This document shows, one piece after another, positions 1-64,000 of a stretch of DNA of 64,000 nt. Source of the stretch: Candidatus Saccharimonadota bacterium. Lineage in GTDB: Bacteria; Patescibacteriota; Saccharimonadia; Saccharimonadales; JAXHNE01. The position numbers and the translations under genes are program-made. The DNA is taken from NCBI GenBank assembly GCA_034520885.1, contig JAXHNE010000008.1:100-64099 (forward strand), in the 5' to 3' direction. The number at the start of each line of letters is the position of its first letter. The stretch's first letter is position 1. The notes beneath the pieces were generated by a model that saw only the letters and a list, made by a program, of their open reading frames with translations, made no database searches and was not told the origin of the DNA.

Positions 1-407
1 ATTTTACCGATTACTTTAAAGGATTCATGAACCGCGAGAACCCGGAAGTCCCGGTCAGTGACCTGGGGTGGTACATGGAGCCGGAAGGTTTGTACCCCCT
101 GATGCTGCGTACCTGGGTGCGCTATAAAAAGCCGATTTATGTCACGGAAAACGGCCTGGCCGACGCCAAGGACGAATACCGCCGCTGGTGGATAGAGGAA
201 ACCATCGTGGCCATGGAACGCGCGCTAAGCGAAGGCGTAGACCTGCGCGGCTACTTACACTGGAGTTTACTGGATAATTTTGAATGGAAATACGGGTGGT
301 GGCCGCAGTTCGGGTTAATTGAAGTGGATCGTAAAACTATGAAACGCACCGTCCGTCCCAGCGCCCAATGGTTCGCCGGCAGAATTGCGGAATTTAAAGA
401 AAAATAG
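1..407 (+). CDS. Glycoside hydrolase family 1 beta-glucosidase, C-terminal fragment (5' end outside window)
   Basis: The ORF is open to the window edge. It has YVTENG (the GH1 nucleophile motif) and HWSLLDNFEW, both typical of GH1. Confidence 0.8.
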   Translation, partial: FTDYFKGFMNRENPEVPVSDLGWYMEPEGLYPLMLRTWVRYKKPIYVTENGLADAKDEYRRWWIEETIVAMERALSEGVDLRGYLHWSLLDNFEWKYGWWPQFGLIEVDRKTMKRTVRPSAQWFAGRIAEFKEK

Positions 408-426
408 CAAGCCCGAAACAAGTATA

Positions 427-455
427 TTGACAAAAACGCTAATGTTTGCTAAAGT
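427..455 (+). promoter_or_regulatory. Sigma70-type promoter TTGACA-17nt-TAAAGT
   Basis: The consensus -35 is at 427-432 and the -10 at 450-455. The ATG at 463 lies ~7 nt after the -10, which implies a leaderless or near-leaderless mRNA. Confidence 0.4.
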
Positions 456-462
456 AGTTGAC

Positions 463-852
463 ATGAGTAAAGATAATAGAATCGAAATTCAACCCGAAAC
501 TGAGATTACCAGGCGAGACGCCCAGGAGGCTGCAAGGTCTGAGCGTCGCGGAAGGCTCGGCAAACTTTCAGCCGTCGCGCTAGCGTCCTTGCTAACAGTT
601 GCCGGAGCTAAAAGTGCAATCGGTGACCATGATCCGACCTCTGTCACTGATGGACAGGAGCGAACCGAATACACAACTCCCGATGGTGGGCAAGTGCAGG
701 TAGTAGACGATGAATACCAAGACGGTCCACGATATGACGTCACGCTAAACACTGGCGACGACGGGAACATTGAAATTGGGCGTGCCGATAGGATAGATGC
801 AGCAGAGATTACCAGCGATAATGCAGAAGGCGGCCCAGACCAGCCTAAATAA
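463..852 (+). CDS. Hypothetical acidic protein with one N-proximal hydrophobic segment
   Basis: The internal ATG of ORF 385..852 sits directly behind the promoter. The product has the TM-like LGKLSAVALASLLTVAGA. A terminator follows. Confidence 0.5.
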   Translation: MSKDNRIEIQPETEITRRDAQEAARSERRGRLGKLSAVALASLLTVAGAKSAIGDHDPTSVTDGQERTEYTTPDGGQVQVVDDEYQDGPRYDVTLNTGDDGNIEIGRADRIDAAEITSDNAEGGPDQPK

Positions 853-875
853 ATAGCGCACCAGCCACTACTTGA

Positions 876-907
876 CCCACCACATTTAGTGGTGGGTTTT
901 TATTTTT
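876..907 (+). terminator. Rho-independent terminator
   Basis: Stem CCCACCAC / GTGGTGGG with loop ATTTA, followed by TTTTTATTTTT. Confidence 0.6.
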
Positions 908-966
908 GTCAAATCTGTGGATAAATAAGCAAATTCAAGAGAAGAAAATAATAAAAAGGGTTGCAA

Positions 967-1012
967 GTGGAGTATTGTGGGTAGTAGACTGGCGTTAGTG
1001 GGTAATCGTGGG
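967..1012 (+). promoter_or_regulatory. MraZ-box-like direct repeats (GTGGA/GTGGG x4, spacing 10-21-10 nt)
   Basis: GTGGA is at 967 and GTGGG at 977, 998 and 1008. The last two sit in a perfect tandem GTGGGTAATC GTGGGTAATC. In model bacteria MraZ binds (T)GGG direct repeats with 10-nt periodicity upstream of its own operon. Confidence 0.5.
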
Positions 1013-1072
1013 TAATCCAAAATAGATTCCCCTCGATCTAAACACGAACTTTCACATCTCGAAGAAGCGCAA

Positions 1073-1160
1073 GGCGATTGTGAAGCGCGCAGTAAGCCGT
1101 ATATACATACGGTGCACGAGCACTGGAGCAATCAACACAGCGATTCTCGGGAAGCAAACA
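1073..1160. repeat. Copy 1 of ~85-nt hairpin-bearing repeat (partner 1861-1950)
   Basis: Core GTGAAGCGCGCAG..CCGTATATACATACGG..TGCACGAGCACTGGAGCAATCAACAC aligns with the second copy at about three quarters identity. Confidence 0.6.
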
Positions 1161-1247
1161 GGGTGGCCAACTTTGTTGGGCAACAGGTTTGCGGTGTGGA
1201 ATTCGTAAAAATAAAAACCACTAGTAATTTAAAACGAAGCGGTAACA

Positions 1248-1613
1248 ATGGCCAGGATAGATTACTTTCAGCGCAAACTCGACGAAAAACGGCGGTTGAC
1301 CATACCGACCGAACTACGCGACGAGTTCGAAAGCGGAGTAGTCATTACCCGGGGCTTTCAAAATTACTTGCACATGTACCCGAAATCGGTCTGGGACGAG
1401 TTGGTCGAGCCGAAACTCGAAGGGGATATCCTTGACGAGCGTGTGGCCGATATTAACGTAAAGTTCAGGATGGGTAAGACCGAGGCGACCTTGGATGTCA
1501 AACAGGGGCGAGTGTATGTTGAACAGCATTTACTCGACCACGCGGGCATCGATAAAGCGGTCGTAGCGGTTCGGGTCGGCAAGTACTGGCGCCTCATAGC
1601 AGAGACCGCTTAG
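1248..1613 (+). CDS. mraZ: Transcriptional regulator MraZ
   Basis: Two SpoVT/AbrB-like half domains (LDEKRRLTIP and LDVKQGRVYV). It occupies the first position of the dcw cluster. Confidence 0.85.
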   Translation: MARIDYFQRKLDEKRRLTIPTELRDEFESGVVITRGFQNYLHMYPKSVWDELVEPKLEGDILDERVADINVKFRMGKTEATLDVKQGRVYVEQHLLDHAGIDKAVVAVRVGKYWRLIAETA

Positions 1614-1663
1614 TCGTTCATTAACAAAAAATAGCGAAGCTAGTAACTGGCAATATGCAAAAA

Positions 1664-1691
1664 GCAACAAGCAACAAGCAACAAGCAACAA
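1664..1691. repeat. (GCAACAA)x4 heptanucleotide microsatellite
   Basis: Four perfect tandem copies read directly from the sequence. Confidence 0.9.
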
Positions 1692-1860
1692 GGCCAGGGA
1701 CTAGAAACTAAAACCTAGGAAGATTTGTATTTGAAAAAACACAAATCAACTGGCAAATTCATGATTTTGCACCAAAACTGCAAATAAGTGAAAAGTCACG
1801 GTTTTGTGCTTAATAAAGCATAAGGCCAGGTCATGGTTTTTTGCTTGAGTGAGATAGCGG

Positions 1861-1950
1861 GGCGAAAGTGAAGGGCACAGCGAGGCGTACTTAATGTACG
1901 GTGAGCGAGCACTGGAGCTTTCAACACGGTAGCTCGCCAAGAGCAGCACT
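1861..1950. repeat. Copy 2 of ~85-nt hairpin-bearing repeat (partner 1073-1160)
   Basis: GTGAAGGGCACAG..CGTACTTAATGTACG..TGAGCGAGCACTGGAGCTTTCAACAC. Confidence 0.6.
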
Positions 1951-2403
1951 TTCAATAAAAGCAAACTAGTTTTGTTTTATGAAAGTGATGCGGCAAAAAG
2001 GCATGAGAATCGAGGTTAGCTATTCGGCAGTCAACAAGTGGAATCTAGGTAACCACTCAAAAAACCTAAGAACCTTACACCAAAACACCTCCCAAAACTC
2101 CACCTCACACATAAGTCTCTCAAAACTTAAAAAAAGAGAAGTAGGAAGTTCGATGATTTTTTAAATCACAAAATACCTTCCACTCATACGGCTCTTTTTT
2201 ACACAAAAACAAAAACACCACAAAAAACAAAAAGTTGACTGCTGATTAGGTGACCTTGCAACCCGCGGTTACAAGGAAAACTAACGAACATGGCGCGAAG
2301 CCCAGTGTCTTAGTCTTCCGAAGTAAACGCGTTAAAACAAAAATACAAAACAAAAAGTCACCACTCGTTCGCTCGTCAGCGAACCAGCGGGACAGGCAAG
2401 TAG

Positions 2404-3342
2404 ATGCACCAAAACAAACACAAATCCGGTAGGAGATCTTCGTCAGCGAGCGAAACCTCACTACCCGGCAATCACACACCGGTTCTTTTACAAGAAGTAC
2501 TGTCATTACTGGATCCCCACGCGGGAGAAGCCTATTTGGACCTTACGGCCGGATACGGCGGACACGCGCGTGAGATTTTGGCACTGACCAATGCTCCGAA
2601 AAAAGCCACGCTCGTTGATCGGGACGAGAATGCCATGCGGTATCTCGAAAAGAACATCGATGCGTCGGTGACGCGACTGCACGCTGATTTCGAATCGGCC
2701 GCGGCGCGACTAAAAGAACAAGGGGAAACATTCGATATCGTGTTTGCCGACATTGGTGTGTCGTCACCGCACCTTAACGACGCGAGTCGTGGTTTTAGTA
2801 TACGCGGGGAAGGCCCGTTGGATATGCGTATGGACAAGCGCCAAAGCTTAACGGCGGCGGACATCGTCAATACGTATGACAAGGACAGCCTGACACGCGT
2901 ACTCCGTCAATACGGAGAAGAACCCAAAGCCGCGCGGGTGGCCGGAGCCATCATTGATGCCCGTCCACTCTCTACCACCACGCAATTGGCGGATATCGTC
3001 AAACGATCGTGGCGGGGAAGAAGCAAAGTGCATCCGGCAACCAGAACGTTTCAGGCGCTTCGTATTGAAGTGAATGACGAACTGGGCATGTTGGAACGCG
3101 CGTTGCCGCTATGGGTCGATCTGTTAAATCCCGGTGGTCGCCTGGGCGTGATTAGTTTTCACAGCCTGGAAGATCGCATCGTAAAGCAGTTTTTTGCCGA
3201 GCGCGCCGGTCATCGTTTCGATGCCACGTTGCGAACGCTCAATAAAAAGCCGCTTATCGCGTCAAAAAGTGAAATAGTTTCCAATCCGCGATCGCGTAGT
3301 GCCAAACTGCGCGGCGTCGTAAAAATAAAAAGGAAAGGGTAG
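2404..3342 (+). CDS. rsmH: 16S rRNA (cytosine1402-N4)-methyltransferase RsmH/MraW
   Basis: Motifs HTPVLLQEVL, DLTAGYGGH, DIGVSSPHL and SFHSLEDRIVK. The exact start is uncertain. Confidence 0.9.
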   Translation: MHQNKHKSGRRSSSASETSLPGNHTPVLLQEVLSLLDPHAGEAYLDLTAGYGGHAREILALTNAPKKATLVDRDENAMRYLEKNIDASVTRLHADFESAAARLKEQGETFDIVFADIGVSSPHLNDASRGFSIRGEGPLDMRMDKRQSLTAADIVNTYDKDSLTRVLRQYGEEPKAARVAGAIIDARPLSTTTQLADIVKRSWRGRSKVHPATRTFQALRIEVNDELGMLERALPLWVDLLNPGGRLGVISFHSLEDRIVKQFFAERAGHRFDATLRTLNKKPLIASKSEIVSNPRSRSAKLRGVVKIKRKG

Positions 3343-3487
3343 TAGCTCATGCCAATTCAGGTAAAAAGCTCATCCCGCGCCTATAAGGTACGCGTCCGCG
3401 TGCTGCATTAGGCAAAAAATAGCCCCGGTGCCGCGAAAACCGGTACCGGGGCAAAAAACAAACATAAAAAATGGGAAAAACAAAAAC

Positions 3488-3835
3488 ATGACATACTCAA
3501 GTTCCATTGCTCTCGGACGGCAACGCTACGGTGGGAAAAATCGAAACCTCACCGGCCAGCGTAGCCAAGAACGCACACTCGGCCCGGTAAGTAACACCGT
3601 GTTATTGATCGTGCTGGCCTGTATTTTGGGCCTGATTTATTTAACGCAAGTTACCAAGACCAACGCGTTCGGTTACCAGATTAACGAACTTCAGTCCCAG
3701 CAAGCTTCATTGCAAGAACAACACGATGAATTGTTGGTGTCGGAAGCGCGGCTTCGATCCTTGGATCGCGTCGAACAAAGTGACGTCGCCAAAAACTTGG
3801 TGACCGTCGCGCCGTCTGATACCTTACAGCGGTAA
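3488..3835 (+). CDS. ftsL: FtsL-like cell-division protein (single TM + coiled coil)
   Basis: ATG at 3488 within ORF 3428..3835. The product has the TM segment VLLIVLACILGLIYL followed by a Q/L-rich heptad region. It lies between rsmH and ftsI. Confidence 0.55.
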   Translation: MTYSSSIALGRQRYGGKNRNLTGQRSQERTLGPVSNTVLLIVLACILGLIYLTQVTKTNAFGYQINELQSQQASLQEQHDELLVSEARLRSLDRVEQSDVAKNLVTVAPSDTLQR

Positions 3836-3856
3836 CTCGGCCGTTTACGAATTATT

Positions 3857-5623
3857 ATGATTCTACGCAGGCAACTTAGCTCATTACAACGCGCGCGTAT
3901 CGGATACGTCGTGATTTTGCTGGTTTTTAGCGTATTTTTGGTACGTTTGTTTTATGTGCAGGTGATTCGACATGATGATTTCACTCAATCCGCCCTTACC
4001 AAGCAACTTAAAGAGTACCAAATTCCCGCACAGCGGGGCATTATCGCCGCGCAAAGCGGTGACGATGAAGTGCCGATTGTCCTGAACGAAGTGAAATATA
4101 CCGTTTTTGCCGACCCGGTTTACATTGAAAACGTGGACGATGCCGCGGCCAAAATAGCGGAAGTACTGGGCGGTTCGGCCGACGATTATAAGGAACCGCT
4201 TACCCGGGATACGCGCTACGCGATTTTGGCGAAAGAACAACCCGAAGAGGTGAAGCTGGAAATCGAGTCCCTGGAACTCAAAGGCGTCGGTGCCCGGGAA
4301 GCGGTGTATCGTACTTATCCGCAGGGGTCGCTGGCTTCACAAGTGCTGGGATTCGTAAACAACGAAGGCGAAGGCCGCTATGGCGTGGAGGAAGCCTTGC
4401 AAGACCGGCTTAAGGGCGAACCCGGGTTAGTGAAAGCTATCACCGATGCCCAGGGCGTTCCTTTGGCCGCCAACGAAGAAAACACGCTCATTGAGGCCGA
4501 ACCGGGAGACAAAGCGGTGCTCACCATTGATATAGGCATGCAGCAACGCCTGGAAACGATTCTAAAAAAGGGCGTCAAGCAATCGAACGCGCCCTCCGGA
4601 GGGGCGGTGATCATGGAAGTGGATACCGGAAAAATCAAAGCCATGGCCAACTATCCAACGTATAATCCCGCCAAATTCAGCGAAGTATCGCAAGATAACC
4701 AGGAAGTGTTTCAAAATAATACCGTCAGTAAGCCTTTGGAGGTCGGCTCCATAATGAAACCGCTCACCATGGCCGCGGCGCTGGACCAGGGCGCCGTGCA
4801 GCGCAACACTACCTACAACGACCCGTACCGTTTCGTGGTGGACGAAGCGGAAATCACCAACGTGGCCGAATCGGGCAGTCCGGGCACGAAAACCCTGGAC
4901 GATATATTGCAGCTTTCGCTTAACACCGGTGCGACCTGGCTGTTAATGCAAATGGGCGGCGGCGAAATCAATCAACGAGCCCGTGAAAACTGGTACGACT
5001 ACATGACGAACCATTATCGGTTCGGCCAAGAAACCGGGGTAGAGCAGGGGTATGAAGCACCGGGGCAGATTCCCGAGCCGAACGAGGGCTTCGGGTTGAA
5101 TATTCAGTATGCCAATACGGCTTTCGGGCAGGGGATGACCGCCACGCCGTTGCAAATGGCCGCGGCTTACACGAGCGTTCTAAACGGTGGCACGTACTAT
5201 CGTCCCCAACTCGTGGAGTACTACGAAACTCCCAGTGGGGAAAAGCAAGACGTTAAACCCGACATTATTAATGATAACGTTGTCAGTGACGAAGTGGGCA
5301 AAACCATAGCGAATCTTACGGAGTATGTTTTCGAAAGTAATCATCACTTTTACGGCATGCCGCAATTACGCCAAGAATATCGTATTGGCGCTAAAACCGG
5401 TACTGCCGAAGTCCCAAAACCCAGTGGTGGTTACTATACCGATCGGGAAAACGGGATGTTCGCCGGTTGGGTCGGTGGTGACTCCCCGCAATACATGATC
5501 ATCGTACGTATAGACACGCCGAAAGTTGCTGGTTACGCAGGGTCTACTGCGGCCGGTCCGGTGTTCGCGGATCTAGCCAACATGTTAATAGATAACTTTG
5601 GTGTTTCACCGAAGACCAGGTAG
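3857..5623 (+). CDS. ftsI: Class B penicillin-binding protein / D,D-transpeptidase FtsI
   Basis: N-terminal TM segment. The transpeptidase motifs are SIMK (SxxK), SLN (SxN) and KTGT. Confidence 0.9.
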   Translation: MILRRQLSSLQRARIGYVVILLVFSVFLVRLFYVQVIRHDDFTQSALTKQLKEYQIPAQRGIIAAQSGDDEVPIVLNEVKYTVFADPVYIENVDDAAAKIAEVLGGSADDYKEPLTRDTRYAILAKEQPEEVKLEIESLELKGVGAREAVYRTYPQGSLASQVLGFVNNEGEGRYGVEEALQDRLKGEPGLVKAITDAQGVPLAANEENTLIEAEPGDKAVLTIDIGMQQRLETILKKGVKQSNAPSGGAVIMEVDTGKIKAMANYPTYNPAKFSEVSQDNQEVFQNNTVSKPLEVGSIMKPLTMAAALDQGAVQRNTTYNDPYRFVVDEAEITNVAESGSPGTKTLDDILQLSLNTGATWLLMQMGGGEINQRARENWYDYMTNHYRFGQETGVEQGYEAPGQIPEPNEGFGLNIQYANTAFGQGMTATPLQMAAAYTSVLNGGTYYRPQLVEYYETPSGEKQDVKPDIINDNVVSDEVGKTIANLTEYVFESNHHFYGMPQLRQEYRIGAKTGTAEVPKPSGGYYTDRENGMFAGWVGGDSPQYMIIVRIDTPKVAGYAGSTAAGPVFADLANMLIDNFGVSPKTR

Positions 5624-5643
5624 CGTATAATGGAAAGGAATTT

Positions 5644-6690
5644 ATGATGACCGACATACTGACGATCACCATCGAAACCGACACTCTCATCCGATTGCTC
5701 GTATTGGCGTTCTTGAGCTTTGGCGTAAGTATGTTGATTACGCCGCTGTATACGACTATCGCGTACAAATATACCTGGTGGAAACGCCAGAGGAGTGATT
5801 CGTGGTCCGGCGGAGCGGCCTCGGTGTATAAAAAGCTCCACGCCGAAAAACACCGCCGAAATATTCCGACCATGGCGGGGTTAATTTTCGTTATATCGGT
5901 TGCGCTAGTGACGATTTTAAGCAACTTGGAGCGCAGCGAAACTTGGTTGCCCTTGGCCGGCATGTTGGGCTCCGGGATGATCGGTTTGATTGATGACTGG
6001 ATGAATATCCGCGGCAAAAAGGGCGGCATTGCCGGGATGCGCTCCAAGATTAAATTCGGCCTGCATAGCCTGGTGGCAGTGGTCGGCGGGTGGTGGTTAT
6101 TTTTCAAGCTGGACGTCAGCAGTTTACATGTGCCGTGGCTGGGGGAGCTGGAAGTCGGAATTTTGATGATCGCCGTATTTTGGTTGGTGGTGGTAGCCAC
6201 CGCCAACGCCGTGAACATTACCGATGGACTGGACGGGCTGGCCGGCGGCCTGCTTACGTCCTCCTTCTCGGCTTACGCCATCATCGCTTTCACGCAAGAG
6301 CAGTTCGCTTTGGCGGGCTTTTGTTTGACCATCGTGGGCGCGCTGCTCAGTTATACCTGGTTTAATATTTATCCGGCGCGTTTTTTCATGGGTGACGTGG
6401 GCTCGTTCGCGTTGGGAACCGCCCTGGGAATCATTGCCGTGCAAACCGATACCATCTTTATTTTGCCGATTATCGGGCTGGTCTACGTGGCGGAAACCGG
6501 GTCGGTTATCATTAATCGTACTTCCCGGGCGCTTCGGGGCGGCAAAAAGGTGTTTAAATCCTCGCCGATTCATCATCATTTCGAGGCCAGCGGATGGCCG
6601 GAAACCAAAGTCACCATGCGTTTTTGGATCTTCGGGCAGGTGGCCGCGGTTATCGGGTTGATTATCTACTTACTCGGGATGAATATATGA
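5644..6690 (+). CDS. mraY: Phospho-N-acetylmuramoyl-pentapeptide transferase MraY
   Basis: Motifs NAVNITDGLDGLA, FMGDVGSFALG and HHHFE. The protein is polytopic. Confidence 0.95.
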   Translation: MMTDILTITIETDTLIRLLVLAFLSFGVSMLITPLYTTIAYKYTWWKRQRSDSWSGGAASVYKKLHAEKHRRNIPTMAGLIFVISVALVTILSNLERSETWLPLAGMLGSGMIGLIDDWMNIRGKKGGIAGMRSKIKFGLHSLVAVVGGWWLFFKLDVSSLHVPWLGELEVGILMIAVFWLVVVATANAVNITDGLDGLAGGLLTSSFSAYAIIAFTQEQFALAGFCLTIVGALLSYTWFNIYPARFFMGDVGSFALGTALGIIAVQTDTIFILPIIGLVYVAETGSVIINRTSRALRGGKKVFKSSPIHHHFEASGWPETKVTMRFWIFGQVAAVIGLIIYLLGMNI

Positions 6691-7925
6691 GCCGTTTCGG
6701 GCGACAGCGGAGCATCGACACCAACGAAGGCCGTCGCCATCGTCCGGATTATTTACTGGTAGTTATTGCCGCCGCCCTGATGGTGGTGGGGCTGATTGTT
6801 ATTTTCGCGATCAGTCCGGGCTTGAGCGAACAGCAAGGTGTCGGGCAGGGCTTTTTCGTGAGCAAACAGCTGATTGCGATCGGCGTGGGAGCGCTCACGT
6901 TCTTGGTGACTTCCCGGGTGCCACGTTCCGTCTGGAAAAAACTTACCAAACCGTTGATTTTCGGGGCAATTTTGGTAACGATCATCGCTCTTATTTTGCC
7001 GGTGACACCGGATTATCCGGCACATCGATGGATCCGGCTGGGCGGTTTTTCACTCCAGGCCGTGGAGGTACTGAAGTTCGCCGCGCTTGTCGGGTTTTCT
7101 TACTTTTTCGCGCATCGCATGAAACAGGGGCGAATCGGGAGTACCAGCGAAACTTTCAAGCCGCTGCTGATTTTGCTCGGCGTTATTGGCGTGGTGGTGG
7201 CGGTTCTTCAGAGTGATCTCGGGTCGGCGGCGGTTTTGATGGCCATGATCGGGGGAATGGCGTTCGTGGCCGGACTGCCCATGACACGCGTCGCGTTGGT
7301 GGTCGCCGTGGTGGCCATCGCCGGATTATTGGCCATTTCGGCCAGTGATTATCGCCGCGAGCGGTTCGTATCCTACTTGAATCCGCAGAGTGATTGCCAA
7401 GACGAAGGCTACCAAGCGTGCCAAGCGTTGATCGCCATTGGTTCGGGTGGTTTGACAGGTAAAGGCTTCGGAGGCGGAGTGGCCGGATACGGCTACGTGC
7501 CGGAATCGGCCAACGACTCGATTTTCGCGGTGTATAGCGAAATGTTCGGCTTCGTGGGCGTGGCGATGTTGTTAGGCCTGTTCGTGGCCTTGTTTTCCCG
7601 GTTAAAACATATTATGGAACGCGCACCGGACGAGCAATCCCGCTTGCTGGTGGCGGGCGTGTTAGCCTGGCTGGGATTCCAATCGATAATTAATATCGGC
7701 GCCATGGCCGGGCTGTTGCCGCTTAAAGGTATTACGCTGCCCCTGGTAAGTTACGGGGGTACCAGTATACTTTTCGTGAGCGCGGCGCTGGGGATGGTGT
7801 TTCAGATTTCACGTTACACCAGTTTTACGGTTTCGGAAACGCCAGAAAGGGGAGCGCATGCATATTCTGCTTACGGGCGGAGGCAGCGGGGGGCACATAA
7901 CGCCCCTGTTAGCCGTCGCGCATGA
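6687..7925 (+). CDS. ftsW: SEDS-family peptidoglycan glycosyltransferase FtsW
   Basis: The start ATG overlaps the mraY stop (ATGA). The protein is polytopic, with motifs PESANDSIFAV and LPLVSYGGTS. Confidence 0.9.
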   Translation: MSRFGRQRSIDTNEGRRHRPDYLLVVIAAALMVVGLIVIFAISPGLSEQQGVGQGFFVSKQLIAIGVGALTFLVTSRVPRSVWKKLTKPLIFGAILVTIIALILPVTPDYPAHRWIRLGGFSLQAVEVLKFAALVGFSYFFAHRMKQGRIGSTSETFKPLLILLGVIGVVVAVLQSDLGSAAVLMAMIGGMAFVAGLPMTRVALVVAVVAIAGLLAISASDYRRERFVSYLNPQSDCQDEGYQACQALIAIGSGGLTGKGFGGGVAGYGYVPESANDSIFAVYSEMFGFVGVAMLLGLFVALFSRLKHIMERAPDEQSRLLVAGVLAWLGFQSIINIGAMAGLLPLKGITLPLVSYGGTSILFVSAALGMVFQISRYTSFTVSETPERGAHAYSAYGRRQRGAHNAPVSRRA

Positions 7926-9015
7926 ATTAAAGTCCAAACACCCCGAATGCAAGCTGAGCTACATCGGGGAAAAAGACGGTTCGTTCGGCCGCCTGGTGGT
8001 CGAAAGCGGCTTGTTCGCTCACGTTGATTACGTGCGGGCGGGCAAATTTCGGCGGTATCATGACGAGTCATTGCTCCGGCGCATTTTTGACGTAAAAACC
8101 AATGCGCTGAACGTGCGTGACGCGTTTTACGTGTTGATCGGATGCTTTCAGGCTTTCGTTTCGTTGCGACGCCGGGCACCGGACGCGATATTTGCCAAAG
8201 GCGGGTTCGTGGTCGTGCCGGTCGGGGTGGCCGCCCGATTACGCCGTATTCCTTTTATGACGCACGACTCGGACGCCGTTCCCGGCCTCGCCAACCGAAT
8301 CATCGGGCGCTGGGCCGCGCACCACGCCACCGGGTTGCCGGTTTCGTTTTATGACTACCCGGAAGAAAAAACCTCGTTCGTGGGCGTCCCGGGTGCCGCG
8401 GATTTTAAAAAAGCGACGCCGGCCATGGTAAAACGGGCCAGAAAAGCCATGGGAATCCCCGAAAACGCCGAAGTGGTGTTGGTAACCGGGGGGAGCCAAG
8501 GCTCGCAGCGGATCAATAGCGCCGTGAAAGCCATTGCCCGGCAACTGCTTGGGGAGCGGGAGAACGTTTGGGTGGTTCATCACTTGGGATCGCGAAACCA
8601 TGCGCTTTACGGAGACTTCACGCACGAAAGGCTAATAACGGCCACGTTTTTTGATAACTTCGCGGAAGTGGCGGCCGCGGCGGACGTGATTATCACCCGT
8701 GCCGGCGCTAACAGCATGACGGAGTTCGGTTTGCTGGAAAAAGCCACCGTAGTGATCCCCAGTCCTTTCTTGGCCAACGGCCATCAGTTAAAGAACGCCC
8801 GCCAACTGGCGGAAACCGACGCCATCGTGGAGCTGGACGAACCCGAAATCACACGGTCTCCCGAGGTATTATTAAAAGTAACCCGTCGGCTGCTTGATGA
8901 TAAAAATGAGCGCCGTCGCCTGGCGAGCAATTTACGAAAGGCCACCAAGGCCGATGCCGCCGCCGCTATTGCCCGGCTGGTGTATCAATTGGGTAAAAAG
9001 TCACATGAAGCTTAA
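7858..9015 (+). CDS. murG: Undecaprenyl-PP-MurNAc-pentapeptide GlcNAc transferase MurG
   Basis: LTGGGSGGHITPLLAV at the N-terminus, TRAGANSMTE near the C-terminus. Confidence 0.9.
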   Translation: MHILLTGGGSGGHITPLLAVAHELKSKHPECKLSYIGEKDGSFGRLVVESGLFAHVDYVRAGKFRRYHDESLLRRIFDVKTNALNVRDAFYVLIGCFQAFVSLRRRAPDAIFAKGGFVVVPVGVAARLRRIPFMTHDSDAVPGLANRIIGRWAAHHATGLPVSFYDYPEEKTSFVGVPGAADFKKATPAMVKRARKAMGIPENAEVVLVTGGSQGSQRINSAVKAIARQLLGERENVWVVHHLGSRNHALYGDFTHERLITATFFDNFAEVAAAADVIITRAGANSMTEFGLLEKATVVIPSPFLANGHQLKNARQLAETDAIVELDEPEITRSPEVLLKVTRRLLDDKNERRRLASNLRKATKADAAAAIARLVYQLGKKSHEA

Positions 9016-9952
9016 GTTACGTAAAAAAACTCCCCCGAAAAGCGATGATACTCAGCGTGAGTCGTTGCGTGGGAAAGTGTCCCGCCCGGAAGCCTACAAT
9101 TATCACGCCAGGCGGTATCAAAGTGAGCGGGGGAACGACCGGGGGCACCCCCGTCCCGCTCCAAAAAGCGGTGATTCGCTCGGCCGCCGGTTGGAGCGAC
9201 TTACGAGCACTATACTCATCGGGGTTTTGGTGTTTTCGTTTTTGTACTTATTCTGGCTGGATATGTCGCCACGTGTGCGGCTGGCAGATAATCCCACTGC
9301 CACGGAGCCCCGGGGCTTGTTACGTGAGCCCGCGGAATACGAGGCCGGTATTCGCGACATTTTGGACGATACGCCGCTTTCCCGCAGCAAGTTGACGATC
9401 AATACGGAACGAATGCAAGAAAAGATATTGCAGCGTTACCCGGAACTGGCTTCGGTTACCATCACGCTTCCGCTTACCGGACAAAGGCCGATTATTGATA
9501 TCCGCCCCAGAGAATCCGCACTGCTGCTTAATTCGCGTGTCGGCGGTACGTATACCGTGGATCGCAGCGGCACGATTATGGGCGATGTGTCCGAGATTCC
9601 TCAAAGTGAGCGGTCTCATATCGAGTCATTACCCCTGGTTGAAGACAATTCCGGCGTAGAAGCTCGCCCCGGCCAACAAATTGTGACATCGGAGACCGTG
9701 AACTTTCTTCTACAATTAACGCATCAATACCGGCAAGCCGAAGCGCCGATCCGGGACATAACGTTCCCCCGGGATAAACCCAATGAAATACGCGTAACGG
9801 ATAGTGGAAACGAGTTTTTCGTAAAATACATTGTTACCCGTACGGCCGCCGAGCAATTCGGTGCCTACCGAGCCGTATTAGAGCGTACGGGAGGGGAGGG
9901 GGTCGAAGAGTACGTGGATGTTCGGGTTCCGGGAAAAGCTTTTTATAAATAA
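9005..9952 (+). CDS. ftsQ: FtsQ/DivIB-like cell-division protein
   Basis: The internal ATG (MKLKLRKK) overlaps the murG end. One TM segment (ILIGVLVFSFLYLFWL) is followed by a POTRA-like region. It occupies the canonical position after murG. Confidence 0.55.
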   Translation: MKLKLRKKTPPKSDDTQRESLRGKVSRPEAYNYHARRYQSERGNDRGHPRPAPKSGDSLGRRLERLTSTILIGVLVFSFLYLFWLDMSPRVRLADNPTATEPRGLLREPAEYEAGIRDILDDTPLSRSKLTINTERMQEKILQRYPELASVTITLPLTGQRPIIDIRPRESALLLNSRVGGTYTVDRSGTIMGDVSEIPQSERSHIESLPLVEDNSGVEARPGQQIVTSETVNFLLQLTHQYRQAEAPIRDITFPRDKPNEIRVTDSGNEFFVKYIVTRTAAEQFGAYRAVLERTGGEGVEEYVDVRVPGKAFYK

Positions 9953-10058
9953 CGGAATCGTCCGCGTGCATCATAGTCTACGATCCGTAAACCGGACAGC
10001 GGTTGTGCTGAGCACAACGTTGCCGAAAAGAACGCCCTCCACCCCGTTGTTCCCTGAG

Positions 10059-10075
10059 TGTTCGCAAAATGTTCA
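10059..10075 (+). promoter_or_regulatory. TGTTCGCAAAATGTTCA motif, copy 1
   Basis: An exact 17-mer repeated at 10632-10648. It has a GTTC-N7-GTTC direct-repeat architecture. Confidence 0.3.
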
Positions 10076-10601
10076 CCACTGTGCAACGTTGGGTTCGTGA
10101 GAAAAAACTATATCAACATATGAAAGTGGGGGAATGTCAAAAAATATAATACACAAACAAAAATAGGGAATTGCAAATATTTATAATGAAATGTCAAAAA
10201 AGCAAATGTTTTCACGCTTAGCTGTGGAAAACTTGTGGCATAGTCGTGATTTACAACACGCCCTGGAACACCCGGGCAGAAACCGCTTATGATAAAACAA
10301 GAGGACGTATGTGCGGGGCAATAAAACGTTTTTATACGTGTCCGTAGCCTAAAACGCCAAAAGTCCCCCGTTCGGGGACGACCCTTTAATTGGCTTATTA
10401 CCAGAATGTCGAGTCGCAAAAGATACATTGTGCGACATCACGTGTATTGCTCGAATGGGTTCTCTGGCTTCATGTGTTTGTGCTGATTATTTTGATTTTG
10501 TCCGCCCATTTTTGTTTTTTGGTTTTTACATTTTTATGTCGCCCGCTCTTTTTAAGCTTTTAATGGGTTTTTGCGCGTTTAATGCACTTTTTATCAAAGC
10601 T

Positions 10602-10625
10602 TGTTATATAACTAGTTATATAACA
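10602..10625. promoter_or_regulatory. 24-bp double palindrome TGTTATATAACTAGTTATATAACA (family copy 1 of 4)
   Basis: A perfect palindrome. Each half, GTTATATAAC, is itself palindromic. Confidence 0.5.
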
Positions 10626-10631
10626 AAATCA

Positions 10632-10648
10632 TGTTCGCAAAATGTTCA
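10632..10648 (+). promoter_or_regulatory. TGTTCGCAAAATGTTCA motif, copy 2
   Basis: It lies 6 nt after the palindrome. The flank ATCATGTTCGCAAAATGTTCAG resembles ACCATGGTAGCAAAGATGTTTAG, which sits beside the 54339 and 56408 palindromes. Confidence 0.3.
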
Positions 10649-11092
10649 GTATGCATATAGTTAAATCGTATTGCGCATCGTAGAGCACTTGCGGTTTCCG
10701 GCAACGCAGCTTGACGTTCAAACATTGAACTACCTATGCTCCGATAGTAAAGCGAGCATGAAGCCGCAGTGCGCCAGGTCTTGCGCCGCTGATAAGCTAC
10801 CTTCCTGACATTTCCTTTGCTTGTGACTAACCAAAAGTCTGGACTCAGTAGCGCCACGATTCGCTTGACACCTAGTCCAGTGTCTTGCTTATAGCCCGAA
10901 CATAATAACGTATTGCTATCGACACCGCTTCTAATGGTCACATGGACAAAATGAACGTACCTGACCAGGAGCTGTAAAGAAAATGTGTTTCATGAGGCAT
11001 TTCACCTTGCACAAGGCTTTACCGGCAGGGATGAAGACCATAAAATTCGCCATTTGCCTCTTTGAGCATGTGCGCAATCACGGTTGTTCTGG

Positions 11093-11497
11093 CTAAGACG
11101 TATATCGAACTGGGAGGATGCCGAGTGTGATGAGTTTGGTACTTCGGGGGCTGTAGTGTTCTTGGGCGTGTTTTGTACCGGGTTTGACATCCCTCGATAG
11201 CACTGAGTTATTAAGCTTCGGCTCGAAGTAATTAGGCAACTGACGCTCTGTATCGATTGTGGCCTGTTTCTTTTCTAGATCGGTATTCAAGTCATGTAAT
11301 CTGGATAATATCGCTGTTTTAACATCCTCTCTTCGCGCTGCAGACTCAGCAGTAACAGCTCCAGCAATTGCTGCTTCGCCAATTTGAGGGGAGGAGTTTC
11401 GGAGTACGCTTTCTATGTCGCTCGCAGCTGTCCAGGCAATAATATCTTCGTTATCTACTGATGCTGTAGCCTGAAACGATGTTTCATTTTCATTCAT
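11093..11497 (-). CDS. Hypothetical protein
   Basis: 134-aa ORF with a GAAAGGA-like RBS ~12 nt upstream. No recognisable domain. Confidence 0.35.
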   Translation of the reverse strand: MNENETSFQATASVDNEDIIAWTAASDIESVLRNSSPQIGEAAIAGAVTAESAARREDVKTAILSRLHDLNTDLEKKQATIDTERQLPNYFEPKLNNSVLSRDVKPGTKHAQEHYSPRSTKLITLGILPVRYTS

Positions 11498-11575
11498 GTA
11501 AGCTTATTTGTCCTTTCTAGTTCAAGACAAAAGCACGTTTAGGGGATGTTTGTAAGCTTCGTAGTACTACTAACT

Positions 11576-12610
11576 TTACTCGGCTAAACTATACGTGGCT
11601 TTGGCGACGCGCTGGAACTGTTGTTTGCCTTGGAGGTTCAGTAAAATCGTGGTTTCTTTGACCTTGCGGCTTTTTAGCACTTCGCGGACGATATCGTCGC
11701 GGTGCATGGGTTCGCCGCTATTTTTAAGGACCTCGGCGATGACGTCGGCTACGGTACCCTTGTTAAAACCCCATTCTTTCAAGGCGTAGACGCCGCGTCC
11801 GATGAGCACGAAGCGCGGATCTTTAATAAGTTCGTTATGAATCGCCTGAGTGGTAACGTCTTTGCGTTTAAATTCGCTGGCTTTGATGGCTTCGGAAATT
11901 TCGTTGAAGTGCATGTGTTTGCCGGCGTCATGCAAAATCACGTAGATTTTGTCGCGGATATTCTTGGGGTTGACCATCGGCCATTTAATAAGTCCCCAGC
12001 GGTCGTTTAATGTGGCCAGTTTTTTGCTGACACTCGCTAGAGCTGCGGTGTGGTTGTGGTCTTCGTGCCCCGCCGCGGCGGCAATGCGCTTGATTTCGGC
12101 CGGTTCACCAATGGCCTTGACGGAATCAATCACCTTGTTTACCAGCTCTTTAACGGTTTTATCGTCGTGTACTTCACGGATGGCCACGGAATGGTGATAA
12201 TGATCGTTTTCCTCGACGTAACTCAGGCGCGGGCATAGTTGTGCCAAAAAGGCGATACGGGACTGCCCTACTTTGCTTGTATCGTCGGAAAGCCGATCGG
12301 TGAGCTTGCTGACTCGGGCGACGTGGCCTAAGGCCTGTAGTTCCTTAATAAAGCGTTGCTGCACCTCCGGGATATGTGGGAGCTCTTCCCCGCTCGCCTG
12401 GGCTTTGAGCCGGGCGACGATGGCTTTTTCCAGTTGGCGAACGCGTTCGCGGGTAATACCCAAGAGTTCCCCGATCTGTTCCAGAGTTTCTTTGCGGTCG
12501 AACAAGCCGAAACGCCGCGAAATAATTTCGCGTTCTCGGTCGCGATCGATCGTTTTTAGAATGTCGTTAATAATTTCTTTGGTTTGCAAAGAGGTTTGCT
12601 CCTCGGCCAT
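11576..12610 (-). CDS. Sigma-70 region-4 HTH protein with HARE-HTH / RNAP-delta-like winged-helix repeats
   Basis: The N-terminus has REREIISRRFGL..TLEQIGELLGITRERVRQLEKAIVARLK. The C-terminus has HFNEISEAIK...RFVLIGRGVYALKEWG. Confidence 0.6.
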   Translation of the reverse strand: MAEEQTSLQTKEIINDILKTIDRDREREIISRRFGLFDRKETLEQIGELLGITRERVRQLEKAIVARLKAQASGEELPHIPEVQQRFIKELQALGHVARVSKLTDRLSDDTSKVGQSRIAFLAQLCPRLSYVEENDHYHHSVAIREVHDDKTVKELVNKVIDSVKAIGEPAEIKRIAAAAGHEDHNHTAALASVSKKLATLNDRWGLIKWPMVNPKNIRDKIYVILHDAGKHMHFNEISEAIKASEFKRKDVTTQAIHNELIKDPRFVLIGRGVYALKEWGFNKGTVADVIAEVLKNSGEPMHRDDIVREVLKSRKVKETTILLNLQGKQQFQRVAKATYSLAE

Positions 12611-12839
12611 AGTAATTACTTCCTCACTGTGTTGCTATTTGTATAATTTTAAAACATTGAACTTAAAAAGTCAAGGTACTTTCCCACTTGCCTTATTTTA
12701 GCACATATTAGACATTCGTGCAGAGACTTTGGCTATTAATATCACTACGAAACAACTTGCTTAAGCTCAAAATTGTGGATAAATACACAAAGCTAATTGA
12801 TTAGCTAGCCACTACTCCCTGAGCACTACAACCTAACCC

Positions 12840-15125
12840 TTATTTCTTGCGGACTTGGCGGCGTTTCTTTTTGGCCGGGGCTTTTTTGATCATTTCTTTG
12901 GCTTCGTCCTCCGTGATCTTTTTGGGGTCTTGGTCTTTTTTGATGCGCACGTTCTTTTTGCCGTCGGTGACGTAGGGGCCATACGGGCCGTTTAGTACTT
13001 TAATGCCGGATGGGAATTCGTTGATGTGCTTTTCTTTTTCCTTTTTTAGTTTTTCGGCGTAGAATTCGCGGGCTTCTTGCTCGGTGATTTTCATGGGGTC
13101 GTGCGGCTTTATGGAGACGAACAGTTTATCAACTTTGACGTAGGGGCCGAAGCGGCCGATGTTAGCGTAAATGTCTTGCCCGTCCTCGGTTTTGCCGACG
13201 TGCCGCGGAAGTTTGAACATTTCCATGGCTTGCTCAAAAGTGACGTCCTCTAATTCCACGCCTTCGGGCATGGGGGCGAAGTCCGGCTTTTCGTCGCTAT
13301 CGGTTTCACCGCGCTGCAACATGGGGCCGTAGCGGCCGTAACGGGCAATGACGGGTTTGCCGGACTTGGGGTCATCACCCAAACGGCGGGCCTGGGAGGT
13401 TTCTTCCCGGCTGACATCGGCGGCGTCTTCGACTAACGGGTGAAAGTTTTTATAAAAGTCTTTGAGCATGGCTTGCCACTCTTCGCCGCCTTCGGCAATA
13501 CAATCAAAGGCGCTTTCTACCGTGGCGGTAAAGTCATAATCGACAATCGGCCCGAAGTGCTTAACCAAAAAATCCGTGGTAACGTTGGCCAAGGAGGTCG
13601 GCACCAGTTTATTTTTGTCGGCACCGTAGTTTTCTTTCGCGGTTTCTTCCGTGATTTCATTATCTTTTAAGTGTAAGTCCAGGGCGTCGCGCTGGCTGCC
13701 TTCTACGTCGACCTTTTCCACGTAGCCGCGAGCTTGCACGGTGGAAATGGTCGGGGCGTAGGTGCTGGGGCGGCCGATACCCAACTCTTCCAGTTTGCGC
13801 ACCAGGCTGGCTTCGCTATAGCGGGCGGGCGGCTTGCTGAAGGTTTCGTGGGCGTTCATTTCCTTTAGTTTAAGCGAATCCCCTTCCTGGAGTTCCGGCA
13901 GCAGTACGTCGTCCTTGGTGCCACCGTACACCTTGAAAAAGCCGTCAAATTTTAAGATTTCGCCCTTGGCCAGGAGTGATTCTTGGCGTCCGCTGATGGC
14001 AATGTCAATCTCCGTGCGATCAAACACCGCTTGCGCCATTTGGCTGGCCAGCGTGCGCCGCCAAATAAGCTGGTAGAGCTTTTCTTGGCCGGCATCGTTT
14101 CCGGCGGTTTCTTTACTGAAACTGGTAGGCCGGATGGCTTCGTGCGCCTCTTGCGCGCCCTGGCTTTTGGTTTTGTACTGGCGGACTTGGTGGTAGTTTT
14201 CGCCGTAGTTCTTCTTTATATAGGTTTCCGCGGATGTAATGGCCTGGCCGGAAAGCGTGGTGCTATCGGTACGCATGTAGGTAATGTGGCCGCTTTCATA
14301 TAGTCGTTGGGCGAGCGTCATGGTTTGGCGTACCGAAAAGCCCAATTTACGGGCGGCTTCTTGTTGCAAGGTGCTGGTAGTGAACGGCGCCCCCGGGTTT
14401 CGTTTCCCCGGTTTTTTGGTAATGGAATTTACGGAGAAATCCGCGGTTTTGGACGCTTCCAAAAGCTCCTTGGCACGTTCGGACGAATCCAGTTTGTCGG
14501 GAAGTTCGGCGGGGAGTTCGCTGCCACTCGCGTCGAATTGGGCGGTGATCTTAAAACTGCTTTCGGGCGTGAAATCCTTGATTTCGCGCTCGCGCTCCAC
14601 GATCAAACGAACGGCCACGGATTGTACGCGGCCGGCGCTGGTGCCGGGGCGAACTTTACGCCACAAAACCGGGCTGAGTTCGTACCCGACCAGCCGGTCC
14701 AAAATACGCCGGGCTTGCTGGGCGTTGACCAGCTTCATATCCACGCCGCGCGGGTTTTCAATGGCGTGCTCGATGGCCGGTTTGGTGATTTCGTGAAACA
14801 CGATACGCTTGGTTTTTTTGTCGTCCAAGTCCAAGGCTTTACAGAGGTGCCAGGCAATGGCTTCCCCTTCGCGGTCTTCGTCGCTGGCCAGCCAGACGGT
14901 ATCGGCCTCTTTCACCGCGGATTTGAGTTCGGAAATGGTCTTTTGCTTGTCGGCGTTAATCTTATAAGTGGGCTTAAAATCTTTTTCGATATCAATATTC
15001 AAGCCCTTTTTGGGCAGATCACGTACGTGGCCAAAGCTGCTTTTCACCGAATAATCTTTTCCGAGATATCGTTCAATGGTTTTGGCTTTTGCGGGGCTTT
15101 CGACTATAACAACGTTTTTTGCCAT
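12840..15125 (-). CDS. topA: DNA topoisomerase I
   Basis: TOPRIM start MAKNVVIVESPAKAKTIERYLG, the active-site region ITYMRTDS, and C-terminal repeats GRFGPYV/GPYGPYV with a Lys-rich tail. Confidence 0.95.
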   Translation of the reverse strand: MAKNVVIVESPAKAKTIERYLGKDYSVKSSFGHVRDLPKKGLNIDIEKDFKPTYKINADKQKTISELKSAVKEADTVWLASDEDREGEAIAWHLCKALDLDDKKTKRIVFHEITKPAIEHAIENPRGVDMKLVNAQQARRILDRLVGYELSPVLWRKVRPGTSAGRVQSVAVRLIVEREREIKDFTPESSFKITAQFDASGSELPAELPDKLDSSERAKELLEASKTADFSVNSITKKPGKRNPGAPFTTSTLQQEAARKLGFSVRQTMTLAQRLYESGHITYMRTDSTTLSGQAITSAETYIKKNYGENYHQVRQYKTKSQGAQEAHEAIRPTSFSKETAGNDAGQEKLYQLIWRRTLASQMAQAVFDRTEIDIAISGRQESLLAKGEILKFDGFFKVYGGTKDDVLLPELQEGDSLKLKEMNAHETFSKPPARYSEASLVRKLEELGIGRPSTYAPTISTVQARGYVEKVDVEGSQRDALDLHLKDNEITEETAKENYGADKNKLVPTSLANVTTDFLVKHFGPIVDYDFTATVESAFDCIAEGGEEWQAMLKDFYKNFHPLVEDAADVSREETSQARRLGDDPKSGKPVIARYGRYGPMLQRGETDSDEKPDFAPMPEGVELEDVTFEQAMEMFKLPRHVGKTEDGQDIYANIGRFGPYVKVDKLFVSIKPHDPMKITEQEAREFYAEKLKKEKEKHINEFPSGIKVLNGPYGPYVTDGKKNVRIKKDQDPKKITEDEAKEMIKKAPAKKKRRQVRKK

Positions 15126-15221
15126 GTATGAGATTAGTGTACCTATTAATATGATTTCGGCAAGCGAGTGTAGCGTATAATTATGAATAAGTAAAAATTA
15201 TGTGGTGGAGTTTGAGGGATA

Positions 15222-15812
15222 ATGTCAACATTTGAAACGATGCCAACAATGCTTGCTGAAGCTCAGCTGACTGATTTTGGTGAGTTTTACTACGATGCAA
15301 ATAACCAAGATTTTTTTATCGCGGGTGAAGTTGTGGCGATGGCGGACAAAGACGTATATAATTGCCTCTTATCCCCTATGCCTGAAAAGTCCGCTGAAAT
15401 TTCAAGAGAAGTAGGTGCTTTCATCACTTCGTTCGGAACAATAATTACCACACCTCTCGTACATAAGTGGCTCAGACTTAACGGGGAAGAAACTAACTTT
15501 AACGACGTCAATAATGTACTGCGCTACGTGTTTGAAGAGAAACTTGATAAGCAAGATGACGATACTTCGGTTGGCGGTCAATTATATGGTTTTAGCTCCC
15601 ATTTCGTACGTGAGGGCCAAGTAAGACTAAGCGTTACGGGGGACTGCGCCTGCTGTGGCCCGAACTTATTCGGGACTTTTGTGGAAGAGCACGAATGGGA
15701 AACAGGGTTTGCAGAGTATGAACTACACAATATCGACTTCCCCGCTCAACACGTTGCGCTACTTGCGGGGTTGGGCCACTTAGCGCTTACTGCCAAGAAC
15801 GCACAGCTATAG
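15222..15812 (+). CDS. Hypothetical protein
   Basis: 196-aa ORF with a GAGGGA RBS ahead of the ATG. No recognised domain. Confidence 0.5.
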   Translation: MSTFETMPTMLAEAQLTDFGEFYYDANNQDFFIAGEVVAMADKDVYNCLLSPMPEKSAEISREVGAFITSFGTIITTPLVHKWLRLNGEETNFNDVNNVLRYVFEEKLDKQDDDTSVGGQLYGFSSHFVREGQVRLSVTGDCACCGPNLFGTFVEEHEWETGFAEYELHNIDFPAQHVALLAGLGHLALTAKNAQL

Positions 15813-15989
15813 ACGCGTGGAGGTCAAATGGTAGCCGCCGCAATGCGGGCATTTGTAGCTTCGCCGGGGTTTTTTGTTGGCTTTCGTGGGGTTAATTCGC
15901 TTGATTGCCGCCAGCGCCTCCGTATCGTTTTTAAACCGGCGTTTGTTTTTGCAGTTTTGTGAACTCTTGGTGGGCTTTTTGAAAAACAT
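15807..15989 (-). CDS. Small basic zinc-ribbon-like protein
   Basis: 60 aa and Lys/Arg-rich, with C..CPHCGGYH at the C-terminus. Confidence 0.4.
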   Translation of the reverse strand: MFFKKPTKSSQNCKNKRRFKNDTEALAAIKRINPTKANKKPRRSYKCPHCGGYHLTSTRL

Positions 15990-16022
15990 AACTTTAGTCT
16001 ACGCTATTTTTACGACTTTGGT

Positions 16023-16880
16023 TTACGATAACGTCCACTGTCCGCCGCCCTGGTTTCTTATTTTGCCATTGATTTCTAGCATTGTGAGGGTTTGGTTAAA
16101 CTGCGTGGCGTCCAACTCGCTGGCCTTTTGCAGTTGATGTGTGTCGTGAATGCTATCGGCGATGAGTTTTAGGAGCGTGGTTTCCTCTGGCGTATCGCCA
16201 AAGAGCTCGGTTTGCCGCTGTGTGCTATCCATTCCCAGAGCCGTGAGAATGTCTTCCGCTTCGGTAACCGGCACCGCGCCGGCTTTAATCAGATTGTTGG
16301 TGCCTTGGCTGGTATGGCTGGTGATGTTGCCCGGGATCGCCATGACGGTTTTTCCTTGGTCCAGGGCAAAATTGGCGGTATGCATGGTGCCGCTTTTGGC
16401 GGCGGCTTCGGTAATCAGCACCGCGTCGGAAAGGCCGGAAACCAAGCGATTTCGCTCCGTAAAGTGTGGCAGGAGCGGCGGCTTGCCTTCGGGGTATTCA
16501 CTGATGAGCGCGCCACCGCTTTTTAGTATCCGTTTTCCGATGTGAAAGTGGCTTTTGGGATAAATTTCATCCAACCCCGCGGGCATAATTGCTACCGTGT
16601 AGGCGTTGGCTTCCAGGGCGGCTTCATGGGCGAGTCCGTCGACTCCGAGCGCCAACCCGCTTACAATCCCGACGCCCTTGTCCGCTACCTCCCGGATTAA
16701 CCGGGACGTGACGTCGCGCCCGTAGCCGGATACTTTGCGGCTCCCCACCACTGCCAACAGAGGTATACTTTCCGCTTGCAGTATCTCCCCTTTTGCGTAT
16801 AATCTTTTGGGCGGCGAAGGGATTTCACGCAGTTTCCGAGGGATATCGTTACCGGTAAGCGTAACCACCTTGCCTTTCAT
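16023..16880 (-). CDS. dprA: DNA-processing protein DprA
   Basis: Rossmann-like core VVGSRKVSGYG, SGLALGVDGLAHEAAL, and a C-terminal winged helix. Confidence 0.9.
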   Translation of the reverse strand: MKGKVVTLTGNDIPRKLREIPSPPKRLYAKGEILQAESIPLLAVVGSRKVSGYGRDVTSRLIREVADKGVGIVSGLALGVDGLAHEAALEANAYTVAIMPAGLDEIYPKSHFHIGKRILKSGGALISEYPEGKPPLLPHFTERNRLVSGLSDAVLITEAAAKSGTMHTANFALDQGKTVMAIPGNITSHTSQGTNNLIKAGAVPVTEAEDILTALGMDSTQRQTELFGDTPEETTLLKLIADSIHDTHQLQKASELDATQFNQTLTMLEINGKIRNQGGGQWTLS

Positions 16881-16899
16881 ATAAAAATGTTTTTTAGTA

Positions 16900-16928
16900 T
16901 TGACATAAGAAAATATATTTGTTAATAT
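16900..16928 (+). promoter_or_regulatory. Near-consensus sigma70 promoter TTGACA-17nt-TAATAT
   Basis: Read directly from the sequence. It points away from dprA into a ~500-nt ORF-free interval. Confidence 0.5.
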
Positions 16929-16934
16929 GGCAAC

Positions 16935-17375
16935 TTGTAAGCGTCATTTCGATAGCTTACGCACCTTATACCCCCAATTCTAACATCTTTGGACATCTGT
17001 CCGTTTCTCATGTAGAAAATACATTGAGTACGGGAATGCGATGCCCAAGGAAACAAATGTTAGGTTGTTTTAGAGCGTGTCATAAGAAAGTTGTTACCCT
17101 CCGCTTTCTCCTTGGTTGACCCCTTCGGGTCGGCCAACCGTTCTAAAACAAACTAACCCCTTTAACCGCAGGTGTTTTCATCTGCAATTCAACGGTGAAT
17201 ATCCAGTATTCTCTGCCTTTTGGCGGGGAGGCGTGACCCTCGGTAGTTAGGCGTACACGCTTCACCGGGTGTGGGTTGAAGGGTGGAATCCGGGCACGTC
17301 TCACTTTTGCGAGATGAGAGGTGCCCACTGATGAGCCTCCAGCGGTGCCCACCCCCTCTGGAGGCTCGTTTATTA
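16935..17375 (+). ncRNA. Unassigned ~440-nt structured RNA candidate (promoter-to-terminator unit)
   Basis: Strong promoter upstream. It contains a UUCG-capped hairpin (17114-17139), several GC-rich helices, and a terminal 10-bp stem GAGCCTCCAG/CTGGAGGCTC followed by GTTTATT. No credible ORF; class not identified. Confidence 0.3.
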
Positions 17376-17428
17376 TGTATAAGATACTTGCTCCTTTCGG
17401 AGGGTGCGAGGTTCTTACAAAGTGTTTG

Positions 17429-17998
17429 TTACCAAATATTGGCCAGTGCTACTTTGGACAAAGCATGTACGTGTTCTGCATACGTATGTTTCCTTGCTTC
17501 AGTTCCCAACACCTTCATGAGTGAGAAAATTGGCATAGCTCGAGCTACGGTTATCTCACCGGGCTTTCCTTGGCTTAAAAGTCTAATTTGTTCGTCGATG
17601 TCTTTTTCTTCGGATAAGGGGTTTTTTAACAATAGGGATTGCGGATAGTCCCAATTTTTTACAACGCGGTTTTCTTCACTTGGTCGATTTTTCCTGCTCA
17701 CGAATCGATTGACCAAGCTTTCGGCGTGGAAGACTTTATGTACCTGTAGAGCAGGTTGCTGAATTCTTTCGTTTTCCGGTTCGTGAATACCAGGAGCAGA
17801 AACAATACCAGCCGATGCTTGTATGTGCATCGTGTTTGCTAATTTGTCGCGTTCTTCGGCTTCCTCGACCACCAGACGATATAGCGGCTGACCATAAGCC
17901 ATCATGGCATATTCTTGCCCGAGTTCTTTGCTCCCAAAACAGTCTTCAATTTTCCCCATGCATTCAATGATGCTCCGTTTTAATAATTTTGCAAGCAC
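17429..17998 (-). CDS. Hypothetical protein
   Basis: 189-aa ORF with a GTG start or an internal ATG. No recognised domain. Confidence 0.45.
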   Translation of the reverse strand: MLAKLLKRSIIECMGKIEDCFGSKELGQEYAMMAYGQPLYRLVVEEAEERDKLANTMHIQASAGIVSAPGIHEPENERIQQPALQVHKVFHAESLVNRFVSRKNRPSEENRVVKNWDYPQSLLLKNPLSEEKDIDEQIRLLSQGKPGEITVARAMPIFSLMKVLGTEARKHTYAEHVHALSKVALANIW

Positions 17999-18005
17999 AA
18001 GGGTT

Positions 18006-18650
18006 TTATACTAAAAAACTACGGGTTTCGGGGGTGAGTTCGCCGCTGTAGATGATTTCCGTCAAGATACTGCTGACCTCTTTTCGGAGGTTCGGGAGCT
18101 CTTTTCGCTCCTTATCCGATAAATTGGCCAGAACGAAATCGCTGCTGTCCATTCGGGCGGGCTTTTCATCGCTGCCAACGCCAATGCGGACTCGGCCGAA
18201 GTTGCTGCCAAAGTGTTTTATGACATCCTTAAGGCCATTATGCCCCGCCGGTCCGCCACCCATGCGGGTGCGGATTTGCCCGAACGGAATGTCCAGCTCA
18301 TCGTGAACCACGAACGTATTCTCGGCGGAAATCTTATAAAAGTCGGCAATGGCCCGCACCGCTTCCCCGCTGCGGTTCATCATGGTACTCGGTTTAAGCA
18401 GCATCACGCGGGTTTCACCCAGGGTTTTTTGGCTGATATACCCTTTCATGTCCTTTTTTTCGATCCACTGCGGAAATTCATTAGTGTGGGCAAAATAATC
18501 CACGCACATAAACCCCAGGTTGTGACGGGTTTCGAGGTACTTTTTGCCGATATTGCCCAAACCCACGATCAGCACGGTTTTATTATGGCCAAAACTGTAC
18601 ATTTGTTTGCCAACATCTTGCGTGAACGGATTTTTCTGCAAAATTCCCAT
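18006..18650 (-). CDS. pth: Peptidyl-tRNA hydrolase
   Basis: Motifs LIVGLGNIGKKYLETRHNLGF and GGGPAGHNGLKD. An alternative start at 18602 is possible. Confidence 0.9.
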   Translation of the reverse strand: MGILQKNPFTQDVGKQMYSFGHNKTVLIVGLGNIGKKYLETRHNLGFMCVDYFAHTNEFPQWIEKKDMKGYISQKTLGETRVMLLKPSTMMNRSGEAVRAIADFYKISAENTFVVHDELDIPFGQIRTRMGGGPAGHNGLKDVIKHFGSNFGRVRIGVGSDEKPARMDSSDFVLANLSDKERKELPNLRKEVSSILTEIIYSGELTPETRSFLV

Positions 18651-18751
18651 GTGCTTGTAGTGTAACGTAAATCGCGTAAAAAGCCTGAAATTACGCGGGG
18701 AGGTGTGCCGTGACGCTCCCGTAGCGACGAATCACCGGTTCATGAAGGGTT

Positions 18752-20143
18752 TTAGTTTTGCGAAGAGTCGGTTTCTTGAACTTTATTTCGTTCGGAGCGT
18801 TTGGGGTCGCGGCGGTCGAAGAACCAAAACCGAATGGCCGTGCCCTCAAAACCAAAGGTTTCACGGAAGCTACGCTCCATGTGGCGCTTGTAGGACCAAT
18901 GCAAGAACTTGGTGTCACTGCCGAACACTTTAAAGTTCGTCGGGTTGTCGCTTTCTTGCATGATGTAGTGCAGTTTGGGCTTTTTATTTTTCAACCCCGC
19001 CGGCGGGTGTGAATCGGTGGTTTTTTTGAGCCATTTATTAAGCTTCGCGGTTTTAATTTGCGTTTGCCGGCGCCCATAAATTTCAAGCGCGAGTTCGAAT
19101 AGTTTGGTGACATTTTGCCCGTCTACCGCGCTGGTGAAAATAAGCGGCGCCCAGGGTACGAAATCAAATGTATGCATAATGTGTCGCCGGGCTTGATTGA
19201 ATAAATCGGCGGCGCTTGCCTCGTCGGAAGTCCGTGACCTTCCTTCGGGGTCCCACTTGCTCACTACCAGTACGAGTCCTTTATTTGCCTCCTTGATCAT
19301 GCCGGCGATTTTTTGATCCAGGCTAACGCCGAGTTCATTGACGTCAATAAGTAATAAACAAATATCGGCTTGTTCAATGGCCGCCAGGGAACGAATGACA
19401 CTAAAATGCTCGATTCCTTTGCCGATTTTGCCGCTTTTACGGATGCCGGCGGTGTCCATCAAATGCATCTCGCGGCCTTCGTAGCGAACGTCAATTCGAT
19501 TCACGTCCCGCGTGGTGCCGGCCCGTTCGGAAACTACGGCCTGTTGTTTTTTGGCCATGGCGTTAAACAGTTTTGATTTGCCGACGTTCGGCCGCCCCAA
19601 CAACGCAAGATTTATTCGCGTATCTTCACTTCTTTTTTGCCGTTTGGGGATAACCTCGATCACTTCGTCCAGCAGCCGGTTAATACCGCCGTTTTGCGTG
19701 GTACTGGTTAAGACGATGTCTTTAATGCCGAGTTTTTTGTAATCATTTTCGGTGGCCTTTTTGGCTTTATCGGCTTTGTTGGCGACCAAAAACACCGGTT
19801 TCTTGGATTTGAGAGCCAGTTTGGCTAAGCGACGGTCTTCTTCGGTGATTTTGGTGTCGGCTTCTATAACCACCCAAATAACGTCTGCGCTGTCCGCGGC
19901 CTGGGTGATCTGTTCCTGAATAGTGAACTCGAAATCATCTTCCGGTGTCTTGACCCCGGCGGTGTCCACCAGCCAAAATTGCCGGTCATGATGCTGTGCA
20001 ATGGCGAAGATACTGTCCCGGGTGGTACCCGCTTCTCTTGCCACTATCGCTTCACGGCGGCGTAAGACGGCGTTGAATAGGCTGGATTTGCCGACGTTGG
20101 CGCGACCAACGATAGCAACAATCGGCAACGACTTACTCATCAC
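18752..20143 (-). CDS. der: Ribosome-associated GTPase Der/EngA
   Basis: Two GTPase domains (GRANVGKSSLFN and GRPNVGKSKLFN; DTAG twice) plus a KH-like C-terminus. Confidence 0.95.
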   Translation of the reverse strand: MMSKSLPIVAIVGRANVGKSSLFNAVLRRREAIVAREAGTTRDSIFAIAQHHDRQFWLVDTAGVKTPEDDFEFTIQEQITQAADSADVIWVVIEADTKITEEDRRLAKLALKSKKPVFLVANKADKAKKATENDYKKLGIKDIVLTSTTQNGGINRLLDEVIEVIPKRQKRSEDTRINLALLGRPNVGKSKLFNAMAKKQQAVVSERAGTTRDVNRIDVRYEGREMHLMDTAGIRKSGKIGKGIEHFSVIRSLAAIEQADICLLLIDVNELGVSLDQKIAGMIKEANKGLVLVVSKWDPEGRSRTSDEASAADLFNQARRHIMHTFDFVPWAPLIFTSAVDGQNVTKLFELALEIYGRRQTQIKTAKLNKWLKKTTDSHPPAGLKNKKPKLHYIMQESDNPTNFKVFGSDTKFLHWSYKRHMERSFRETFGFEGTAIRFWFFDRRDPKRSERNKVQETDSSQN

Positions 20144-20221
20144 ACCTCCAGAAACGGAAGATGAAAATCGAAAAAAGAAAATAGTCGCTGCAAAGTAGGT
20201 AGCTTTTACTCATCCAGAACA

Positions 20222-20875
20222 TTATATATTAATTTTTTCAAATTTTCCAGAGGTGATAGTGCCGAGTTTATGGGGTCCGAACTGGGTGCGGTGCAGTTTT
20301 TTGACGCTGTAACCGAGCGACGCGAATGTGCGGCGGATTTGGCGGTTGCGGCCTTGGTGCATACTTACGTGCCACTGCTTCCCTTTCCCGGAAAGTTGCA
20401 AGGAAGAAACGCCGTCCTCCAGCGCGACCCCTTCCTGTATCTTGGTTCGGTCACTTTCTGTAAGTTCTTTGTCAAGTGTTACTTCATAAAGCTTTTCTTT
20501 TGTAAAGCTTGGGTGTGTCAGTTCGTGGTGCATCTGCCCGTCGCTGGTAAGTAACAGTAAGCCCGATGAATCCTTGTCCAAGCGGCCGACCGGTTTTAAA
20601 TGTGTATATTCTTCCGGGAGTAGTTCGTAAATGGTTTTGCTTCCCTGCCCCCGGCGTGAACACACATAACCTTTTGGCTTATGGAGTAAAATAGTGATGT
20701 CGTTTTCCGGAGAGGTTATGATTTCTCCGTCTAATGTTACGACATCATCGGGATCTACCTGGGCGCCAATATGCGCGACGTGCTCGTTAACGCGTATTTT
20801 ACCTTGGCCGATCAAGTCGTCAGCCTTACGGCGGCTTAGGCCACTAGCATGGGCAATGAACTTATTTAAGCGCAT
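20222..20875 (-). CDS. RsuA/RluB-family rRNA pseudouridine synthase
   Basis: S4 domain (MRLNKFIAHASGLSRRKADDLI) and the catalytic GRLDKDSSGLLLLTSDG. Confidence 0.85.
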   Translation of the reverse strand: MRLNKFIAHASGLSRRKADDLIGQGKIRVNEHVAHIGAQVDPDDVVTLDGEIITSPENDITILLHKPKGYVCSRRGQGSKTIYELLPEEYTHLKPVGRLDKDSSGLLLLTSDGQMHHELTHPSFTKEKLYEVTLDKELTESDRTKIQEGVALEDGVSSLQLSGKGKQWHVSMHQGRNRQIRRTFASLGYSVKKLHRTQFGPHKLGTITSGKFEKINI

Positions 20876-20898
20876 ATCATTAGCATAACGCGAAAAGG

Positions 20899-22716
20899 TT
20901 ATAGAGCGATAGAGTTCGGATCGTTGTTATCGTTGGGCCGGATGGCCGAACCTGACTGTGGGGGTGGGGTTTGTTGCTGCTGTGGTGGCTGTTGTTGCTG
21001 CTGTTGTTGCTGATTGTTTGGCGATACGACGGGTTGTTGGTCCGGTTTAGAAGCGTCGGAAACGGTCGGTGTCTGCTTGGAAGCTTCTTCTTCGGCTGCC
21101 ATTTTTTGGAGATCCAGTTTTTTATTGAGATCGTTCAAAGGCTTTATGACCTTCTTTTTACTGCTCGCGGCTACCGGATTGGTCGTGGTAGAGGTTTCGT
21201 CCTTGGATTCGGCTGGCTGGGGCGCGGGAGCCGTTTGTTGTTGATCGGCGCCGGACTTCTCCCCTTTCTCCAGCATGTTGTTCACGGTATCGGCCAACTT
21301 TTCGGCGGTTTCCGAAGCTTTGCCGGTTTGGTCTTCACTGCTTTCAGTTAATGGCGCCGTCTTTACCCCGATATTGGCGACCTGTTGCTTTGATTCTTGG
21401 CTTTTAGGGGCCTCGGAGGTAGTCGGCGCCGGGGTGTTCGGAGCGCTCGCGGGTTGTTCCGGCGGATTCTCGGAAGTTTCCGGTGTTCCGGCGTTTTGGC
21501 TGTTGGTAAAATCTTTGATCTGTTTGTTTACCACTTGTTGTTCGTGGGCGGAAGTATCGGCCAGATTGTTCGCCTCGGCATTACCGCTGGAGGCTTCGGG
21601 AGTTTTTGCCGGTTGCGCGGAAGTGGAAGTATCGCTGGAAGGGGGCGAGGCCTGTGCTTGGCTTTGTTGCGCCGCGGAATTGGCAACCGGAGAAGAAGCG
21701 GCCGCGTTTTGAGTTTGCTGAGGTTGGGGACTACCGGAAGCTTGTTCGCTGCTTCGTGAGGGCGAAGCAGGGCTCGCAGCCGCTTGGGGCGGATTTTGTA
21801 CTGGTGGCTTTTGCTGCTGAGGGGTTGTCGGTTGTTGCGCTGGTGGTTGTGCCGGCGCTTGTGATGCCGGCTTAGCTTTTGGGTCCGGCTCGGCGGAAGA
21901 AGAAGCCGCTGGGGGGCTTTTAGGTTCGGTGGGCGGTTGTGGTTCAGGTTGGGTTTGAGGCTGCGGAGCAGGTTGATTAGGTGTTTGTTGTGAGGGTTGT
22001 TGTTGAGGTGTCTGTGCGGGGGCAGTTTGCTGCTGTTCGTTCTCTTGCTCATTGGCAGGTGTTTGCGTTGGCGCCAGAGAGTTTGGTGTATCTGAGGTCG
22101 ACCAGCCATTCGTAGACGGTGTTTGTGGCTGAGGAGTTGATTGCGGCTGCACAGGTTTTTGAGCGGTTTGTGACGGTTGCGTTGAAGGAGTTTGCGTGCT
22201 GGAATCATCGTTTTGCGCAGGCTGGACAGGCGGAGTGGCAGGCCGTTGCTGAGCAGTTTGTTGATTATCTGAAGCTTGTGGGTTGTTTTGAGCTTGGTCG
22301 TTCCCTTGATTTTGCGCGGGCGCGTTGTTAGTTTGCCCGCCGCCGTCTTCGCCACTGAGTACCTCTTTGGCGACGTTGGCCACGTCTTCCAGCGTTACCT
22401 GTGATTTGACCAAGTAGCGATCGGCACCGAGCTTGTCCGCGCGGTTTTTATCTTCGGCTTGGGACAGAGCGGTCATCATGACTACCTTGGTATCTTTGGT
22501 TTCCGGCGTACTTCGCAAGATATCCAACATATCAAAACCGCTAATTTTCGGCATCATAACGTCGGAGATAATCAAATCCGGTTTTTCTTTTACCGCCAGT
22601 GCGAGCGCTTCCTCGCCGTCCTTGGCGGAGACAATTTCATGACCTTCCGCTAGCAAACGGGCTTCGTAAATCTCACGTAAATTGTTGTCGTCCTCGACGA
22701 GCATTATTTTTGACAT
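20899..22716 (-). CDS. Response-regulator receiver domain fused to ~480-aa P/Q/T/S/A-rich low-complexity tail
   Basis: The N-terminal 120 aa is a CheY-like REC domain (LVEDD...DLIISDVMMP...MMTAL..K). The remainder is compositionally biased and ends in a poly-Q run. No output domain is visible. Confidence 0.8.
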   Translation of the reverse strand: MSKIMLVEDDNNLREIYEARLLAEGHEIVSAKDGEEALALAVKEKPDLIISDVMMPKISGFDMLDILRSTPETKDTKVVMMTALSQAEDKNRADKLGADRYLVKSQVTLEDVANVAKEVLSGEDGGGQTNNAPAQNQGNDQAQNNPQASDNQQTAQQRPATPPVQPAQNDDSSTQTPSTQPSQTAQKPVQPQSTPQPQTPSTNGWSTSDTPNSLAPTQTPANEQENEQQQTAPAQTPQQQPSQQTPNQPAPQPQTQPEPQPPTEPKSPPAASSSAEPDPKAKPASQAPAQPPAQQPTTPQQQKPPVQNPPQAAASPASPSRSSEQASGSPQPQQTQNAAASSPVANSAAQQSQAQASPPSSDTSTSAQPAKTPEASSGNAEANNLADTSAHEQQVVNKQIKDFTNSQNAGTPETSENPPEQPASAPNTPAPTTSEAPKSQESKQQVANIGVKTAPLTESSEDQTGKASETAEKLADTVNNMLEKGEKSGADQQQTAPAPQPAESKDETSTTTNPVAASSKKKVIKPLNDLNKKLDLQKMAAEEEASKQTPTVSDASKPDQQPVVSPNNQQQQQQQQPPQQQQTPPPQSGSAIRPNDNNDPNSIAL

Positions 22717-22788
22717 GTGCTATTCCTTGTTTCGTACGCGCTTAATTACTTGCATTGATCCTATTGTACAACATGCTTTTGCTTACCG

Positions 22789-24525
22789 CTACCCCGCCTT
22801 CGCCGTGGTGTTGGCGGCCGGTTGTTGGGCTTGGTTCAAGGCGATAAGCTCGTTGGCTTTTTGCGAGGAAAGTCGCGGCAAATTGATATAAAACGTACTT
22901 CCCTTTCCTTCCTCACTCTCTACCCAGATGCGACCTTGGTACAATTCAACGATTTTGCGGCAAATGAACAACCCCAACCCCGTGCCGCCCACGGTGCGCG
23001 TGGAGCTGTTATCTACCCGGTAAAACTTTTGGAACAAGTGCGGTACGTCGTCCGCGGGAATGCCCGGCCCGGTATCTTGAATGTAGAGTTGAACCACCTC
23101 TTTGTTGCCGGTGAGGCCGATGGAGATTTTGCCGGATTCGGTGTATTTTACGGCGTTATCGAACAGGTTGGTAATGACTTCGCTGAGCCGGTCGGGGTCA
23201 ACTTTTACGTAATATAAGGGCTTGACGACTTTTTCGCCGCCAGTAGTTCCACCGGACGCGCCGATTACGAAGTCCAGCAATAACCCTTTTTTCTCCGCGG
23301 CGAAACGCAGCGAATCGGTAAGGCGTTCCATGAACTCGCCCATTTCCACGGCTGTGGGGTGGCTGACTAAGCGCCCGTCTTCGGCCTTGGCGCTGGTTAA
23401 CAGATCCTGGAACAGTTTACCAAGGTGCTGCGTGGAAGCGTGAGCTTTGTCCAGGTAGCTGCGGGCTTTTTCGTCAATGCTGGAGACGCGGGCGTTCATG
23501 GCCAGCGCCAAGTACCCTTCTATGGCCGCGACGGGCGTACGCATTTCGTGGCTGGCGGTACTTATAAAATCGGCCCGGCGTTTTTCTTCCGCCCGGGTGG
23601 CGCTCACGTCACGCATAATGGCAATGGCACCGGTGACCTCTTCGTTTTTGTCGGCCACGACCGGGGAAACCACCAAGGATACGATACGCTGGGCGCCGTT
23701 ACGGCCGATCAATTGCAAGGTTTGTTCAATCGGCTTTTTCTCCTGGAAGACGTTGTCAAAGGGGTTGTCGGAGGGAGCGATGTCTTCTCCGTCTTCGGTT
23801 TGTAATTTGACGACCAAGTGTACGTCGATACCCCCGGCCTCCTCCACCGTCCATTCGGTGAGTTTTGCCGCCGCCGGGTTCATGAGGCTAATGGCCCCTT
23901 CGGGCGTCACTACGATCATGCCGTCGGCAATGGATTGAATTAACAATTCGGCCTGCTGCTGCTTGGTTTGTAGTTGTCCGGTTAACTGGCGGATCTTTTT
24001 ACTCTCGGCGTCAGTGAACTTCATGCGCCACAGTAAGTACCCAATGAACCCCGCGGCGTACGTTCCCCCGACCGCTCCGAGAGCCACGAAGGACAGTTGC
24101 CCGCTGGCACTCGGTCCGGTTTCGATCAAAATGTAATAAATGGTAACTAGGAAACTGCACCCGATCACGCCGTACAAGCCGAAAATGCCGCTGGAAAATA
24201 CCGTAATTCCCCACACGATCAAGTACCAAGAATGCAGCTGCCCGGTATTATGGATCAAATTAATGACGTTCAGCGACAAAAGCATGGCGCCGTACAGCGC
24301 GGCGGCCCAGGGGTTGCGGCGAACTTCGCGCCGAAATAAAAAAGCACCGTAGAGGATATGCGCGATGGCGAGCCCGAGCGTGAGGGCCGAAAAGCCGGTG
24401 TCCAACTCCAGTTCTTCCAGGGGCGGAATAAACCAGAAGGCCAAAATCGCCACGGCCAATAACGCGCTAAACGTGGTCGCTATCCGGTTATGCCACTTAT
24501 AGTAAGCGTCAGCGACCAGCTGCAT
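22789..24525 (-). CDS. Sensor histidine kinase (polytopic N-term, PAS, HisKA, HATPase_c)
   Basis: H-box SHEMRTPVAAIEGY, N-box NLFDNAVKYT, and G-boxes DTGPGI and GGTGLGL. Confidence 0.85.
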   Translation of the reverse strand: MQLVADAYYKWHNRIATTFSALLAVAILAFWFIPPLEELELDTGFSALTLGLAIAHILYGAFLFRREVRRNPWAAALYGAMLLSLNVINLIHNTGQLHSWYLIVWGITVFSSGIFGLYGVIGCSFLVTIYYILIETGPSASGQLSFVALGAVGGTYAAGFIGYLLWRMKFTDAESKKIRQLTGQLQTKQQQAELLIQSIADGMIVVTPEGAISLMNPAAAKLTEWTVEEAGGIDVHLVVKLQTEDGEDIAPSDNPFDNVFQEKKPIEQTLQLIGRNGAQRIVSLVVSPVVADKNEEVTGAIAIMRDVSATRAEEKRRADFISTASHEMRTPVAAIEGYLALAMNARVSSIDEKARSYLDKAHASTQHLGKLFQDLLTSAKAEDGRLVSHPTAVEMGEFMERLTDSLRFAAEKKGLLLDFVIGASGGTTGGEKVVKPLYYVKVDPDRLSEVITNLFDNAVKYTESGKISIGLTGNKEVVQLYIQDTGPGIPADDVPHLFQKFYRVDNSSTRTVGGTGLGLFICRKIVELYQGRIWVESEEGKGSTFYINLPRLSSQKANELIALNQAQQPAANTTAKAG

Positions 24526-24766
24526 GGATTCCTTGCGTTTTATTGTGAGCAGCGGTTTCGTACGTCATTAAGCCCCACATTACTACTTTTGGTTATCTGG
24601 TAAACAGTATACGAAAAACGCGCGCAAAACGCTAACGCTGATAGTTCGACAGCCCGCCCCTGTTATGCTATGATTATTCGCGAGCTAAATGCTATAAGCT
24701 TTAAGCTAAAAGCTAAACGTAGTCCCATCGCCCCGGTAGTAACATCAAAGATGTACTACGGGATAC

Positions 24767-25073
24767 ATCTAACGGTCAGGCTTGCCCACCAAAGCTTCAG
24801 CGACGGCGGGACATCAGGCAGTCGTAATAAGGCTTATCCGTTTATCGAAAAAAACTGGGAATGTTTACAGGAGGCGGGTCGATCCCGAATCGAACCCCAC
24901 ACGTACGTTACAATAAACCAAGTCACGGTCCCTTCGTCTAACGGTCAGGCTTGCCCGCCAAAGCTTCAGCGACGGCGGGACATCAGGTTCTCTCCGCTGA
25001 AGAGCGGACTGAAAATAAGGCGGCTCGATTCCGAATCGAACCCCCACACGTACGTTACAATAAACCAAGTCAC
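24767..25073 (+). repeat. Two decayed tandem copies of the tRNA-Glu 5' half plus its upstream flank
   Basis: 24767-24818 and 24927-24992 match tRNA-Glu positions ~1/10 to 36. Each carries an identical-position 30-nt hairpin insert (CTTGCCC[A/G]CCAAAGCTTCAGCGACGGCGGG) in the D-arm. The flank CGAATCGAACCCC(C)ACACGTACGTTACAATAAACCAAGTCAC is repeated at 24880-24926 and 25033-25073. Confidence 0.7.
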
Positions 25074-25148
25074 GGTCCCTTCGTCTAGTGGTCAGGACAT
25101 CAGGTTCTCATCCTGAAAACACGGGTTCGACTCCCGTAGGGATCACCA
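25074..25148 (+). tRNA. tRNA-Glu (anticodon CUC), CCA encoded
   Basis: The cloverleaf folds by hand. The acceptor is GGTCCCT/AGGGATC, the anticodon loop is TTCTCAT, and the T-arm is ACGGGTTCGACTCCCGT. Confidence 0.9.
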
Positions 25149-25165
25149 CTCGACTCATTACATTC

Positions 25166-25196
25166 GCTCATGGCAAGCCATGGGCGTTTTTATTTT
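25166..25196 (+). terminator. Rho-independent terminator after tRNA-Glu
   Basis: Stem GCTCATGG / CCATGGGC followed by GTTTTTATTTT. Confidence 0.5.
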
Positions 25197-25311
25197 CGAA
25201 TGACTCTGAGCTTGTCGAAGAGCCGATGCGTTTCACGCCCCGTAAGGTCGGGTATTTTTCATCGGTGGTTTTCGCCGGCAGTTGCGAACTCTGTCAATCG
25301 TCCAGTGTCAC

Positions 25312-25587
25312 TTACTCGGCTTCCGGGAGTTCCGCTGGCGAGGCTTCGGCAGTTCTTTGTCGTTTTTTTATCATTCGGCGGCGTTGGCGTTCGGAAGTGC
25401 CACCCCACACGCCGTGATCAATTCGTTCGGTTACGGCGTAATCCAGGCACTCTTCCTGTACTAGGCACTCTGCGCATATCCGTTGCGCTATTAGCACGCC
25501 GATTCCATCGCTTGGAAAAAATGTTTCCGGTGGGTGGTCCCGGCAATCCCCGTCTTCCATCCATTCCGTACCCAGCTTCTCTGACAT
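25312..25587 (-). CDS. WhiB-like (Wbl) Fe-S transcription factor
   Basis: Four Cys in the C-Xn-C-X2-C-X5-C pattern (C..CAECLVQEEC), a GVWGG turn, and a basic tail RRRMIKKRQR. Confidence 0.85.
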   Translation of the reverse strand: MSEKLGTEWMEDGDCRDHPPETFFPSDGIGVLIAQRICAECLVQEECLDYAVTERIDHGVWGGTSERQRRRMIKKRQRTAEASPAELPEAE

Positions 25588-25610
25588 GAATTAACGATAC
25601 CACATTATCA

Positions 25611-26891
25611 CTAATTTACCAGTGGTATATCATCCCAATCACTGACGTAGCGGGGGCTTTTGATGGTTTGCCTGGATTCCCAGGCGCTTCCCATAAGTTC
25701 CGTGGCGTAGCGTACGGTGTGTTTGCCGTAGCGTTCGTTCAGCGTATCCACCGCGCGTAAACGGCGCTCCGCGCTTTGTTCTTTTTTAACGTCGACCGCA
25801 CCGAGTATATCGGTTTGTAGGTGGTCTTCCGGTACAAAATCCCCTAGCAATACCCCGGCGCGGTGGTAGGCATGCCCCGCCCGGTAACAGCCGTCCAGTA
25901 GTTCCATGGCGGCGTTAATGAGCTGGCCGGTGTCGGCGGTCGGCGTTTCAAAGTGAGCCTCCCCGCCCCAGCGGCCGTATCCCGGTTTATGCTGGTTGGT
26001 AGTAATAAAGATTGACAACCCGTGCGTGCGCAGACCGCTCATGCGTAAACGAAAAGCCGCGGCGTGCACGAAACTGGCCAAGGCGGCTTGTAAGTCCTCT
26101 TTTTTGTTGGTATCCCGGCCGAATGTGCGAGTCCGGGCGATGCTTTGGCGCACGCGCTTCTCGCGCTCCAGTGGAAAACACGACGTCCCGTTGAGTTCGG
26201 CCACCGTTTGCCGGCCGCGAATACTCAACAGTTGCTGGGCGTGCGCGGGACGCATACGAGCGTAATCCAAGGCGTTCATAACGCCTTCCGCCTTAAGTTT
26301 TGCCGCCAGACGCCGTCCCACGCCCCATACGTCTTCTATAGGAATCCGCAACAAGTGCTTTCCAATCGTTTGCAAGGAGGCTCCTTGCAAACTGAGGGCT
26401 CCTTCAAGGTTCGGGGCTTTTTTGGCGCGCTCCACGGCGGCTTTGGCCAGGGTTTTGCTCGGCGCGATACCGAAGGACACCGGTACGCCGATCCAATCCA
26501 GAATGTTTTGCCGCACGCGCCTTCCCCATTGCTCGTAGTCTTTTGTGGGGAGTTCGCTCAAATCCAAAAACGATTCGTCAACGGAGTAGATTTCAATTTT
26601 GGGCGTGACGGTAGCAAGTAAGCCGATGATTCGCCGGGAAATATCGCCGTAGAGCTCAAAATTAGCACTGAATGTGACTATTTTGTGTTTTTCGAACAGA
26701 TCCCGGTACTTAAAAGCCGGAGCACCCATAGGGATGCCCAGAGCCTTTACTTCGCTACTGCGGGCGACCGCGCAGCCGTCGTTATTGCTCAGAACGGCTA
26801 CCGGCCTATCTTCCAGGTCCGGCCGGAACAGTCGTTCACAGCTTACGAAAAAGTTATCACAGTCCACTAAAGCAAAGACGGGTCGCTTCAT
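25611..26891 (-). CDS. umuC: Y-family translesion DNA polymerase, UmuC-like
   Basis: FALVDCDNFFVSCERLFRPDL..PVAVLSNNDGCAVARS and YSVDESFLDL closely parallel the E. coli UmuC N-terminus. Confidence 0.9.
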   Translation of the reverse strand: MKRPVFALVDCDNFFVSCERLFRPDLEDRPVAVLSNNDGCAVARSSEVKALGIPMGAPAFKYRDLFEKHKIVTFSANFELYGDISRRIIGLLATVTPKIEIYSVDESFLDLSELPTKDYEQWGRRVRQNILDWIGVPVSFGIAPSKTLAKAAVERAKKAPNLEGALSLQGASLQTIGKHLLRIPIEDVWGVGRRLAAKLKAEGVMNALDYARMRPAHAQQLLSIRGRQTVAELNGTSCFPLEREKRVRQSIARTRTFGRDTNKKEDLQAALASFVHAAAFRLRMSGLRTHGLSIFITTNQHKPGYGRWGGEAHFETPTADTGQLINAAMELLDGCYRAGHAYHRAGVLLGDFVPEDHLQTDILGAVDVKKEQSAERRLRAVDTLNERYGKHTVRYATELMGSAWESRQTIKSPRYVSDWDDIPLVN

Positions 26892-27018
26892 ATCCGGACT
26901 CCGTAATTCCCGGTGCCCAATCCCCGGTTTTTATTCAACAGCCAATTCCTAAATACCAATCGGCCTATTACCGCATTGATCATTGATAGCAAAATTGAAA
27001 ACCGAAACGTTTGAAAAT

Positions 27019-27360
27019 TCATTTTTTTGGGGTTCCAAGTTGGCGTACTACCCCGGTCAACGTGCCCCATACCGCACGATCCATTGCGACCCGGTGCTTG
27101 AGTGATAGGCGAAAGCTCTCCTCCTCCCACCAAATCACCAGGTCGTTTTTACCGGCGGGGCGGGCACGATCAATTACTAGAATGTCCCCGCGTAAAATGC
27201 CGTACTCCCGCCAGTCGTTGTTATGGGCACGGAAAAAGTAGGTGCTTACCGAGTTTTTGATTAAAAGTTTATTAAGATCAAGGGTTTGGATGGCGGTGTC
27301 CGTGGCGGCATTGGGAAAGCCGTCGTGTACGGCCACGCCCTTGGGCTGTTGAAAATACAT
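27019..27360 (-). CDS. umuD: UmuD'-like S24-fold protein, probably non-autocleaving
   Basis: DGFPNAATD..LDLNKLLI..STYFFRA aligns with UmuD CGFPSPAAD..IDLNQLLI..ATYFVKA. Only 13 aa precede the GFP motif. The GDSM nucleophile position reads NNDW. Confidence 0.75.
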   Translation of the reverse strand: MYFQQPKGVAVHDGFPNAATDTAIQTLDLNKLLIKNSVSTYFFRAHNNDWREYGILRGDILVIDRARPAGKNDLVIWWEEESFRLSLKHRVAMDRAVWGTLTGVVRQLGTPKK

Positions 27361-27380
27361 GGCAATTACTCCGTAATTTA

Positions 27381-27412
27381 GAGGGTAGACGTTAGAGGTT
27401 AGAAGTTAGTGG
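27381..27412 (-). repeat. Heptad-periodic G-poor tract (short copy, pyrimidine-rich on - strand)
   Basis: The reverse complement reads CCACTAA CTTCTAA CCTCTAA CGTCTAC CCTCTAA. Confidence 0.6.
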
Positions 27413-27544
27413 AGCCACTTTTAGTGGCTAAAGTCATCCGTTCTGGCTTTGCGCGAAGACGGAAGACGAGTAATTGCTTGTAAAGCCCGTGAGTAGATGG
27501 CCGTTAGACTCATACCCACGCTGCCGACTATTATTATACAACGC

Positions 27545-27943
27545 TCAAGCTAACTGGTCGAGGAATTTTACCAGCTGCTTAGGCGTGACTTCGGCTTTGA
27601 TAATGTAACCGTCGGCTTGTTTTTCAATGGCAGCCCGGTCTTCCTCGGACTGTTCCAGGTTGGTGGTGACGATCACTTTGGCGCGCACCGGACTGGCGTC
27701 TTTGCCGCGGAGTTTCCGCAAAATTTCAAAGCCGGTAAGCGAAGGAATCATGATGTCCAGCAAAATGATGTCGTAGGTGTCGGTCAAGGCCTCCTGCAGG
27801 GCGTCTTTCCCGTCCACCACGATCTTGATGTCATAGCCGGCTTTCCGCATGGCCCGGGCGTAGAGTTCGCTAATAAATCGTTCGTCCTCGATACAGAGTA
27901 TCTTCTTGCCGTTATCCGGCGTTTTTGGCGGTTCGTTTTGCAT
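27545..27943 (-). CDS. Single-domain response regulator (CheY-like)
   Basis: 132-aa REC domain: ILCIEDE, DIILLDIMIP, VTTNL. Confidence 0.85.
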   Translation of the reverse strand: MQNEPPKTPDNGKKILCIEDERFISELYARAMRKAGYDIKIVVDGKDALQEALTDTYDIILLDIMIPSLTGFEILRKLRGKDASPVRAKVIVTTNLEQSEEDRAAIEKQADGYIIKAEVTPKQLVKFLDQLA

Positions 27944-27983
27944 AAGCTCATTGTAACACTAGAAATGAAACAAAAAGCACTGG

Positions 27984-28043
27984 CCTCTTCACCTTCTCTA
28001 ACCCCTAACGTCCAACCTCCAACCTCTAACCCCTAACGTCTAT
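27984..28043 (+). repeat. Heptad-periodic G-poor tract
   Basis: ACCCCTA ACGTCCA ACCTCCA ACCTCTA ACCCCTA ACGTCTA. It overlaps the last codons of the 28033 kinase gene. Confidence 0.7.
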
Positions 28044-29571
28044 AAAGTGAGTGGTTTTTAATCCAGCCGTGCGCGGTGCGTGTCATACCGTCATTGTCGT
28101 CGCCGGCGTTTTCGGCCATGTCATACGGTTGCAGGCCGAACCCGAACGTGCTGCCCTCCTCCGGCTTGGAAGATACCCAAATTTGGCCTCCGTGAGCATT
28201 AACCAGCGACTTGCAAAGGTATAGTCCGAGTCCGCTGCCACCCACTTGGCCTTTGGTGCGGTGATTACGGTAAAACTTTTCGAAAATGTGCGGGACGACA
28301 CTTTCGGGAATACCCACGCCGAAATCTTGCACAGTCGTTTCTACCAGCCCGTCCTTGCCCATACGGGAATTAATGATGATTTTCTTTTCCTCGCCGCTGT
28401 ATTTTATGGCGTTGTCCACCAGATTGTTGATAATCTCGAACACGCTGACTTTATCAATGGCCACCTCCGGGAGGTCGTCATCGATATGTAGCTCCAGCGT
28501 TTTGCCGTTCGTCTTGGCTTTGCTCTGGATTTCGCCCACGATTTCACTTAACGTATCCTTCCAGTCGGCCTTTGCCAAGTGAAGCGTGAGGGCGTTTTCT
28601 TCCACTTTGGCGACGTTTAGAATATTGCCCACGAAGGCGTTGAGTTGGCGGGCGGAAAGATCCATTTTCCGGAGGAAATCTTTCATTTCGTCGTCCAGCT
28701 TCTCATCCAGTTCGTCCACGAAGACTTCGATGTAGCCGCGGAGCATGGTCAGCGGCGTGCGTAATTCGTGGACGGCCAGTGCCACGAAGCCCATGCTGTT
28801 ATCGTCTTGCTGATACCGTTCGGTCCGGTCGAACATGGTCACGATAAATTCCGTACCGGCCGGATTGTCTTTGTTATAGTGCGCTGCCATGTCGCAGCGG
28901 CGATATTTTACGTCGCTGCCAGAGGGTAAAACGATGCGCACCCGTTCCCAGTAGGCGGTATCGGTGACTTTGTTTTTCATGCAACCCTCAATCCAGTTTT
29001 CCAAGGTGTTTTCGCTGGGAAACTCCAGATTGACCGACTCGCTCAGCACTTTGCCGAACAGTTCCGAACTCTCCAGCCCGCAATACTCCAGCCCGATGTC
29101 GCTGGCGTTGGTTACCAATAGTTCTTTATTGAAAACGAACAGCGGCAAGGGCATGTGGCTTACGATGTTGGCCGATTGAATGGTGGTATTCCGGCGCGTG
29201 CCGCTACTGCCTTCGCTTTCCTGGACGCTACTGGCCAGTTGATACACCTGGGCAACCAGATTGCTTACCAGTGTCCGGCCGATCTTTAAATCTTCGGCTC
29301 GGGGCGGCGACTCGTTTTGCGTTTTATCGGAAAGGTGCGTGACCGTACGCCACAGCACATACAACGGGCGCAGAACAACCGAGGAAAGGATCGCTCCGGC
29401 GAGAACACTCAAAATGATACCTATCGCCACGGTGATGCCGGTGGCCGGCACCAGCGAAAAACCGAGCAGCCGCAAGCCGCCGAACGCCCCAAGGCCAATT
29501 AAAAACACTGCTACCATCACTACACCGATAAGGCCGCCGATTCGCCTGCGCAGTGCCGTGAAGTGATCCAC
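28033..29571 (-). CDS. Sensor histidine kinase (2 TM, PAS-like, HisKA, HATPase_c)
   Basis: H-box VHELRTPLTMLRGY, N-box NLVDNAIKYS, and G-boxes DFGVGI and GGSGLGL. Confidence 0.85.
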   Translation of the reverse strand: MDHFTALRRRIGGLIGVVMVAVFLIGLGAFGGLRLLGFSLVPATGITVAIGIILSVLAGAILSSVVLRPLYVLWRTVTHLSDKTQNESPPRAEDLKIGRTLVSNLVAQVYQLASSVQESEGSSGTRRNTTIQSANIVSHMPLPLFVFNKELLVTNASDIGLEYCGLESSELFGKVLSESVNLEFPSENTLENWIEGCMKNKVTDTAYWERVRIVLPSGSDVKYRRCDMAAHYNKDNPAGTEFIVTMFDRTERYQQDDNSMGFVALAVHELRTPLTMLRGYIEVFVDELDEKLDDEMKDFLRKMDLSARQLNAFVGNILNVAKVEENALTLHLAKADWKDTLSEIVGEIQSKAKTNGKTLELHIDDDLPEVAIDKVSVFEIINNLVDNAIKYSGEEKKIIINSRMGKDGLVETTVQDFGVGIPESVVPHIFEKFYRNHRTKGQVGGSGLGLYLCKSLVNAHGGQIWVSSKPEEGSTFGFGLQPYDMAENAGDDNDGMTRTAHGWIKNHSLYRR

Positions 29572-29580
29572 CTTAACTCC

Positions 29581-30720
29581 TTATTTACTAAAACTAATAT
29601 CGCCCGCGGTGACCATAGCGATCCAGGTTTGCCCGGGATTTAGGGCCAATAATTCGCCGTCCTTGGCTTTGAATACGTAGGGGCTTTTGCGGTTTTTCTT
29701 GGACCACGTTCCTACCGTGGCTTTGCCGTCCTGAAACACGGTAACCTTCCCTTTTCCGGTGACGCCGTATATCGAATAAATTCCGTCTTTACGGTAACTC
29801 GTTTCCAGGGCGATAACTACTTCCGGCGTGATTTGCTTGCCGGATTTTTCATCGGTATGCGGTTTATTGGCCATATTTCGTTTATAGGAATTGGATTTTT
29901 TATGGTAGGTGTAGCTGCTGTTGTAGTTAAAGCTGGAAACGTCAATGTTAATTTTGGTGGCCGATGGTTTTTTGGCCGGATCGGCCTCTTTACGGGCGTA
30001 GCCGTCGAATTTACTGGAGGTGAACCCTTTTTCTTTATGCAACTGCAAAAGTTGTTTGCGATTGGTATAAAGGTTATGCGGTGAATAGCGATTGTTGGTT
30101 CGTTGGTAATAGTTGGGGTGATGAGCTTGGTCCAGATCCTTTATCCCCTGTCTTCTGATTTCATCCAGGGCTCGGGCGCTTCCCCCCGCATGAGCAATCG
30201 CGGCGTCGAACGGTGCCAGAAAGTCAAGATAGTGCGTCCGGGCGGAGCGTACCGGTCCGATGGTTTCCGGCTGCGATTCCTGGTACAAAGCCAAAAATCG
30301 GGTTATGCCGCCTTCGGCGAGGGCCTCAAACACCACTCCGGCCTGCTCCAGGCCGGTTTGCGGCCGGGCTTCGGGACTGTTTTCGATCATCACCCCGGTT
30401 ACCGGTAGTTTGGTTTTGGCAATTGACACTTCAACACCGGTCAGGGGTGAGGGCGCGGTAGTCGGCTCCGGTTCTTCCGGCGGTGGGATGTAGGCCGGGA
30501 CGATCGGTTCGGGCTCTTTGATGATTACCCGCAAAGCCGCGGATGTGGCGGCTACTAAAAATACCCCTATGGCTAGCAGAATAAGTACGCGGTATTTTAG
30601 ATCCAAACGCTGCCACGGGGCAATGAGTTCATGCCACTTGGCCAGCCATTTGTTGCGATGCGGAATATGCCCGTTGGTGTTCCCCGCCCGCGGCTCGTGC
30701 TGCGGTGTTTGTTCTTCCAT
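29581..30720 (-). CDS. DUF3048-family membrane-anchored protein
   Basis: N-terminal TM segment, then a VMIENSPEARPQ..FEALAEGGITRFLALY pattern typical of DUF3048/YerB-like proteins. Confidence 0.7.
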   Translation of the reverse strand: MEEQTPQHEPRAGNTNGHIPHRNKWLAKWHELIAPWQRLDLKYRVLILLAIGVFLVAATSAALRVIIKEPEPIVPAYIPPPEEPEPTTAPSPLTGVEVSIAKTKLPVTGVMIENSPEARPQTGLEQAGVVFEALAEGGITRFLALYQESQPETIGPVRSARTHYLDFLAPFDAAIAHAGGSARALDEIRRQGIKDLDQAHHPNYYQRTNNRYSPHNLYTNRKQLLQLHKEKGFTSSKFDGYARKEADPAKKPSATKINIDVSSFNYNSSYTYHKKSNSYKRNMANKPHTDEKSGKQITPEVVIALETSYRKDGIYSIYGVTGKGKVTVFQDGKATVGTWSKKNRKSPYVFKAKDGELLALNPGQTWIAMVTAGDISFSK

Positions 30721-30741
30721 TTCGATTATTGTAGCAGGATT

Positions 30742-32268
30742 TTACGAATTCTCTAATGCTTTGACGGAGGTTTTTAGCCGGGCAAAGGTTTTTTGCTTTC
30801 CCAGTACCGCCAAGGTCTCCGCTAACCCCGGACTGGCCGGTGCCCACGTGGTAGCGATACGAATCAGGCTCAGCAGTACGGCCGGTTTGTGACCGGTGTC
30901 TTCCAGGAGTTGATTGAGCTTGGCCTGCAGGTCATCGGCGGAAAAATCGCTGGTTTCCAGTGCGTTTTCGGTGCGTTGCAGTAAATCTTTTAACTCCGAT
31001 GTGTCAAACTTCTTTAGTTTTTTATGATTTTTTATGAGTGACATGTCAACCGGCAAGTCAGTAAAGAAGAAACGTGTCAACTCTGGCAGTTCCGCAAAGT
31101 ATTTCATGCGCTCCTGTACAAGGCCGAGCACTTGTTTTTTATAAGCTTCACTCGCCTCATCTGCTTCCGCCGGCCAAAAGCTTTGCCCTTCTTCGCTCTC
31201 TGTTCTCCGTTCTCCTGTCTTCAATCCTCTTTGCCCGCTTACGAGCTCATAAAGCTCGTCGAGCTCCATCTGGCGGATAAAATGGCCGTTGGCCCACAGC
31301 AAACGGCGCTGATCAAAACGCGCGCCGCCTTTTTGCACGCGGTCCAGGTCGAACTTGTCGATCAGCTCTTTCGTGGTAAATATTTCTTGTTCGGTACCGT
31401 CATTCCAGCCCAGCGTGGCGATAAAACTAATCAGTGCCTCCGGGAGATAGCCTTCTCGCAGGTAATCCAAAATATCTTTGGCACCGTCGCGTTTGGATAA
31501 CTTTTTATTCCCCTGCTCGTTCATGATCGGCGGCATAGTGGCCAAGATCGGGCGTTCCAGCTTTAAAGCTTCATAAAGGTTTAAGTAATTCGGTACGCTG
31601 GCCAAAAACTCCTGCCCGCGGATTACGTGGCTAATTCGCATTTCGGCGTCGTCCACGATGTGCGCGAAGTTGTAGGTAGGAAAGCCGTCGGATTTTATGA
31701 GCACGAAGTCGTCGACCACTTCCGGCCCGGTGGACATTTCGCCCATGACTTCATCATGCCAGGCGTAGGCTTTGGGATCGGACTTAAACCGGAGTGGCAC
31801 GCCGCCGCGCCCCGTGGCGTATGCTTTGGGGTTCCAGGCGGTGTCGTTTCTTTGTTCTTCGGAAACGAAGTTACGATACAAAAAGGCTTTCTTTTCTTTT
31901 TGGGCTTGCTCGCGAAATTTTTGTACTTCTTCATTGCCGTACGGATCGGCGTAGGCCCGCCCGCTATCCAGGAGCTTTTGTGCCCATTTTTTATAGATAT
32001 CCAGTCGTTCGCTTTGCCGGTACGGGGCGTAGTCGCCGGGCTTATCCGGCCCTTCATCGTAATCCAGTCCCAGGGCGCGTAAGGAATCGCTAATGTGCTG
32101 AGCGGCGCCCTCTACTTCCCGCTTTTGGTCGGTGTCTTCCAGGCGCAGCACGAACTGCCCGCCGGCTTGCCGGGCCAATAACCACGCGAAAAGCGCGGTA
32201 CGAATACCGCCAACATGTAAATAGCCCGTAGGGCTCGGGGCGAATCGTGTACGTACTGCTTTACTCAT
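30742..32268 (-). CDS. gltX: Glutamate--tRNA ligase
   Basis: RTRFAPSPTGYLHVGG (HIGH-type motif) and KLSKR (KMSKS-type motif). Confidence 0.95.
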   Translation of the reverse strand: MSKAVRTRFAPSPTGYLHVGGIRTALFAWLLARQAGGQFVLRLEDTDQKREVEGAAQHISDSLRALGLDYDEGPDKPGDYAPYRQSERLDIYKKWAQKLLDSGRAYADPYGNEEVQKFREQAQKEKKAFLYRNFVSEEQRNDTAWNPKAYATGRGGVPLRFKSDPKAYAWHDEVMGEMSTGPEVVDDFVLIKSDGFPTYNFAHIVDDAEMRISHVIRGQEFLASVPNYLNLYEALKLERPILATMPPIMNEQGNKKLSKRDGAKDILDYLREGYLPEALISFIATLGWNDGTEQEIFTTKELIDKFDLDRVQKGGARFDQRRLLWANGHFIRQMELDELYELVSGQRGLKTGERRTESEEGQSFWPAEADEASEAYKKQVLGLVQERMKYFAELPELTRFFFTDLPVDMSLIKNHKKLKKFDTSELKDLLQRTENALETSDFSADDLQAKLNQLLEDTGHKPAVLLSLIRIATTWAPASPGLAETLAVLGKQKTFARLKTSVKALENS

Positions 32269-32319
32269 TACAGGCTAGTATGCCACAAACAGAGGTAATT
32301 TGTCACGAGATGTACGACG

Positions 32320-32351
32320 GGGGTGTTATATAACTAGTTATATAACACCCC
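32320..32351. promoter_or_regulatory. 32-bp perfect palindrome GGGGTGTTATATAACTAGTTATATAACACCCC (family copy 2 of 4)
   Basis: It contains the 24-bp core. It lies 51 nt upstream of the gltX ATG, directly after a terminator in the - strand sense. Confidence 0.5.
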
Positions 32352-32352
32352 G

Positions 32353-32387
32353 AAAAACACCCACGTGAATAAGCGTGGGTGTTTTTT
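32353..32387. terminator. Bidirectional intrinsic terminator
   Basis: AAAAA + CACCCACG / CGTGGGTG + TTTTTT. Confidence 0.55.
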
Positions 32388-32469
32388 ACATAACTTAGCT
32401 GTTATTCTGCGAACAATTTGTTCGGAAAGAGTTTGGAGCTCACTCGCCACCCATTTTTTACTTATTACT

Positions 32470-32665
32470 TTCCCCATCTTCCATCTTCTAGCCGTTGCAT
32501 TCAATCCCCATTCCCCAATCTTCCATCTGTCATAACTATCACCTATTATCTATCATCTATTAACTATTAATTCTCACCTATGCGGCTTTGCCGCACTCAC
32601 CCATTGCGACGAAGTCACTTGCCATATTCCATCTTCTAAATTCCATCTTCCAACTACTAACCCCT
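32470..32665 (+). repeat. Heptad-periodic G-poor tract with embedded small hairpins
   Basis: TCTTCCA TCTTCTA ... TAACTAT CACCTAT TATCTAT CATCTAT TAACTAT TAATTCT. It contains TGCGGCTTTGCCGCA and CCATTGCGACGAAGTC. Confidence 0.7.
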
Positions 32666-33701
32666 AAAGACCGCTGGCGATTCGTAAAAGCTGGTCGGTG
32701 TTCAACGAGGACTCGCCTTCTACTTGAAACCAGACGCCACCGCTGACCCAAGTGGCGTTGTTGTCACCGTAAATATAAATGGTTTTGCCTTTGTCCTGTA
32801 CGGTTTGGAACGGCCGGTCGGAAGCTTGCACGTAGTTTTCCAGCAGTGCCTGGCTGTTCCAGTCGGAGTTTTGTTGCACGATCTTAAAATTGCGGTCATC
32901 GGCGGAATTGGATTGGTAGGAAAGCGCGATTTGTCCGGTGCTGTATTCGATCGGTCCGGACAAGTCAAAGCCGGCCGGTTCGTAGCCCGGTAACTTGGCT
33001 TCCACGCCGGCCCGTGTGGCGGCTAGTTGCACCGCTAGCGTGGGAAGGTGCTGTTTGGCAAAAAGCCCGCCAACGCTCAGAACCAACAAAACGCCCAGTC
33101 CGGTGGACAATGCGCGCGGGCTAATACGTAATTTCCGGGAAGCTCGCTCCCGGAAGGTTAACTTGCTGGGAGCCGGTTGTTCGTGGCTGTTGGCACGCTG
33201 CAAGGCCATGTCGAAGGGCGAAAGCGGCAGGACGCTCCGCTTGGCGGGCTCTGGTTCCGCGCTCGTGTCTTGTGCTGGTTGTTCGGGCGGCGGTGATTTG
33301 ATTTCCATCGGCTGGGTACTGGTTTTGGCCTGAAACTTGGCCACGTGCGGGTGTTTTTGCACTTGCTGAGCGCGTGAAACGCGAGCTTGGTCGGGCTGCA
33401 TGGTTCGCTTGGCTATCGGCCGGGACGGCGTAGTGTTTGCCTCGGATGACAAAGCCGGCTTTGCGAGACCTTGCCGACGCAAAGTTTTGGATTTATTCAC
33501 TTTGTTGTGTACGGCGTGGGAAGGAGTCGGCGTTTTCGGCGTCACCGTTTTTTGTGGTGCGATGCGGCGCACGGGGGTGAACCCATCGACCGAACGCGGT
33601 TTGTCGACCCCGGCGTTATTAGCCACTCGCCCCAGTTGCTCGCCGGTGCGAGCGTCGTACTTATATCCGTTTAATTCAATTGTATCGTTTTGTGTTGTCA
33701 C
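32664..33701 (-). CDS. Hypothetical single-pass membrane protein (basic/Pro-rich N-half, globular C-half)
   Basis: 345-aa ORF with the TM segment LGVLLVLSVGGLFA. No confident domain. Confidence 0.5.
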   Translation of the reverse strand: MTTQNDTIELNGYKYDARTGEQLGRVANNAGVDKPRSVDGFTPVRRIAPQKTVTPKTPTPSHAVHNKVNKSKTLRRQGLAKPALSSEANTTPSRPIAKRTMQPDQARVSRAQQVQKHPHVAKFQAKTSTQPMEIKSPPPEQPAQDTSAEPEPAKRSVLPLSPFDMALQRANSHEQPAPSKLTFRERASRKLRISPRALSTGLGVLLVLSVGGLFAKQHLPTLAVQLAATRAGVEAKLPGYEPAGFDLSGPIEYSTGQIALSYQSNSADDRNFKIVQQNSDWNSQALLENYVQASDRPFQTVQDKGKTIYIYGDNNATWVSGGVWFQVEGESSLNTDQLLRIASGL

Positions 33702-33827
33702 GTTTCGCCAGTACCCTCTTTGCGCTATTAGGTGATATCTTATCGCGAATAGTAAGCGATAGCAATACTAAAACAGGGAGACATGATGGAAAGATCGAAC
33801 ATTTTCCAGTACAATAATGGTTAGGTC

Positions 33828-35312
33828 ATGGACTTTTTAGATCCGAAAAAACGAAAAAAACATAATAGAAGAATTCTCGTCGGCTACGGGCTGATTGCCG
33901 TATTGATAGGGATGGTTTCTATTCTATTGCTTTTGCAGGCGTACGGCTATACCTACAACGTGCGCACCGGGGACGTTTCCCAGAACGGCTTACTGTTCGT
34001 TGACGCCCAACCCCGACCGGCAACTTTGTACCTAAATGACGAATTCAAGGGGCAAACCGATAAACGCATGGTACTAAAACAGGGTCCTTACGATTTATCC
34101 CTGCAGCGCGAAGGCTATCACAACTGGGAGCGCTCCATGACGCTCAAAGGGGGCGAGATCGAGCGCTTCCAATACCCGTTTTTGTTCCCGGCGGAAGTTG
34201 AATCCAATGATACGGAGCTGTTTTCCAAACGCCCGGATTTCGTCACGCAGAGCCTCGATCGCCGGTGGTTGGTCGTACGATTACCCGGGGGGTCGCTAAA
34301 TAATTTCGAAACGTTAGACCTTAACAGTGATACGATTGTCCCCGCCAGTTTCACGCTGCCAAACGGAGTGTTAACCTCCGCCGGCGGGACGCATCGTTTT
34401 GAACCGGTAGAATGGTCGACGAATAATCGCCATTTCATTATGTTGCACCGTTACGAAGGCGGGCGGGAATATATTTTGGTTGATCGCCAGCGGCCCGCCC
34501 AGTCGCTGAACCTTACGGAGGAAATCGACACTTCGTTTTCCGATTTGCGTCTGCGTGATAAATCACACGACAGCTACTACCTGTATTCCGACTCCCGAAA
34601 CACCCTGCGCCGCTACGACTTGGACGATGACGACCTCACTCCCGTTCTGACCAATGTTTTAGCCTATCAATCGCATGGCGATGACGAGATTCTGTACGTA
34701 ACCGATAGCGGGCGCTCCGACTCCGATACCGTGAGCTTGCGCATGGTGGAAAACGGCGAAACTTTTACGATACGCGACTTCCCAAGAAGCGAACGCTATC
34801 TGCTGGAACTTGCCACGTACGACGGTAGCTGGTATATGGTCGCCGGCCCCTCCGCCGAAGAGCGAGTATACGTATTTCAGGATCCTTTGGACGTATTGCG
34901 GCACAATCCGGACGCCAAAATCGTGCCCGAAGCGGTGTTACGCGTGGCGAATGCCAGTAGTGTGAAGTTTTCCCAAAACACCAGGGTGATCGCCGCGCAA
35001 AGTGGTTCCCGGGTGGGCGTGTATGACGCGGAGCGCGAAAACACCCACCACTACGATACCGAGCTGGCGATTGATAATTCCGTCGAATTCGAATGGATGG
35101 ACGGGCATCGCTTAACGGCCATCGTGGACGGCACGCAGCAAGTGTTCGATTTTGACGGCACCAACCGCAGGCCTTTGGGTGGCGGTTACGATGACACCTC
35201 GCCATTTTTTAATACCAACTACACAGCGGTGTTTACGGTTGCCCCGTCTGCCGATGTGGAGGGGCGCAGCACGCTGCAACGCAGCGAACTGTTAACCGAA
35301 GCCGACCGGTAA
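33828..35312 (+). CDS. Membrane-anchored PEGA-domain protein
   Basis: N-terminal TM segment, a PEGA-like module (ATLYLNDEFKGQT...GPYDLSLQREGYHNWE), and a long beta-rich C-terminal region. Confidence 0.6.
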   Translation: MDFLDPKKRKKHNRRILVGYGLIAVLIGMVSILLLLQAYGYTYNVRTGDVSQNGLLFVDAQPRPATLYLNDEFKGQTDKRMVLKQGPYDLSLQREGYHNWERSMTLKGGEIERFQYPFLFPAEVESNDTELFSKRPDFVTQSLDRRWLVVRLPGGSLNNFETLDLNSDTIVPASFTLPNGVLTSAGGTHRFEPVEWSTNNRHFIMLHRYEGGREYILVDRQRPAQSLNLTEEIDTSFSDLRLRDKSHDSYYLYSDSRNTLRRYDLDDDDLTPVLTNVLAYQSHGDDEILYVTDSGRSDSDTVSLRMVENGETFTIRDFPRSERYLLELATYDGSWYMVAGPSAEERVYVFQDPLDVLRHNPDAKIVPEAVLRVANASSVKFSQNTRVIAAQSGSRVGVYDAERENTHHYDTELAIDNSVEFEWMDGHRLTAIVDGTQQVFDFDGTNRRPLGGGYDDTSPFFNTNYTAVFTVAPSADVEGRSTLQRSELLTEADR

Positions 35313-35351
35313 GGCCGCTCGCTTTAAAACGGCGCGCATAGTTTTCGCTTA

Positions 35352-36593
35352 TTAGAACAACCAGTCGGTGAAACGTTGCCATAAGGACGGCGCGTTAGAA
35401 GGAAGGACTTCCGGCTCCGCGGCGGTGGTACGTGTCGTAGCCGAACTTTGGGTATTTTCGTCGGGATCGGGCGAGATCTGTTCGGCAATCACCACTAACC
35501 GGTTTATGGCCGTACCGGGCGGGTCACAGGTAATCAGGGTCATGGTGGCCTCGCGATCGGTGTTTCCCAGCACCGAAACCTCGCTGGGTTTTACTATTTT
35601 TTTATCGTAAACTTCGTAGACGTAGCGCGTGCCGTCTTTGTGTACGAAAAAGGTGTCTCCCGATTCCAGCTGCTTCAGTTGTACGAACACGTATTTATAA
35701 TCGCCCTCGTTAAAGATGTTGTTGCTGGAGTGGCCGAAAATAACCGAATTACCCCGTTCGCCGGGCTCCGGCGTGGTAGCGTAGTGCAATACGCCGTCTT
35801 CCAGGGATTCTTGCACGGCGTCCTCGGCAATCGATTCTTGATCGTATACCACCGGTACCTCAATGTTAATTTTGGGGATGATCAGTTTGGGCTCCGGTCC
35901 CACTTCCCCGCCTTCTTCTAAAATCAACGGGGTGGCGCCAATGGCGTGGCTGGGTTTTATGAACGGTACCAGGACGCGTTCGTTAAAAAACCCGAACATC
36001 ATAATCGCGACCGCAATGAACCCCGAAATAAGCCCGAATTTGAGCGACGATTTATGGTGCGTCGCTTTGTTCTCGCGCTGGGAGCGAGCGCTCACCTTTT
36101 GTTTTATATCGTTTTTTATTTTGGCCGGCGTTCGCCGTGGCGGCTCGTAGGCCGGCAAAGTTTCCGGCGCGGTATGGTGCGGGCGCGAGGCGGCGGTTTG
36201 GACTTTCGGGGTTGGTTTGGCGGAAGACGCCTGGTTGTAATTGGCGTAAAATTCTTGCCATACCTGGTGTTTTTCTTCGTCGGGCAGATTTACGTAGTAG
36301 TTATGCCACGCGGTCTGGATTTCCGCCAGGGGCTTTCCCGAAACGCTTAAATCATGCATGAACTGTTGGTGTTTGGAGCGCCGTCCGTGATGAGCTTTGT
36401 CTTCGGAAAGTTCTTTTTGGGCTCTTGGCTCTTGGTCGTACAGTGTATTGAGCTTTTCACGGATCAGATTTATGGCGCTTTCGTCGCTGAGTGCCGGCTC
36501 GGTATCTTCATGCAGCGGCCGTATCACCTTTTCTTTCTTGGAAGGCAGGGCGTGGTTCTTCGGGTCGTGGTTATCGTGATCTTCGGGTGGCAT
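35352..36593 (-). CDS. Sortase-family transpeptidase with long N-terminal extension
   Basis: Catalytic signature FGHS ... MTLITCDPPGT ... NRLVV, with a TM segment before the domain. Confidence 0.8.
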   Translation of the reverse strand: MPPEDHDNHDPKNHALPSKKEKVIRPLHEDTEPALSDESAINLIREKLNTLYDQEPRAQKELSEDKAHHGRRSKHQQFMHDLSVSGKPLAEIQTAWHNYYVNLPDEEKHQVWQEFYANYNQASSAKPTPKVQTAASRPHHTAPETLPAYEPPRRTPAKIKNDIKQKVSARSQRENKATHHKSSLKFGLISGFIAVAIMMFGFFNERVLVPFIKPSHAIGATPLILEEGGEVGPEPKLIIPKINIEVPVVYDQESIAEDAVQESLEDGVLHYATTPEPGERGNSVIFGHSSNNIFNEGDYKYVFVQLKQLESGDTFFVHKDGTRYVYEVYDKKIVKPSEVSVLGNTDREATMTLITCDPPGTAINRLVVIAEQISPDPDENTQSSATTRTTAAEPEVLPSNAPSLWQRFTDWLF

Positions 36594-36864
36594 AAACAGG
36601 TACGATTATAGTACAATGTCGCTTGCAATTACTAGTGAGCCGGAGTGGAAAGGCTAGTAAGTTTATCCCGTCTGGATGGGGCCGCGGTGGCGGATCCACG
36701 CCACAAATCTTGACGCTTCACAATCTGATTGCAGACTGTTTCGCTCAGGATTTGTAGCAGGATAAAGTTGCTTGTCCTCCGAAGCCTCGGCGAAGGAGGA
36801 GTATACGCGTACGACTGCCTACTCCGCCGTAGCTATGTTTTGGCAATAGCTTAACTTAACAAAT

Positions 36865-36949
36865 GGCGCTGTGATGGAATTGGTAGACATGCACGACTCA
36901 AAATCGTGTGGGGAGACCCGTGTCGGTTCGACTCCGACCAGCGCCACCA
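36865..36949 (+). tRNA. tRNA-Leu (anticodon CAA), CCA encoded
   Basis: Type II tRNA. The acceptor is GGCGCTG/CAGCGCC, the anticodon loop is CTCAAAA, there is a long variable arm, and the T-arm is GTCGGTTCGACTCCGAC. Confidence 0.9.
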
Positions 36950-36984
36950 AACACGTAAACTCCACCAAAGGGCTTCATTTAGAG

Positions 36985-37773
36985 CTACTCGGGATTCATT
37001 ATTAAGCCGGAAGTAAGGGCTTCGAAAGGCTTATTGGGGTTTTGTAGGTGCCAAATCGCGGCCTTGGTGGCGGTTTCGTTGCGCCAAAGTTCGCGCTCAT
37101 TGCTCACCTCGGTCACGCTGAGCCGTTTATCCGCCGCAACGAATACTCCGTTTCGCCTTTTTACTACTATGTTGGCTTTTGTTTCGGCCGTAAATCGTTC
37201 AAGCCGCTTGGCGAACAAATCCGTGGGGCTTTCAAAGGTCAGCGGCTCGGTAAAACCCAGGGTTTTGGCCGCCAACTGTAAATTAGCCATAGTCATGACC
37301 AGATCGGTGTCGGGTCGTTTGAGAATATCATCGGACTGCTTTAAAAGCGTTTCCAGCGCATCGCCGCTAATTGTCAAAATACCTTGGTATTTTCGGGAAA
37401 ATTCCTCCAAAAGTGCCGCCGCTTCCGCGTTTCGGCTGACATCTCCAATCACTAACACGCCATCGGCCCACCCCGCCGCGTCTATCAGCACTGGGAGCGC
37501 CTCCTTGGCAAAGCTTCCCGAGGGGTTGCTTGGTGCGAATAGCGCATGTTCGAACACCCCGCCCGCAAACTTTTGGATCACGTCCGGCAAAAGTACGCGC
37601 ACTTCGCCTACCCTGTTTTTGCGAGCATGTTCATATGCTTCGCCGACCGCTGAAAAACCAAAGGAGTTTCCCCCGACAACCAGTAGCTTGCCGGCCAATT
37701 TTTTGTTTTCTGGCTTACTCCAGAGCATATCCGGGAATAATGGCTTATCAGCTGACTGATGTTGTAACTGCAT
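36985..37773 (-). CDS. YjeF-C / carbohydrate-kinase-like protein (function uncertain)
   Basis: AGKLLVVGGNSFGFSAVGEAYEHARKNRVGEVRVLLP resembles the NAD(P)HX-dehydratase N-region. The C-terminal GxGD motif was not seen. Confidence 0.4.
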   Translation of the reverse strand: MQLQHQSADKPLFPDMLWSKPENKKLAGKLLVVGGNSFGFSAVGEAYEHARKNRVGEVRVLLPDVIQKFAGGVFEHALFAPSNPSGSFAKEALPVLIDAAGWADGVLVIGDVSRNAEAAALLEEFSRKYQGILTISGDALETLLKQSDDILKRPDTDLVMTMANLQLAAKTLGFTEPLTFESPTDLFAKRLERFTAETKANIVVKRRNGVFVAADKRLSVTEVSNERELWRNETATKAAIWHLQNPNKPFEALTSGLIMNPE

Positions 37774-38476
37774 ATTCTTTATCTCCCTTTGTCAATTCGT
37801 ATACCACATTCTTGCGTTCAATAACAATTTTCCACCCCTTATCTTGTGCGTGCTTCAAGAGTAATCCGGTGGGGTTGAAGGCAATGGGTCGGGCAACCGT
37901 TTCCAGCATGGGAATATCGCTTTCGCTGTCGCCAACGGCGTAACTTTCCGAAAATGTACCCTCGTGCTTTTTTACGAGTTCACGCAAAAGCCGCGGTTTT
38001 TCTTCGCGCTTTAAAACGGTGTTTTCGCCGGTAAAATAGTTGTTTTTATGTTGATAGACGCTTCCGCCGAAATCATCGAAGCCGTAAAAGGCCGCAAAGC
38101 GCTTTACGATCTCTTGCGGAGAAGCCGAAATGGCGAACAGTAAATAACCTTCCTTCCGCAGCTTTCTTATGAGGTTTCGGGTATACGTGTATGTTTGCCG
38201 CTTATATTCGTCGAAGGCTTCGTCCATGACTTTTAAAAATTCATCCCGCGGGACGCGCCGAATGGCGCCTTCGTAGGCTCGAACCAAAGTGTTTTCGTAG
38301 GTATCGTAGGCATCCCGCCCCGTGCGACGTTTCCAGGCCATGCGGGCGTCTTTTGCGGCTCGGAAATCTTTCTCCTTGAAATGCCCGGAACGAATGAGCG
38401 CGTCACTAAGCGCATGAAATAACTGCCAGCGAACAATCGTTCCGTCAATATCAAACACCGCGAACTTCTTGCCCAT
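37748..38476 (-). CDS. HAD-IB superfamily hydrolase (SerB-like)
   Basis: Motif I is FDIDGT, motif II is SASP, and motif IV is GDSESD. Confidence 0.8.
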   Translation of the reverse strand: MGKKFAVFDIDGTIVRWQLFHALSDALIRSGHFKEKDFRAAKDARMAWKRRTGRDAYDTYENTLVRAYEGAIRRVPRDEFLKVMDEAFDEYKRQTYTYTRNLIRKLRKEGYLLFAISASPQEIVKRFAAFYGFDDFGGSVYQHKNNYFTGENTVLKREEKPRLLRELVKKHEGTFSESYAVGDSESDIPMLETVARPIAFNPTGLLLKHAQDKGWKIVIERKNVVYELTKGDKEYAVTTSVS

Positions 38477-38506
38477 ACGACGCAGTATAGCAGTTTTATT
38501 GATTCG

Positions 38507-39190
38507 TTACGGGGTAGCGCCGGTAACGACTTCCGGGTACTGTTTTTGGTACTCTTCGCTGAATTCACACTGGTCAAGACAGGTCGGTTCGTACCAGGGC
38601 TGCGTGTCTTGCGTGTTGTCGCCGTACAAGAAACCTTCGACCACCTCGTCAGGGTAGATTACATCAACTACAAGATCGGTCTCCCCGGAGTTGACTACAC
38701 TGTGTTGTACGTGAATTGTGGCAGGTGTCTTGCCCGATAACTCTTGTTGATAGTCAACATAGGGGTTGATGAGCTTGGTGCGGATTTCCTTTTTTAAGGC
38801 GTCGTCAAATTGCCCGCCGGGCGTAAAGACGACGATGGGGGTGTCGTCTTCACTGTCGCTGCTTTCAGACTCAGCCGACGCTTCTTCACTCGTGTCTGCG
38901 CTATCCGCCTCGGATTGTAGCGTGGCAACCTGCTCTTTGAGCGCGGTAATTTTTTCATCTTTGGCGGCTAGCTGTTTATCTTTCTCATTGAGCAGATAAT
39001 ATCCCGCGACTCCGATCACTGCGAGAGCGATAAGTACTAAAAATACCACTAAGACTTTTTTGCCTTTGGGCTTTTTAGGTGGCTTGGGCTGTTCTTTGGG
39101 GTTCTCCGGCTTTTTGTCTTCTTCTTGTGGTGGCGCTGGCGTTGGTTCCATATTTTGTTGCGTGCTTGGACTCTTCATTTGATCATTCAT
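38507..39190 (-). CDS. Hypothetical membrane-anchored protein
   Basis: Pro/Lys-rich N-terminus, the TM segment VLVVFLVLIALAVIGVAGYYLL, a coiled coil, and an acidic linker. Confidence 0.5.
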   Translation of the reverse strand: MNDQMKSPSTQQNMEPTPAPPQEEDKKPENPKEQPKPPKKPKGKKVLVVFLVLIALAVIGVAGYYLLNEKDKQLAAKDEKITALKEQVATLQSEADSADTSEEASAESESSDSEDDTPIVVFTPGGQFDDALKKEIRTKLINPYVDYQQELSGKTPATIHVQHSVVNSGETDLVVDVIYPDEVVEGFLYGDNTQDTQPWYEPTCLDQCEFSEEYQKQYPEVVTGATP

Positions 39191-39239
39191 TGTAATCTCC
39201 TATATTTAGCATAAGCTTATTGTAGCAAACTTGCTTGGA

Positions 39240-40154
39240 TTATGTCAGCTGTCGCAGCGCCTGGCGAATCAACTGGACGTTTTCGTGTTCGTTACGGTGA
39301 CCGCTTAAAGCGGTGATTAGCTCGGCGCCCGGGAGATTTTCGTGTAAAGCAAACGCATTCTTGGGCGGACAGATCATGTCATAACGCCCCTGTACTATCG
39401 TCACCGGAGCTTTTATTTTATGAGCATTTTTAAGAACGTGTTTACTCGGTAAAAAGCAGTCGTTAGAAAAGTAATGCGCGGCAATAATCAGACCTTCCGG
39501 CTCAAAATCTTCGTAGCTTACGGGCATGAAAAAATCATCCAACTGCAAGATTTTGCCTTCCAGGTTCATGTAGTCGTACGCGGACCGTTTTTGCCGTTTC
39601 TTACTACCGTGCAGCATCTTGTCAAAGTGATAGCTTGTCGGGTCGGTTTGATGCGATTTTGGAACGGTTCGTAGATACTGCTCCCAGACCTCCGGGTAAA
39701 ACGTTTTAAATAATCCCTGGTTGAGCCACTTTGCTTCTTCTTGGCTTCCCGTGAAAATGCCGGAGAGTACCATACCCTTTAAGCGGTCGGTGTGTTTGAT
39801 GGCGTAAGCTAACGCCAGGCAGCTCCCCCAAGAACCGCCACAAATAACAAAGGAGCCGACTTTGCAGTGATCGGCAACGGCATTAATATCGCCGATTAAA
39901 TCATCGGTTGTGTTATCGGTGATGGAGCCATATGGCAGGCTTTGGCCCGCTCCGCGTTGGTCAAAAAATATCACTCGCTGCTTGTTGGGGTCGAACAGCT
40001 TCTTGTGGCTGTCTTTACACTGCGAACCCGGACCGCCGTGTAAAAAAATAATTGGGGTTTTGGCTTCCGGGTTACCCCAGTCGTGCACCCAAAGCGTGTG
40101 CGACTTATTAACTTCCAGATGCGTTACCTTGTTAGTGAATTCGTCTTTATTCAT
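39240..40154 (-). CDS. pip: Proline iminopeptidase (alpha/beta hydrolase)
   Basis: Motif HGGPGS, the nucleophile elbow GGSWGS, and a C-terminal His. Confidence 0.85.
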   Translation of the reverse strand: MNKDEFTNKVTHLEVNKSHTLWVHDWGNPEAKTPIIFLHGGPGSQCKDSHKKLFDPNKQRVIFFDQRGAGQSLPYGSITDNTTDDLIGDINAVADHCKVGSFVICGGSWGSCLALAYAIKHTDRLKGMVLSGIFTGSQEEAKWLNQGLFKTFYPEVWEQYLRTVPKSHQTDPTSYHFDKMLHGSKKRQKRSAYDYMNLEGKILQLDDFFMPVSYEDFEPEGLIIAAHYFSNDCFLPSKHVLKNAHKIKAPVTIVQGRYDMICPPKNAFALHENLPGAELITALSGHRNEHENVQLIRQALRQLT

Positions 40155-40648
40155 GCTTCAAACACTTTCTTTGTTATTTCTTCCATGGCTTCCATATACT
40201 TTTCTGGAGTTCGCTTGAGTTCCTCGTATAGTTTGTTCAAGTTGATCCATGCGATCTCATCTACCTCCTCTGCTTGAAGAATAAATTCTGTTAGCCGTTT
40301 TTGCGTGTGCGCAATGTAGCACATGTTTGCACGATAGCCGATGTGAGCTTTATGCATGATAAGTTGAGATTCTTCCAGCTTCAGGTTTACGCCAAGCTCT
40401 TCTTGTAATTCACGCACCGCGGTCTCTTTGTATATGTCACCATGTTCGACAGTCCCCACTACCGAGGGTCCCCACTTACCGGGATCCATTCGATTATTCA
40501 TTGAGCGTTTCGCAATCAATAGTTCATCGCTTTGGTTAAGTACCCACACCGAAATAATGCGCCAACGATCGTTGTCGTTAAGTTTGGAACGCTTTTTACT
40601 ACCAATTTCATTATCTTGTTCGTCTACCAGGGTAACAATCTCTGACAT
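40151..40648 (-). CDS. NUDIX hydrolase
   Basis: Nudix box GTVEHGDIYKETAVRELQEELGV. Confidence 0.85.
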   Translation of the reverse strand: MSEIVTLVDEQDNEIGSKKRSKLNDNDRWRIISVWVLNQSDELLIAKRSMNNRMDPGKWGPSVVGTVEHGDIYKETAVRELQEELGVNLKLEESQLIMHKAHIGYRANMCYIAHTQKRLTEFILQAEEVDEIAWINLNKLYEELKRTPEKYMEAMEEITKKVFEA

Positions 40649-41610
40649 TACGTAATTTCTATACTTACCGGGCAGTGGTCGCTGCCCATGACTTGATCAT
40701 GAATTTCGGCTTTTTTAACCTTGTTTTTTATGGATTCCGATACCAAAAAGTAATCGATACGCCAGCCAACGTTGCGTTCGCGGGCGTTGGCCCAATGCGT
40801 CCACCAGGTGTAGTGGCCGTTGCCTTTTGTGAATAGGCGGAACGTATCCACGAAGCCGGCTTTTAACCAGTCGTCAAAGCCGCGGCGTTCTTCGTCCGTA
40901 AAGCCTTTTTTGCCTTTGTTGTCTTTTGGCCGCGCCAGGTCATCCTCGGTATGCGCGACGTTCATATCACCGCAATACACCACCGGCTTCGTTTTTTGCA
41001 GGTCCGCACAGTAAGCAATCATCGCTTGGTCCCATTTTTCGCGCAATGGCAGCCGGGTCAGATCGTTCTTGGCGTTGGGCGTGTAGGCGGTGACCACGTA
41101 GAATTCGTCGTACTCCGCGGCAACTACCCTGCCCTCTTGGGTGGCATCGCCATATCCATCGCCGTTTAAGCCGGCTTGTTTTACGAACTTTTCCGGGATG
41201 CCATTAATTACCGCGATGGGCTTGGTTTTGGTGAAAATCGCCGTGCCGCTGTAACCTTTTTTTTGCGCGCTGTTCCAGTATTCTTCGTAGTCGGGCAAAT
41301 CAACCGGAGACTGACCTTGTTCAGCCGGAAGATCGACACCGCCCGAACTTTCGGGCTGCGCAGCCAGCTCAGCGGCCATCCGTGACTTTTCGCTTCGCGT
41401 CGTAGCTTCGGCTACGCCTTGTCGCGATAAAGCTCCCGGCTGGTTCACTGCTCTGGCTTCTCGCCATTTCGAAAGTTGGACAGCGTCAATCTTGGTTTCT
41501 TGTAAGCACAGAATGTCCGGTTGGTGTTCTTTTATGAAAGGTTCGAATAATTCCTTGCGGTGCACCGCCCGAATGCCGTTTACGTTCCAAGAATAAATCT
41601 TCATCCCCAC
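40648..41610 (-). CDS. xth: Exodeoxyribonuclease III with ~55-aa internal low-complexity insertion
   Basis: Motifs WNVNGIR, LCLQETK, GDMNVAH, WRIDY and SDHCPV. Confidence 0.9.
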   Translation of the reverse strand: MGMKIYSWNVNGIRAVHRKELFEPFIKEHQPDILCLQETKIDAVQLSKWREARAVNQPGALSRQGVAEATTRSEKSRMAAELAAQPESSGGVDLPAEQGQSPVDLPDYEEYWNSAQKKGYSGTAIFTKTKPIAVINGIPEKFVKQAGLNGDGYGDATQEGRVVAAEYDEFYVVTAYTPNAKNDLTRLPLREKWDQAMIAYCADLQKTKPVVYCGDMNVAHTEDDLARPKDNKGKKGFTDEERRGFDDWLKAGFVDTFRLFTKGNGHYTWWTHWANARERNVGWRIDYFLVSESIKNKVKKAEIHDQVMGSDHCPVSIEIT

Positions 41611-41630
41611 AAGTATAGCATTCCAAAAAT

Positions 41631-41664
41631 TCTCATTTTCGTGACGATCGTCACGAAAATGAGA
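41631..41664. promoter_or_regulatory. 34-bp perfect palindrome in xth/pyrH divergent region (second copy 42282-42315)
   Basis: TCTCATTTTCGTGACGA|TCGTCACGAAAATGAGA. Confidence 0.45.
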
Positions 41665-41739
41665 GTTTATGGGGTAATTTTGGGCGGGATTTTTTTGTTA
41701 TTTCTGGTAAACTTAATGGCAATGTATAAACGCGTACTA

Positions 41740-42261
41740 CTAAAGATTTCCGGCGAGCAACTGGCCGGTGAATTCGAAGGCGGGATAGACCCTAAGCATG
41801 CTGGCTGGTTGGCCGATTAAGCCGGCTTGTTTTACGAACTTTTCCGGGATGCCATTAATTACCGCGATGGGCTTGGTTTTGGTGAAAATCGCCGTGCCGC
41901 TGTAACCTTTTTTTTGCGCGCTGTTCCAGTATTCTTCGTAGTCGGGCAAATCAACCGGAGACTGACCTTGTTCAGCCGGAAGATCGACACCGCCCGAACT
42001 TTCGGGCTGCGCAGCCAGCTCAGCGGCCATCCGTGACTTTTCGCTTCGCGTCGTAGCTTCGGCTACGCCTTGTCGCGATAAAGCTCCCGGCTGGTTCACT
42101 GCTCTGGCTTCTCGCCATTTCGAAAGTTGGACAGCGTCAATCTTGGTTTCTTGTAAGCACAGAATGTCCGGTTGGTGTTCTTTTATGAAAGGTTCGAATA
42201 ATTCCTTGCGGTGCACCGCCCGAATGCCGTTTACGTTCCAAGAATAAATCTTCATCCCCAC
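41740..42261 (-). pseudogene. Truncated duplicate of xth (N-terminal 147 codons, then out-of-context tail)
   Basis: Identical to the xth N-terminus and created by the 651-bp duplication. Confidence 0.7.
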
Positions 42262-42366
42262 AAGTATAGCATTCCAAAAATTCTCATTTTCGTGACGATC
42301 GTCACGAAAATGAGAGTTTATGGGGTAATTTTGAGCGGGATTTTTTTGTTATTTCTGGTAAACTTA

Positions 42367-43077
42367 ATGGCAATGTATAGACGCGTACTACTAAAGATTT
42401 CCGGCGAGCAACTGGCCGGTGAATTCGAAGGCGGGATAGACCCTAAGCATGCTGGCTGGTTGGCCGAGGAAGTAAAAAAAGCTACCAGTACCGGCGCGCA
42501 AGTAGTGATCATGGTCGGTGGCGGGAATTTCCTGCGTGGCGCGCAAATTGCCGGGCACGGCATTAAACGTGTCACGGCCGACCATATGGGCATGGTAGGA
42601 ACTTTAATGAACGCTTTGGCGCTTACCGATATTTTTGAATCGAAGGGCGTAAAAACCCGTTGTCTGAGCAATATTTTCGCCCAACAAGTGGCGGAGCCGT
42701 TCGTGCACCGCTTGGCCGAAAAGCATTTGCAAAAAGGCCGTGTGGTCATCGTGGCCGGTGGTATCGGCCGCCCCTACTTAACGACCGACACGGCGGCCGT
42801 CTCGCTTTCGCTGGAACTAAATTGCGATGTGGTGCTCAAGGCCACCAAAGTTGACGGCGTCTACGATAAAGATCCGAACGGGCACGACGACGCCCAAAAG
42901 TTGGATGAGCTTACCTACCAACAAGCCGTGGAAGACGGCGCTATTAAAATCATGGACAAAGCGGCCATGGGGCTGGCCATGGAACATAAAATGCCCCTGG
43001 TCATTTTTGATTTATTACACGAAGGCAACGTGGCCGGCGTTATCGAAGGCCGGTCTATCGGCACGACGGTTAGTTAA
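42367..43077 (+). CDS. pyrH: UMP kinase
   Basis: Motifs RVLLKISGE and VVIMVGGGNFLRG, with an amino-acid kinase fold. The start was taken at MAMYRR. A 5' stub of this gene lies at 41716-41816 in copy 1 of the duplication. Confidence 0.9.
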   Translation: MAMYRRVLLKISGEQLAGEFEGGIDPKHAGWLAEEVKKATSTGAQVVIMVGGGNFLRGAQIAGHGIKRVTADHMGMVGTLMNALALTDIFESKGVKTRCLSNIFAQQVAEPFVHRLAEKHLQKGRVVIVAGGIGRPYLTTDTAAVSLSLELNCDVVLKATKVDGVYDKDPNGHDDAQKLDELTYQQAVEDGAIKIMDKAAMGLAMEHKMPLVIFDLLHEGNVAGVIEGRSIGTTVS

Positions 43078-43222
43078 CAAGATCTTTCTCAAGAACCTCG
43101 AAACAACTTTTACATAGATGGTATTTATCGACCTTGCCGTGCGCATCCGGCGGGCCGAGCAAAATTGCTCCCATTCCTGTCAGTTCTTGCCCGCACTTGT
43201 CACAATTCGGTGAAATCGCCAT
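43070..43222 (-). CDS. Possible 50-aa zinc-ribbon protein (below ORF-track cutoff)
   Basis: Hand translation: MAISPNCDKCGQELTGMGAILLGPPDAHGKVDKYHLCKSCFEVLEKDLVN. There are two CxxC pairs, no clear RBS, and the 3' end overlaps pyrH by 8 nt. Confidence 0.35.
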   Translation of the reverse strand: MAISPNCDKCGQELTGMGAILLGPPDAHGKVDKYHLCKSCFEVLEKDLVN

Positions 43223-43547
43223 ATTTTTACAAACCTATCTATATCATTATATCAATCTTACTTAATACTAAGGGAACTACGTGCCGTCCGGTTCGTGGCG
43301 AAGTCATGTACCGTCCGGCGTGTGGCAGAGGAAGGGATGATGCGCATGAATCTGTGCGCCGAGTTTACTCGGGCAGCAGACTCATACACGAGCCCCTCTC
43401 GAGGGTTCGAATCCTTTTTCTTGCAACGAGGAGAAAAACGGCCAGAGAAAAATCTCTGACCGCTCTTCTCCTGGTTCTTCGACTCACTGCGTTCGCTCAG
43501 AATCATTCACCTTGCTGGCTTGCCATGAGCAAGCGCAGCGCGTCGAA

Positions 43548-43637
43548 TGGCGGAGAGAGAGGGATTCGAACCCTCGGTACGGTTGCCCGCACACACGCTT
43601 TCCAAGCGTGCTCCTTCGACCGCTCGGACACCTCTCC
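43548..43637 (-). tRNA. tRNA-Ser (anticodon GGA), CCA encoded
   Basis: Type II tRNA. The acceptor is GGAGAGG/TCTCTCC, the anticodon loop is TTGGAAA, there is a long variable arm, and the T-arm is GAGGGTTCGAATCCCTC. Confidence 0.9.
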
Positions 43638-43642
43638 AGCAC

Positions 43643-43894
43643 TTAAGAGTTTAGTATATCTCGGTATTGCTGTCTAAAAAGTCTTTTGCCTTCAGTGGTT
43701 TTTAAAAACCTTTCTCTTCTTTGGGCGTCGGGTTTTAACGAGTAAGCCTCATAGCCAATAAGTTTAACCGGTTGCCTATTCTTCGTTGCTTTTACTTTTT
43801 GGTTTTTATGCTCTAAGACTCTTTGCTTTAGTTGCCCGGTCATGCCGGTATATATTTGTTCATTGCTCAGCTTAAGAAAATACACGTAGTACAT
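43643..43894 (-). CDS. Stand-alone GIY-YIG nuclease-domain protein
   Basis: YVYFLKL...IYTGMT (GIY..YIG), R..EHK, and a conserved E in TEGKR. It starts 3 nt after the pseudo-tRNA and ends 6 nt before tRNA-Ser. Confidence 0.8.
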   Translation of the reverse strand: MYYVYFLKLSNEQIYTGMTGQLKQRVLEHKNQKVKATKNRQPVKLIGYEAYSLKPDAQRRERFLKTTEGKRLFRQQYRDILNS

Positions 43895-43896
43895 AA

Positions 43897-44025
43897 TGCG
43901 GATTATATAGGATTCGCCATGTCATGCGACATGGCGCCCTGTCGAATGACGGGGCGAACCCTCGGTACCCTTGCGGGTACACAGTCTTTCCAGGACTGCC
44001 AGTTCGACCGCTCCTGCATCTCTCC
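43897..44025 (-). pseudogene. tRNA-Ser(GGA)-like pseudogene with 39-nt hairpin insert in the T-loop and mutated 3' acceptor
   Basis: The 5' acceptor, D-arm, anticodon arm (CTGGAAA) and variable arm are recognisable. The T-loop TTCG|AAT is split by the insert at 43916-43954. The 3' acceptor ATAATCC cannot pair with GGAGAGA. Confidence 0.6.
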
Positions 44026-44047
44026 ACGTATAATAATTGTAAATGAA

Positions 44048-44119
44048 CCTTCGACCCACGGCATGTCGCCACCCCGTCATGTCGACATGGCATGGTGGCA
44101 TGCACTCGGACACCTCTCC
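44048..44119 (-). pseudogene. tRNA-Ser 5' fragment (acceptor + D-arm) with 47-nt hairpin insert in the D-loop
   Basis: GGAGAGGTGTCCGAGT[47 nt]GGTCGAAGG. The insert (44057-44103) contains the palindrome CCATGTCGACATGG and is related to the T-loop insert. Confidence 0.5.
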
Positions 44120-44223
44120 GCGCAAGCACGCATTATACGCGAAATTCGTATTTTCTTCATCCCGACGTGCCGCGCGATAAAAACGGTTGTCTTCCCTGTT
44201 AGTTTTGCAGTACACTTAAATAA

Positions 44224-45108
44224 ATGCCAGCGAATCCAATTATTGAACTCAACGAAGTAAGTAAACTTTACGGCTTCGGCGATGCCACGACTGTCGCCGT
44301 GGATAGCGTGTCGCTTTCCATAAAAAAAGGTGAGTTCGTGGCGGTCATGGGACCGAGCGGTTCGGGGAAATCAACTTTGATGAACGTCATTGGCCTGCTG
44401 GATCGCCCCACTCACGGTAACTACTCGCTCAATGGCCGCCGTGTTTCGAGATTGCGACAAAATCGCAGCGCACGGATACGCCGCGATCGAATGGGCTTCA
44501 TTTTTCAAAACTTTAACCTGCTGCCACGTATCAACGTTTTGGAAAATGTCGCTTTGCCGCTTACTTACAAAGGCATGCTGCAGTCGCGCCGGCTCAGGCG
44601 GGCGGCCGATATGCTCGAGCAAGTCGGATTGGCCGATCGTGAGTACTTTATGCCCAAACAACTCAGCGGCGGCCAAGCACAGCGCGTGGCAATTGCCCGG
44701 GCGCTGGTGAATAACCCGGAAGTTATTATCGCGGACGAGCCGACGGGCAATCTGGATAGCGCGGCCAGCCGTATAGTGATGGAGCTTCTCAGTGATTTGC
44801 ACAAAATGGGGCACACCGTACTACTCGTGACTCATAACCCCGAACTCACCCGCTACGCCGGCCGCGTTTTATTTATGCATGACGGCGAAATTATCGCCGA
44901 TGAACGCACCAAGGTCGGTGAGGTCCCCGAACTGGCCCAAAAGTTTTATCATTTGCCCAAACAAACGCAGGAAGATCACCTGGCCGGCATTTCCGCCTTA
45001 ATGACCGCCATTCCGCAAAAAAAATCCGGCAAAAAGAAATCCAAAAAGAAGAAGTCCAAAAGCAAAAAAAGCTATAAAACCAAGTCCGGCAAAAAGGAGA
45101 ATAACTGA
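44224..45108 (+). CDS. ABC transporter ATP-binding protein (MacB/LolD/FtsE-like) with Lys-rich tail
   Basis: Walker [10 protein letters not shown], signature LSGGQAQR, and Walker B IIADEP. Confidence 0.9.
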
Positions 45109-46346
45109 TGCTGCTAGGCGGTTACGTAAAACTGGCCCGATTTTCCATGAAAAGCGCGCGCTGGCGTAGCTTGCTCACCATGTTGGGCATTATCGTGGGG
45201 ATCGTGTCCGTGGTAACCACTATTTCCATTGGCGAAGGCGTAAAACGGCAGGTCGTCCAGCAAATTAACGAGCGCGGTGAAGATTTAATTACCATACTAC
45301 CCGGCGAAACCGATACCGAAAACGCCAGCACGTACTTTTCCCGCCTGAGCCCGAGCAGTTCACGGCCGAACATTTCTTTCGGTGAGAGCGACTACCAAGC
45401 CGTACGGGAAGTGCCGGAGCTGGCCGCCGTTGCTCCGTTCGGTTACGTCTCCGGTGAAGTTGCCGAACAAGGCGATGCTTACGACGATGTCAGGGTGGTG
45501 GCCACCACGGAAGATTTTACGAAAATATTGCAACGTGAAGTAGCGTTCGGCTCGTTCATTACTGGGAACGAAGCCGGAAGCGCCAACGGTGCGGTGATAG
45601 GCCAAGGAGTCGCCGAAGGGATGTTCGGAGAAAACGTACCGCTCGGGCGCTCCTTCACCATTCGCGATACGCGCTTTATCGTGCGCGGCGTATATGAAAG
45701 CTTCGAGGAGTCCTCTCCCCTGCTATCTACCGATAATTACGATGACACCATTTTTATTCCCCATCGGCTCGGACAGGAACTCATGGGCGGAAATATGCAA
45801 ATTTACCAGATGCTGGCCCGCGCTCGTGGCGGTGCCGAGAATGCTTCCGTAGCTATTGAGGAAACCGAAACCGCATTAAGTGCAGTGCGCGGCAATAGCA
45901 GGGATTCTTCGGTGCTCAAACAGTCCGAAACGCTCAGCCTGGCCGAGGAAACGCTTACGCTGCTGACTACTATGATTGCCGGCGTGGCGGCGATTTCCCT
46001 GCTGGTTGGCGGCATTGGCATCATGAACATCATGCTGGTATCGGTTACCGAACGCACGCGGGAGATCGGCGTTCGTAAGGCGGTCGGCGCCACTAATCGC
46101 CAAGTCATGTATCAGTTTATTACCGAAGCCGCGGTGCTTAGTCTCATCGGTGGTATTTTGGGTATTTTATTGTCGCTGGGGACGAACTTCTTGCTCCGGG
46201 TTACGACCAATCTGGAACCGGTTATTACCGCGCCGATTATGGGACTTGCCGTTGTCGTGGCTTTTGTCGTCGGAGTGGTGTTCGGTGCCGCCCCGGCTTT
46301 CGTTGCCGCCCGTAAAGATCCGATAGATTCCCTGCGCTACGAATAA
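45108..46346 (+). CDS. ABC transporter permease, MacB/FtsX type
   Basis: N-terminal TM segment, a large periplasmic-type domain, and a C-terminal FtsX domain (GGIGIMNIMLVSVTERTREIGVRKAVGA). An ATGA overlap couples it to the ATPase gene. Confidence 0.85.
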   Translation: MLLGGYVKLARFSMKSARWRSLLTMLGIIVGIVSVVTTISIGEGVKRQVVQQINERGEDLITILPGETDTENASTYFSRLSPSSSRPNISFGESDYQAVREVPELAAVAPFGYVSGEVAEQGDAYDDVRVVATTEDFTKILQREVAFGSFITGNEAGSANGAVIGQGVAEGMFGENVPLGRSFTIRDTRFIVRGVYESFEESSPLLSTDNYDDTIFIPHRLGQELMGGNMQIYQMLARARGGAENASVAIEETETALSAVRGNSRDSSVLKQSETLSLAEETLTLLTTMIAGVAAISLLVGGIGIMNIMLVSVTERTREIGVRKAVGATNRQVMYQFITEAAVLSLIGGILGILLSLGTNFLLRVTTNLEPVITAPIMGLAVVVAFVVGVVFGAAPAFVAARKDPIDSLRYE

Positions 46347-46987
46347 TCCCGGTCGCCGCGTGTAAGTAAAACGGCGAATCGTTTTATCAACATGAACTCC
46401 GCCAAAAGCGTAAATAGCAATAAAACGGTGCCGCTATAGTGATCGGACACGAAAACGCTTACACCGGCCCGGGTCAGTACCGGCGTAACGAGGCTCACGG
46501 CGATAATGGCGACCGCGCCGATACACAAGGTGGCCAAAATACTTGGGGCCAAGGTTGGTTTGAGTTGTGGCCGTTCATTCAGAAGTTTAAGTGCTTCCAG
46601 CCAAAACGCGCTGATGATCGCCCAGAGTATCAAGTGTGTCGCGATCAAACCGATTCGCGGCCCGCCAAGGTGTCCTACGATCGTGGCTATCATGGAAAAC
46701 GGGAACTCGACCTTTTCCAAAAGAGGCAATGCGCTGCTGGAGAAAACCGACTGTAAAATGCTGATATTGGCGAACCATATGGCGATCAGCACGCTGAAAA
46801 CCGCGGCGATTACTCCGTATAGCGTGTTGTCCGGCCGCCCGAAAACCCGGGCGCACAAGCCCACCAGCGGATAAAATTTTTTGCCGATTTTTATAAAAGA
46901 CCGCCGGGTATCTTTAAGCTCGGTTCGCATGCGGTTTCGTATAGTGCCCATTATTTTATTCCGTTCTTCCCCCATATCATAACGCAA
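46337..46987 (-). CDS. Hypothetical polytopic membrane protein
   Basis: Several hydrophobic helices. The start is uncertain (ATG at 46951 is also possible). Confidence 0.45.
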   Translation of the reverse strand: MRYDMGEERNKIMGTIRNRMRTELKDTRRSFIKIGKKFYPLVGLCARVFGRPDNTLYGVIAAVFSVLIAIWFANISILQSVFSSSALPLLEKVEFPFSMIATIVGHLGGPRIGLIATHLILWAIISAFWLEALKLLNERPQLKPTLAPSILATLCIGAVAIIAVSLVTPVLTRAGVSVFVSDHYSGTVLLLFTLLAEFMLIKRFAVLLTRGDRDYS

Positions 46988-47066
46988 ATACCGTTTTTTT
47001 GCCCGAAAACCGTAAGTGTTTTGGTTTTATTTACAGCAACATAACTCTTTTGTTGGTGATTCATGC

Positions 47067-47094
47067 TTGACATACATTTTGATGCCTGTAGAAT
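47067..47094 (+). promoter_or_regulatory. Sigma70-type promoter TTGACA-16nt-TAGAAT
   Basis: Read directly from the sequence. It would give a ~270-nt leader before the LysM-CHAP gene. Confidence 0.4.
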
Positions 47095-47368
47095 CTTTTC
47101 TTGTGTCTTGACATGCGAGGTGGAGAGACATGGCAAAAAGCGGGTAAAAAAACCGAGAATGTGGGAAGCCCGCGAAAATGAAGTAGTCGTTTAATTACAA
47201 TTTAGGAACCCATCTTTGGGTGTCTTTACGTTGCCAAAACCGGCTGGCGAACGCGATTGTCAGCGATGCGGCCAAAGCGACGCGGACAAAAGAAGCCGCC
47301 GGCGCGTACAGCGCGGGTCGGTTCGCTGCAAAAGGACTTCTAAAGATGGGTTCTAAGGAGGACGTATT

Positions 47369-48190
47369 ATGCGTATGACCGCTGCTATTGCGGCCATTGT
47401 TTTGTGTGCGGGCGTATTCGTTACACAATCCGCAACCGCGGATGCATTGTCGCCGGCGGAGCTTTCTACCATGGAAGACTCACCGACATTATTAGAAGAT
47501 CTCGCGGAAAAACATGAGCGGGACAAAGAAGAAATTGAGAAGGAGTTGCAAAAAGAAAAAGAAAAGCGCGAAGAGTCAAAGCCTAAGAAATACAAGGTAA
47601 AAGAAGGCGATACGCTCATATCCATCGCCAAAGAACACGACACGACATGGAAACGTCTGTTCTACGCCAATGAAGAAGTTGAGCATCCGGACGAGCTATC
47701 CGTCGATGAAGAGCTTACCGTCCCCGACGAAAACGAAGAGCTTGAAGAGCGTGAACTTCCCGAGTTAAACACGCAATCAAGTGCCCCGGAGGGTACTTCC
47801 GGTAACTCACGAGCCGCAAGCGCTACCACGCGGAGAAACGAAAGTGCTTCGCGGAGCACGAGTTCCACGTCACGCTCAAGAACGACCAGCTCGAGCGCCG
47901 GTAACCGATACGTTCGCGGGTATTGCACCTGGTACGTTAAAAACCGCCGCCCTGACCTGCCCAATAATCTCGGAAATGCCATTTCATGGGTCTCACGAGC
48001 CGCCTCACAAGGCCTGCCGACCGGATCAACGCCGCGCGCGGGTGCCGTTGGCCAAAGCGGCAACCACGTCGTCTACGTGGAGTCGGTAAACGGTAACGGC
48101 ACGGTCACGGTCAGCGAAATGAACTGGAACGGCTGGAACGTCAAAAGCAGCCGCACCGCCCCGGCCTCCAGTTTTCGCTATATTTACTAG
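47369..48190 (+). CDS. Secreted LysM + CHAP peptidoglycan hydrolase
   Basis: Signal peptide ending SATA. LysM domain YKVKEGDTLISIAKEH. S/T/R-rich linker. CHAP domain with GYCTWYV (Cys) and GNHVVYVE (His). Confidence 0.85.
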   Translation: MRMTAAIAAIVLCAGVFVTQSATADALSPAELSTMEDSPTLLEDLAEKHERDKEEIEKELQKEKEKREESKPKKYKVKEGDTLISIAKEHDTTWKRLFYANEEVEHPDELSVDEELTVPDENEELEERELPELNTQSSAPEGTSGNSRAASATTRRNESASRSTSSTSRSRTTSSSAGNRYVRGYCTWYVKNRRPDLPNNLGNAISWVSRAASQGLPTGSTPRAGAVGQSGNHVVYVESVNGNGTVTVSEMNWNGWNVKSSRTAPASSFRYIY

Positions 48191-48449
48191 GCCCGTTTGG
48201 ATTTTTTGGGGTCTAAAGCGAAAAAGGACGTCCAAAGTGGCGGATCGATAAGTTCGTATACGCCAATGGAGAAGTTCCCTTTCCTTCGCCAAGAAAAGGA
48301 TGGCCGTTAACGAGCGGCTGAGCCCGGCTCAAGCCCTCGGTCCGAACAGCAGAACTGCGACGATCACGTTTAACAACAAAGCTTCCGCGAAAGTTATTGT
48401 TGCCATCCAAGCCAGCGATCAGTAGATTCCGCTCACCTTCACTGGTGTT

Positions 48450-49100
48450 TTATTGCGTGGGAACGGATTGAACGTTTTGGGGGAGCGAAATGTTCACGTC
48501 GCGATATTCGTACGTAATAGTGAACTCGCCACCAGTGCCGCTGGTTTTGGCCTGGCTGACGGTTTGGTCGTCGGTGATGAACACGGTAGTGGTGGTGCCG
48601 TCCTCGGTAATTTCCCACACATTACAGGTACCGGCCGGGCAGCTTTGGCGCCCTTGGTAGTTGGCCGTGTCGCGGAAATCACTAAAATCTTCTTCGTTAT
48701 AGTTGTAGTCCGGGGTTGACGGGAGCGAAGATTGGTCGCCATATTCAAAGCAGTTGCCGGCGGTACACAACACATAACGGTTTGCTGTCGTATAAAACTC
48801 TACTTGCTCGCCCGCGGTCGTTCCCGTGAAGTGGGTTGATCCGTTGCTGTCATATTCTATTTCGCCATTAAACTCTTCCCCTTCTGTGGTCGTGCCGTTC
48901 ATGGTGGCCACGAAGTCTTGTCCGCTTGTCGCGGCGGGGTCGAAGGTCGGCGCGTCGCCGGATTCGGCGCTTTGTTCATCCTCTTGAGCCGTGGTTTGGC
49001 TGCCGCTTTCTTCCCCGTTATTCCGCGTTACGAAATACGCTACACTCCCGCCGATACCGAGTACGGCGACGATGATTCCGATAATCATTCCCTTACTCAT
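48450..49100 (-). CDS. Hypothetical membrane-anchored extracytoplasmic protein
   Basis: The N-terminal anchor MSKGMIIGIIVAVLGIGGSVAYFV is paralogous to that of the neighbouring gene. It also has an acidic linker. Confidence 0.5.
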   Translation of the reverse strand: MSKGMIIGIIVAVLGIGGSVAYFVTRNNGEESGSQTTAQEDEQSAESGDAPTFDPAATSGQDFVATMNGTTTEGEEFNGEIEYDSNGSTHFTGTTAGEQVEFYTTANRYVLCTAGNCFEYGDQSSLPSTPDYNYNEEDFSDFRDTANYQGRQSCPAGTCNVWEITEDGTTTTVFITDDQTVSQAKTSGTGGEFTITYEYRDVNISLPQNVQSVPTQ

Positions 49101-49121
49101 TTTTCCTCCTTGCTTAGCTTT

Positions 49122-49613
49122 TTAGTTAACGTTTAACGTGCCGACCATGCCCAACTGGCGATGCTGGCCAATGTTACAGTAATATTCGTAACTTCCCGAA
49201 GCGTCTTTCGGTACGGTAAAAGTGACGGATGTGGTTTCGCCGGTGTTAGTGGTCTGGCTTCTTACGTCGAACTCGTCCAGGAACAAATTATGTTCGCCGC
49301 CGGAGTTCGTGAGGTTTAGCGTAATAGTGTCACCGGGGCTGGCAGTGATTTCCTCTACTGAAAATTCATAGTTACGCATATCGATGGTCAGTTCCTGATC
49401 AACGTCGGATGACTCTTCTTCGTCCTGAGGTTGGTTTTGCTCCGTGCCTTCGGTCGCTTCGCCCGGCGTTTCGTCCTCATCGGCCACTTCCCTTTGTTCC
49501 GAGGTGGTCGTGGTGGTGGCGACTTCTTCCTCATCCTGCATAACGAAGTACGCCGCACCTCCGCCAATTGCTAATAAAGCGATAATAATTCCAATAATTG
49601 CACCTTTTCTCAT
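49122..49613 (-). CDS. Membrane-anchored cupredoxin (type-1 blue copper) protein
   Basis: Putative ligand set: His in GGEHNLF, then C-x4-H-x4-M in YYCNIGQHRQLGM. Confidence 0.7.
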   Translation of the reverse strand: MRKGAIIGIIIALLAIGGGAAYFVMQDEEEVATTTTTSEQREVADEDETPGEATEGTEQNQPQDEEESSDVDQELTIDMRNYEFSVEEITASPGDTITLNLTNSGGEHNLFLDEFDVRSQTTNTGETTSVTFTVPKDASGSYEYYCNIGQHRQLGMVGTLNVN

Positions 49614-49724
49614 GACCCGTCCTCCTAATTACCGATAACATTATACGCCACACACCGTTTAGCGCAAAAACCATAACCTTGACTGTTTGACCACAAACGT
49701 ATTTGCTTGTGTTATGATGTGCTC

Positions 49725-50297
49725 ATGAGTGAAATGGGCTATCCGGCGCAATACAACGGTGAGTTTTTCGACTCGCAAACCGAGGCCGCGTGGGCGGCAT
49801 ATTTTGACGCTGCGGGTATAGAGTGGGAGCGCGAGCCGGAAACGTTCGAGCTTGCTCCGGGTTTTGTCTACACGCCTGATTTTTACGTTGGCCAATGGGA
49901 CAGCTACATGGAGGTGAAAAACGGCAATGCTTCACTCGACACATGCAAAAAACTACAAATACTCAGTGGTAAGCTTGGCCGGGCGAGCATTTTGGCGAAC
50001 GGCAAACCCCACAACCTCTCACTTTATATTTATGGGCCGGAAAGTATCCATAACGAGGTTCGGCCGGACGTATACGTGTTCGGGGAGGATTTTACTATTA
50101 CTGGGCAAAAGCTTTTCAAGCCGGCCGATTTACGGGATCGCTCACCGGCCCTTCGCCACTTTTGGGGGCTCTGGAATCAATCGCGTGAAGGCTGGACGAC
50201 CGATATAGACCCGGACGTCCGTCAAAAATCCAAAGACCGTAAACATGAACTGTCTAACGACCCCACGACCCTATACGACACTCCTTCGAAAAGCTAA
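49725..50297 (+). CDS. Hypothetical protein with PD-(D/E)xK nuclease-like N-terminal motif
   Basis: FDSQTEAAWAAYFDAAGIEWEREPETF..VYTPDF..YMEVK gives an E...PD...E-x-K pattern. Confidence 0.45.
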   Translation: MSEMGYPAQYNGEFFDSQTEAAWAAYFDAAGIEWEREPETFELAPGFVYTPDFYVGQWDSYMEVKNGNASLDTCKKLQILSGKLGRASILANGKPHNLSLYIYGPESIHNEVRPDVYVFGEDFTITGQKLFKPADLRDRSPALRHFWGLWNQSREGWTTDIDPDVRQKSKDRKHELSNDPTTLYDTPSKS

Positions 50298-50324
50298 GTA
50301 AGTGAAATTTTGAACCCCACAAGG

Positions 50325-50711
50325 CTATTTTTGCGGCTCGGAGTGGGCTTTGAGCCACTCGGCGATTTCTTCCACGCTTAATTTGTCAGTCGCCACCTTG
50401 ACGGCAAAATCTTCCAGATCGCCCTCGTTGACTTTAGTGTCTTCGCCGTTGATTTCTAAAAACGTTAAACCACTGAGCATCCCCGTACGCTTATTGCCGT
50501 CCACGAAAGGATGGTCGGCAATGATGCCACGAATGAGTGCGGCGGCTTTGTCGTGCGGGCTTTCGTAGATTTCCGCGCCAAAAACGGCTTGCGTTTGGGT
50601 GGCGACGACTGACTCCAGTCTCCCTTGATCGCGGACACCGCTTCCGCCTCCCGTTTCTTCGAGCAACAGCTCATAAATTGCGAGAATCTGCTCCAGGGTT
50701 AAGAACTTCAT
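50325..50711 (-). CDS. doc: Doc (death-on-curing) Fic-family toxin
   Basis: Doc-type Fic motif HPFVDGNKRTG. Confidence 0.9.
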   Translation of the reverse strand: MKFLTLEQILAIYELLLEETGGGSGVRDQGRLESVVATQTQAVFGAEIYESPHDKAAALIRGIIADHPFVDGNKRTGMLSGLTFLEINGEDTKVNEGDLEDFAVKVATDKLSVEEIAEWLKAHSEPQK

Positions 50712-50926
50712 CGCTCAGCAAGGTTTTTGAAGTCTTTTTTGTGTTTGCGGAGGATGTTTTGGGCGGCTTCCAACGCTTGATTGTCCGCTGCGCTGTTTTC
50801 GTTCAGTGCTTTTAAGGCTGCCATACGCAAAAAGTCGCTGCGGCTGGTGTATTGCTTTTTGGCCGCCGCGTCAATCTTTTTGACCAGTTCTTCGTCCATG
50901 GATACGTTAAATGTTTTCTTTGCCAT
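50708..50926 (-). CDS. Ribbon-helix-helix (CopG-like) antitoxin
   Basis: MAKKTFNVSMDEELVKKIDAAAKKQYTSRSDFLRMAAL. An ATGA overlap couples it to doc. Confidence 0.75.
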   Translation of the reverse strand: MAKKTFNVSMDEELVKKIDAAAKKQYTSRSDFLRMAALKALNENSAADNQALEAAQNILRKHKKDFKNLAER

Positions 50927-50962
50927 ACATAAATTATACAAAATTTGTATAAACCCCGTCAA

Positions 50963-51128
50963 CGCCCACCCTCACCTATCACCTATAACCAATCACCTAT
51001 TAATTCTCATCTATCATCCATTGCGACGAAGTCGCCTACCACCTTCCACCTTCCACCTTCCAACGTCTACCCTCTAACCTCTAACTTCTAGCATCTATCA
51101 ACTACTATCTATCACCAACTCCCGCTAC
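50963..51128 (+). repeat. Heptad-periodic G-poor tract
   Basis: CCACCTT CCACCTT CCACCTT CCAACGT CTACCCT CTAACCT CTAACTT CTAGCAT CTATCAA CTACTAT CTATCAC. It contains CCATTGCGACGAAGTCGC. Confidence 0.75.
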
Positions 51129-51243
51129 GCCTCCCAGTCTTCAATCGTAATCTTCCCATTCTCTTCAGTAACCACGACTTTCTGGTGCTCCCGCCAGGCC
51201 AGCTTGTTCATGATTTCTTTGGGAATGGTTACCATACAGTTTC
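51125..51243 (-). pseudogene. 3' fragment (last ~37 codons) of an AbrB/SpoVT-like gene
   Basis: Translates as YMVTIPKEIMNKLAWREHQKVVVTEENGKITIEDWEA*. It is clearly homologous to the intact gene at 54140-54322. It has no start codon or promoter. Confidence 0.7.
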
Positions 51244-51299
51244 AGTTGCGTGCTTTAGCTACTCAGAACACTGTTTTAAAAGGAGTAAGTTTAGTAGTT

Positions 51300-51328
51300 T
51301 TGACTATTAATTTTGTTCCAGCTATCAT
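51300..51328 (+). promoter_or_regulatory. Sigma70-type promoter TTGACT-17nt-TATCAT
   Basis: Read directly from the sequence, ~100 nt upstream of the precursor-peptide ORF. Confidence 0.45.
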
Positions 51329-51431
51329 GAATATGAAAACAAAAAGTTAAAACTCACCTGCTTAAATCAAGAAGGGAGGTGGATTTAACTTAAACTATTA
51401 GTTGTTAAATATCTTAAAATGGAGGGAGATT

Positions 51432-51656
51432 ATGAGCGCAGAAACACTGCTACGTTCAAGTGAAGAAGAAAAACTGCCGGAGGTTACAGGGGAGCAAGCG
51501 GCTTCGCTAGGTGAAACAGTTTTCTCGGCCTTGGCCGTAGATGCTGAATTGGCGACTAAAGGCGAAGACGGCGGATATGGTGGAGCGGAAAACTATGAGT
51601 TTACGAACTCCGTTACGCGGCTGGGCGATGGCCAAACTGTGCCCGACGAAAGATAA
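51432..51656 (+). CDS. Candidate graspetide (omega-ester/amide RiPP) precursor peptide, 74 aa
   Basis: GGAGGGA RBS 5 nt before the ATG. The leader is acidic. The C-terminal region ATKGEDGGYGGAENYEFTNSVTRLGDGQTVPDER is rich in Thr/Ser/Lys donors and Asp/Glu acceptors. It lies immediately upstream of the ATP-grasp ligase. Confidence 0.6.
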   Translation: MSAETLLRSSEEEKLPEVTGEQAASLGETVFSALAVDAELATKGEDGGYGGAENYEFTNSVTRLGDGQTVPDER

Positions 51657-51669
51657 CCAGGCGCGGTAA

Positions 51670-51696
51670 GGGTGGTTACTGTAGCCACCCTTTTTT
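51670..51696 (+). terminator. Intrinsic terminator/attenuator between precursor and ligase genes
   Basis: Stem GGGTGG / CCACCC followed by TTTTTT, ending 3 nt before the ligase ATG. Confidence 0.5.
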
Positions 51697-51699
51697 ATT

Positions 51700-52674
51700 A
51701 TGTCTGAAATCGCAATTTTTAGTACGAGTTTCGATCAGCCGACTTATGGGCCTGTGGCTTCCAAACTGCATGAGCGTGGCTACGAAACCTGGGTTTATAA
51801 AGCCGACAAGGTGCTCAGCGGCGAGGATGAATTAACAGTAAGGGTTAACGATGAAGGATTTGGTCTTGTCTATAACGGCGTTAGTCGAGTTTTAAGTGAC
51901 ACCGGCTGCGCTTGGTTTCGACATCCAGAAGTGTACGGATTGAATTATCCAGACAAAGCAAAGCAAATGAGTATTGAGCAAGAAACATCAAATTTGCAAG
52001 AATCATTTTGGCGACAAGTTCCTGACGAAGCTTGGCTGAATCATCCTCGGCAAATGCAGAAAGCGCAGGCAAAATTGTCTCAGTTAGTCTTAGCCCAGGA
52101 GCTGGGTTTTCACGTACCAGCAACAGTTGTCTCCAGTTCTTGGGAAGAAATTGATAATTTAAGTTCTTCTAAAGAATTTGAAGACATCATTGTGAAGATG
52201 CCAAGAGGGGTTTTACACGATTCGGATGGCGTGAGAGTTCTTTATGCAACAAGGCTTAATAAAGAAAGAAGAGTGTCACTACAGGAAAATAACCCGTTCC
52301 CTGCTTTCTATCAAGAATACATGACAAAGGCACGCGAATGGCGCCTCACAGTTGTTGGAGACGATGCTTTCGGAGCAGCAATTTACACAACCGAAGATGC
52401 GAAAGATGATTGGAGGCGGCATCAATTTGGTTCGGGTGTTCGTTTCGAGAAAGACGAGCTGCCCGATAAAGAAATTGATAGATGTATTAAATACTTACGA
52501 CACTTTAATTTGCTTTACGGAGCTTTTGACTTTGTAGAAGATCACGAGGGTGTACTAACATTTCTTGAATGTAATACAAATGGTCAATACCGTTGGCTGG
52601 AAGATCTTCTTGGGTTGCCGATCAGCGATGCCATTGTTTCGCAACTGGTGACAAAACACGAAAGTAACAAATAG
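51700..52674 (+). CDS. MdnC/MvdD-type ATP-grasp macrocyclase (graspetide ligase)
   Basis: Collinear by-eye matches to the microviridin ligase MdnC, listed as window/MdnC: CAWFRH/AVWYRR; AKLSQLVLAQELGFHVPATVVS/HKQLQLQVARQLGLLIPGTLTS; EWRLTVVGDDAFGAAI/ELRITIVGEQIFTAAI; DWRR/DWRK; LLYGAFDFV/LNYGAIDMI; FLECNTNGQYRWLE/FLEINPVGEFFWLE. Confidence 0.85.
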   Translation: MSEIAIFSTSFDQPTYGPVASKLHERGYETWVYKADKVLSGEDELTVRVNDEGFGLVYNGVSRVLSDTGCAWFRHPEVYGLNYPDKAKQMSIEQETSNLQESFWRQVPDEAWLNHPRQMQKAQAKLSQLVLAQELGFHVPATVVSSSWEEIDNLSSSKEFEDIIVKMPRGVLHDSDGVRVLYATRLNKERRVSLQENNPFPAFYQEYMTKAREWRLTVVGDDAFGAAIYTTEDAKDDWRRHQFGSGVRFEKDELPDKEIDRCIKYLRHFNLLYGAFDFVEDHEGVLTFLECNTNGQYRWLEDLLGLPISDAIVSQLVTKHESNK

Positions 52675-52675
52675 A

Positions 52676-53152
52676 CTACACTGGTTTATGCGTAGGTAGT
52701 TCAGTGATAAGTTGTTTTTGTCTGGGATGCCTAAGGAGTTTATTAAATGTAGCGTAGCTTACGAAACGGATCTTAATGTCAGCTCGGTGTAGCGCGGTAA
52801 ACACGCTTTGGTATGTATCTTTGCTAGTTGGTTTTACCGGTTTTTGGCTGACCATCTCATAATTACTGAGCGCTCCCTGTGGTGTTGGCTGGAAGTTATC
52901 GGCCGGTACAGTGTAGATTGCTCCGCCCTTGTCTTTTTCTTTGAACGCTTGCGGCGTGGAGCAAATCACAATGTTGGGTTCATTTTCCGGACTCATGAGC
53001 GTTGGCAGGCCTTTTGGAACCAGGTACATCAACGCCATTTTGTAGTTTTTGGTCGCGAAGACGTAATCACCGATGTACTCGTCGTTGCTTTTCGTCGGTT
53101 GCGGAGTAAGTTCACTCAGGTTTTTTTGCCCCGATGCATGGTACAAGTTCAT
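52676..53152 (-). CDS. Hypothetical 158-aa protein with H-Y-E ADP-ribosyltransferase-like motif pattern (speculative)
   Basis: MNLYHAS at the N-terminus (compare hYHGS/T). GDYVFATKNYKMALMY (compare the Y-x-F/S-A/T...Y...Y segment of PARP/diphtheria toxin). A later NYEMV has a candidate catalytic Glu. Confidence 0.5.
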   Translation of the reverse strand: MNLYHASGQKNLSELTPQPTKSNDEYIGDYVFATKNYKMALMYLVPKGLPTLMSPENEPNIVICSTPQAFKEKDKGGAIYTVPADNFQPTPQGALSNYEMVSQKPVKPTSKDTYQSVFTALHRADIKIRFVSYATFNKLLRHPRQKQLITELPTHKPV

Positions 53153-53167
53153 AAACTCATCATAACA

Positions 53168-53500
53168 AACCTCCCATCCCCCATCTTCTATCTACCACCT
53201 ATAACCTATAACCTCTAACCTATCACCTATTAACTATTATCTATCATCCATGAGTAACTCCCGTTACTCCTCCCATCCCCCATCTTCTATTTACCAACTT
53301 CCACCTTCCAACTTCCACTTATCACCTATAACCTATCACCCCTCACCTATTAACTATTATCTATCATCTATGAGTAACTCCCGTTACTCCTCCCATCCCC
53401 CATCTTCTATTTACCAACTTCCACCTTCCATCTTCCAACTTCCATCTTCCAACTTCTAACGTCTAACCTCTAACTTCTAGCATCTATTATCTATCATCCA
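53168..53500 (+). repeat. Longest heptad-periodic G-poor tract, containing a 120-bp internal tandem duplication
   Basis: CCTATAA CCTATAA CCTCTAA CCTATCA CCTATTA ACTATTA TCTATCA. The 53223-53310 segment repeats at 53343-53430, including the hairpin GAGTAACTCCCGTTACTC. Confidence 0.8.
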
Positions 53501-53582
53501 TTCGAGTCGTTGAAGACAGTAAGAGGCGAGAATCTACTAAACGCTCATGGTTACCAGTTAAATACGTTGTATATTTAAGTAA

Positions 53583-54143
53583 ATGAGTATATTTTCACCT
53601 AATACGGTAAACTTTCGAACCGATGTAAGGGCGCATAGGCAAAAGGCGGTTGATGTGGGTGTCTATGGGCGCCCAGTCCCGGAACGTGTTGATTCTGTCT
53701 TACTCGATGGCGAACCGGTGCGTTTTGAAAATCAAGATACGGTTGAACGGGTTTTTGGTGCCGCACACGAACTAGGGAAGCTTAAACGGCATCGAGCACC
53801 TGCGGATTCTTTTGGATTCGTGGCGTTATACGGTGGATACGTTGATATTAAAAATGTTCCCAGAAGATTTGATCGTTGGTTGGATATTTCGGTTAATGAG
53901 GATCCAATATCACCGTCAGATATTGATGACGGCGATACGGTTGCCATCGGAGCGCATTACCACGATATGAAAAGCCCCATGATCCGTCACGCGCTCGTGG
54001 CGGCCGAAACCAGTGAAGACATGATGTTTTTCCACATACTTGGAAGTGACGGACCGTTTGCCTTGTCCGGACTCAAGGAAGCGCTTGACACATATAAAAG
54101 CTCGAACGTCTACAATTTTGAAGAAATAAAACTTTTGGACTAA
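53583..54143 (+). CDS. Hypothetical protein
   Basis: 186-aa ORF with no recognised domain. Its 3' end overlaps the convergent AbrB-like gene by 4 nt. Confidence 0.5.
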   Translation: MSIFSPNTVNFRTDVRAHRQKAVDVGVYGRPVPERVDSVLLDGEPVRFENQDTVERVFGAAHELGKLKRHRAPADSFGFVALYGGYVDIKNVPRRFDRWLDISVNEDPISPSDIDDGDTVAIGAHYHDMKSPMIRHALVAAETSEDMMFFHILGSDGPFALSGLKEALDTYKSSNVYNFEEIKLLD

Positions 54144-54322
54144 CCGGACCAATCGGTAATTTTAACGGTCTTGCCGTCCAGTTCGACGACAACTTTTTGG
54201 TGTTCGCGCCAGCTCAGCTTGTTCATGATTTCTTTAGGAATAGTTACCATGTAGCTTTCGCCCTCACGGCCGGTTTTTTGTATTTTACGGATGTTTTCTT
54301 CACCCAAGTCTTGCCTGCTCAT
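54140..54322 (-). CDS. AbrB/SpoVT (MazE-like) swapped-hairpin DNA-binding protein, 60 aa
   Basis: YMVTIPKEIMNKLSWREHQKVVVELDGKTVKITDW. A GAAAGG RBS is present, and the palindrome lies 16 nt upstream of the ATG. Confidence 0.8.
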   Translation of the reverse strand: MSRQDLGEENIRKIQKTGREGESYMVTIPKEIMNKLSWREHQKVVVELDGKTVKITDWSG

Positions 54323-54338
54323 CTTTGCGCCTTTCTTT

Positions 54339-54362
54339 TGTTATATAACTAGTTATATAACA
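54339..54362. promoter_or_regulatory. 24-bp double palindrome TGTTATATAACTAGTTATATAACA (family copy 3 of 4), candidate operator/-10 region of the AbrB-like gene
   Basis: A perfect palindrome that overlaps TATAAC -10-like hexamers on both strands. Confidence 0.5.
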
Positions 54363-54380
54363 CCATGGTAGCAAAGATGT

Positions 54381-54602
54381 TTAGCTCGCGGGGTTTTCTC
54401 TCTCAAGCAGTGTGCCTTTGTTGTTGAATACGAATATTTCAGATTTGTGTTTAGAGGCGTCTTTGCGAGCCGAAGCGAGAGCTTCGTTCTTTGTATTAAA
54501 AAGCTTATTGGGATTAGTCTTAACATCGGCTTTGCGTACATACCAGCCCTTGCCGTTATGTGAATCGAGATGATTCATGTATACGGTATTTTTCGGGTCC
54601 AT
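54381..54602 (-). CDS. DUF2188-like small protein
   Basis: From the internal ATG: MDPKNTVYMNHLDSHNGKGWYVRKA...FNTKNEALASARKDA...IFVFNNKGTL. Confidence 0.55.
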   Translation of the reverse strand: MDPKNTVYMNHLDSHNGKGWYVRKADVKTNPNKLFNTKNEALASARKDASKHKSEIFVFNNKGTLLERENPAS

Positions 54603-54726
54603 CCTGCCTTCAAGCCGGCTAGTTATGGCAAATACGTAAAGGTTCAAGCTAGTTAAGTCGTCGCGCAAGTTGACAGCACACTTTGGAATGCTACTATAAG
54701 CTTAAGCTAAATAACGTAAAGCAAAT

Positions 54727-56187
54727 ATGGCCAAGAAGAAAACAAGTAAAAAAACCAAAGCTAAAAGGAGCAAAACCGTGGCTAAATCACGTGCTAAAAA
54801 AGTAAATCGTTCCAATCGTTCCAAACAAAAAAAGCAGAGCCTCCCCCAGAAATTTATGAACTTGCCCAAGGTCGCATTATTTGTCATTGCCTTCGGTCTC
54901 GTTGGCTTAGCAGGCCTAGCCTACACAAACGCGCAGCCAGACTACAACATGGCCCACATGCATTTAGACAAGGTAAATTCAATTAACGCCGCAAAAGTCA
55001 AAGAAACCGAAGGCAATAAACGTAACGCTCAAGTGGTAGAGGTGCCAAACTCGGCGACTTCTTCCAATTCGAAGGCTACCTTTTCAAGAGACGTGCCCAC
55101 GGGAAGCTGGCAAGCTTGCGCCATCGGCAAAGCCACCAAGGGGTCGCCCAGTGTCACGCTTCGTGGGCGGGAGTGGACTTCCCAGCATCAAAACGGCATA
55201 GACTTGGCTAAAACTACTTTTACGCTGGAACAATCCTCGGACTATCAAGAAATCGGCTGCATCACCGTTGATCACACCAATAGCTCTACTCTGGCCTTCT
55301 ACGTTGAAAATAACAGCCCTGACACTTCTTTGCGCGTTAGCATTATCGTGGTTAGCAAAGTCAATGACATTCCGGCTAGCGAAGTCAGTGTCTCGACCTC
55401 TTCAGCGAGTGAAAACGGCGAATTGACGTGGGCTCCACCACAACTGGATAATCCAACTACTATTGATCTCAACACCGAAAACTGGACAGTTAAACTCGAT
55501 GACAGCAAAGACTACATCCTTAACATGCCAGACGAGCCAGTCACTAGGGCGCTTGTCATTGTCGGTGGGCGCGATGTAGTGATGGTTGGTGGCGAGATTG
55601 CTATACCGCACCAGGGTAGCGACCCATCTATCTCGTCACGTACCGGGCTCAAGCTCAAGAATCAAAAAGGCACCGTACACATCGAAGGTCTGTTGATCCA
55701 CGGCAAGGATATTTCTGAAGGTATTCAGATTGACGCCGATGACGCGATCGTTCAATTACAAAACCTACGTGTTTGGAACCTTCACGCCAGAGACCAAGAC
55801 GGCTTTACTGATAATCACCCTGATGTTGTTCAGCCCTACGGTGGCGCTCAGGAATTGCGTATCGACATGCTTACCGGTGAATCCGACTACCAGGGCATGT
55901 TTTTGGTTGCTAACGCCGGTTCTGGCCCTAACGAGCTTGGAGCCGTAAAACTATCACGGATTAACCTTCACGCTACACCGACGACTCGCTATATGCTCTG
56001 GAAGTCAGGCGATTACCCGGTTACTACTAACGAAGTGTACGTTGATCGTCCTGATGGGCGGACGTGGGATAAAACCTTGCGCTATGTCGAGGACTTCCCT
56101 GACGTCAAGGAAGGTCAGCCAGCAAATGGCGACTTCGTCCCCGAGACTGCGGTTGGCCTAAACTACGAGTCACCCGGCTACAAGTAA
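54727..56187 (+). CDS. Membrane-anchored/secreted large hypothetical protein (Lys-rich N-tail, TM, beta-rich ectodomain)
   Basis: Contains the TM segment VALFVIAFGLVGLAGLAY. An alternative start is at 54856. No confident domain. Confidence 0.6.
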   Translation: MAKKKTSKKTKAKRSKTVAKSRAKKVNRSNRSKQKKQSLPQKFMNLPKVALFVIAFGLVGLAGLAYTNAQPDYNMAHMHLDKVNSINAAKVKETEGNKRNAQVVEVPNSATSSNSKATFSRDVPTGSWQACAIGKATKGSPSVTLRGREWTSQHQNGIDLAKTTFTLEQSSDYQEIGCITVDHTNSSTLAFYVENNSPDTSLRVSIIVVSKVNDIPASEVSVSTSSASENGELTWAPPQLDNPTTIDLNTENWTVKLDDSKDYILNMPDEPVTRALVIVGGRDVVMVGGEIAIPHQGSDPSISSRTGLKLKNQKGTVHIEGLLIHGKDISEGIQIDADDAIVQLQNLRVWNLHARDQDGFTDNHPDVVQPYGGAQELRIDMLTGESDYQGMFLVANAGSGPNELGAVKLSRINLHATPTTRYMLWKSGDYPVTTNEVYVDRPDGRTWDKTLRYVEDFPDVKEGQPANGDFVPETAVGLNYESPGYK

Positions 56188-56205
56188 GCCGTAATCCAGT
56201 TAGTC

Positions 56206-56233
56206 GTAGCGCCCGGATTTTAACGGGCGCTAC
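56206..56233 (+). terminator. Hairpin terminator candidate (weak T-tract)
   Basis: 10-bp stem GTAGCGCCCG / CGGGCGCTAC followed by TTGATT. Confidence 0.4.
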
Positions 56234-56342
56234 TTGATTAAAAGTTATTGGAAGCCCCCAGGCCAAACCGGAATGGAGAGAACCAGGCCGGACGGCAAAT
56301 CGAATTTCGTAGTTACCTATATGCTAAAAGCCAGCCTTTTTA

Positions 56343-56452
56343 GTTTTTGTATTTTACGGATGTTTTCTTCGCCTAAGTCCTGTCTGCTCATCTTTACGCC
56401 TTTCTTTTGTTATATAACTAGTCATATAACACCATGGTAGCAAAGATGTTTT
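56343..56452 (-). pseudogene. 5' fragment (first 16 codons) of an AbrB-like gene with RBS, palindrome (56408-56431, one mismatch) and upstream flank
   Basis: MSRQDLGEENIRKIQK is identical to the N-terminus of the 54322 gene. The ~110-nt block parallels 54276-54383. Confidence 0.7.
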
Positions 56453-56810
56453 TCTCCTGTTTCGTTGCCCGCTTTCAGCGGGGCGTGACGACCACCTTTT
56501 TGAGTCGGCAAAAAGGTGGGTAAAAAACCGACCCATGCGGCTTTGTCTTGATGGGCTCACCTGTCAAGCCTGACAACGGCCCTTGCGGAACTCCCGTTGG
56601 TCGGTCTCGCCGCTTTGTCTCATAGGAAGGCGGCTCAACTGGTCCTCGGGCGTTACTCGTTGTCAGTTTGACGTAGCTAGCCGGCGCAAAAACAAAAAGC
56701 AATATTTTTGAACAAGCCCTGAAGGCTACAAACCACGTTTCCTTCCGCAACGTATCTACGGATACGTCTTGTCAGGAGAACAAGATTTCTAGCTCATCAG
56801 AATCTTGGCT

Positions 56811-56874
56811 CAAAATTTATCACTTTGTCTTCACGCCGGCTATAGCCCTCAGGTAAAAGCCGAAATGGGAGTGC
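56811..56874. repeat. Direct repeat DR1 flanking the DUF218 gene
   Basis: CAAAATTTATCACTTTGTCTTCACGCCGGCTATAGCCCTCAGG...GCCGAAATGGGAGTGC. Confidence 0.7.
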
Positions 56875-57530
56875 TAAAGCAGATGCTTATCGTAGCCAGC
56901 TTCAACTAGTTTTTCGTAAGCCTGCCATACTTCGTCGGATATTTCCTGCTCAATTTGATAGCCTAGTTTAGGGTATTCTTTAATTCTTTGTAGGTCGCCT
57001 ACCATGATATTGATTGCAAAGTCAGCGTCGTGAGCCGGATCACTCAAGTAGTCCTCAAATGAAATATTTTGTGACGTTACTATAAATTCTGGCTGCGGGT
57101 TTGGCCACTGGGCTTTAAGCGTAGCAAAAGCGCGTCGTTGCATGTAAGGTTTCTGTGCCGCGATCAAGGAATTTATTTTTATACCATGTGATTTCACTAG
57201 CTCGTAGGAAAGTTTGATGTTTTCACCGGTGTTACTGGCTTTGTTTTCGACTAAAATGGCTTTGCTTGGTACTCCCTTTTGCTTGGCAATTTCAGCAAAA
57301 ACGTCTGCTTCAGGCCTTCCGTCAAAACCGCTCACTTCTTTGCCGACGCCCTCGTTGCCGCTGAATAGAATCCACGGAGCGTAGCCTTCTAAGAATAAAT
57401 CGCTTGCGTACTCCGCTACGCGCCGATCATGGCTGCCAAGTACCAAAATGAGGTCAACTTTCTTTAAATCATGATGTAGCTTGTGATAATCCCAAACGAT
57501 TTTAGCTGACTCAATCACTCCTGCGTTCAT
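56874..57530 (-). CDS. DUF218 / YdcF-family protein
   Basis: The LILVLGSHD...SGNEG...NTGEN pattern is characteristic of YdcF-like proteins. Confidence 0.8.
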   Translation of the reverse strand: MNAGVIESAKIVWDYHKLHHDLKKVDLILVLGSHDRRVAEYASDLFLEGYAPWILFSGNEGVGKEVSGFDGRPEADVFAEIAKQKGVPSKAILVENKASNTGENIKLSYELVKSHGIKINSLIAAQKPYMQRRAFATLKAQWPNPQPEFIVTSQNISFEDYLSDPAHDADFAINIMVGDLQRIKEYPKLGYQIEQEISDEVWQAYEKLVEAGYDKHLL

Positions 57531-57543
57531 AGACTAATACTAT

Positions 57544-57638
57544 CAAAATTTATCGTTTTGTCTTCGCACCGGCTATAGCCCTCAGGCGTGCCCGGTGAAC
57601 TTTGTTCTACTATCGGGAAAACCCGAAATGGGGTGCGC
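57544..57638. repeat. Direct repeat DR2 flanking the DUF218 gene (with 34-nt internal insertion)
   Basis: CAAAATTTATCGTTTTGTCTTCGCACCGGCTATAGCCCTCAGG[34 nt]ACCCGAAATGGGGTGCGC. Confidence 0.7.
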
Positions 57639-57798
57639 AGGGTCGGACCTTCCACACATAATTAGCTTGAAATGTAATTATTGGAACGGCTACCCCTGAC
57701 AAAAACCGCTTTTTACACACACTTTTTGACACTTAACCCAATCAGACCCTGCAAACCTAATTATTAAAGCTAAATCGCTACGCTGTCTTCACGAGTAG

Positions 57799-60621
57799 CT
57801 ATACGCCTTCGATGAAGGTTTCGATGAATTTGTTTAGCTTGGAGCTTATTCTTTCTACAATTGTTTTGCGCTTAAGCACGCTGGGCTGCTCGGCGAGCGT
57901 GTTGGCAATCTCATCTCCCCGCGGTTTGCGGCCGCTGTAGAGGTAGTTATCAATCAAACCCTGCAACTCCTCGCTCAAGACGCCTTCCTCGCGGCACATG
58001 GCTTCAAAAGCGGCAGCTTTTTCGTCGGTCCAAAAGCTTTCAAAGGTACCTTCTACATCGTCAGCATCAGAGATTTCGGGGATGTGTGATTCAATGAACT
58101 TTTCAATCAATTCGCGCTTGCTCCTGAGCGTTGCTTCGGAGTTGACAATATTTCGTATGCTCTTCTTGATGGATTCGGCTTGCTCCTCGTCAGCATCTAC
58201 TAATTTAGCCAGTAGGCGGATGATGTAGTCCACATTTATATCATCACGCCGGATGAGCTCCAGCTCAAAATCAACGTCTTCTAAAATCGACACCTTTTCC
58301 TTGGCTTGGTCGGATTTCACTTTATCGTAGATGTCCAGGTACTTACTCTTAAAATCTTCAAACGTCTGAGCATCAATAGCGGCATCTTCAAACGTAAAGT
58401 CGGTAAATGAGCGCAGTACGTTGCGCAGACGCATTACTTCACGAAAATGCTGCACAAACTCTAGTTGCTGATCTTCGCCAACTAGCTCGTCTACCCCGCT
58501 CGGGGTGGAGGCGAGATGTCGCATTTCCATGATTGCCTGGTTGAAGTTTTTCAGATAGGTCTCATACGGGTGCATAAAGATGGTTTCTTTAGCGTCTACA
58601 TTGCTAAATAGCTGAATGGCGTCGTCGGTATACTCTTTAAGATTACGAAACACGACGATATTTCCCTGGGATTTAGCGTCGCCCAAAATGCGATTAGTTC
58701 GCGAATAAGCCTGTAGCAACCCGTGATAACGCAGGTTTTTATCAACATAGAGTGTATTAAGCCTTGGGCTAAGCCGAAGCCTGGAGCATGTCCGCCGCTA
58801 CAGCAAAATATCGATCTCGTTATTTTTTACGCGCCGGGCAATATCGCGGTAGTAATGATAAAAGCTCTTGCTGTCTTTAGTGGTGTAGCTCGTGCCAAAC
58901 ATTTTGTTGTAGTCATTTATGTAGCTTTCTAGCCGGTCGCGACTATGTTTATCCAAGCTGCCGAGCGACAGTTGCGGGCCAGCGTCGTGCGCGAGCATTT
59001 CTGCTTTGTCGTCCTCGTTGGCGCTGTAGGTAAAAATTGTCGCGATTTTAAGCTTGCGATCTTTGTCAGCCTGTTTTTGTTTAAATAGCTCATAGTATTT
59101 GCACAACACATCTACGCTAGACACGGCAAAGATTGCGTTAAAGTCACGGGAGTGCGTTTTGCGATCATGGTTGGCCAAAATGTAATCAGTGATCTGCCCG
59201 AGTCGTTGTGGTGACTCCATTAATTCTTTGGTATCAAGAGCTTCTACTTCTATATCCTGTTCGTTTTTCGTATCTTTGCGTCTGTAGCGGCCAACATACT
59301 CCACGCTGAACTTCAGCACGTTTTCATCATTAATTGCATCGGTGATGACGTATTGGTGTAGGCGATCTCCAAATAAATCCTTGGTAGTCCGCTTGCCAAG
59401 TGCGTTGCCGGTGGCGTTATCGGCGAATATTGGTGTGCCGGTGAACCCAAACAGTTGTTTGTTATTAAAAAACTCTACAATTCGCTTGTGCGTTTCGCCA
59501 AACTGGCTGCGATGACATTCGTCAAAAATAAAGACGATCTTCTCATCTTTGTGCTCGTCCATCTTAAGCAAATGTTTTTGGTGCGTAATGGCGTTATTAA
59601 GCTTTTGGATGGTAGTAACGATCAGCTTGCTATCCGGATCGGCAAACTGCTTCACGAGCTGTTTGGTGTTGTCGGTAGTGTCCACGCTGTTTGCTTTGAA
59701 GTTATTGAACTCTTTGATTGTTTGCGTATCGAGGTCGTTTCGGTCTACCACGAACACAACTTTGTAAATATCCGGCAAGTCTACGAGAATTTGGCTGGCT
59801 TTAAAAGAGGTCAAAGTTTTGCCACTACCAGTTGTGTGCCAAATATAGCCGCCTTTGTTGCTGTGTTTTACGCGGTCTACCAGAGCTTCGACTGCGTAGT
59901 ATTGATACGGTCGCAGCGCCATCAGGGTTTTGGTTTCGGCTAGCACAATGTGCTTGGCAATCATTTTGCTAATGTGGCAGCGCTCTAGAAAACTTTCGGT
60001 AAATTCCGCAAGTTCGGTTATTTTGTGGTTGTCTTTGTCCGTCCAGTAGCTAGTGAACTTAAAGCCGGCTTTGCGGTTATTGGCGTAGTATTTGGTGTTT
60101 ACACCGTTACTAATTACAAATAGCTGGATGTACTGAAACAGCCCGTATGACGAATCGTAACTATGCTTTTGGTAGCGATGTGTCTGGTTAAAGGCTTCTT
60201 TTAATTCTAATCCCCGGCGTTTAAGCTCCACTTGCACCAGTGGTAAACCGTTTATCAGCAGCGTTACGTCGTAGCGGTTTTTGTAAGCCCCATGCATGGT
60301 GACTTGGCTAGTCACCTGGTATTGGTTTTGACACCATTCTTTTTGGTTAAAAAACTCTACATAAAAGTTCCCCTCATCACGCTTGAGCACGTATTTATCG
60401 CGCAGGGTCTGCGCTTTATCGAACACGTTACCTTTGCTCAGGTGATTGAGGATTTGCTGAAACTCTTTTTCGTTAAAGGTTGTTTGATTATGTTTTTCCA
60501 GCTGGGTTTTTAGGTTCGCGAGCAAATCTTTTTCTTCACGAATCGTTACACGTTCGTATTTCAAACCTTCAAGCTGCTTTATAAGGTTATTTTCTAGTGT
60601 TTGCTCGGATTGCGTGGTCAC
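57799..60621 (-). pseudogene. hsdR: Type I restriction enzyme R subunit HsdR, interrupted by in-frame TAG inside a scrambled motif V
   Basis: The N-terminal ORF has HTTGSGKT and FDECHRSQ. The C-terminal ORF starts at LQAYSRTNR (motif VI). Both ORFs are in the same frame, separated by a TAG at 58798-58800. Confidence 0.85.
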
Positions 60622-61262
60622 TTTGCGCCGATAATATCTTTAAATTTCTTTCCGATAGTAGTGATGCTAAGTTTTTCCATATCTTCTAGAGCTTTCTTTG
60701 CGTCATTCATATACTTGACTGGTGTGTAAGCAGCAAAATCTTCTTGTCGGCTCATGTACAATTTGTCAAATATTTCCATGCGTTGATTATAGTTTTTTAG
60801 CTGTGACTCTGTGTCCTGTTCGCCTGTATTGTCAAGGAAGTCCTTTGTTATTTCGGCAAACATCCTTTGTTTGTTGTACCTGATTTGTCTTATATCATCG
60901 TCAAATGATGCAGCACTTGCTTTTATTGACTCATCCAAGACTTTTGCGTTCTGATAAAAATCTGTGATTGTCTCCCATTCGTCTTTATCAAAGTTACTAG
61001 AGAATAAATGGCTGTATTTTGACCAAGAATCATCCCGAATTATATTCAGGTCAAGGTTGAGACTACCTCGCCTTGTTGCTTCTTTAAGCTTTGGGATACA
61101 GCTCTCAATGTGCTGAATTTCTAAGAAAATAGAATTTGCTGCAGCGACCTTCCGGTCATTCTTCTGACGTCTATAAATTAAGAACGCGAATAGCCCTACA
61201 ATAAACGTTACGAAAGTTTGTAGAAAGTTTGAATTTAGAAAATTTACGAAAATTTCCATCAT
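60618..61262 (-). CDS. Hypothetical 214-aa protein with N-terminal TM helix, embedded between hsdS and hsdR
   Basis: TM segment FLQTFVTFIVGLFAFLIY, then a helical soluble part. A GTGA overlap couples it to the hsdR start, and an ATGA overlap couples it to the upstream ORF. Confidence 0.6.
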   Translation of the reverse strand: MMEIFVNFLNSNFLQTFVTFIVGLFAFLIYRRQKNDRKVAAANSIFLEIQHIESCIPKLKEATRRGSLNLDLNIIRDDSWSKYSHLFSSNFDKDEWETITDFYQNAKVLDESIKASAASFDDDIRQIRYNKQRMFAEITKDFLDNTGEQDTESQLKNYNQRMEIFDKLYMSRQEDFAAYTPVKYMNDAKKALEDMEKLSITTIGKKFKDIIGAK

Positions 61263-61570
61263 TTACCGTCCTTGTTTTCAAACATGGATAGTTTATCAAT
61301 TGTTTTAATATCAAGTTTGTTAAGCATTTCCAGCATAGCGGACATTGATTCTACCTCGTCTTTTGTAGGTATTTTTTTGTTTTCTATTTCTGCAAGTTTT
61401 GATTTCATTGCTTCAATTAGCTTCATTGCTTGCTCAAATCTCTTCGCTAATTTTTCGTATTGTTCTTTGCTCGGCGAAGAGGGTGTGTCCAACATTTCAA
61501 GTGTTGCTTTTAGGCTTCCGTACTCTTCGTCTATTTTGCCGCTCTGTTTAAGGTCATCGTAATCACTCAT
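61259..61570 (-). CDS. Hypothetical 103-aa acidic/Lys-rich coiled-coil protein, embedded in the R-M operon
   Basis: It starts 20 nt after the hsdS stop. An ATGA overlap couples it to the 214-aa ORF. Confidence 0.55.
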   Translation of the reverse strand: MSDYDDLKQSGKIDEEYGSLKATLEMLDTPSSPSKEQYEKLAKRFEQAMKLIEAMKSKLAEIENKKIPTKDEVESMSAMLEMLNKLDIKTIDKLSMFENKDGK

Positions 61571-61590
61571 ATGAATCTCCTTTGCTTAAA

Positions 61591-62865
61591 TTATATAAAC
61601 ATCTGCTGGAGGAGGGATTTTTTGAATTTCTTGGCTTGTTCCAGCTTCTTCTCCTCTAATTCTATTTTAGCATCCAAGCTTTTTAAGAAGTCGGCGATTT
61701 TCTGCTGTTCTTCAAGTACTGGCATTTTAACCTTGGTATTCTTGGCTCCGTCAATTGTGTATGTGGCGACTGTGGTAATCGACGCATTATCAGCCATCTG
61801 TTTTTGTATAAACCGAGTTTGAAGCGCCTGGAAGAGAAACTTTGGATCTAACTTTTCCGATTTCCTAAACCACAAGACATTACCATCTTTGAAATAAAAC
61901 TTATCATCATTATCAACCAAATACGCCGATCCGATACTACCTACCCCAGTGACAAGCATATCTCCAGGCTTCGGTGTGCCATATTTTTTGGATAGCTCAT
62001 CGTATAGGTTTTCTGAAATAAATATAGGGGTTCTGAACGGCTTACCTTGTGCCAAATTGATGATCTCTCTAGTCCTATAGAAAGGCACACCTGATTGTTG
62101 CCAGTCTTTCTGTAGAACTCTTTTGCTAGATCCAATTTCCATTACCCCCCCTAGCTTTTTTTCTTGCCAGGCGGGTAAGGGTTTGCCGTTGTCGTCTTTG
62201 AAGCGAATTTCGGGCGTCTGTACTGAGCTTGTCGAAGGAAAGATTTTTTGCATGATGCCTTTTTTGTATTTTTTCAGCAGCTCCACCTTTTTATCAATCG
62301 CAGAAACCTTATCATCAACAGTAGATAAAAACCCCGCAATTTTCTCTTGTTCATCTTTGGTTGGAAGAGCAAATTTCATTCGCTTGAGGTGTGTAGGGCC
62401 AAAATGATGTAGCACTGCTCCTGTGCTCATAATCTTAGCTTGTCGTTGAAAGACCGGAGAGGTTAGTAGCTGTTTTAGATATTTTTTCTCAGAAATATTA
62501 GTTGGACGAAAGCGGATTATACCAGTGTAGGCAACGGAGCCAACAGTATCACTGTCGACTTCACTTACGTTGCCAAGCGTTCCGCTAGTCGTGACCAGCA
62601 TATCGCCAGTTTTCAGTCTGAAATGACTCCATTTTTCATCAACTTTACTTGGATCAAGATAGTTACACCCTTCAAGTGTAACTGATTGTCCAGAGAGTCC
62701 ACTTAATCTGATTAGTGGCACGCCGTCATCGTGAAAATCTTTTGCTAAAATTCCCGGTCCTTCTTGAAAATCAGCAATGTTTGGAAGCATTTCTTCTTCC
62801 CACTCTCCATTAAACCCCGGAAACCTCAGTTTTGGCACTTTTCTGGTTTTTGTATCAGCAGTCAT
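61591..62865 (-). CDS. hsdS: Type I restriction-modification specificity subunit HsdS (two target-recognition domains)
   Basis: N-terminus VPKLRFPGFNGEWEE. Each half ends in a conserved helical spacer: KKVELLKKYKKGIMQKIF and KKLEQAKKFKKSLLQQMF. Confidence 0.9.
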   Translation of the reverse strand: MTADTKTRKVPKLRFPGFNGEWEEEMLPNIADFQEGPGILAKDFHDDGVPLIRLSGLSGQSVTLEGCNYLDPSKVDEKWSHFRLKTGDMLVTTSGTLGNVSEVDSDTVGSVAYTGIIRFRPTNISEKKYLKQLLTSPVFQRQAKIMSTGAVLHHFGPTHLKRMKFALPTKDEQEKIAGFLSTVDDKVSAIDKKVELLKKYKKGIMQKIFPSTSSVQTPEIRFKDDNGKPLPAWQEKKLGGVMEIGSSKRVLQKDWQQSGVPFYRTREIINLAQGKPFRTPIFISENLYDELSKKYGTPKPGDMLVTGVGSIGSAYLVDNDDKFYFKDGNVLWFRKSEKLDPKFLFQALQTRFIQKQMADNASITTVATYTIDGAKNTKVKMPVLEEQQKIADFLKSLDAKIELEEKKLEQAKKFKKSLLQQMFI

Positions 62866-63722
62866 TTTTTTGCCATCCCCTTTTGCTTATTAGCCAACCC
62901 AATACTAAATAAAGGCTGCTTGAAGCTGAAGCCTCCGTGCGAGTTCTTCCATTCTTTCTGTATTAGAGATATAGTCAAAATTTTTTCTCTGGGCTTCACC
63001 CCAAGTGTATGCAATGCAGTAAGACGTAAATTTTGTAAAAGAGTTATAACAAACGCACAGTCACCGAACAGTCTTTGTATCTTAAAGCTAACGGTTCTCT
63101 TATAAACTGCGGGAGCTCCCTCCAGCGTAGGATCATTGGCATTTTTTAGCGGCTCTTTCGAGAAGTATGTAATCTGACAGTCGGCTTCTACTAGTAGTTG
63201 GTTCTCGTTATTTTTATCTACAAGCGATACATAATTCTTACCGTGCTTTGCGCTAACACGACATCCGTGTTTGTAGGCATTCAGCAGTTGATAATTATCT
63301 AGGTAATCTTTAGCAACCGCACAAATTAAACTCGTGTATTCTTCATAGCGCTTTTTATAGTCCGGTGATTCTTTTTGAATAGCAAATATGTAGTTTGTCA
63401 AAAACCAACTAGAAAATCTAGTCGTTTTGAGAAAGTTGTCTCTTATAAATTTTTGGAGATTCTTTGAGTCAATAAATAGTGCGCTCGGGAATCTATTAGT
63501 TTTTAATGATAGTGCATAGGCATTAATGAACAACACCTCAAGTATTTGAAGGTAAATAGAATAAAGTTCAAACACAATTCTACTTTGTTTCTTTGGATCT
63601 TTTAGCCTTTCAAATTTATTATGCAGTCCATTTACTTTTTTGAACCAATAATCAATGTCCATGTTGTTATAGTGGTCTAGTTTGAACTTGTGGAGCTCCT
63701 TATCCAGAATTTGCTGGCTCAT
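62862..63722 (-). CDS. Hypothetical 286-aa protein inserted at the 5' end of hsdS; contains an R-x4-H (HEPN-like) motif
   Basis: Starts MSQQILDKELHKF. The motif context is LLNAYKHGCRVSAKHG. There are ATGA overlaps at both ends. Confidence 0.6.
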   Translation of the reverse strand: MSQQILDKELHKFKLDHYNNMDIDYWFKKVNGLHNKFERLKDPKKQSRIVFELYSIYLQILEVLFINAYALSLKTNRFPSALFIDSKNLQKFIRDNFLKTTRFSSWFLTNYIFAIQKESPDYKKRYEEYTSLICAVAKDYLDNYQLLNAYKHGCRVSAKHGKNYVSLVDKNNENQLLVEADCQITYFSKEPLKNANDPTLEGAPAVYKRTVSFKIQRLFGDCAFVITLLQNLRLTALHTLGVKPREKILTISLIQKEWKNSHGGFSFKQPLFSIGLANKQKGMAKK

Positions 63723-63793
63723 ATTCTGCCCCACTCGCCACCAAACCCCGGAAACCTCAGTTTTGGCGTATTTGTCGGTCTACTACTGTTCAT
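63719..63793 (-). pseudogene. 24-codon hsdS 5' stub
   Basis: MNSSRPTNTPKLRFPGFGGEWGRI* parallels the hsdS N-terminus MTADTKTRKVPKLRFPGFNGEWEE. The DNA core AAACCCCGGAAACCTCAGTTTTGGC is identical at 62813-62837 and 63743-63767. Confidence 0.6.
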
Positions 63794-64000
63794 TTCTTTA
63801 ACGCCTCGTAAATCTCCGTAGCAGCAACTGTAATAAACATAGCGAGTGGCACAAAAACAAAAACAATTGTTGGTATCCACCAATGTATATAGTTAAAATT
63901 AAGCTTTACTGAATCAATAACTCCAACTACGTTTAGCAATCCAAATCCTACTGATAGGAAAGCTATCATGAGCAAGTACCAAACTAGACAGAGTGAGTTG
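63790..64000 (-). CDS. Small/partial membrane protein (reading frame open to window edge)
   Basis: Two hydrophobic helices. The stop overlaps the stub ATG (ATGA). There is no in-frame stop between 63975 and the window end. Confidence 0.4.
   Translation of the reverse strand, partial: NSLCLVWYLLMIAFLSVGFGLLNVVGVIDSVKLNFNYIHWWIPTIVFVFVPLAMFITVAATEIYEALKK

Follow-up and report, generated by a model that had tools for sequence, protein, structure and literature searches.

A phased, tandem 10-bp palindrome as the probable operator of a small AbrB/MazE-fold protein in a Candidatus Saccharimonadota bacterium

Introduction

Among the closest described counterparts of the system reported here are the MazE/VapB antitoxins, small dimeric DNA-binding proteins which repress their own genes through a palindromic operator that overlaps the promoter. 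A 60 amino acid protein encoded in the window (the whole 64,000-nucleotide stretch of Candidatus Saccharimonadota DNA that was analyzed) resembles them in predicted fold (TM 0.70 to 1ub4_C) and in possessing a PF04014 domain, and would be expected to share their mode of binding and autorepression. The kind is already familiar: a small autoregulated AbrB/MazE-fold DNA-binder with a palindromic operator. Unlike MazE and VapB, the family of this protein has no toxin partner, no conserved downstream gene and no C-terminal toxin-binding tail, and its putative operators are strict, 12-bp-phased 10-bp palindromes of which extra copies lie at unrelated genes. Since it lacks both partner and tail, the 60-residue protein is not a type II antitoxin.

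AbrB, Abh and SpoVT of Bacillus subtilis contain the same type of N-terminal swapped-hairpin DNA-binding domain (Foldseek matches 1yfb, 2k1n and 2w1t), and their combination of autoregulation with control of other genes may be a further likeness. AbrB is, however, a 94 amino acid protein with a C-terminal tetramerisation domain and degenerate sites lacking a clear consensus, whereas the proteins of the present family are single-domain polypeptides of 55–62 residues, with a basic N-terminal tail and highly specific, perfectly repeated sites. In the absence of the C-terminal domain the 60-residue protein is not an AbrB-type transition-state regulator. MraZ, also of the AbrB superfamily, autoregulates via phased repeats upstream of its own dcw operon, and the repeats described below are likewise phased and situated just upstream of the regulator gene. 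MraZ differs in its two fused domains, large oligomers, direct repeats of fixed sequence and dcw synteny; the 60-residue family has no fixed neighbourhood and its repeats are palindromic.

Stand-alone SpoVT-AbrB folds of approximately 55–68 residues are known in Sso7c4, C68 of pSSVx and C56 of pSSVi, which, unlike the family, are archaeal chromatin or mobile-element proteins; Foldseek matches to such archaeal and plasmid AbrB-like structures (2l66, 3o27, 7xi6) were weak (TM 0.4–0.5), and we know of no defined 12-bp-phased operator for any of the three. Omega, CopG and ParG would be similar in being tiny dimers which bind phased repeats (2–10) cooperatively and side by side, and in regulating themselves together with a few promoters, but they have an RHH fold and recognize non-palindromic heptads at a 7-bp phase. 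The controller (C) proteins of restriction-modification (R-M) systems are small regulators with a palindromic box upstream of the R-M operon, and an R-M context is also seen here, one 24-mer preceding hsdM and one homologue (L128) adjoining hsdR; C proteins are, in contrast, helix-turn-helix proteins encoded inside the R-M operon, and the linkage is not conserved in the family.

Copies of the palindrome

The 24-mer TGTTATATAACTAGTTATATAACA was sought in the window with up to three mismatches and was found exactly four times, with three perfect copies (10602–10625, 32324–32347 and 54339–54362) and one copy carrying a single T to C mismatch (56408–56431). No match was obtained in 100 shuffles of the window, the chance expectation being 0. 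The four positions, the mismatch in the fourth copy and the GGGG/CCCC arms of the second had been given in an initial annotation made from the sequence, and all were reproduced. The copies are numbered as follows.

10602–10625, no strand: copy 1, a candidate orphan operator with a promoter-like extension, probably a decayed cassette (flank similarity; null HMM, Rfam and RNA searches)
32320–32351, no strand: copy 2 with its GGGG/CCCC arms, a perfect 32-bp palindrome, 17 nt upstream of the predicted gltX -35 box
54339–54362, no strand: copy 3, proposed operator of the intact AbrB/MazE-fold gene, with the same 16-nt distance in L036 and L126
56408–56431, no strand: copy 4, one mismatch, operator before a dead gene fragment, inside a 113-nt duplication

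Each copy consists of two self-complementary 10-mers (GTTATATAAC) spaced 12 bp apart, an architecture which, as shown below, is conserved across the AbrB-like family. With up to one mismatch allowed, the 10-mer matched the eight half-sites of the four copies and nothing else in the window; no isolated or degenerate half-site was found in this search, so that the sites in the window are all-or-none, either perfect or absent. This pattern fits recent copying as well as it fits selection. All five copies now known (the four in the window and one beyond it) are intergenic.

Copies 1, 3 and 4 have a common extension, as had been proposed; it is real, though modest (local alignment score of copy 1 against copy 3, 20; shuffles, 11.7 ± 2.0; p ~0.004). 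In the flank alignment copy 2 had nothing in common with the others beyond the palindrome, and an Rfam scan of the whole window at the gathering threshold returned three tRNAs and nothing at the 24-mers. At both 54339 and 56408 the 24-mer lies 16 nt from an ATG (at 54322 and 56391, respectively). These had been read as two AbrB/SpoVT-like start codons; the distance is correct for both, but the open reading frame at 56408 is only a truncated 5' remnant. Copy 1 is adjoined by no credible ORF, in agreement with the earlier description. The ATG of gltX (32268) is 55 nt from the 24-mer of copy 2 and 51 nt from its GGGG arm, the arm being the point from which the figure of 51 nt given previously holds.

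The AbrB/MazE-fold protein and its family

The only intact gene of this type in the window follows copy 3.

54140–54322, minus strand: gene for the 60-residue AbrB/MazE/SpoVT-fold protein, which is proposed to bind the palindrome (PF04014, AF2 model, Foldseek, family)

The protein scored 30.8 bits against PF04014 (MazE/SpoVT-AbrB; cutoff 24.7, E 2.8e-7), its score against TIGR01439 being below the cutoff (19.9 against 28.3). The AlphaFold (AF2) monomer model, for which a 77-sequence family alignment served as input, had a mean pLDDT of 86 and a beta-beta-alpha-beta-beta order of predicted elements (E15–17, E23–25, H30–36, E44–49 and E52–57). The top Foldseek match of this model was MazE (1ub4_C; TM 0.70, rmsd 1.3 Å), followed by AbrB-N, SpoVT and AbrB-type VapB (best set TM 0.57–0.70), while a sequence search of solved structures gave nothing below E 0.1. 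By sequence and predicted fold the protein is a member of the SpoVT/AbrB superfamily. Behind the basic N-terminal tail lies the single domain, and the chain ends 2–3 residues past the last beta-strand; both the C-terminal oligomerisation domain of AbrB and a C-terminal toxin-neutralising extension are absent. The palindromic half-sites suggest that the protein is a homodimer and binds DNA. The initial annotation had envisaged two dimers or a tetramer. As the protein has no such oligomerisation domain, there is no reason to assume a tetramer formed in advance, and two to four adjacent dimers are the better fit.

An exhaustive profile search (E ≤0.001) placed at least 304 clusters, at 50% identity, in the family of this protein, and a metagenome scan with the family provided 80 loci of at least 174 relatives. 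Those members that are named belong almost without exception to the Patescibacteria (Woese-, Pace-, Kaiser- and Parcubacteria, Paceibacterota and Saccharibacteria), their annotations going no further than hypothetical protein, AbrB/MazE/SpoVT-domain protein or 'MazE antitoxin'. None was found among 2.9 million viral contigs. A phage origin was rejected, there being no viral relatives of the protein and the motif itself being present in only two near-identical viral contigs.

No conserved neighbouring gene or toxin partner was found across the family loci. The genes downstream in 47 of them are mutually unrelated (enolase, Mur ligase, holB, U32 peptidase and EVE among them), with a zeta-toxin-like gene in a single case, and other flanking genes specify OLD, ResIII, transposase and glycosyltransferases. 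In the window the gene which follows that of the 60-residue protein is convergent (53583–54143, plus strand), and neither there nor across the 47 loci was an adjacent co-transcribed cognate toxin found. Since the flanking genes differ from locus to locus, the repeats travel with the AbrB-like gene alone, and without a conserved neighbour this gene is not part of a fixed toxin-antitoxin pair.

Operator architecture across the family

The pattern GTTATATAAC-NN-GTTATATAAC was scanned in 185,579 species genomes and occurred at 35 loci. At four of these, all from the candidate phyla radiation (CPR; L009, L013, L025 and L032), it lies 8–39 nt upstream of a gene for a homologue of 55–62 residues; these four (class A) were found through the motif itself and carry an ascertainment bias. 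The 110 nt upstream of each family gene were also read for repeats, and two to four tandem 10-bp palindromes were found almost everywhere. When two palindromic 10-mers 12 nt apart were scored (maximum 20), 46 of the 64 distinct upstream regions reached at least 16, compared with 2 of 174 control segments taken at random from the same loci. Among periods of 10–20 the best was 12 in 47 of the 64 regions, and scores of at least 18 were obtained 29 times at period 12 and not more than once at any other. Operators of two, three and four units numbered 29, 13 and 4. The remaining 18 regions lack a clear 12-bp tandem palindrome; some of them (L062 and L110) have instead long palindromes with conserved GC-rich outer arms.

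The sequence of the palindrome varies by subfamily, examples being GTTATATAAC, (G/T)ATTTAAAT(C/A), GATTTAAATC, GAGTTAACTC and GGGAATTCCC and, in further subfamilies, GAATTAATTC, GTTAAGTAAC and TGTATATACA. Similarity between operators tracks similarity between proteins (Mantel r 0.29; 0 of 2000 permutations), and operators of the TTATATAA type pair with proteins having a longer loop, TGR-x-G-x-SY, and LPKE, a co-variation which could partly reflect the shared ancestry of the genomes. Within this class, five of five homologue groups looked up protein-first had a tandem site with a TTATATAA core. The homologue in L036 (78% identity) has TGTTATACAACTAGTTATATAACA 16 nt before its ATG, those in L126/L127 (80%) have the identical 24-mer at the same 16 nt, and that in L128 (64%) has CTTATATAATTAATTATATAAG at 19 nt; in L037/38 and L055 such sites also lie upstream.

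The half-site does resemble an extended -10 box (TGTTATATAAC vs TGnTATAAT), and the sites occur between genes and close to gene starts, as would be expected were the palindrome simply the common strong promoter of the lineage, a TATAAC-like -10 repeat bound by no factor. The window has, however, only four copies in 64 kb and some 60 genes, contrary to what such a promoter would give; a separate putative extended -10 lies beside 54339, and separate predicted sigma-70-like promoters lie beside the gltX and hsdM copies. Homologues moreover replace the sequence by GATTTAAATC, GAGTTAACTC or GGGAATTCCC and yet keep the 12-bp phasing, which is not how a sigma-factor site would behave. On these three grounds a generic promoter, which had been named at the outset as what would refute the operator, was rejected as extremely improbable.

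The association with the gene, the 12-bp phasing, the co-variation and the unrelated neighbours point instead to an autoregulated DNA-binder with a co-evolving operator. The element is in all likelihood a real regulatory one, and the first outline of it was correct in this respect: that the palindrome is an operator tied to an AbrB/SpoVT-like protein is very probable, architecture, co-variation and protein-first tests being in agreement. In particular, the 24-mer is likely to be the cognate operator of the 60-residue protein. Most likely, then, this is a large, uncharacterised CPR family, each member having its own version of the 12-bp-phased site.

Promoter of the AbrB-like gene and proposed autoregulation

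54365–54373, minus strand: putative extended -10 TGCTACCAT, 2 nt upstream of the palindrome and part of the common extension (assigned from sequence)

At the position equivalent to TGCTACCAT, the L126 homologue has the extended -10 TGTACAAT followed by GG, and the L036 homologue TGTATAAT followed by TCC, each ending 2–3 nt before the palindrome. In copy 1, TGCGAACAT is found 5 nt from the palindrome. In many members of the family TGnTATAAT immediately precedes the repeats; in others the repeats lie just upstream of a -10 box which is itself 7–12 nt from the ATG, a distance that implies leaderless mRNAs. Copies 3 and 4 had initially been described as overlapping -10-like hexamers. At gltX, and at the fifth copy before hsdM, the palindrome does not cover a -10 but is upstream of the -35 box.

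We propose that each 10-bp palindrome GTTATATAAC receives one swapped-hairpin dimer, and that two dimers would occupy the 24-mer cooperatively, side by side at the 12-bp phase. At the protein's own gene the operator would begin 2 nt past the extended -10 TGCTACCAT; bound protein would cover the transcription start and early leader and should for this reason repress the gene. Negative autoregulation by occlusion is accordingly what the arrangement suggests for 54140–54322, and we consider it probable. In the other family arrangements the operator would cover the -35/spacer region. The promoter-operator-gene cassette appears to have been duplicated and then to have decayed at 56408, and probably at 10602, while at the bare operators just upstream of the gltX and hsdM -35 boxes the protein may modulate transcription in either direction.

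Hairpins and mobile elements

A perfect palindrome could also act as an RNA or DNA hairpin (a terminator, a stabilising stem or a cruciform) or be a mobile, REP- or MITE-like sequence. Strong folding is predicted for copy 2 when its GC arms are included (two hairpins, -39 to -43 kcal/mol, z approximately -7 to -9), and L024 and L029 also have GC-clamped extensions, though of different sequence. There is a Y1 transposase gene in the vicinity of the L036 homologue, and in contig L122, which carries the fifth copy, the palindrome is only 5 nt from the contig end. Dimer binding would not account for the GC clamps of copy 2, L024 and L029.

The stems of copies 1 and 3, made up of A and U only, are, however, weak (-8 to -10 kcal/mol), and no U-tract follows the palindrome. 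In 16 of the 35 pattern loci the two central bases do not form a self-complementary dinucleotide, which indicates that it is the tandem 10-mers and not the dyad of the whole site that are obligatory, and operators with two to four tandem units likewise argue against this reading. There are no terminal inverted repeats (TIR) or target duplications (TSD) around the 24-mers and no Rfam match, and five copies in about 69 kb without such flanks fall short of a REP or MITE. No Y1 transposase ORF was noted among the approximately 15 window ORFs that were domain-scanned. A hairpin or mobile palindrome is, on this evidence, highly unlikely.

Gene remnants and a probable decayed cassette

A hmmsearch of the six-frame translation of the window with the family HMM revealed two remnants of the gene in addition to the intact copy, and a direct repeat was found beside copy 1.

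56320–56391 (HMM match to 56409), minus strand: 5' remnant of a second gene copy, followed by a stop (HMM positions 1–19, E 6.7e-5)
51128–51241, minus strand: 3' remnant of the gene, without a palindrome (HMM positions 22–57, E 9e-18)
10632–10648, plus strand: 17-nt exact direct repeat TGTTCGCAAAATGTTCA, partner at 10059–10075 (two matches vs 0.29 expected)

Copy 4 is included in a duplication of 113 nt (54275–54387 and 56344–56456; 93% identical) and is an operator before a dead gene. There is an overlap of about 10 nt between the 5' and 3' gene fragments, around GGTAAC(T/C)A. The two may derive from a single older copy, now divided by approximately 5.1 kb of DNA in which the live copy lies. 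At copy 1 the protein HMM revealed no AbrB remnant, and similarity to the cassette is limited to the 21-nt promoter-like extension. The TGTTCGCAAAATGTTCA repeats bracket a 556-nt AT-rich non-coding segment which ends in copy 1, the one at 10632–10648 overlapping the common extension. Rfam gave nothing at 9900–11200 with E up to 1, and a small RNA driven by copy 1 was rejected, the degree of structure on either strand not exceeding that of shuffles (z -0.4 and -1.25). Copy 1 probably represents a decayed cassette as well. The four loci do not, as first thought, constitute four members of a regulon: what follows copy 4 is a dead fragment of the gene, and copy 1 has the appearance of a decayed cassette.

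The remnants at 56320–56391 and 51128–51241, together with the promoter-like extension and bracketing 17-nt repeat of copy 1, favour a reading in which there is an operator at the protein's own gene and no regulon at all, the other copies being leftovers of evolution, with dead cassettes at both 56408 and 10602 and, at gltX and hsdM, incidentally copied fragments that have no regulatory consequence.

The gltX and hsdM sites

30742–32268, minus strand: gltX, glutamate-tRNA ligase, candidate target
32277–32306, minus strand: predicted gltX promoter, GTGACA-18-CATACT with TG (extended -10), from sequence
32358–32388, no strand: bidirectional terminator-like hairpin separating copy 2 from the upstream gene

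Copy 2 was correctly placed between a bidirectional terminator-like hairpin and gltX, and its 24-mer ends 17 nt upstream of the predicted -35 box. The predicted promoter ends 8 nt before the ATG, which makes a leaderless mRNA probable, and its TTGTGGCATACT is kept in a relative (L117). Contig L122 is 100% identical to positions 60135–64000 of the window and runs 4.9 kb further. It thereby provides a fifth exact 24-mer from the same genome (L122:6–29), about 4.85 kb beyond the window and upstream of hsdM, the first gene of a type I R-M operon. This copy ends 9 nt upstream of the -35 of a predicted TTCACA-17-TATAAT promoter preceding hsdM, so the two bare sites occupy similar positions upstream of their promoters.

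The 24-mer upstream of gltX is absent in the three nearest relatives fetched (L117, L118 and L119; 67–74% GltX identity). One of these, L117, is from the same sample as L126, which has the identical 24-mer, though not necessarily from the same genome. Conservation of the gltX site in close relatives had been set in advance as a check on a repressor linked to gltX, and this part of the claim failed it: the tie of the operator to an AbrB-like protein stands, but the gltX link is lineage-specific and unproven. The homologues in L036, L124 and L125 have no extra cognate site in the 10 kb on either side; such sites do occur near the homologues in L090 and L055. In L090 an identical 37-nt promoter-operator module (about 40 nt with one mismatch) precedes both the regulator and a gene called DUF1810-like from its N-terminal motif. 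Elsewhere, cognate sites are located 17–55 nt before the unrelated genes rpsL (L030), tig (L014) and an ORF called acylphosphatase-like from its N-terminal sequence (L018).

That the other copies are debris is favoured by the absence of the gltX site from relatives, including the contig from the sample of the identical-24-mer homologue, by the lack of extra sites in L036, L124 and L125, and by the copies being identical rather than degenerate. Against it, the gltX and hsdM copies have only the 24-mer in common with the cassette and yet stand 9–17 nt upstream of a -35 box, other genomes also have cognate sites shortly before unrelated genes, and all five copies are intergenic. We regard the view that there is no regulon as possible but on the whole unlikely. 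Should the protein bind these sites, the chances that it truly controls gltX or hsdM appear to be about evenly balanced.

Relation to published work

The genomes of CPR bacteria (Patescibacteria) are very small, and very few regulators can be recognised in them. No paper in the literature searched brought AbrB into connection with Patescibacteria, with the candidate phyla radiation or with Saccharibacteria; the 10-mer GTTATATAAC occurred in unrelated contexts only and in no bacterial regulatory site; and strict 12-bp phasing, diversification of specificity and a Patescibacteria-dominated family were not found described in the literature that could be searched. The present analysis yields a regulator and a candidate operator, from an uncultured lineage of Saccharibacteria, whose pairing can be tested, together with an architectural rule (10-bp palindromes, 12-bp phase, two to four units) and dozens of natural protein-operator pairs which could be used for an AbrB-fold recognition code or as orthogonal mini-repressors. 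The candidate targets, gltX and hsdM here and rpsL and tig elsewhere, could reveal control of translation and defence.

A bolder proposal, which we offer as speculative and rather doubtful, is that the AbrB-fold proteins of 55–62 residues form a major unrecognised class of CPR transcription factors with orthogonal operator pairs, and that in this genome the island-encoded member joins gltX, an essential translation gene, and the defence locus hsdM into one small regulon. If this were true, an accessory-island regulator could throttle growth or translation together with defence (hsdM, gltX), and the class would consist of fast-diversifying protein-operator pairs obeying the rule of one 10-bp palindrome per dimer at a 12-bp phase.

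Other occurrences of the pattern

The same 22-mer was found upstream of MarR-family genes in three alphaproteobacteria (L003, L006 and L033), where it is probably the autoregulatory site of those genes, and which suggests that other folds may read the palindrome. A different protein might on these grounds bind the 24-mer in the window as well, the AbrB-like gene being merely one of its targets. Tandem palindromes accompany the AbrB-like gene, however, in dozens of unrelated contexts with no other conserved neighbour, and they change with the sequence of the AbrB-like protein, which renders another binder quite unlikely and leaves the AbrB-like protein as the favoured one. The 22-mer matches outside the CPR (Rhizobium, Hyphomonas, Mycobacterium, Streptococcus and archaea) were set aside as other systems or chance. 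Four of the 35 pattern loci adjoin a tRNA gene, which was taken to be no higher a number than chance would give when genomes are compact.

Possibly split AbrB-like gene and candidate RiPP locus

A second AbrB-like gene is represented in the window by two remnants on the same strand, 5.1 kb apart, the 3' portion at 51128-51241 and the 5' portion within 56320-56456. The two overlap by about 10 nt, GGTAAC(T/C)A. Both remnants would fit a single gene copy split by an insertion whose cargo is the live AbrB-like paralogue, the RiPP locus, a 486-aa protein, DUF6886 and DUF2188. Within this region, ORF 51700-52674 specifies an ATP-grasp ribosomal-peptide maturase of the graspetide/microviridin type (TIGR04187, E 6e-48), and the 84-aa ORF just upstream (51402-51656) may be the precursor. 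The stretch 51402-52674 would make a RiPP locus within a Saccharibacteria island.

Restriction-modification genes

Among relatives that resemble Saccharibacteria, restriction-modification genes are repeatedly found beside the AbrB-like gene or its proposed operator.

Restriction-modification neighbours of the AbrB-like gene or operator
L128 821-4180, hsdR
L122 1-1647, hsdM
L036 1-1610, MmeI-type enzyme

In the window, the type I restriction subunit HsdR (57799-60621) seemingly lies in two ORFs, 58798-60621 (-) and 57799-58719 (-), and may be a pseudogene or contain a frameshift.

Heptad repeat arrays

Arrays of 7-nt periodicity were found at the 3' ends of genes.

Arrays with 7-nt periodicity
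27379-27409, window
32420-32670, window
50974-51126, window
53174-53515, window
10200-10252, L036, downstream of the AbrB-like homologue gene

Plus-strand units are CTATCAC, CTATAAC, CTCTAAC or CTTCCAC, and minus-strand units are GGTGATA, GGTTAGA or GGTGGAA; they seem akin to the heptad iterons that RHH proteins of the omega type bind. Of the four window arrays, three have a palindrome, an AbrB-like gene or a remnant of one no more than about 1 kb away. Two arrays (32597-32667, 51014-51084) each enclose a short hairpin, either GGCGACTTCGTCGCAATGG or a form differing from it by 1 nt.

The palindrome core outside the AbrB-like context

In three alphaproteobacteria the core of the palindrome, GTTATATAAC-NN-GTTATATAAC, stands upstream of MarR-like genes that are homologous to one another, at distances of 4-21 nt.

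Alphaproteobacterial MarR-like loci
L003, Rhizobium sp. Root1212
L006, uncultured alphaproteobacterium
L033, Hyphomonas polymorpha

Here the same DNA sequence apparently serves an autoregulated system unrelated to the AbrB-like one. Some copies of this 22-mer that lack an adjacent AbrB-like gene are flanked by perfectly complementary GC-rich extensions of varying sequence (CGGCA/TGCCG, ACACAGT/ACTGTGT and GGGGT/ACCCC, at L024 3142-3177, L029 3417-3452 and window 32320-32351). Since the arms stay complementary while their sequence differs, selection for a hairpin or cruciform is hinted at for these sites. The L029 copy, from Mycobacterium sp. WMMD1722, adjoins a tRNA gene.

Upstream of gltX, the closest gltX relative (L117 3826-4000) possesses the conserved TTGTGGCATACT promoter, then a 58-codon ORF and then the annotated gltX start; the window lacks a counterpart of this ORF.

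Other repeats in the window

Palindrome copy 1 is at the end of a 556-nt AT-rich non-coding segment bounded by an exact 17-nt direct repeat, TGTTCGCAAAATGTTCA, which could be att-like or a duplication scar. A 50-nt palindrome with halves CCAAAAATTCTCATTTTCGTGACGA and TCGTCACGAAAATGAGAGTTTATGG occurs twice, 651 nt apart, and is adjoined by an exact 300-nt direct repeat with the same offset; this arrangement is either a tandem duplication of recent origin or the boundary of an element.

Direct repeats and paired palindrome
10059-10075 and 10632-10648, 17-nt repeat
41161-41460 and 41812-42111, 300-nt repeat
41623-41672 and 42274-42323, 50-nt palindrome

At 24768-25148, parts of the tRNA-Glu gene region are duplicated in tandem upstream of the intact tRNA-Glu(CTC); they correspond to repeat families D11 and D14, which are 96-98% identical.
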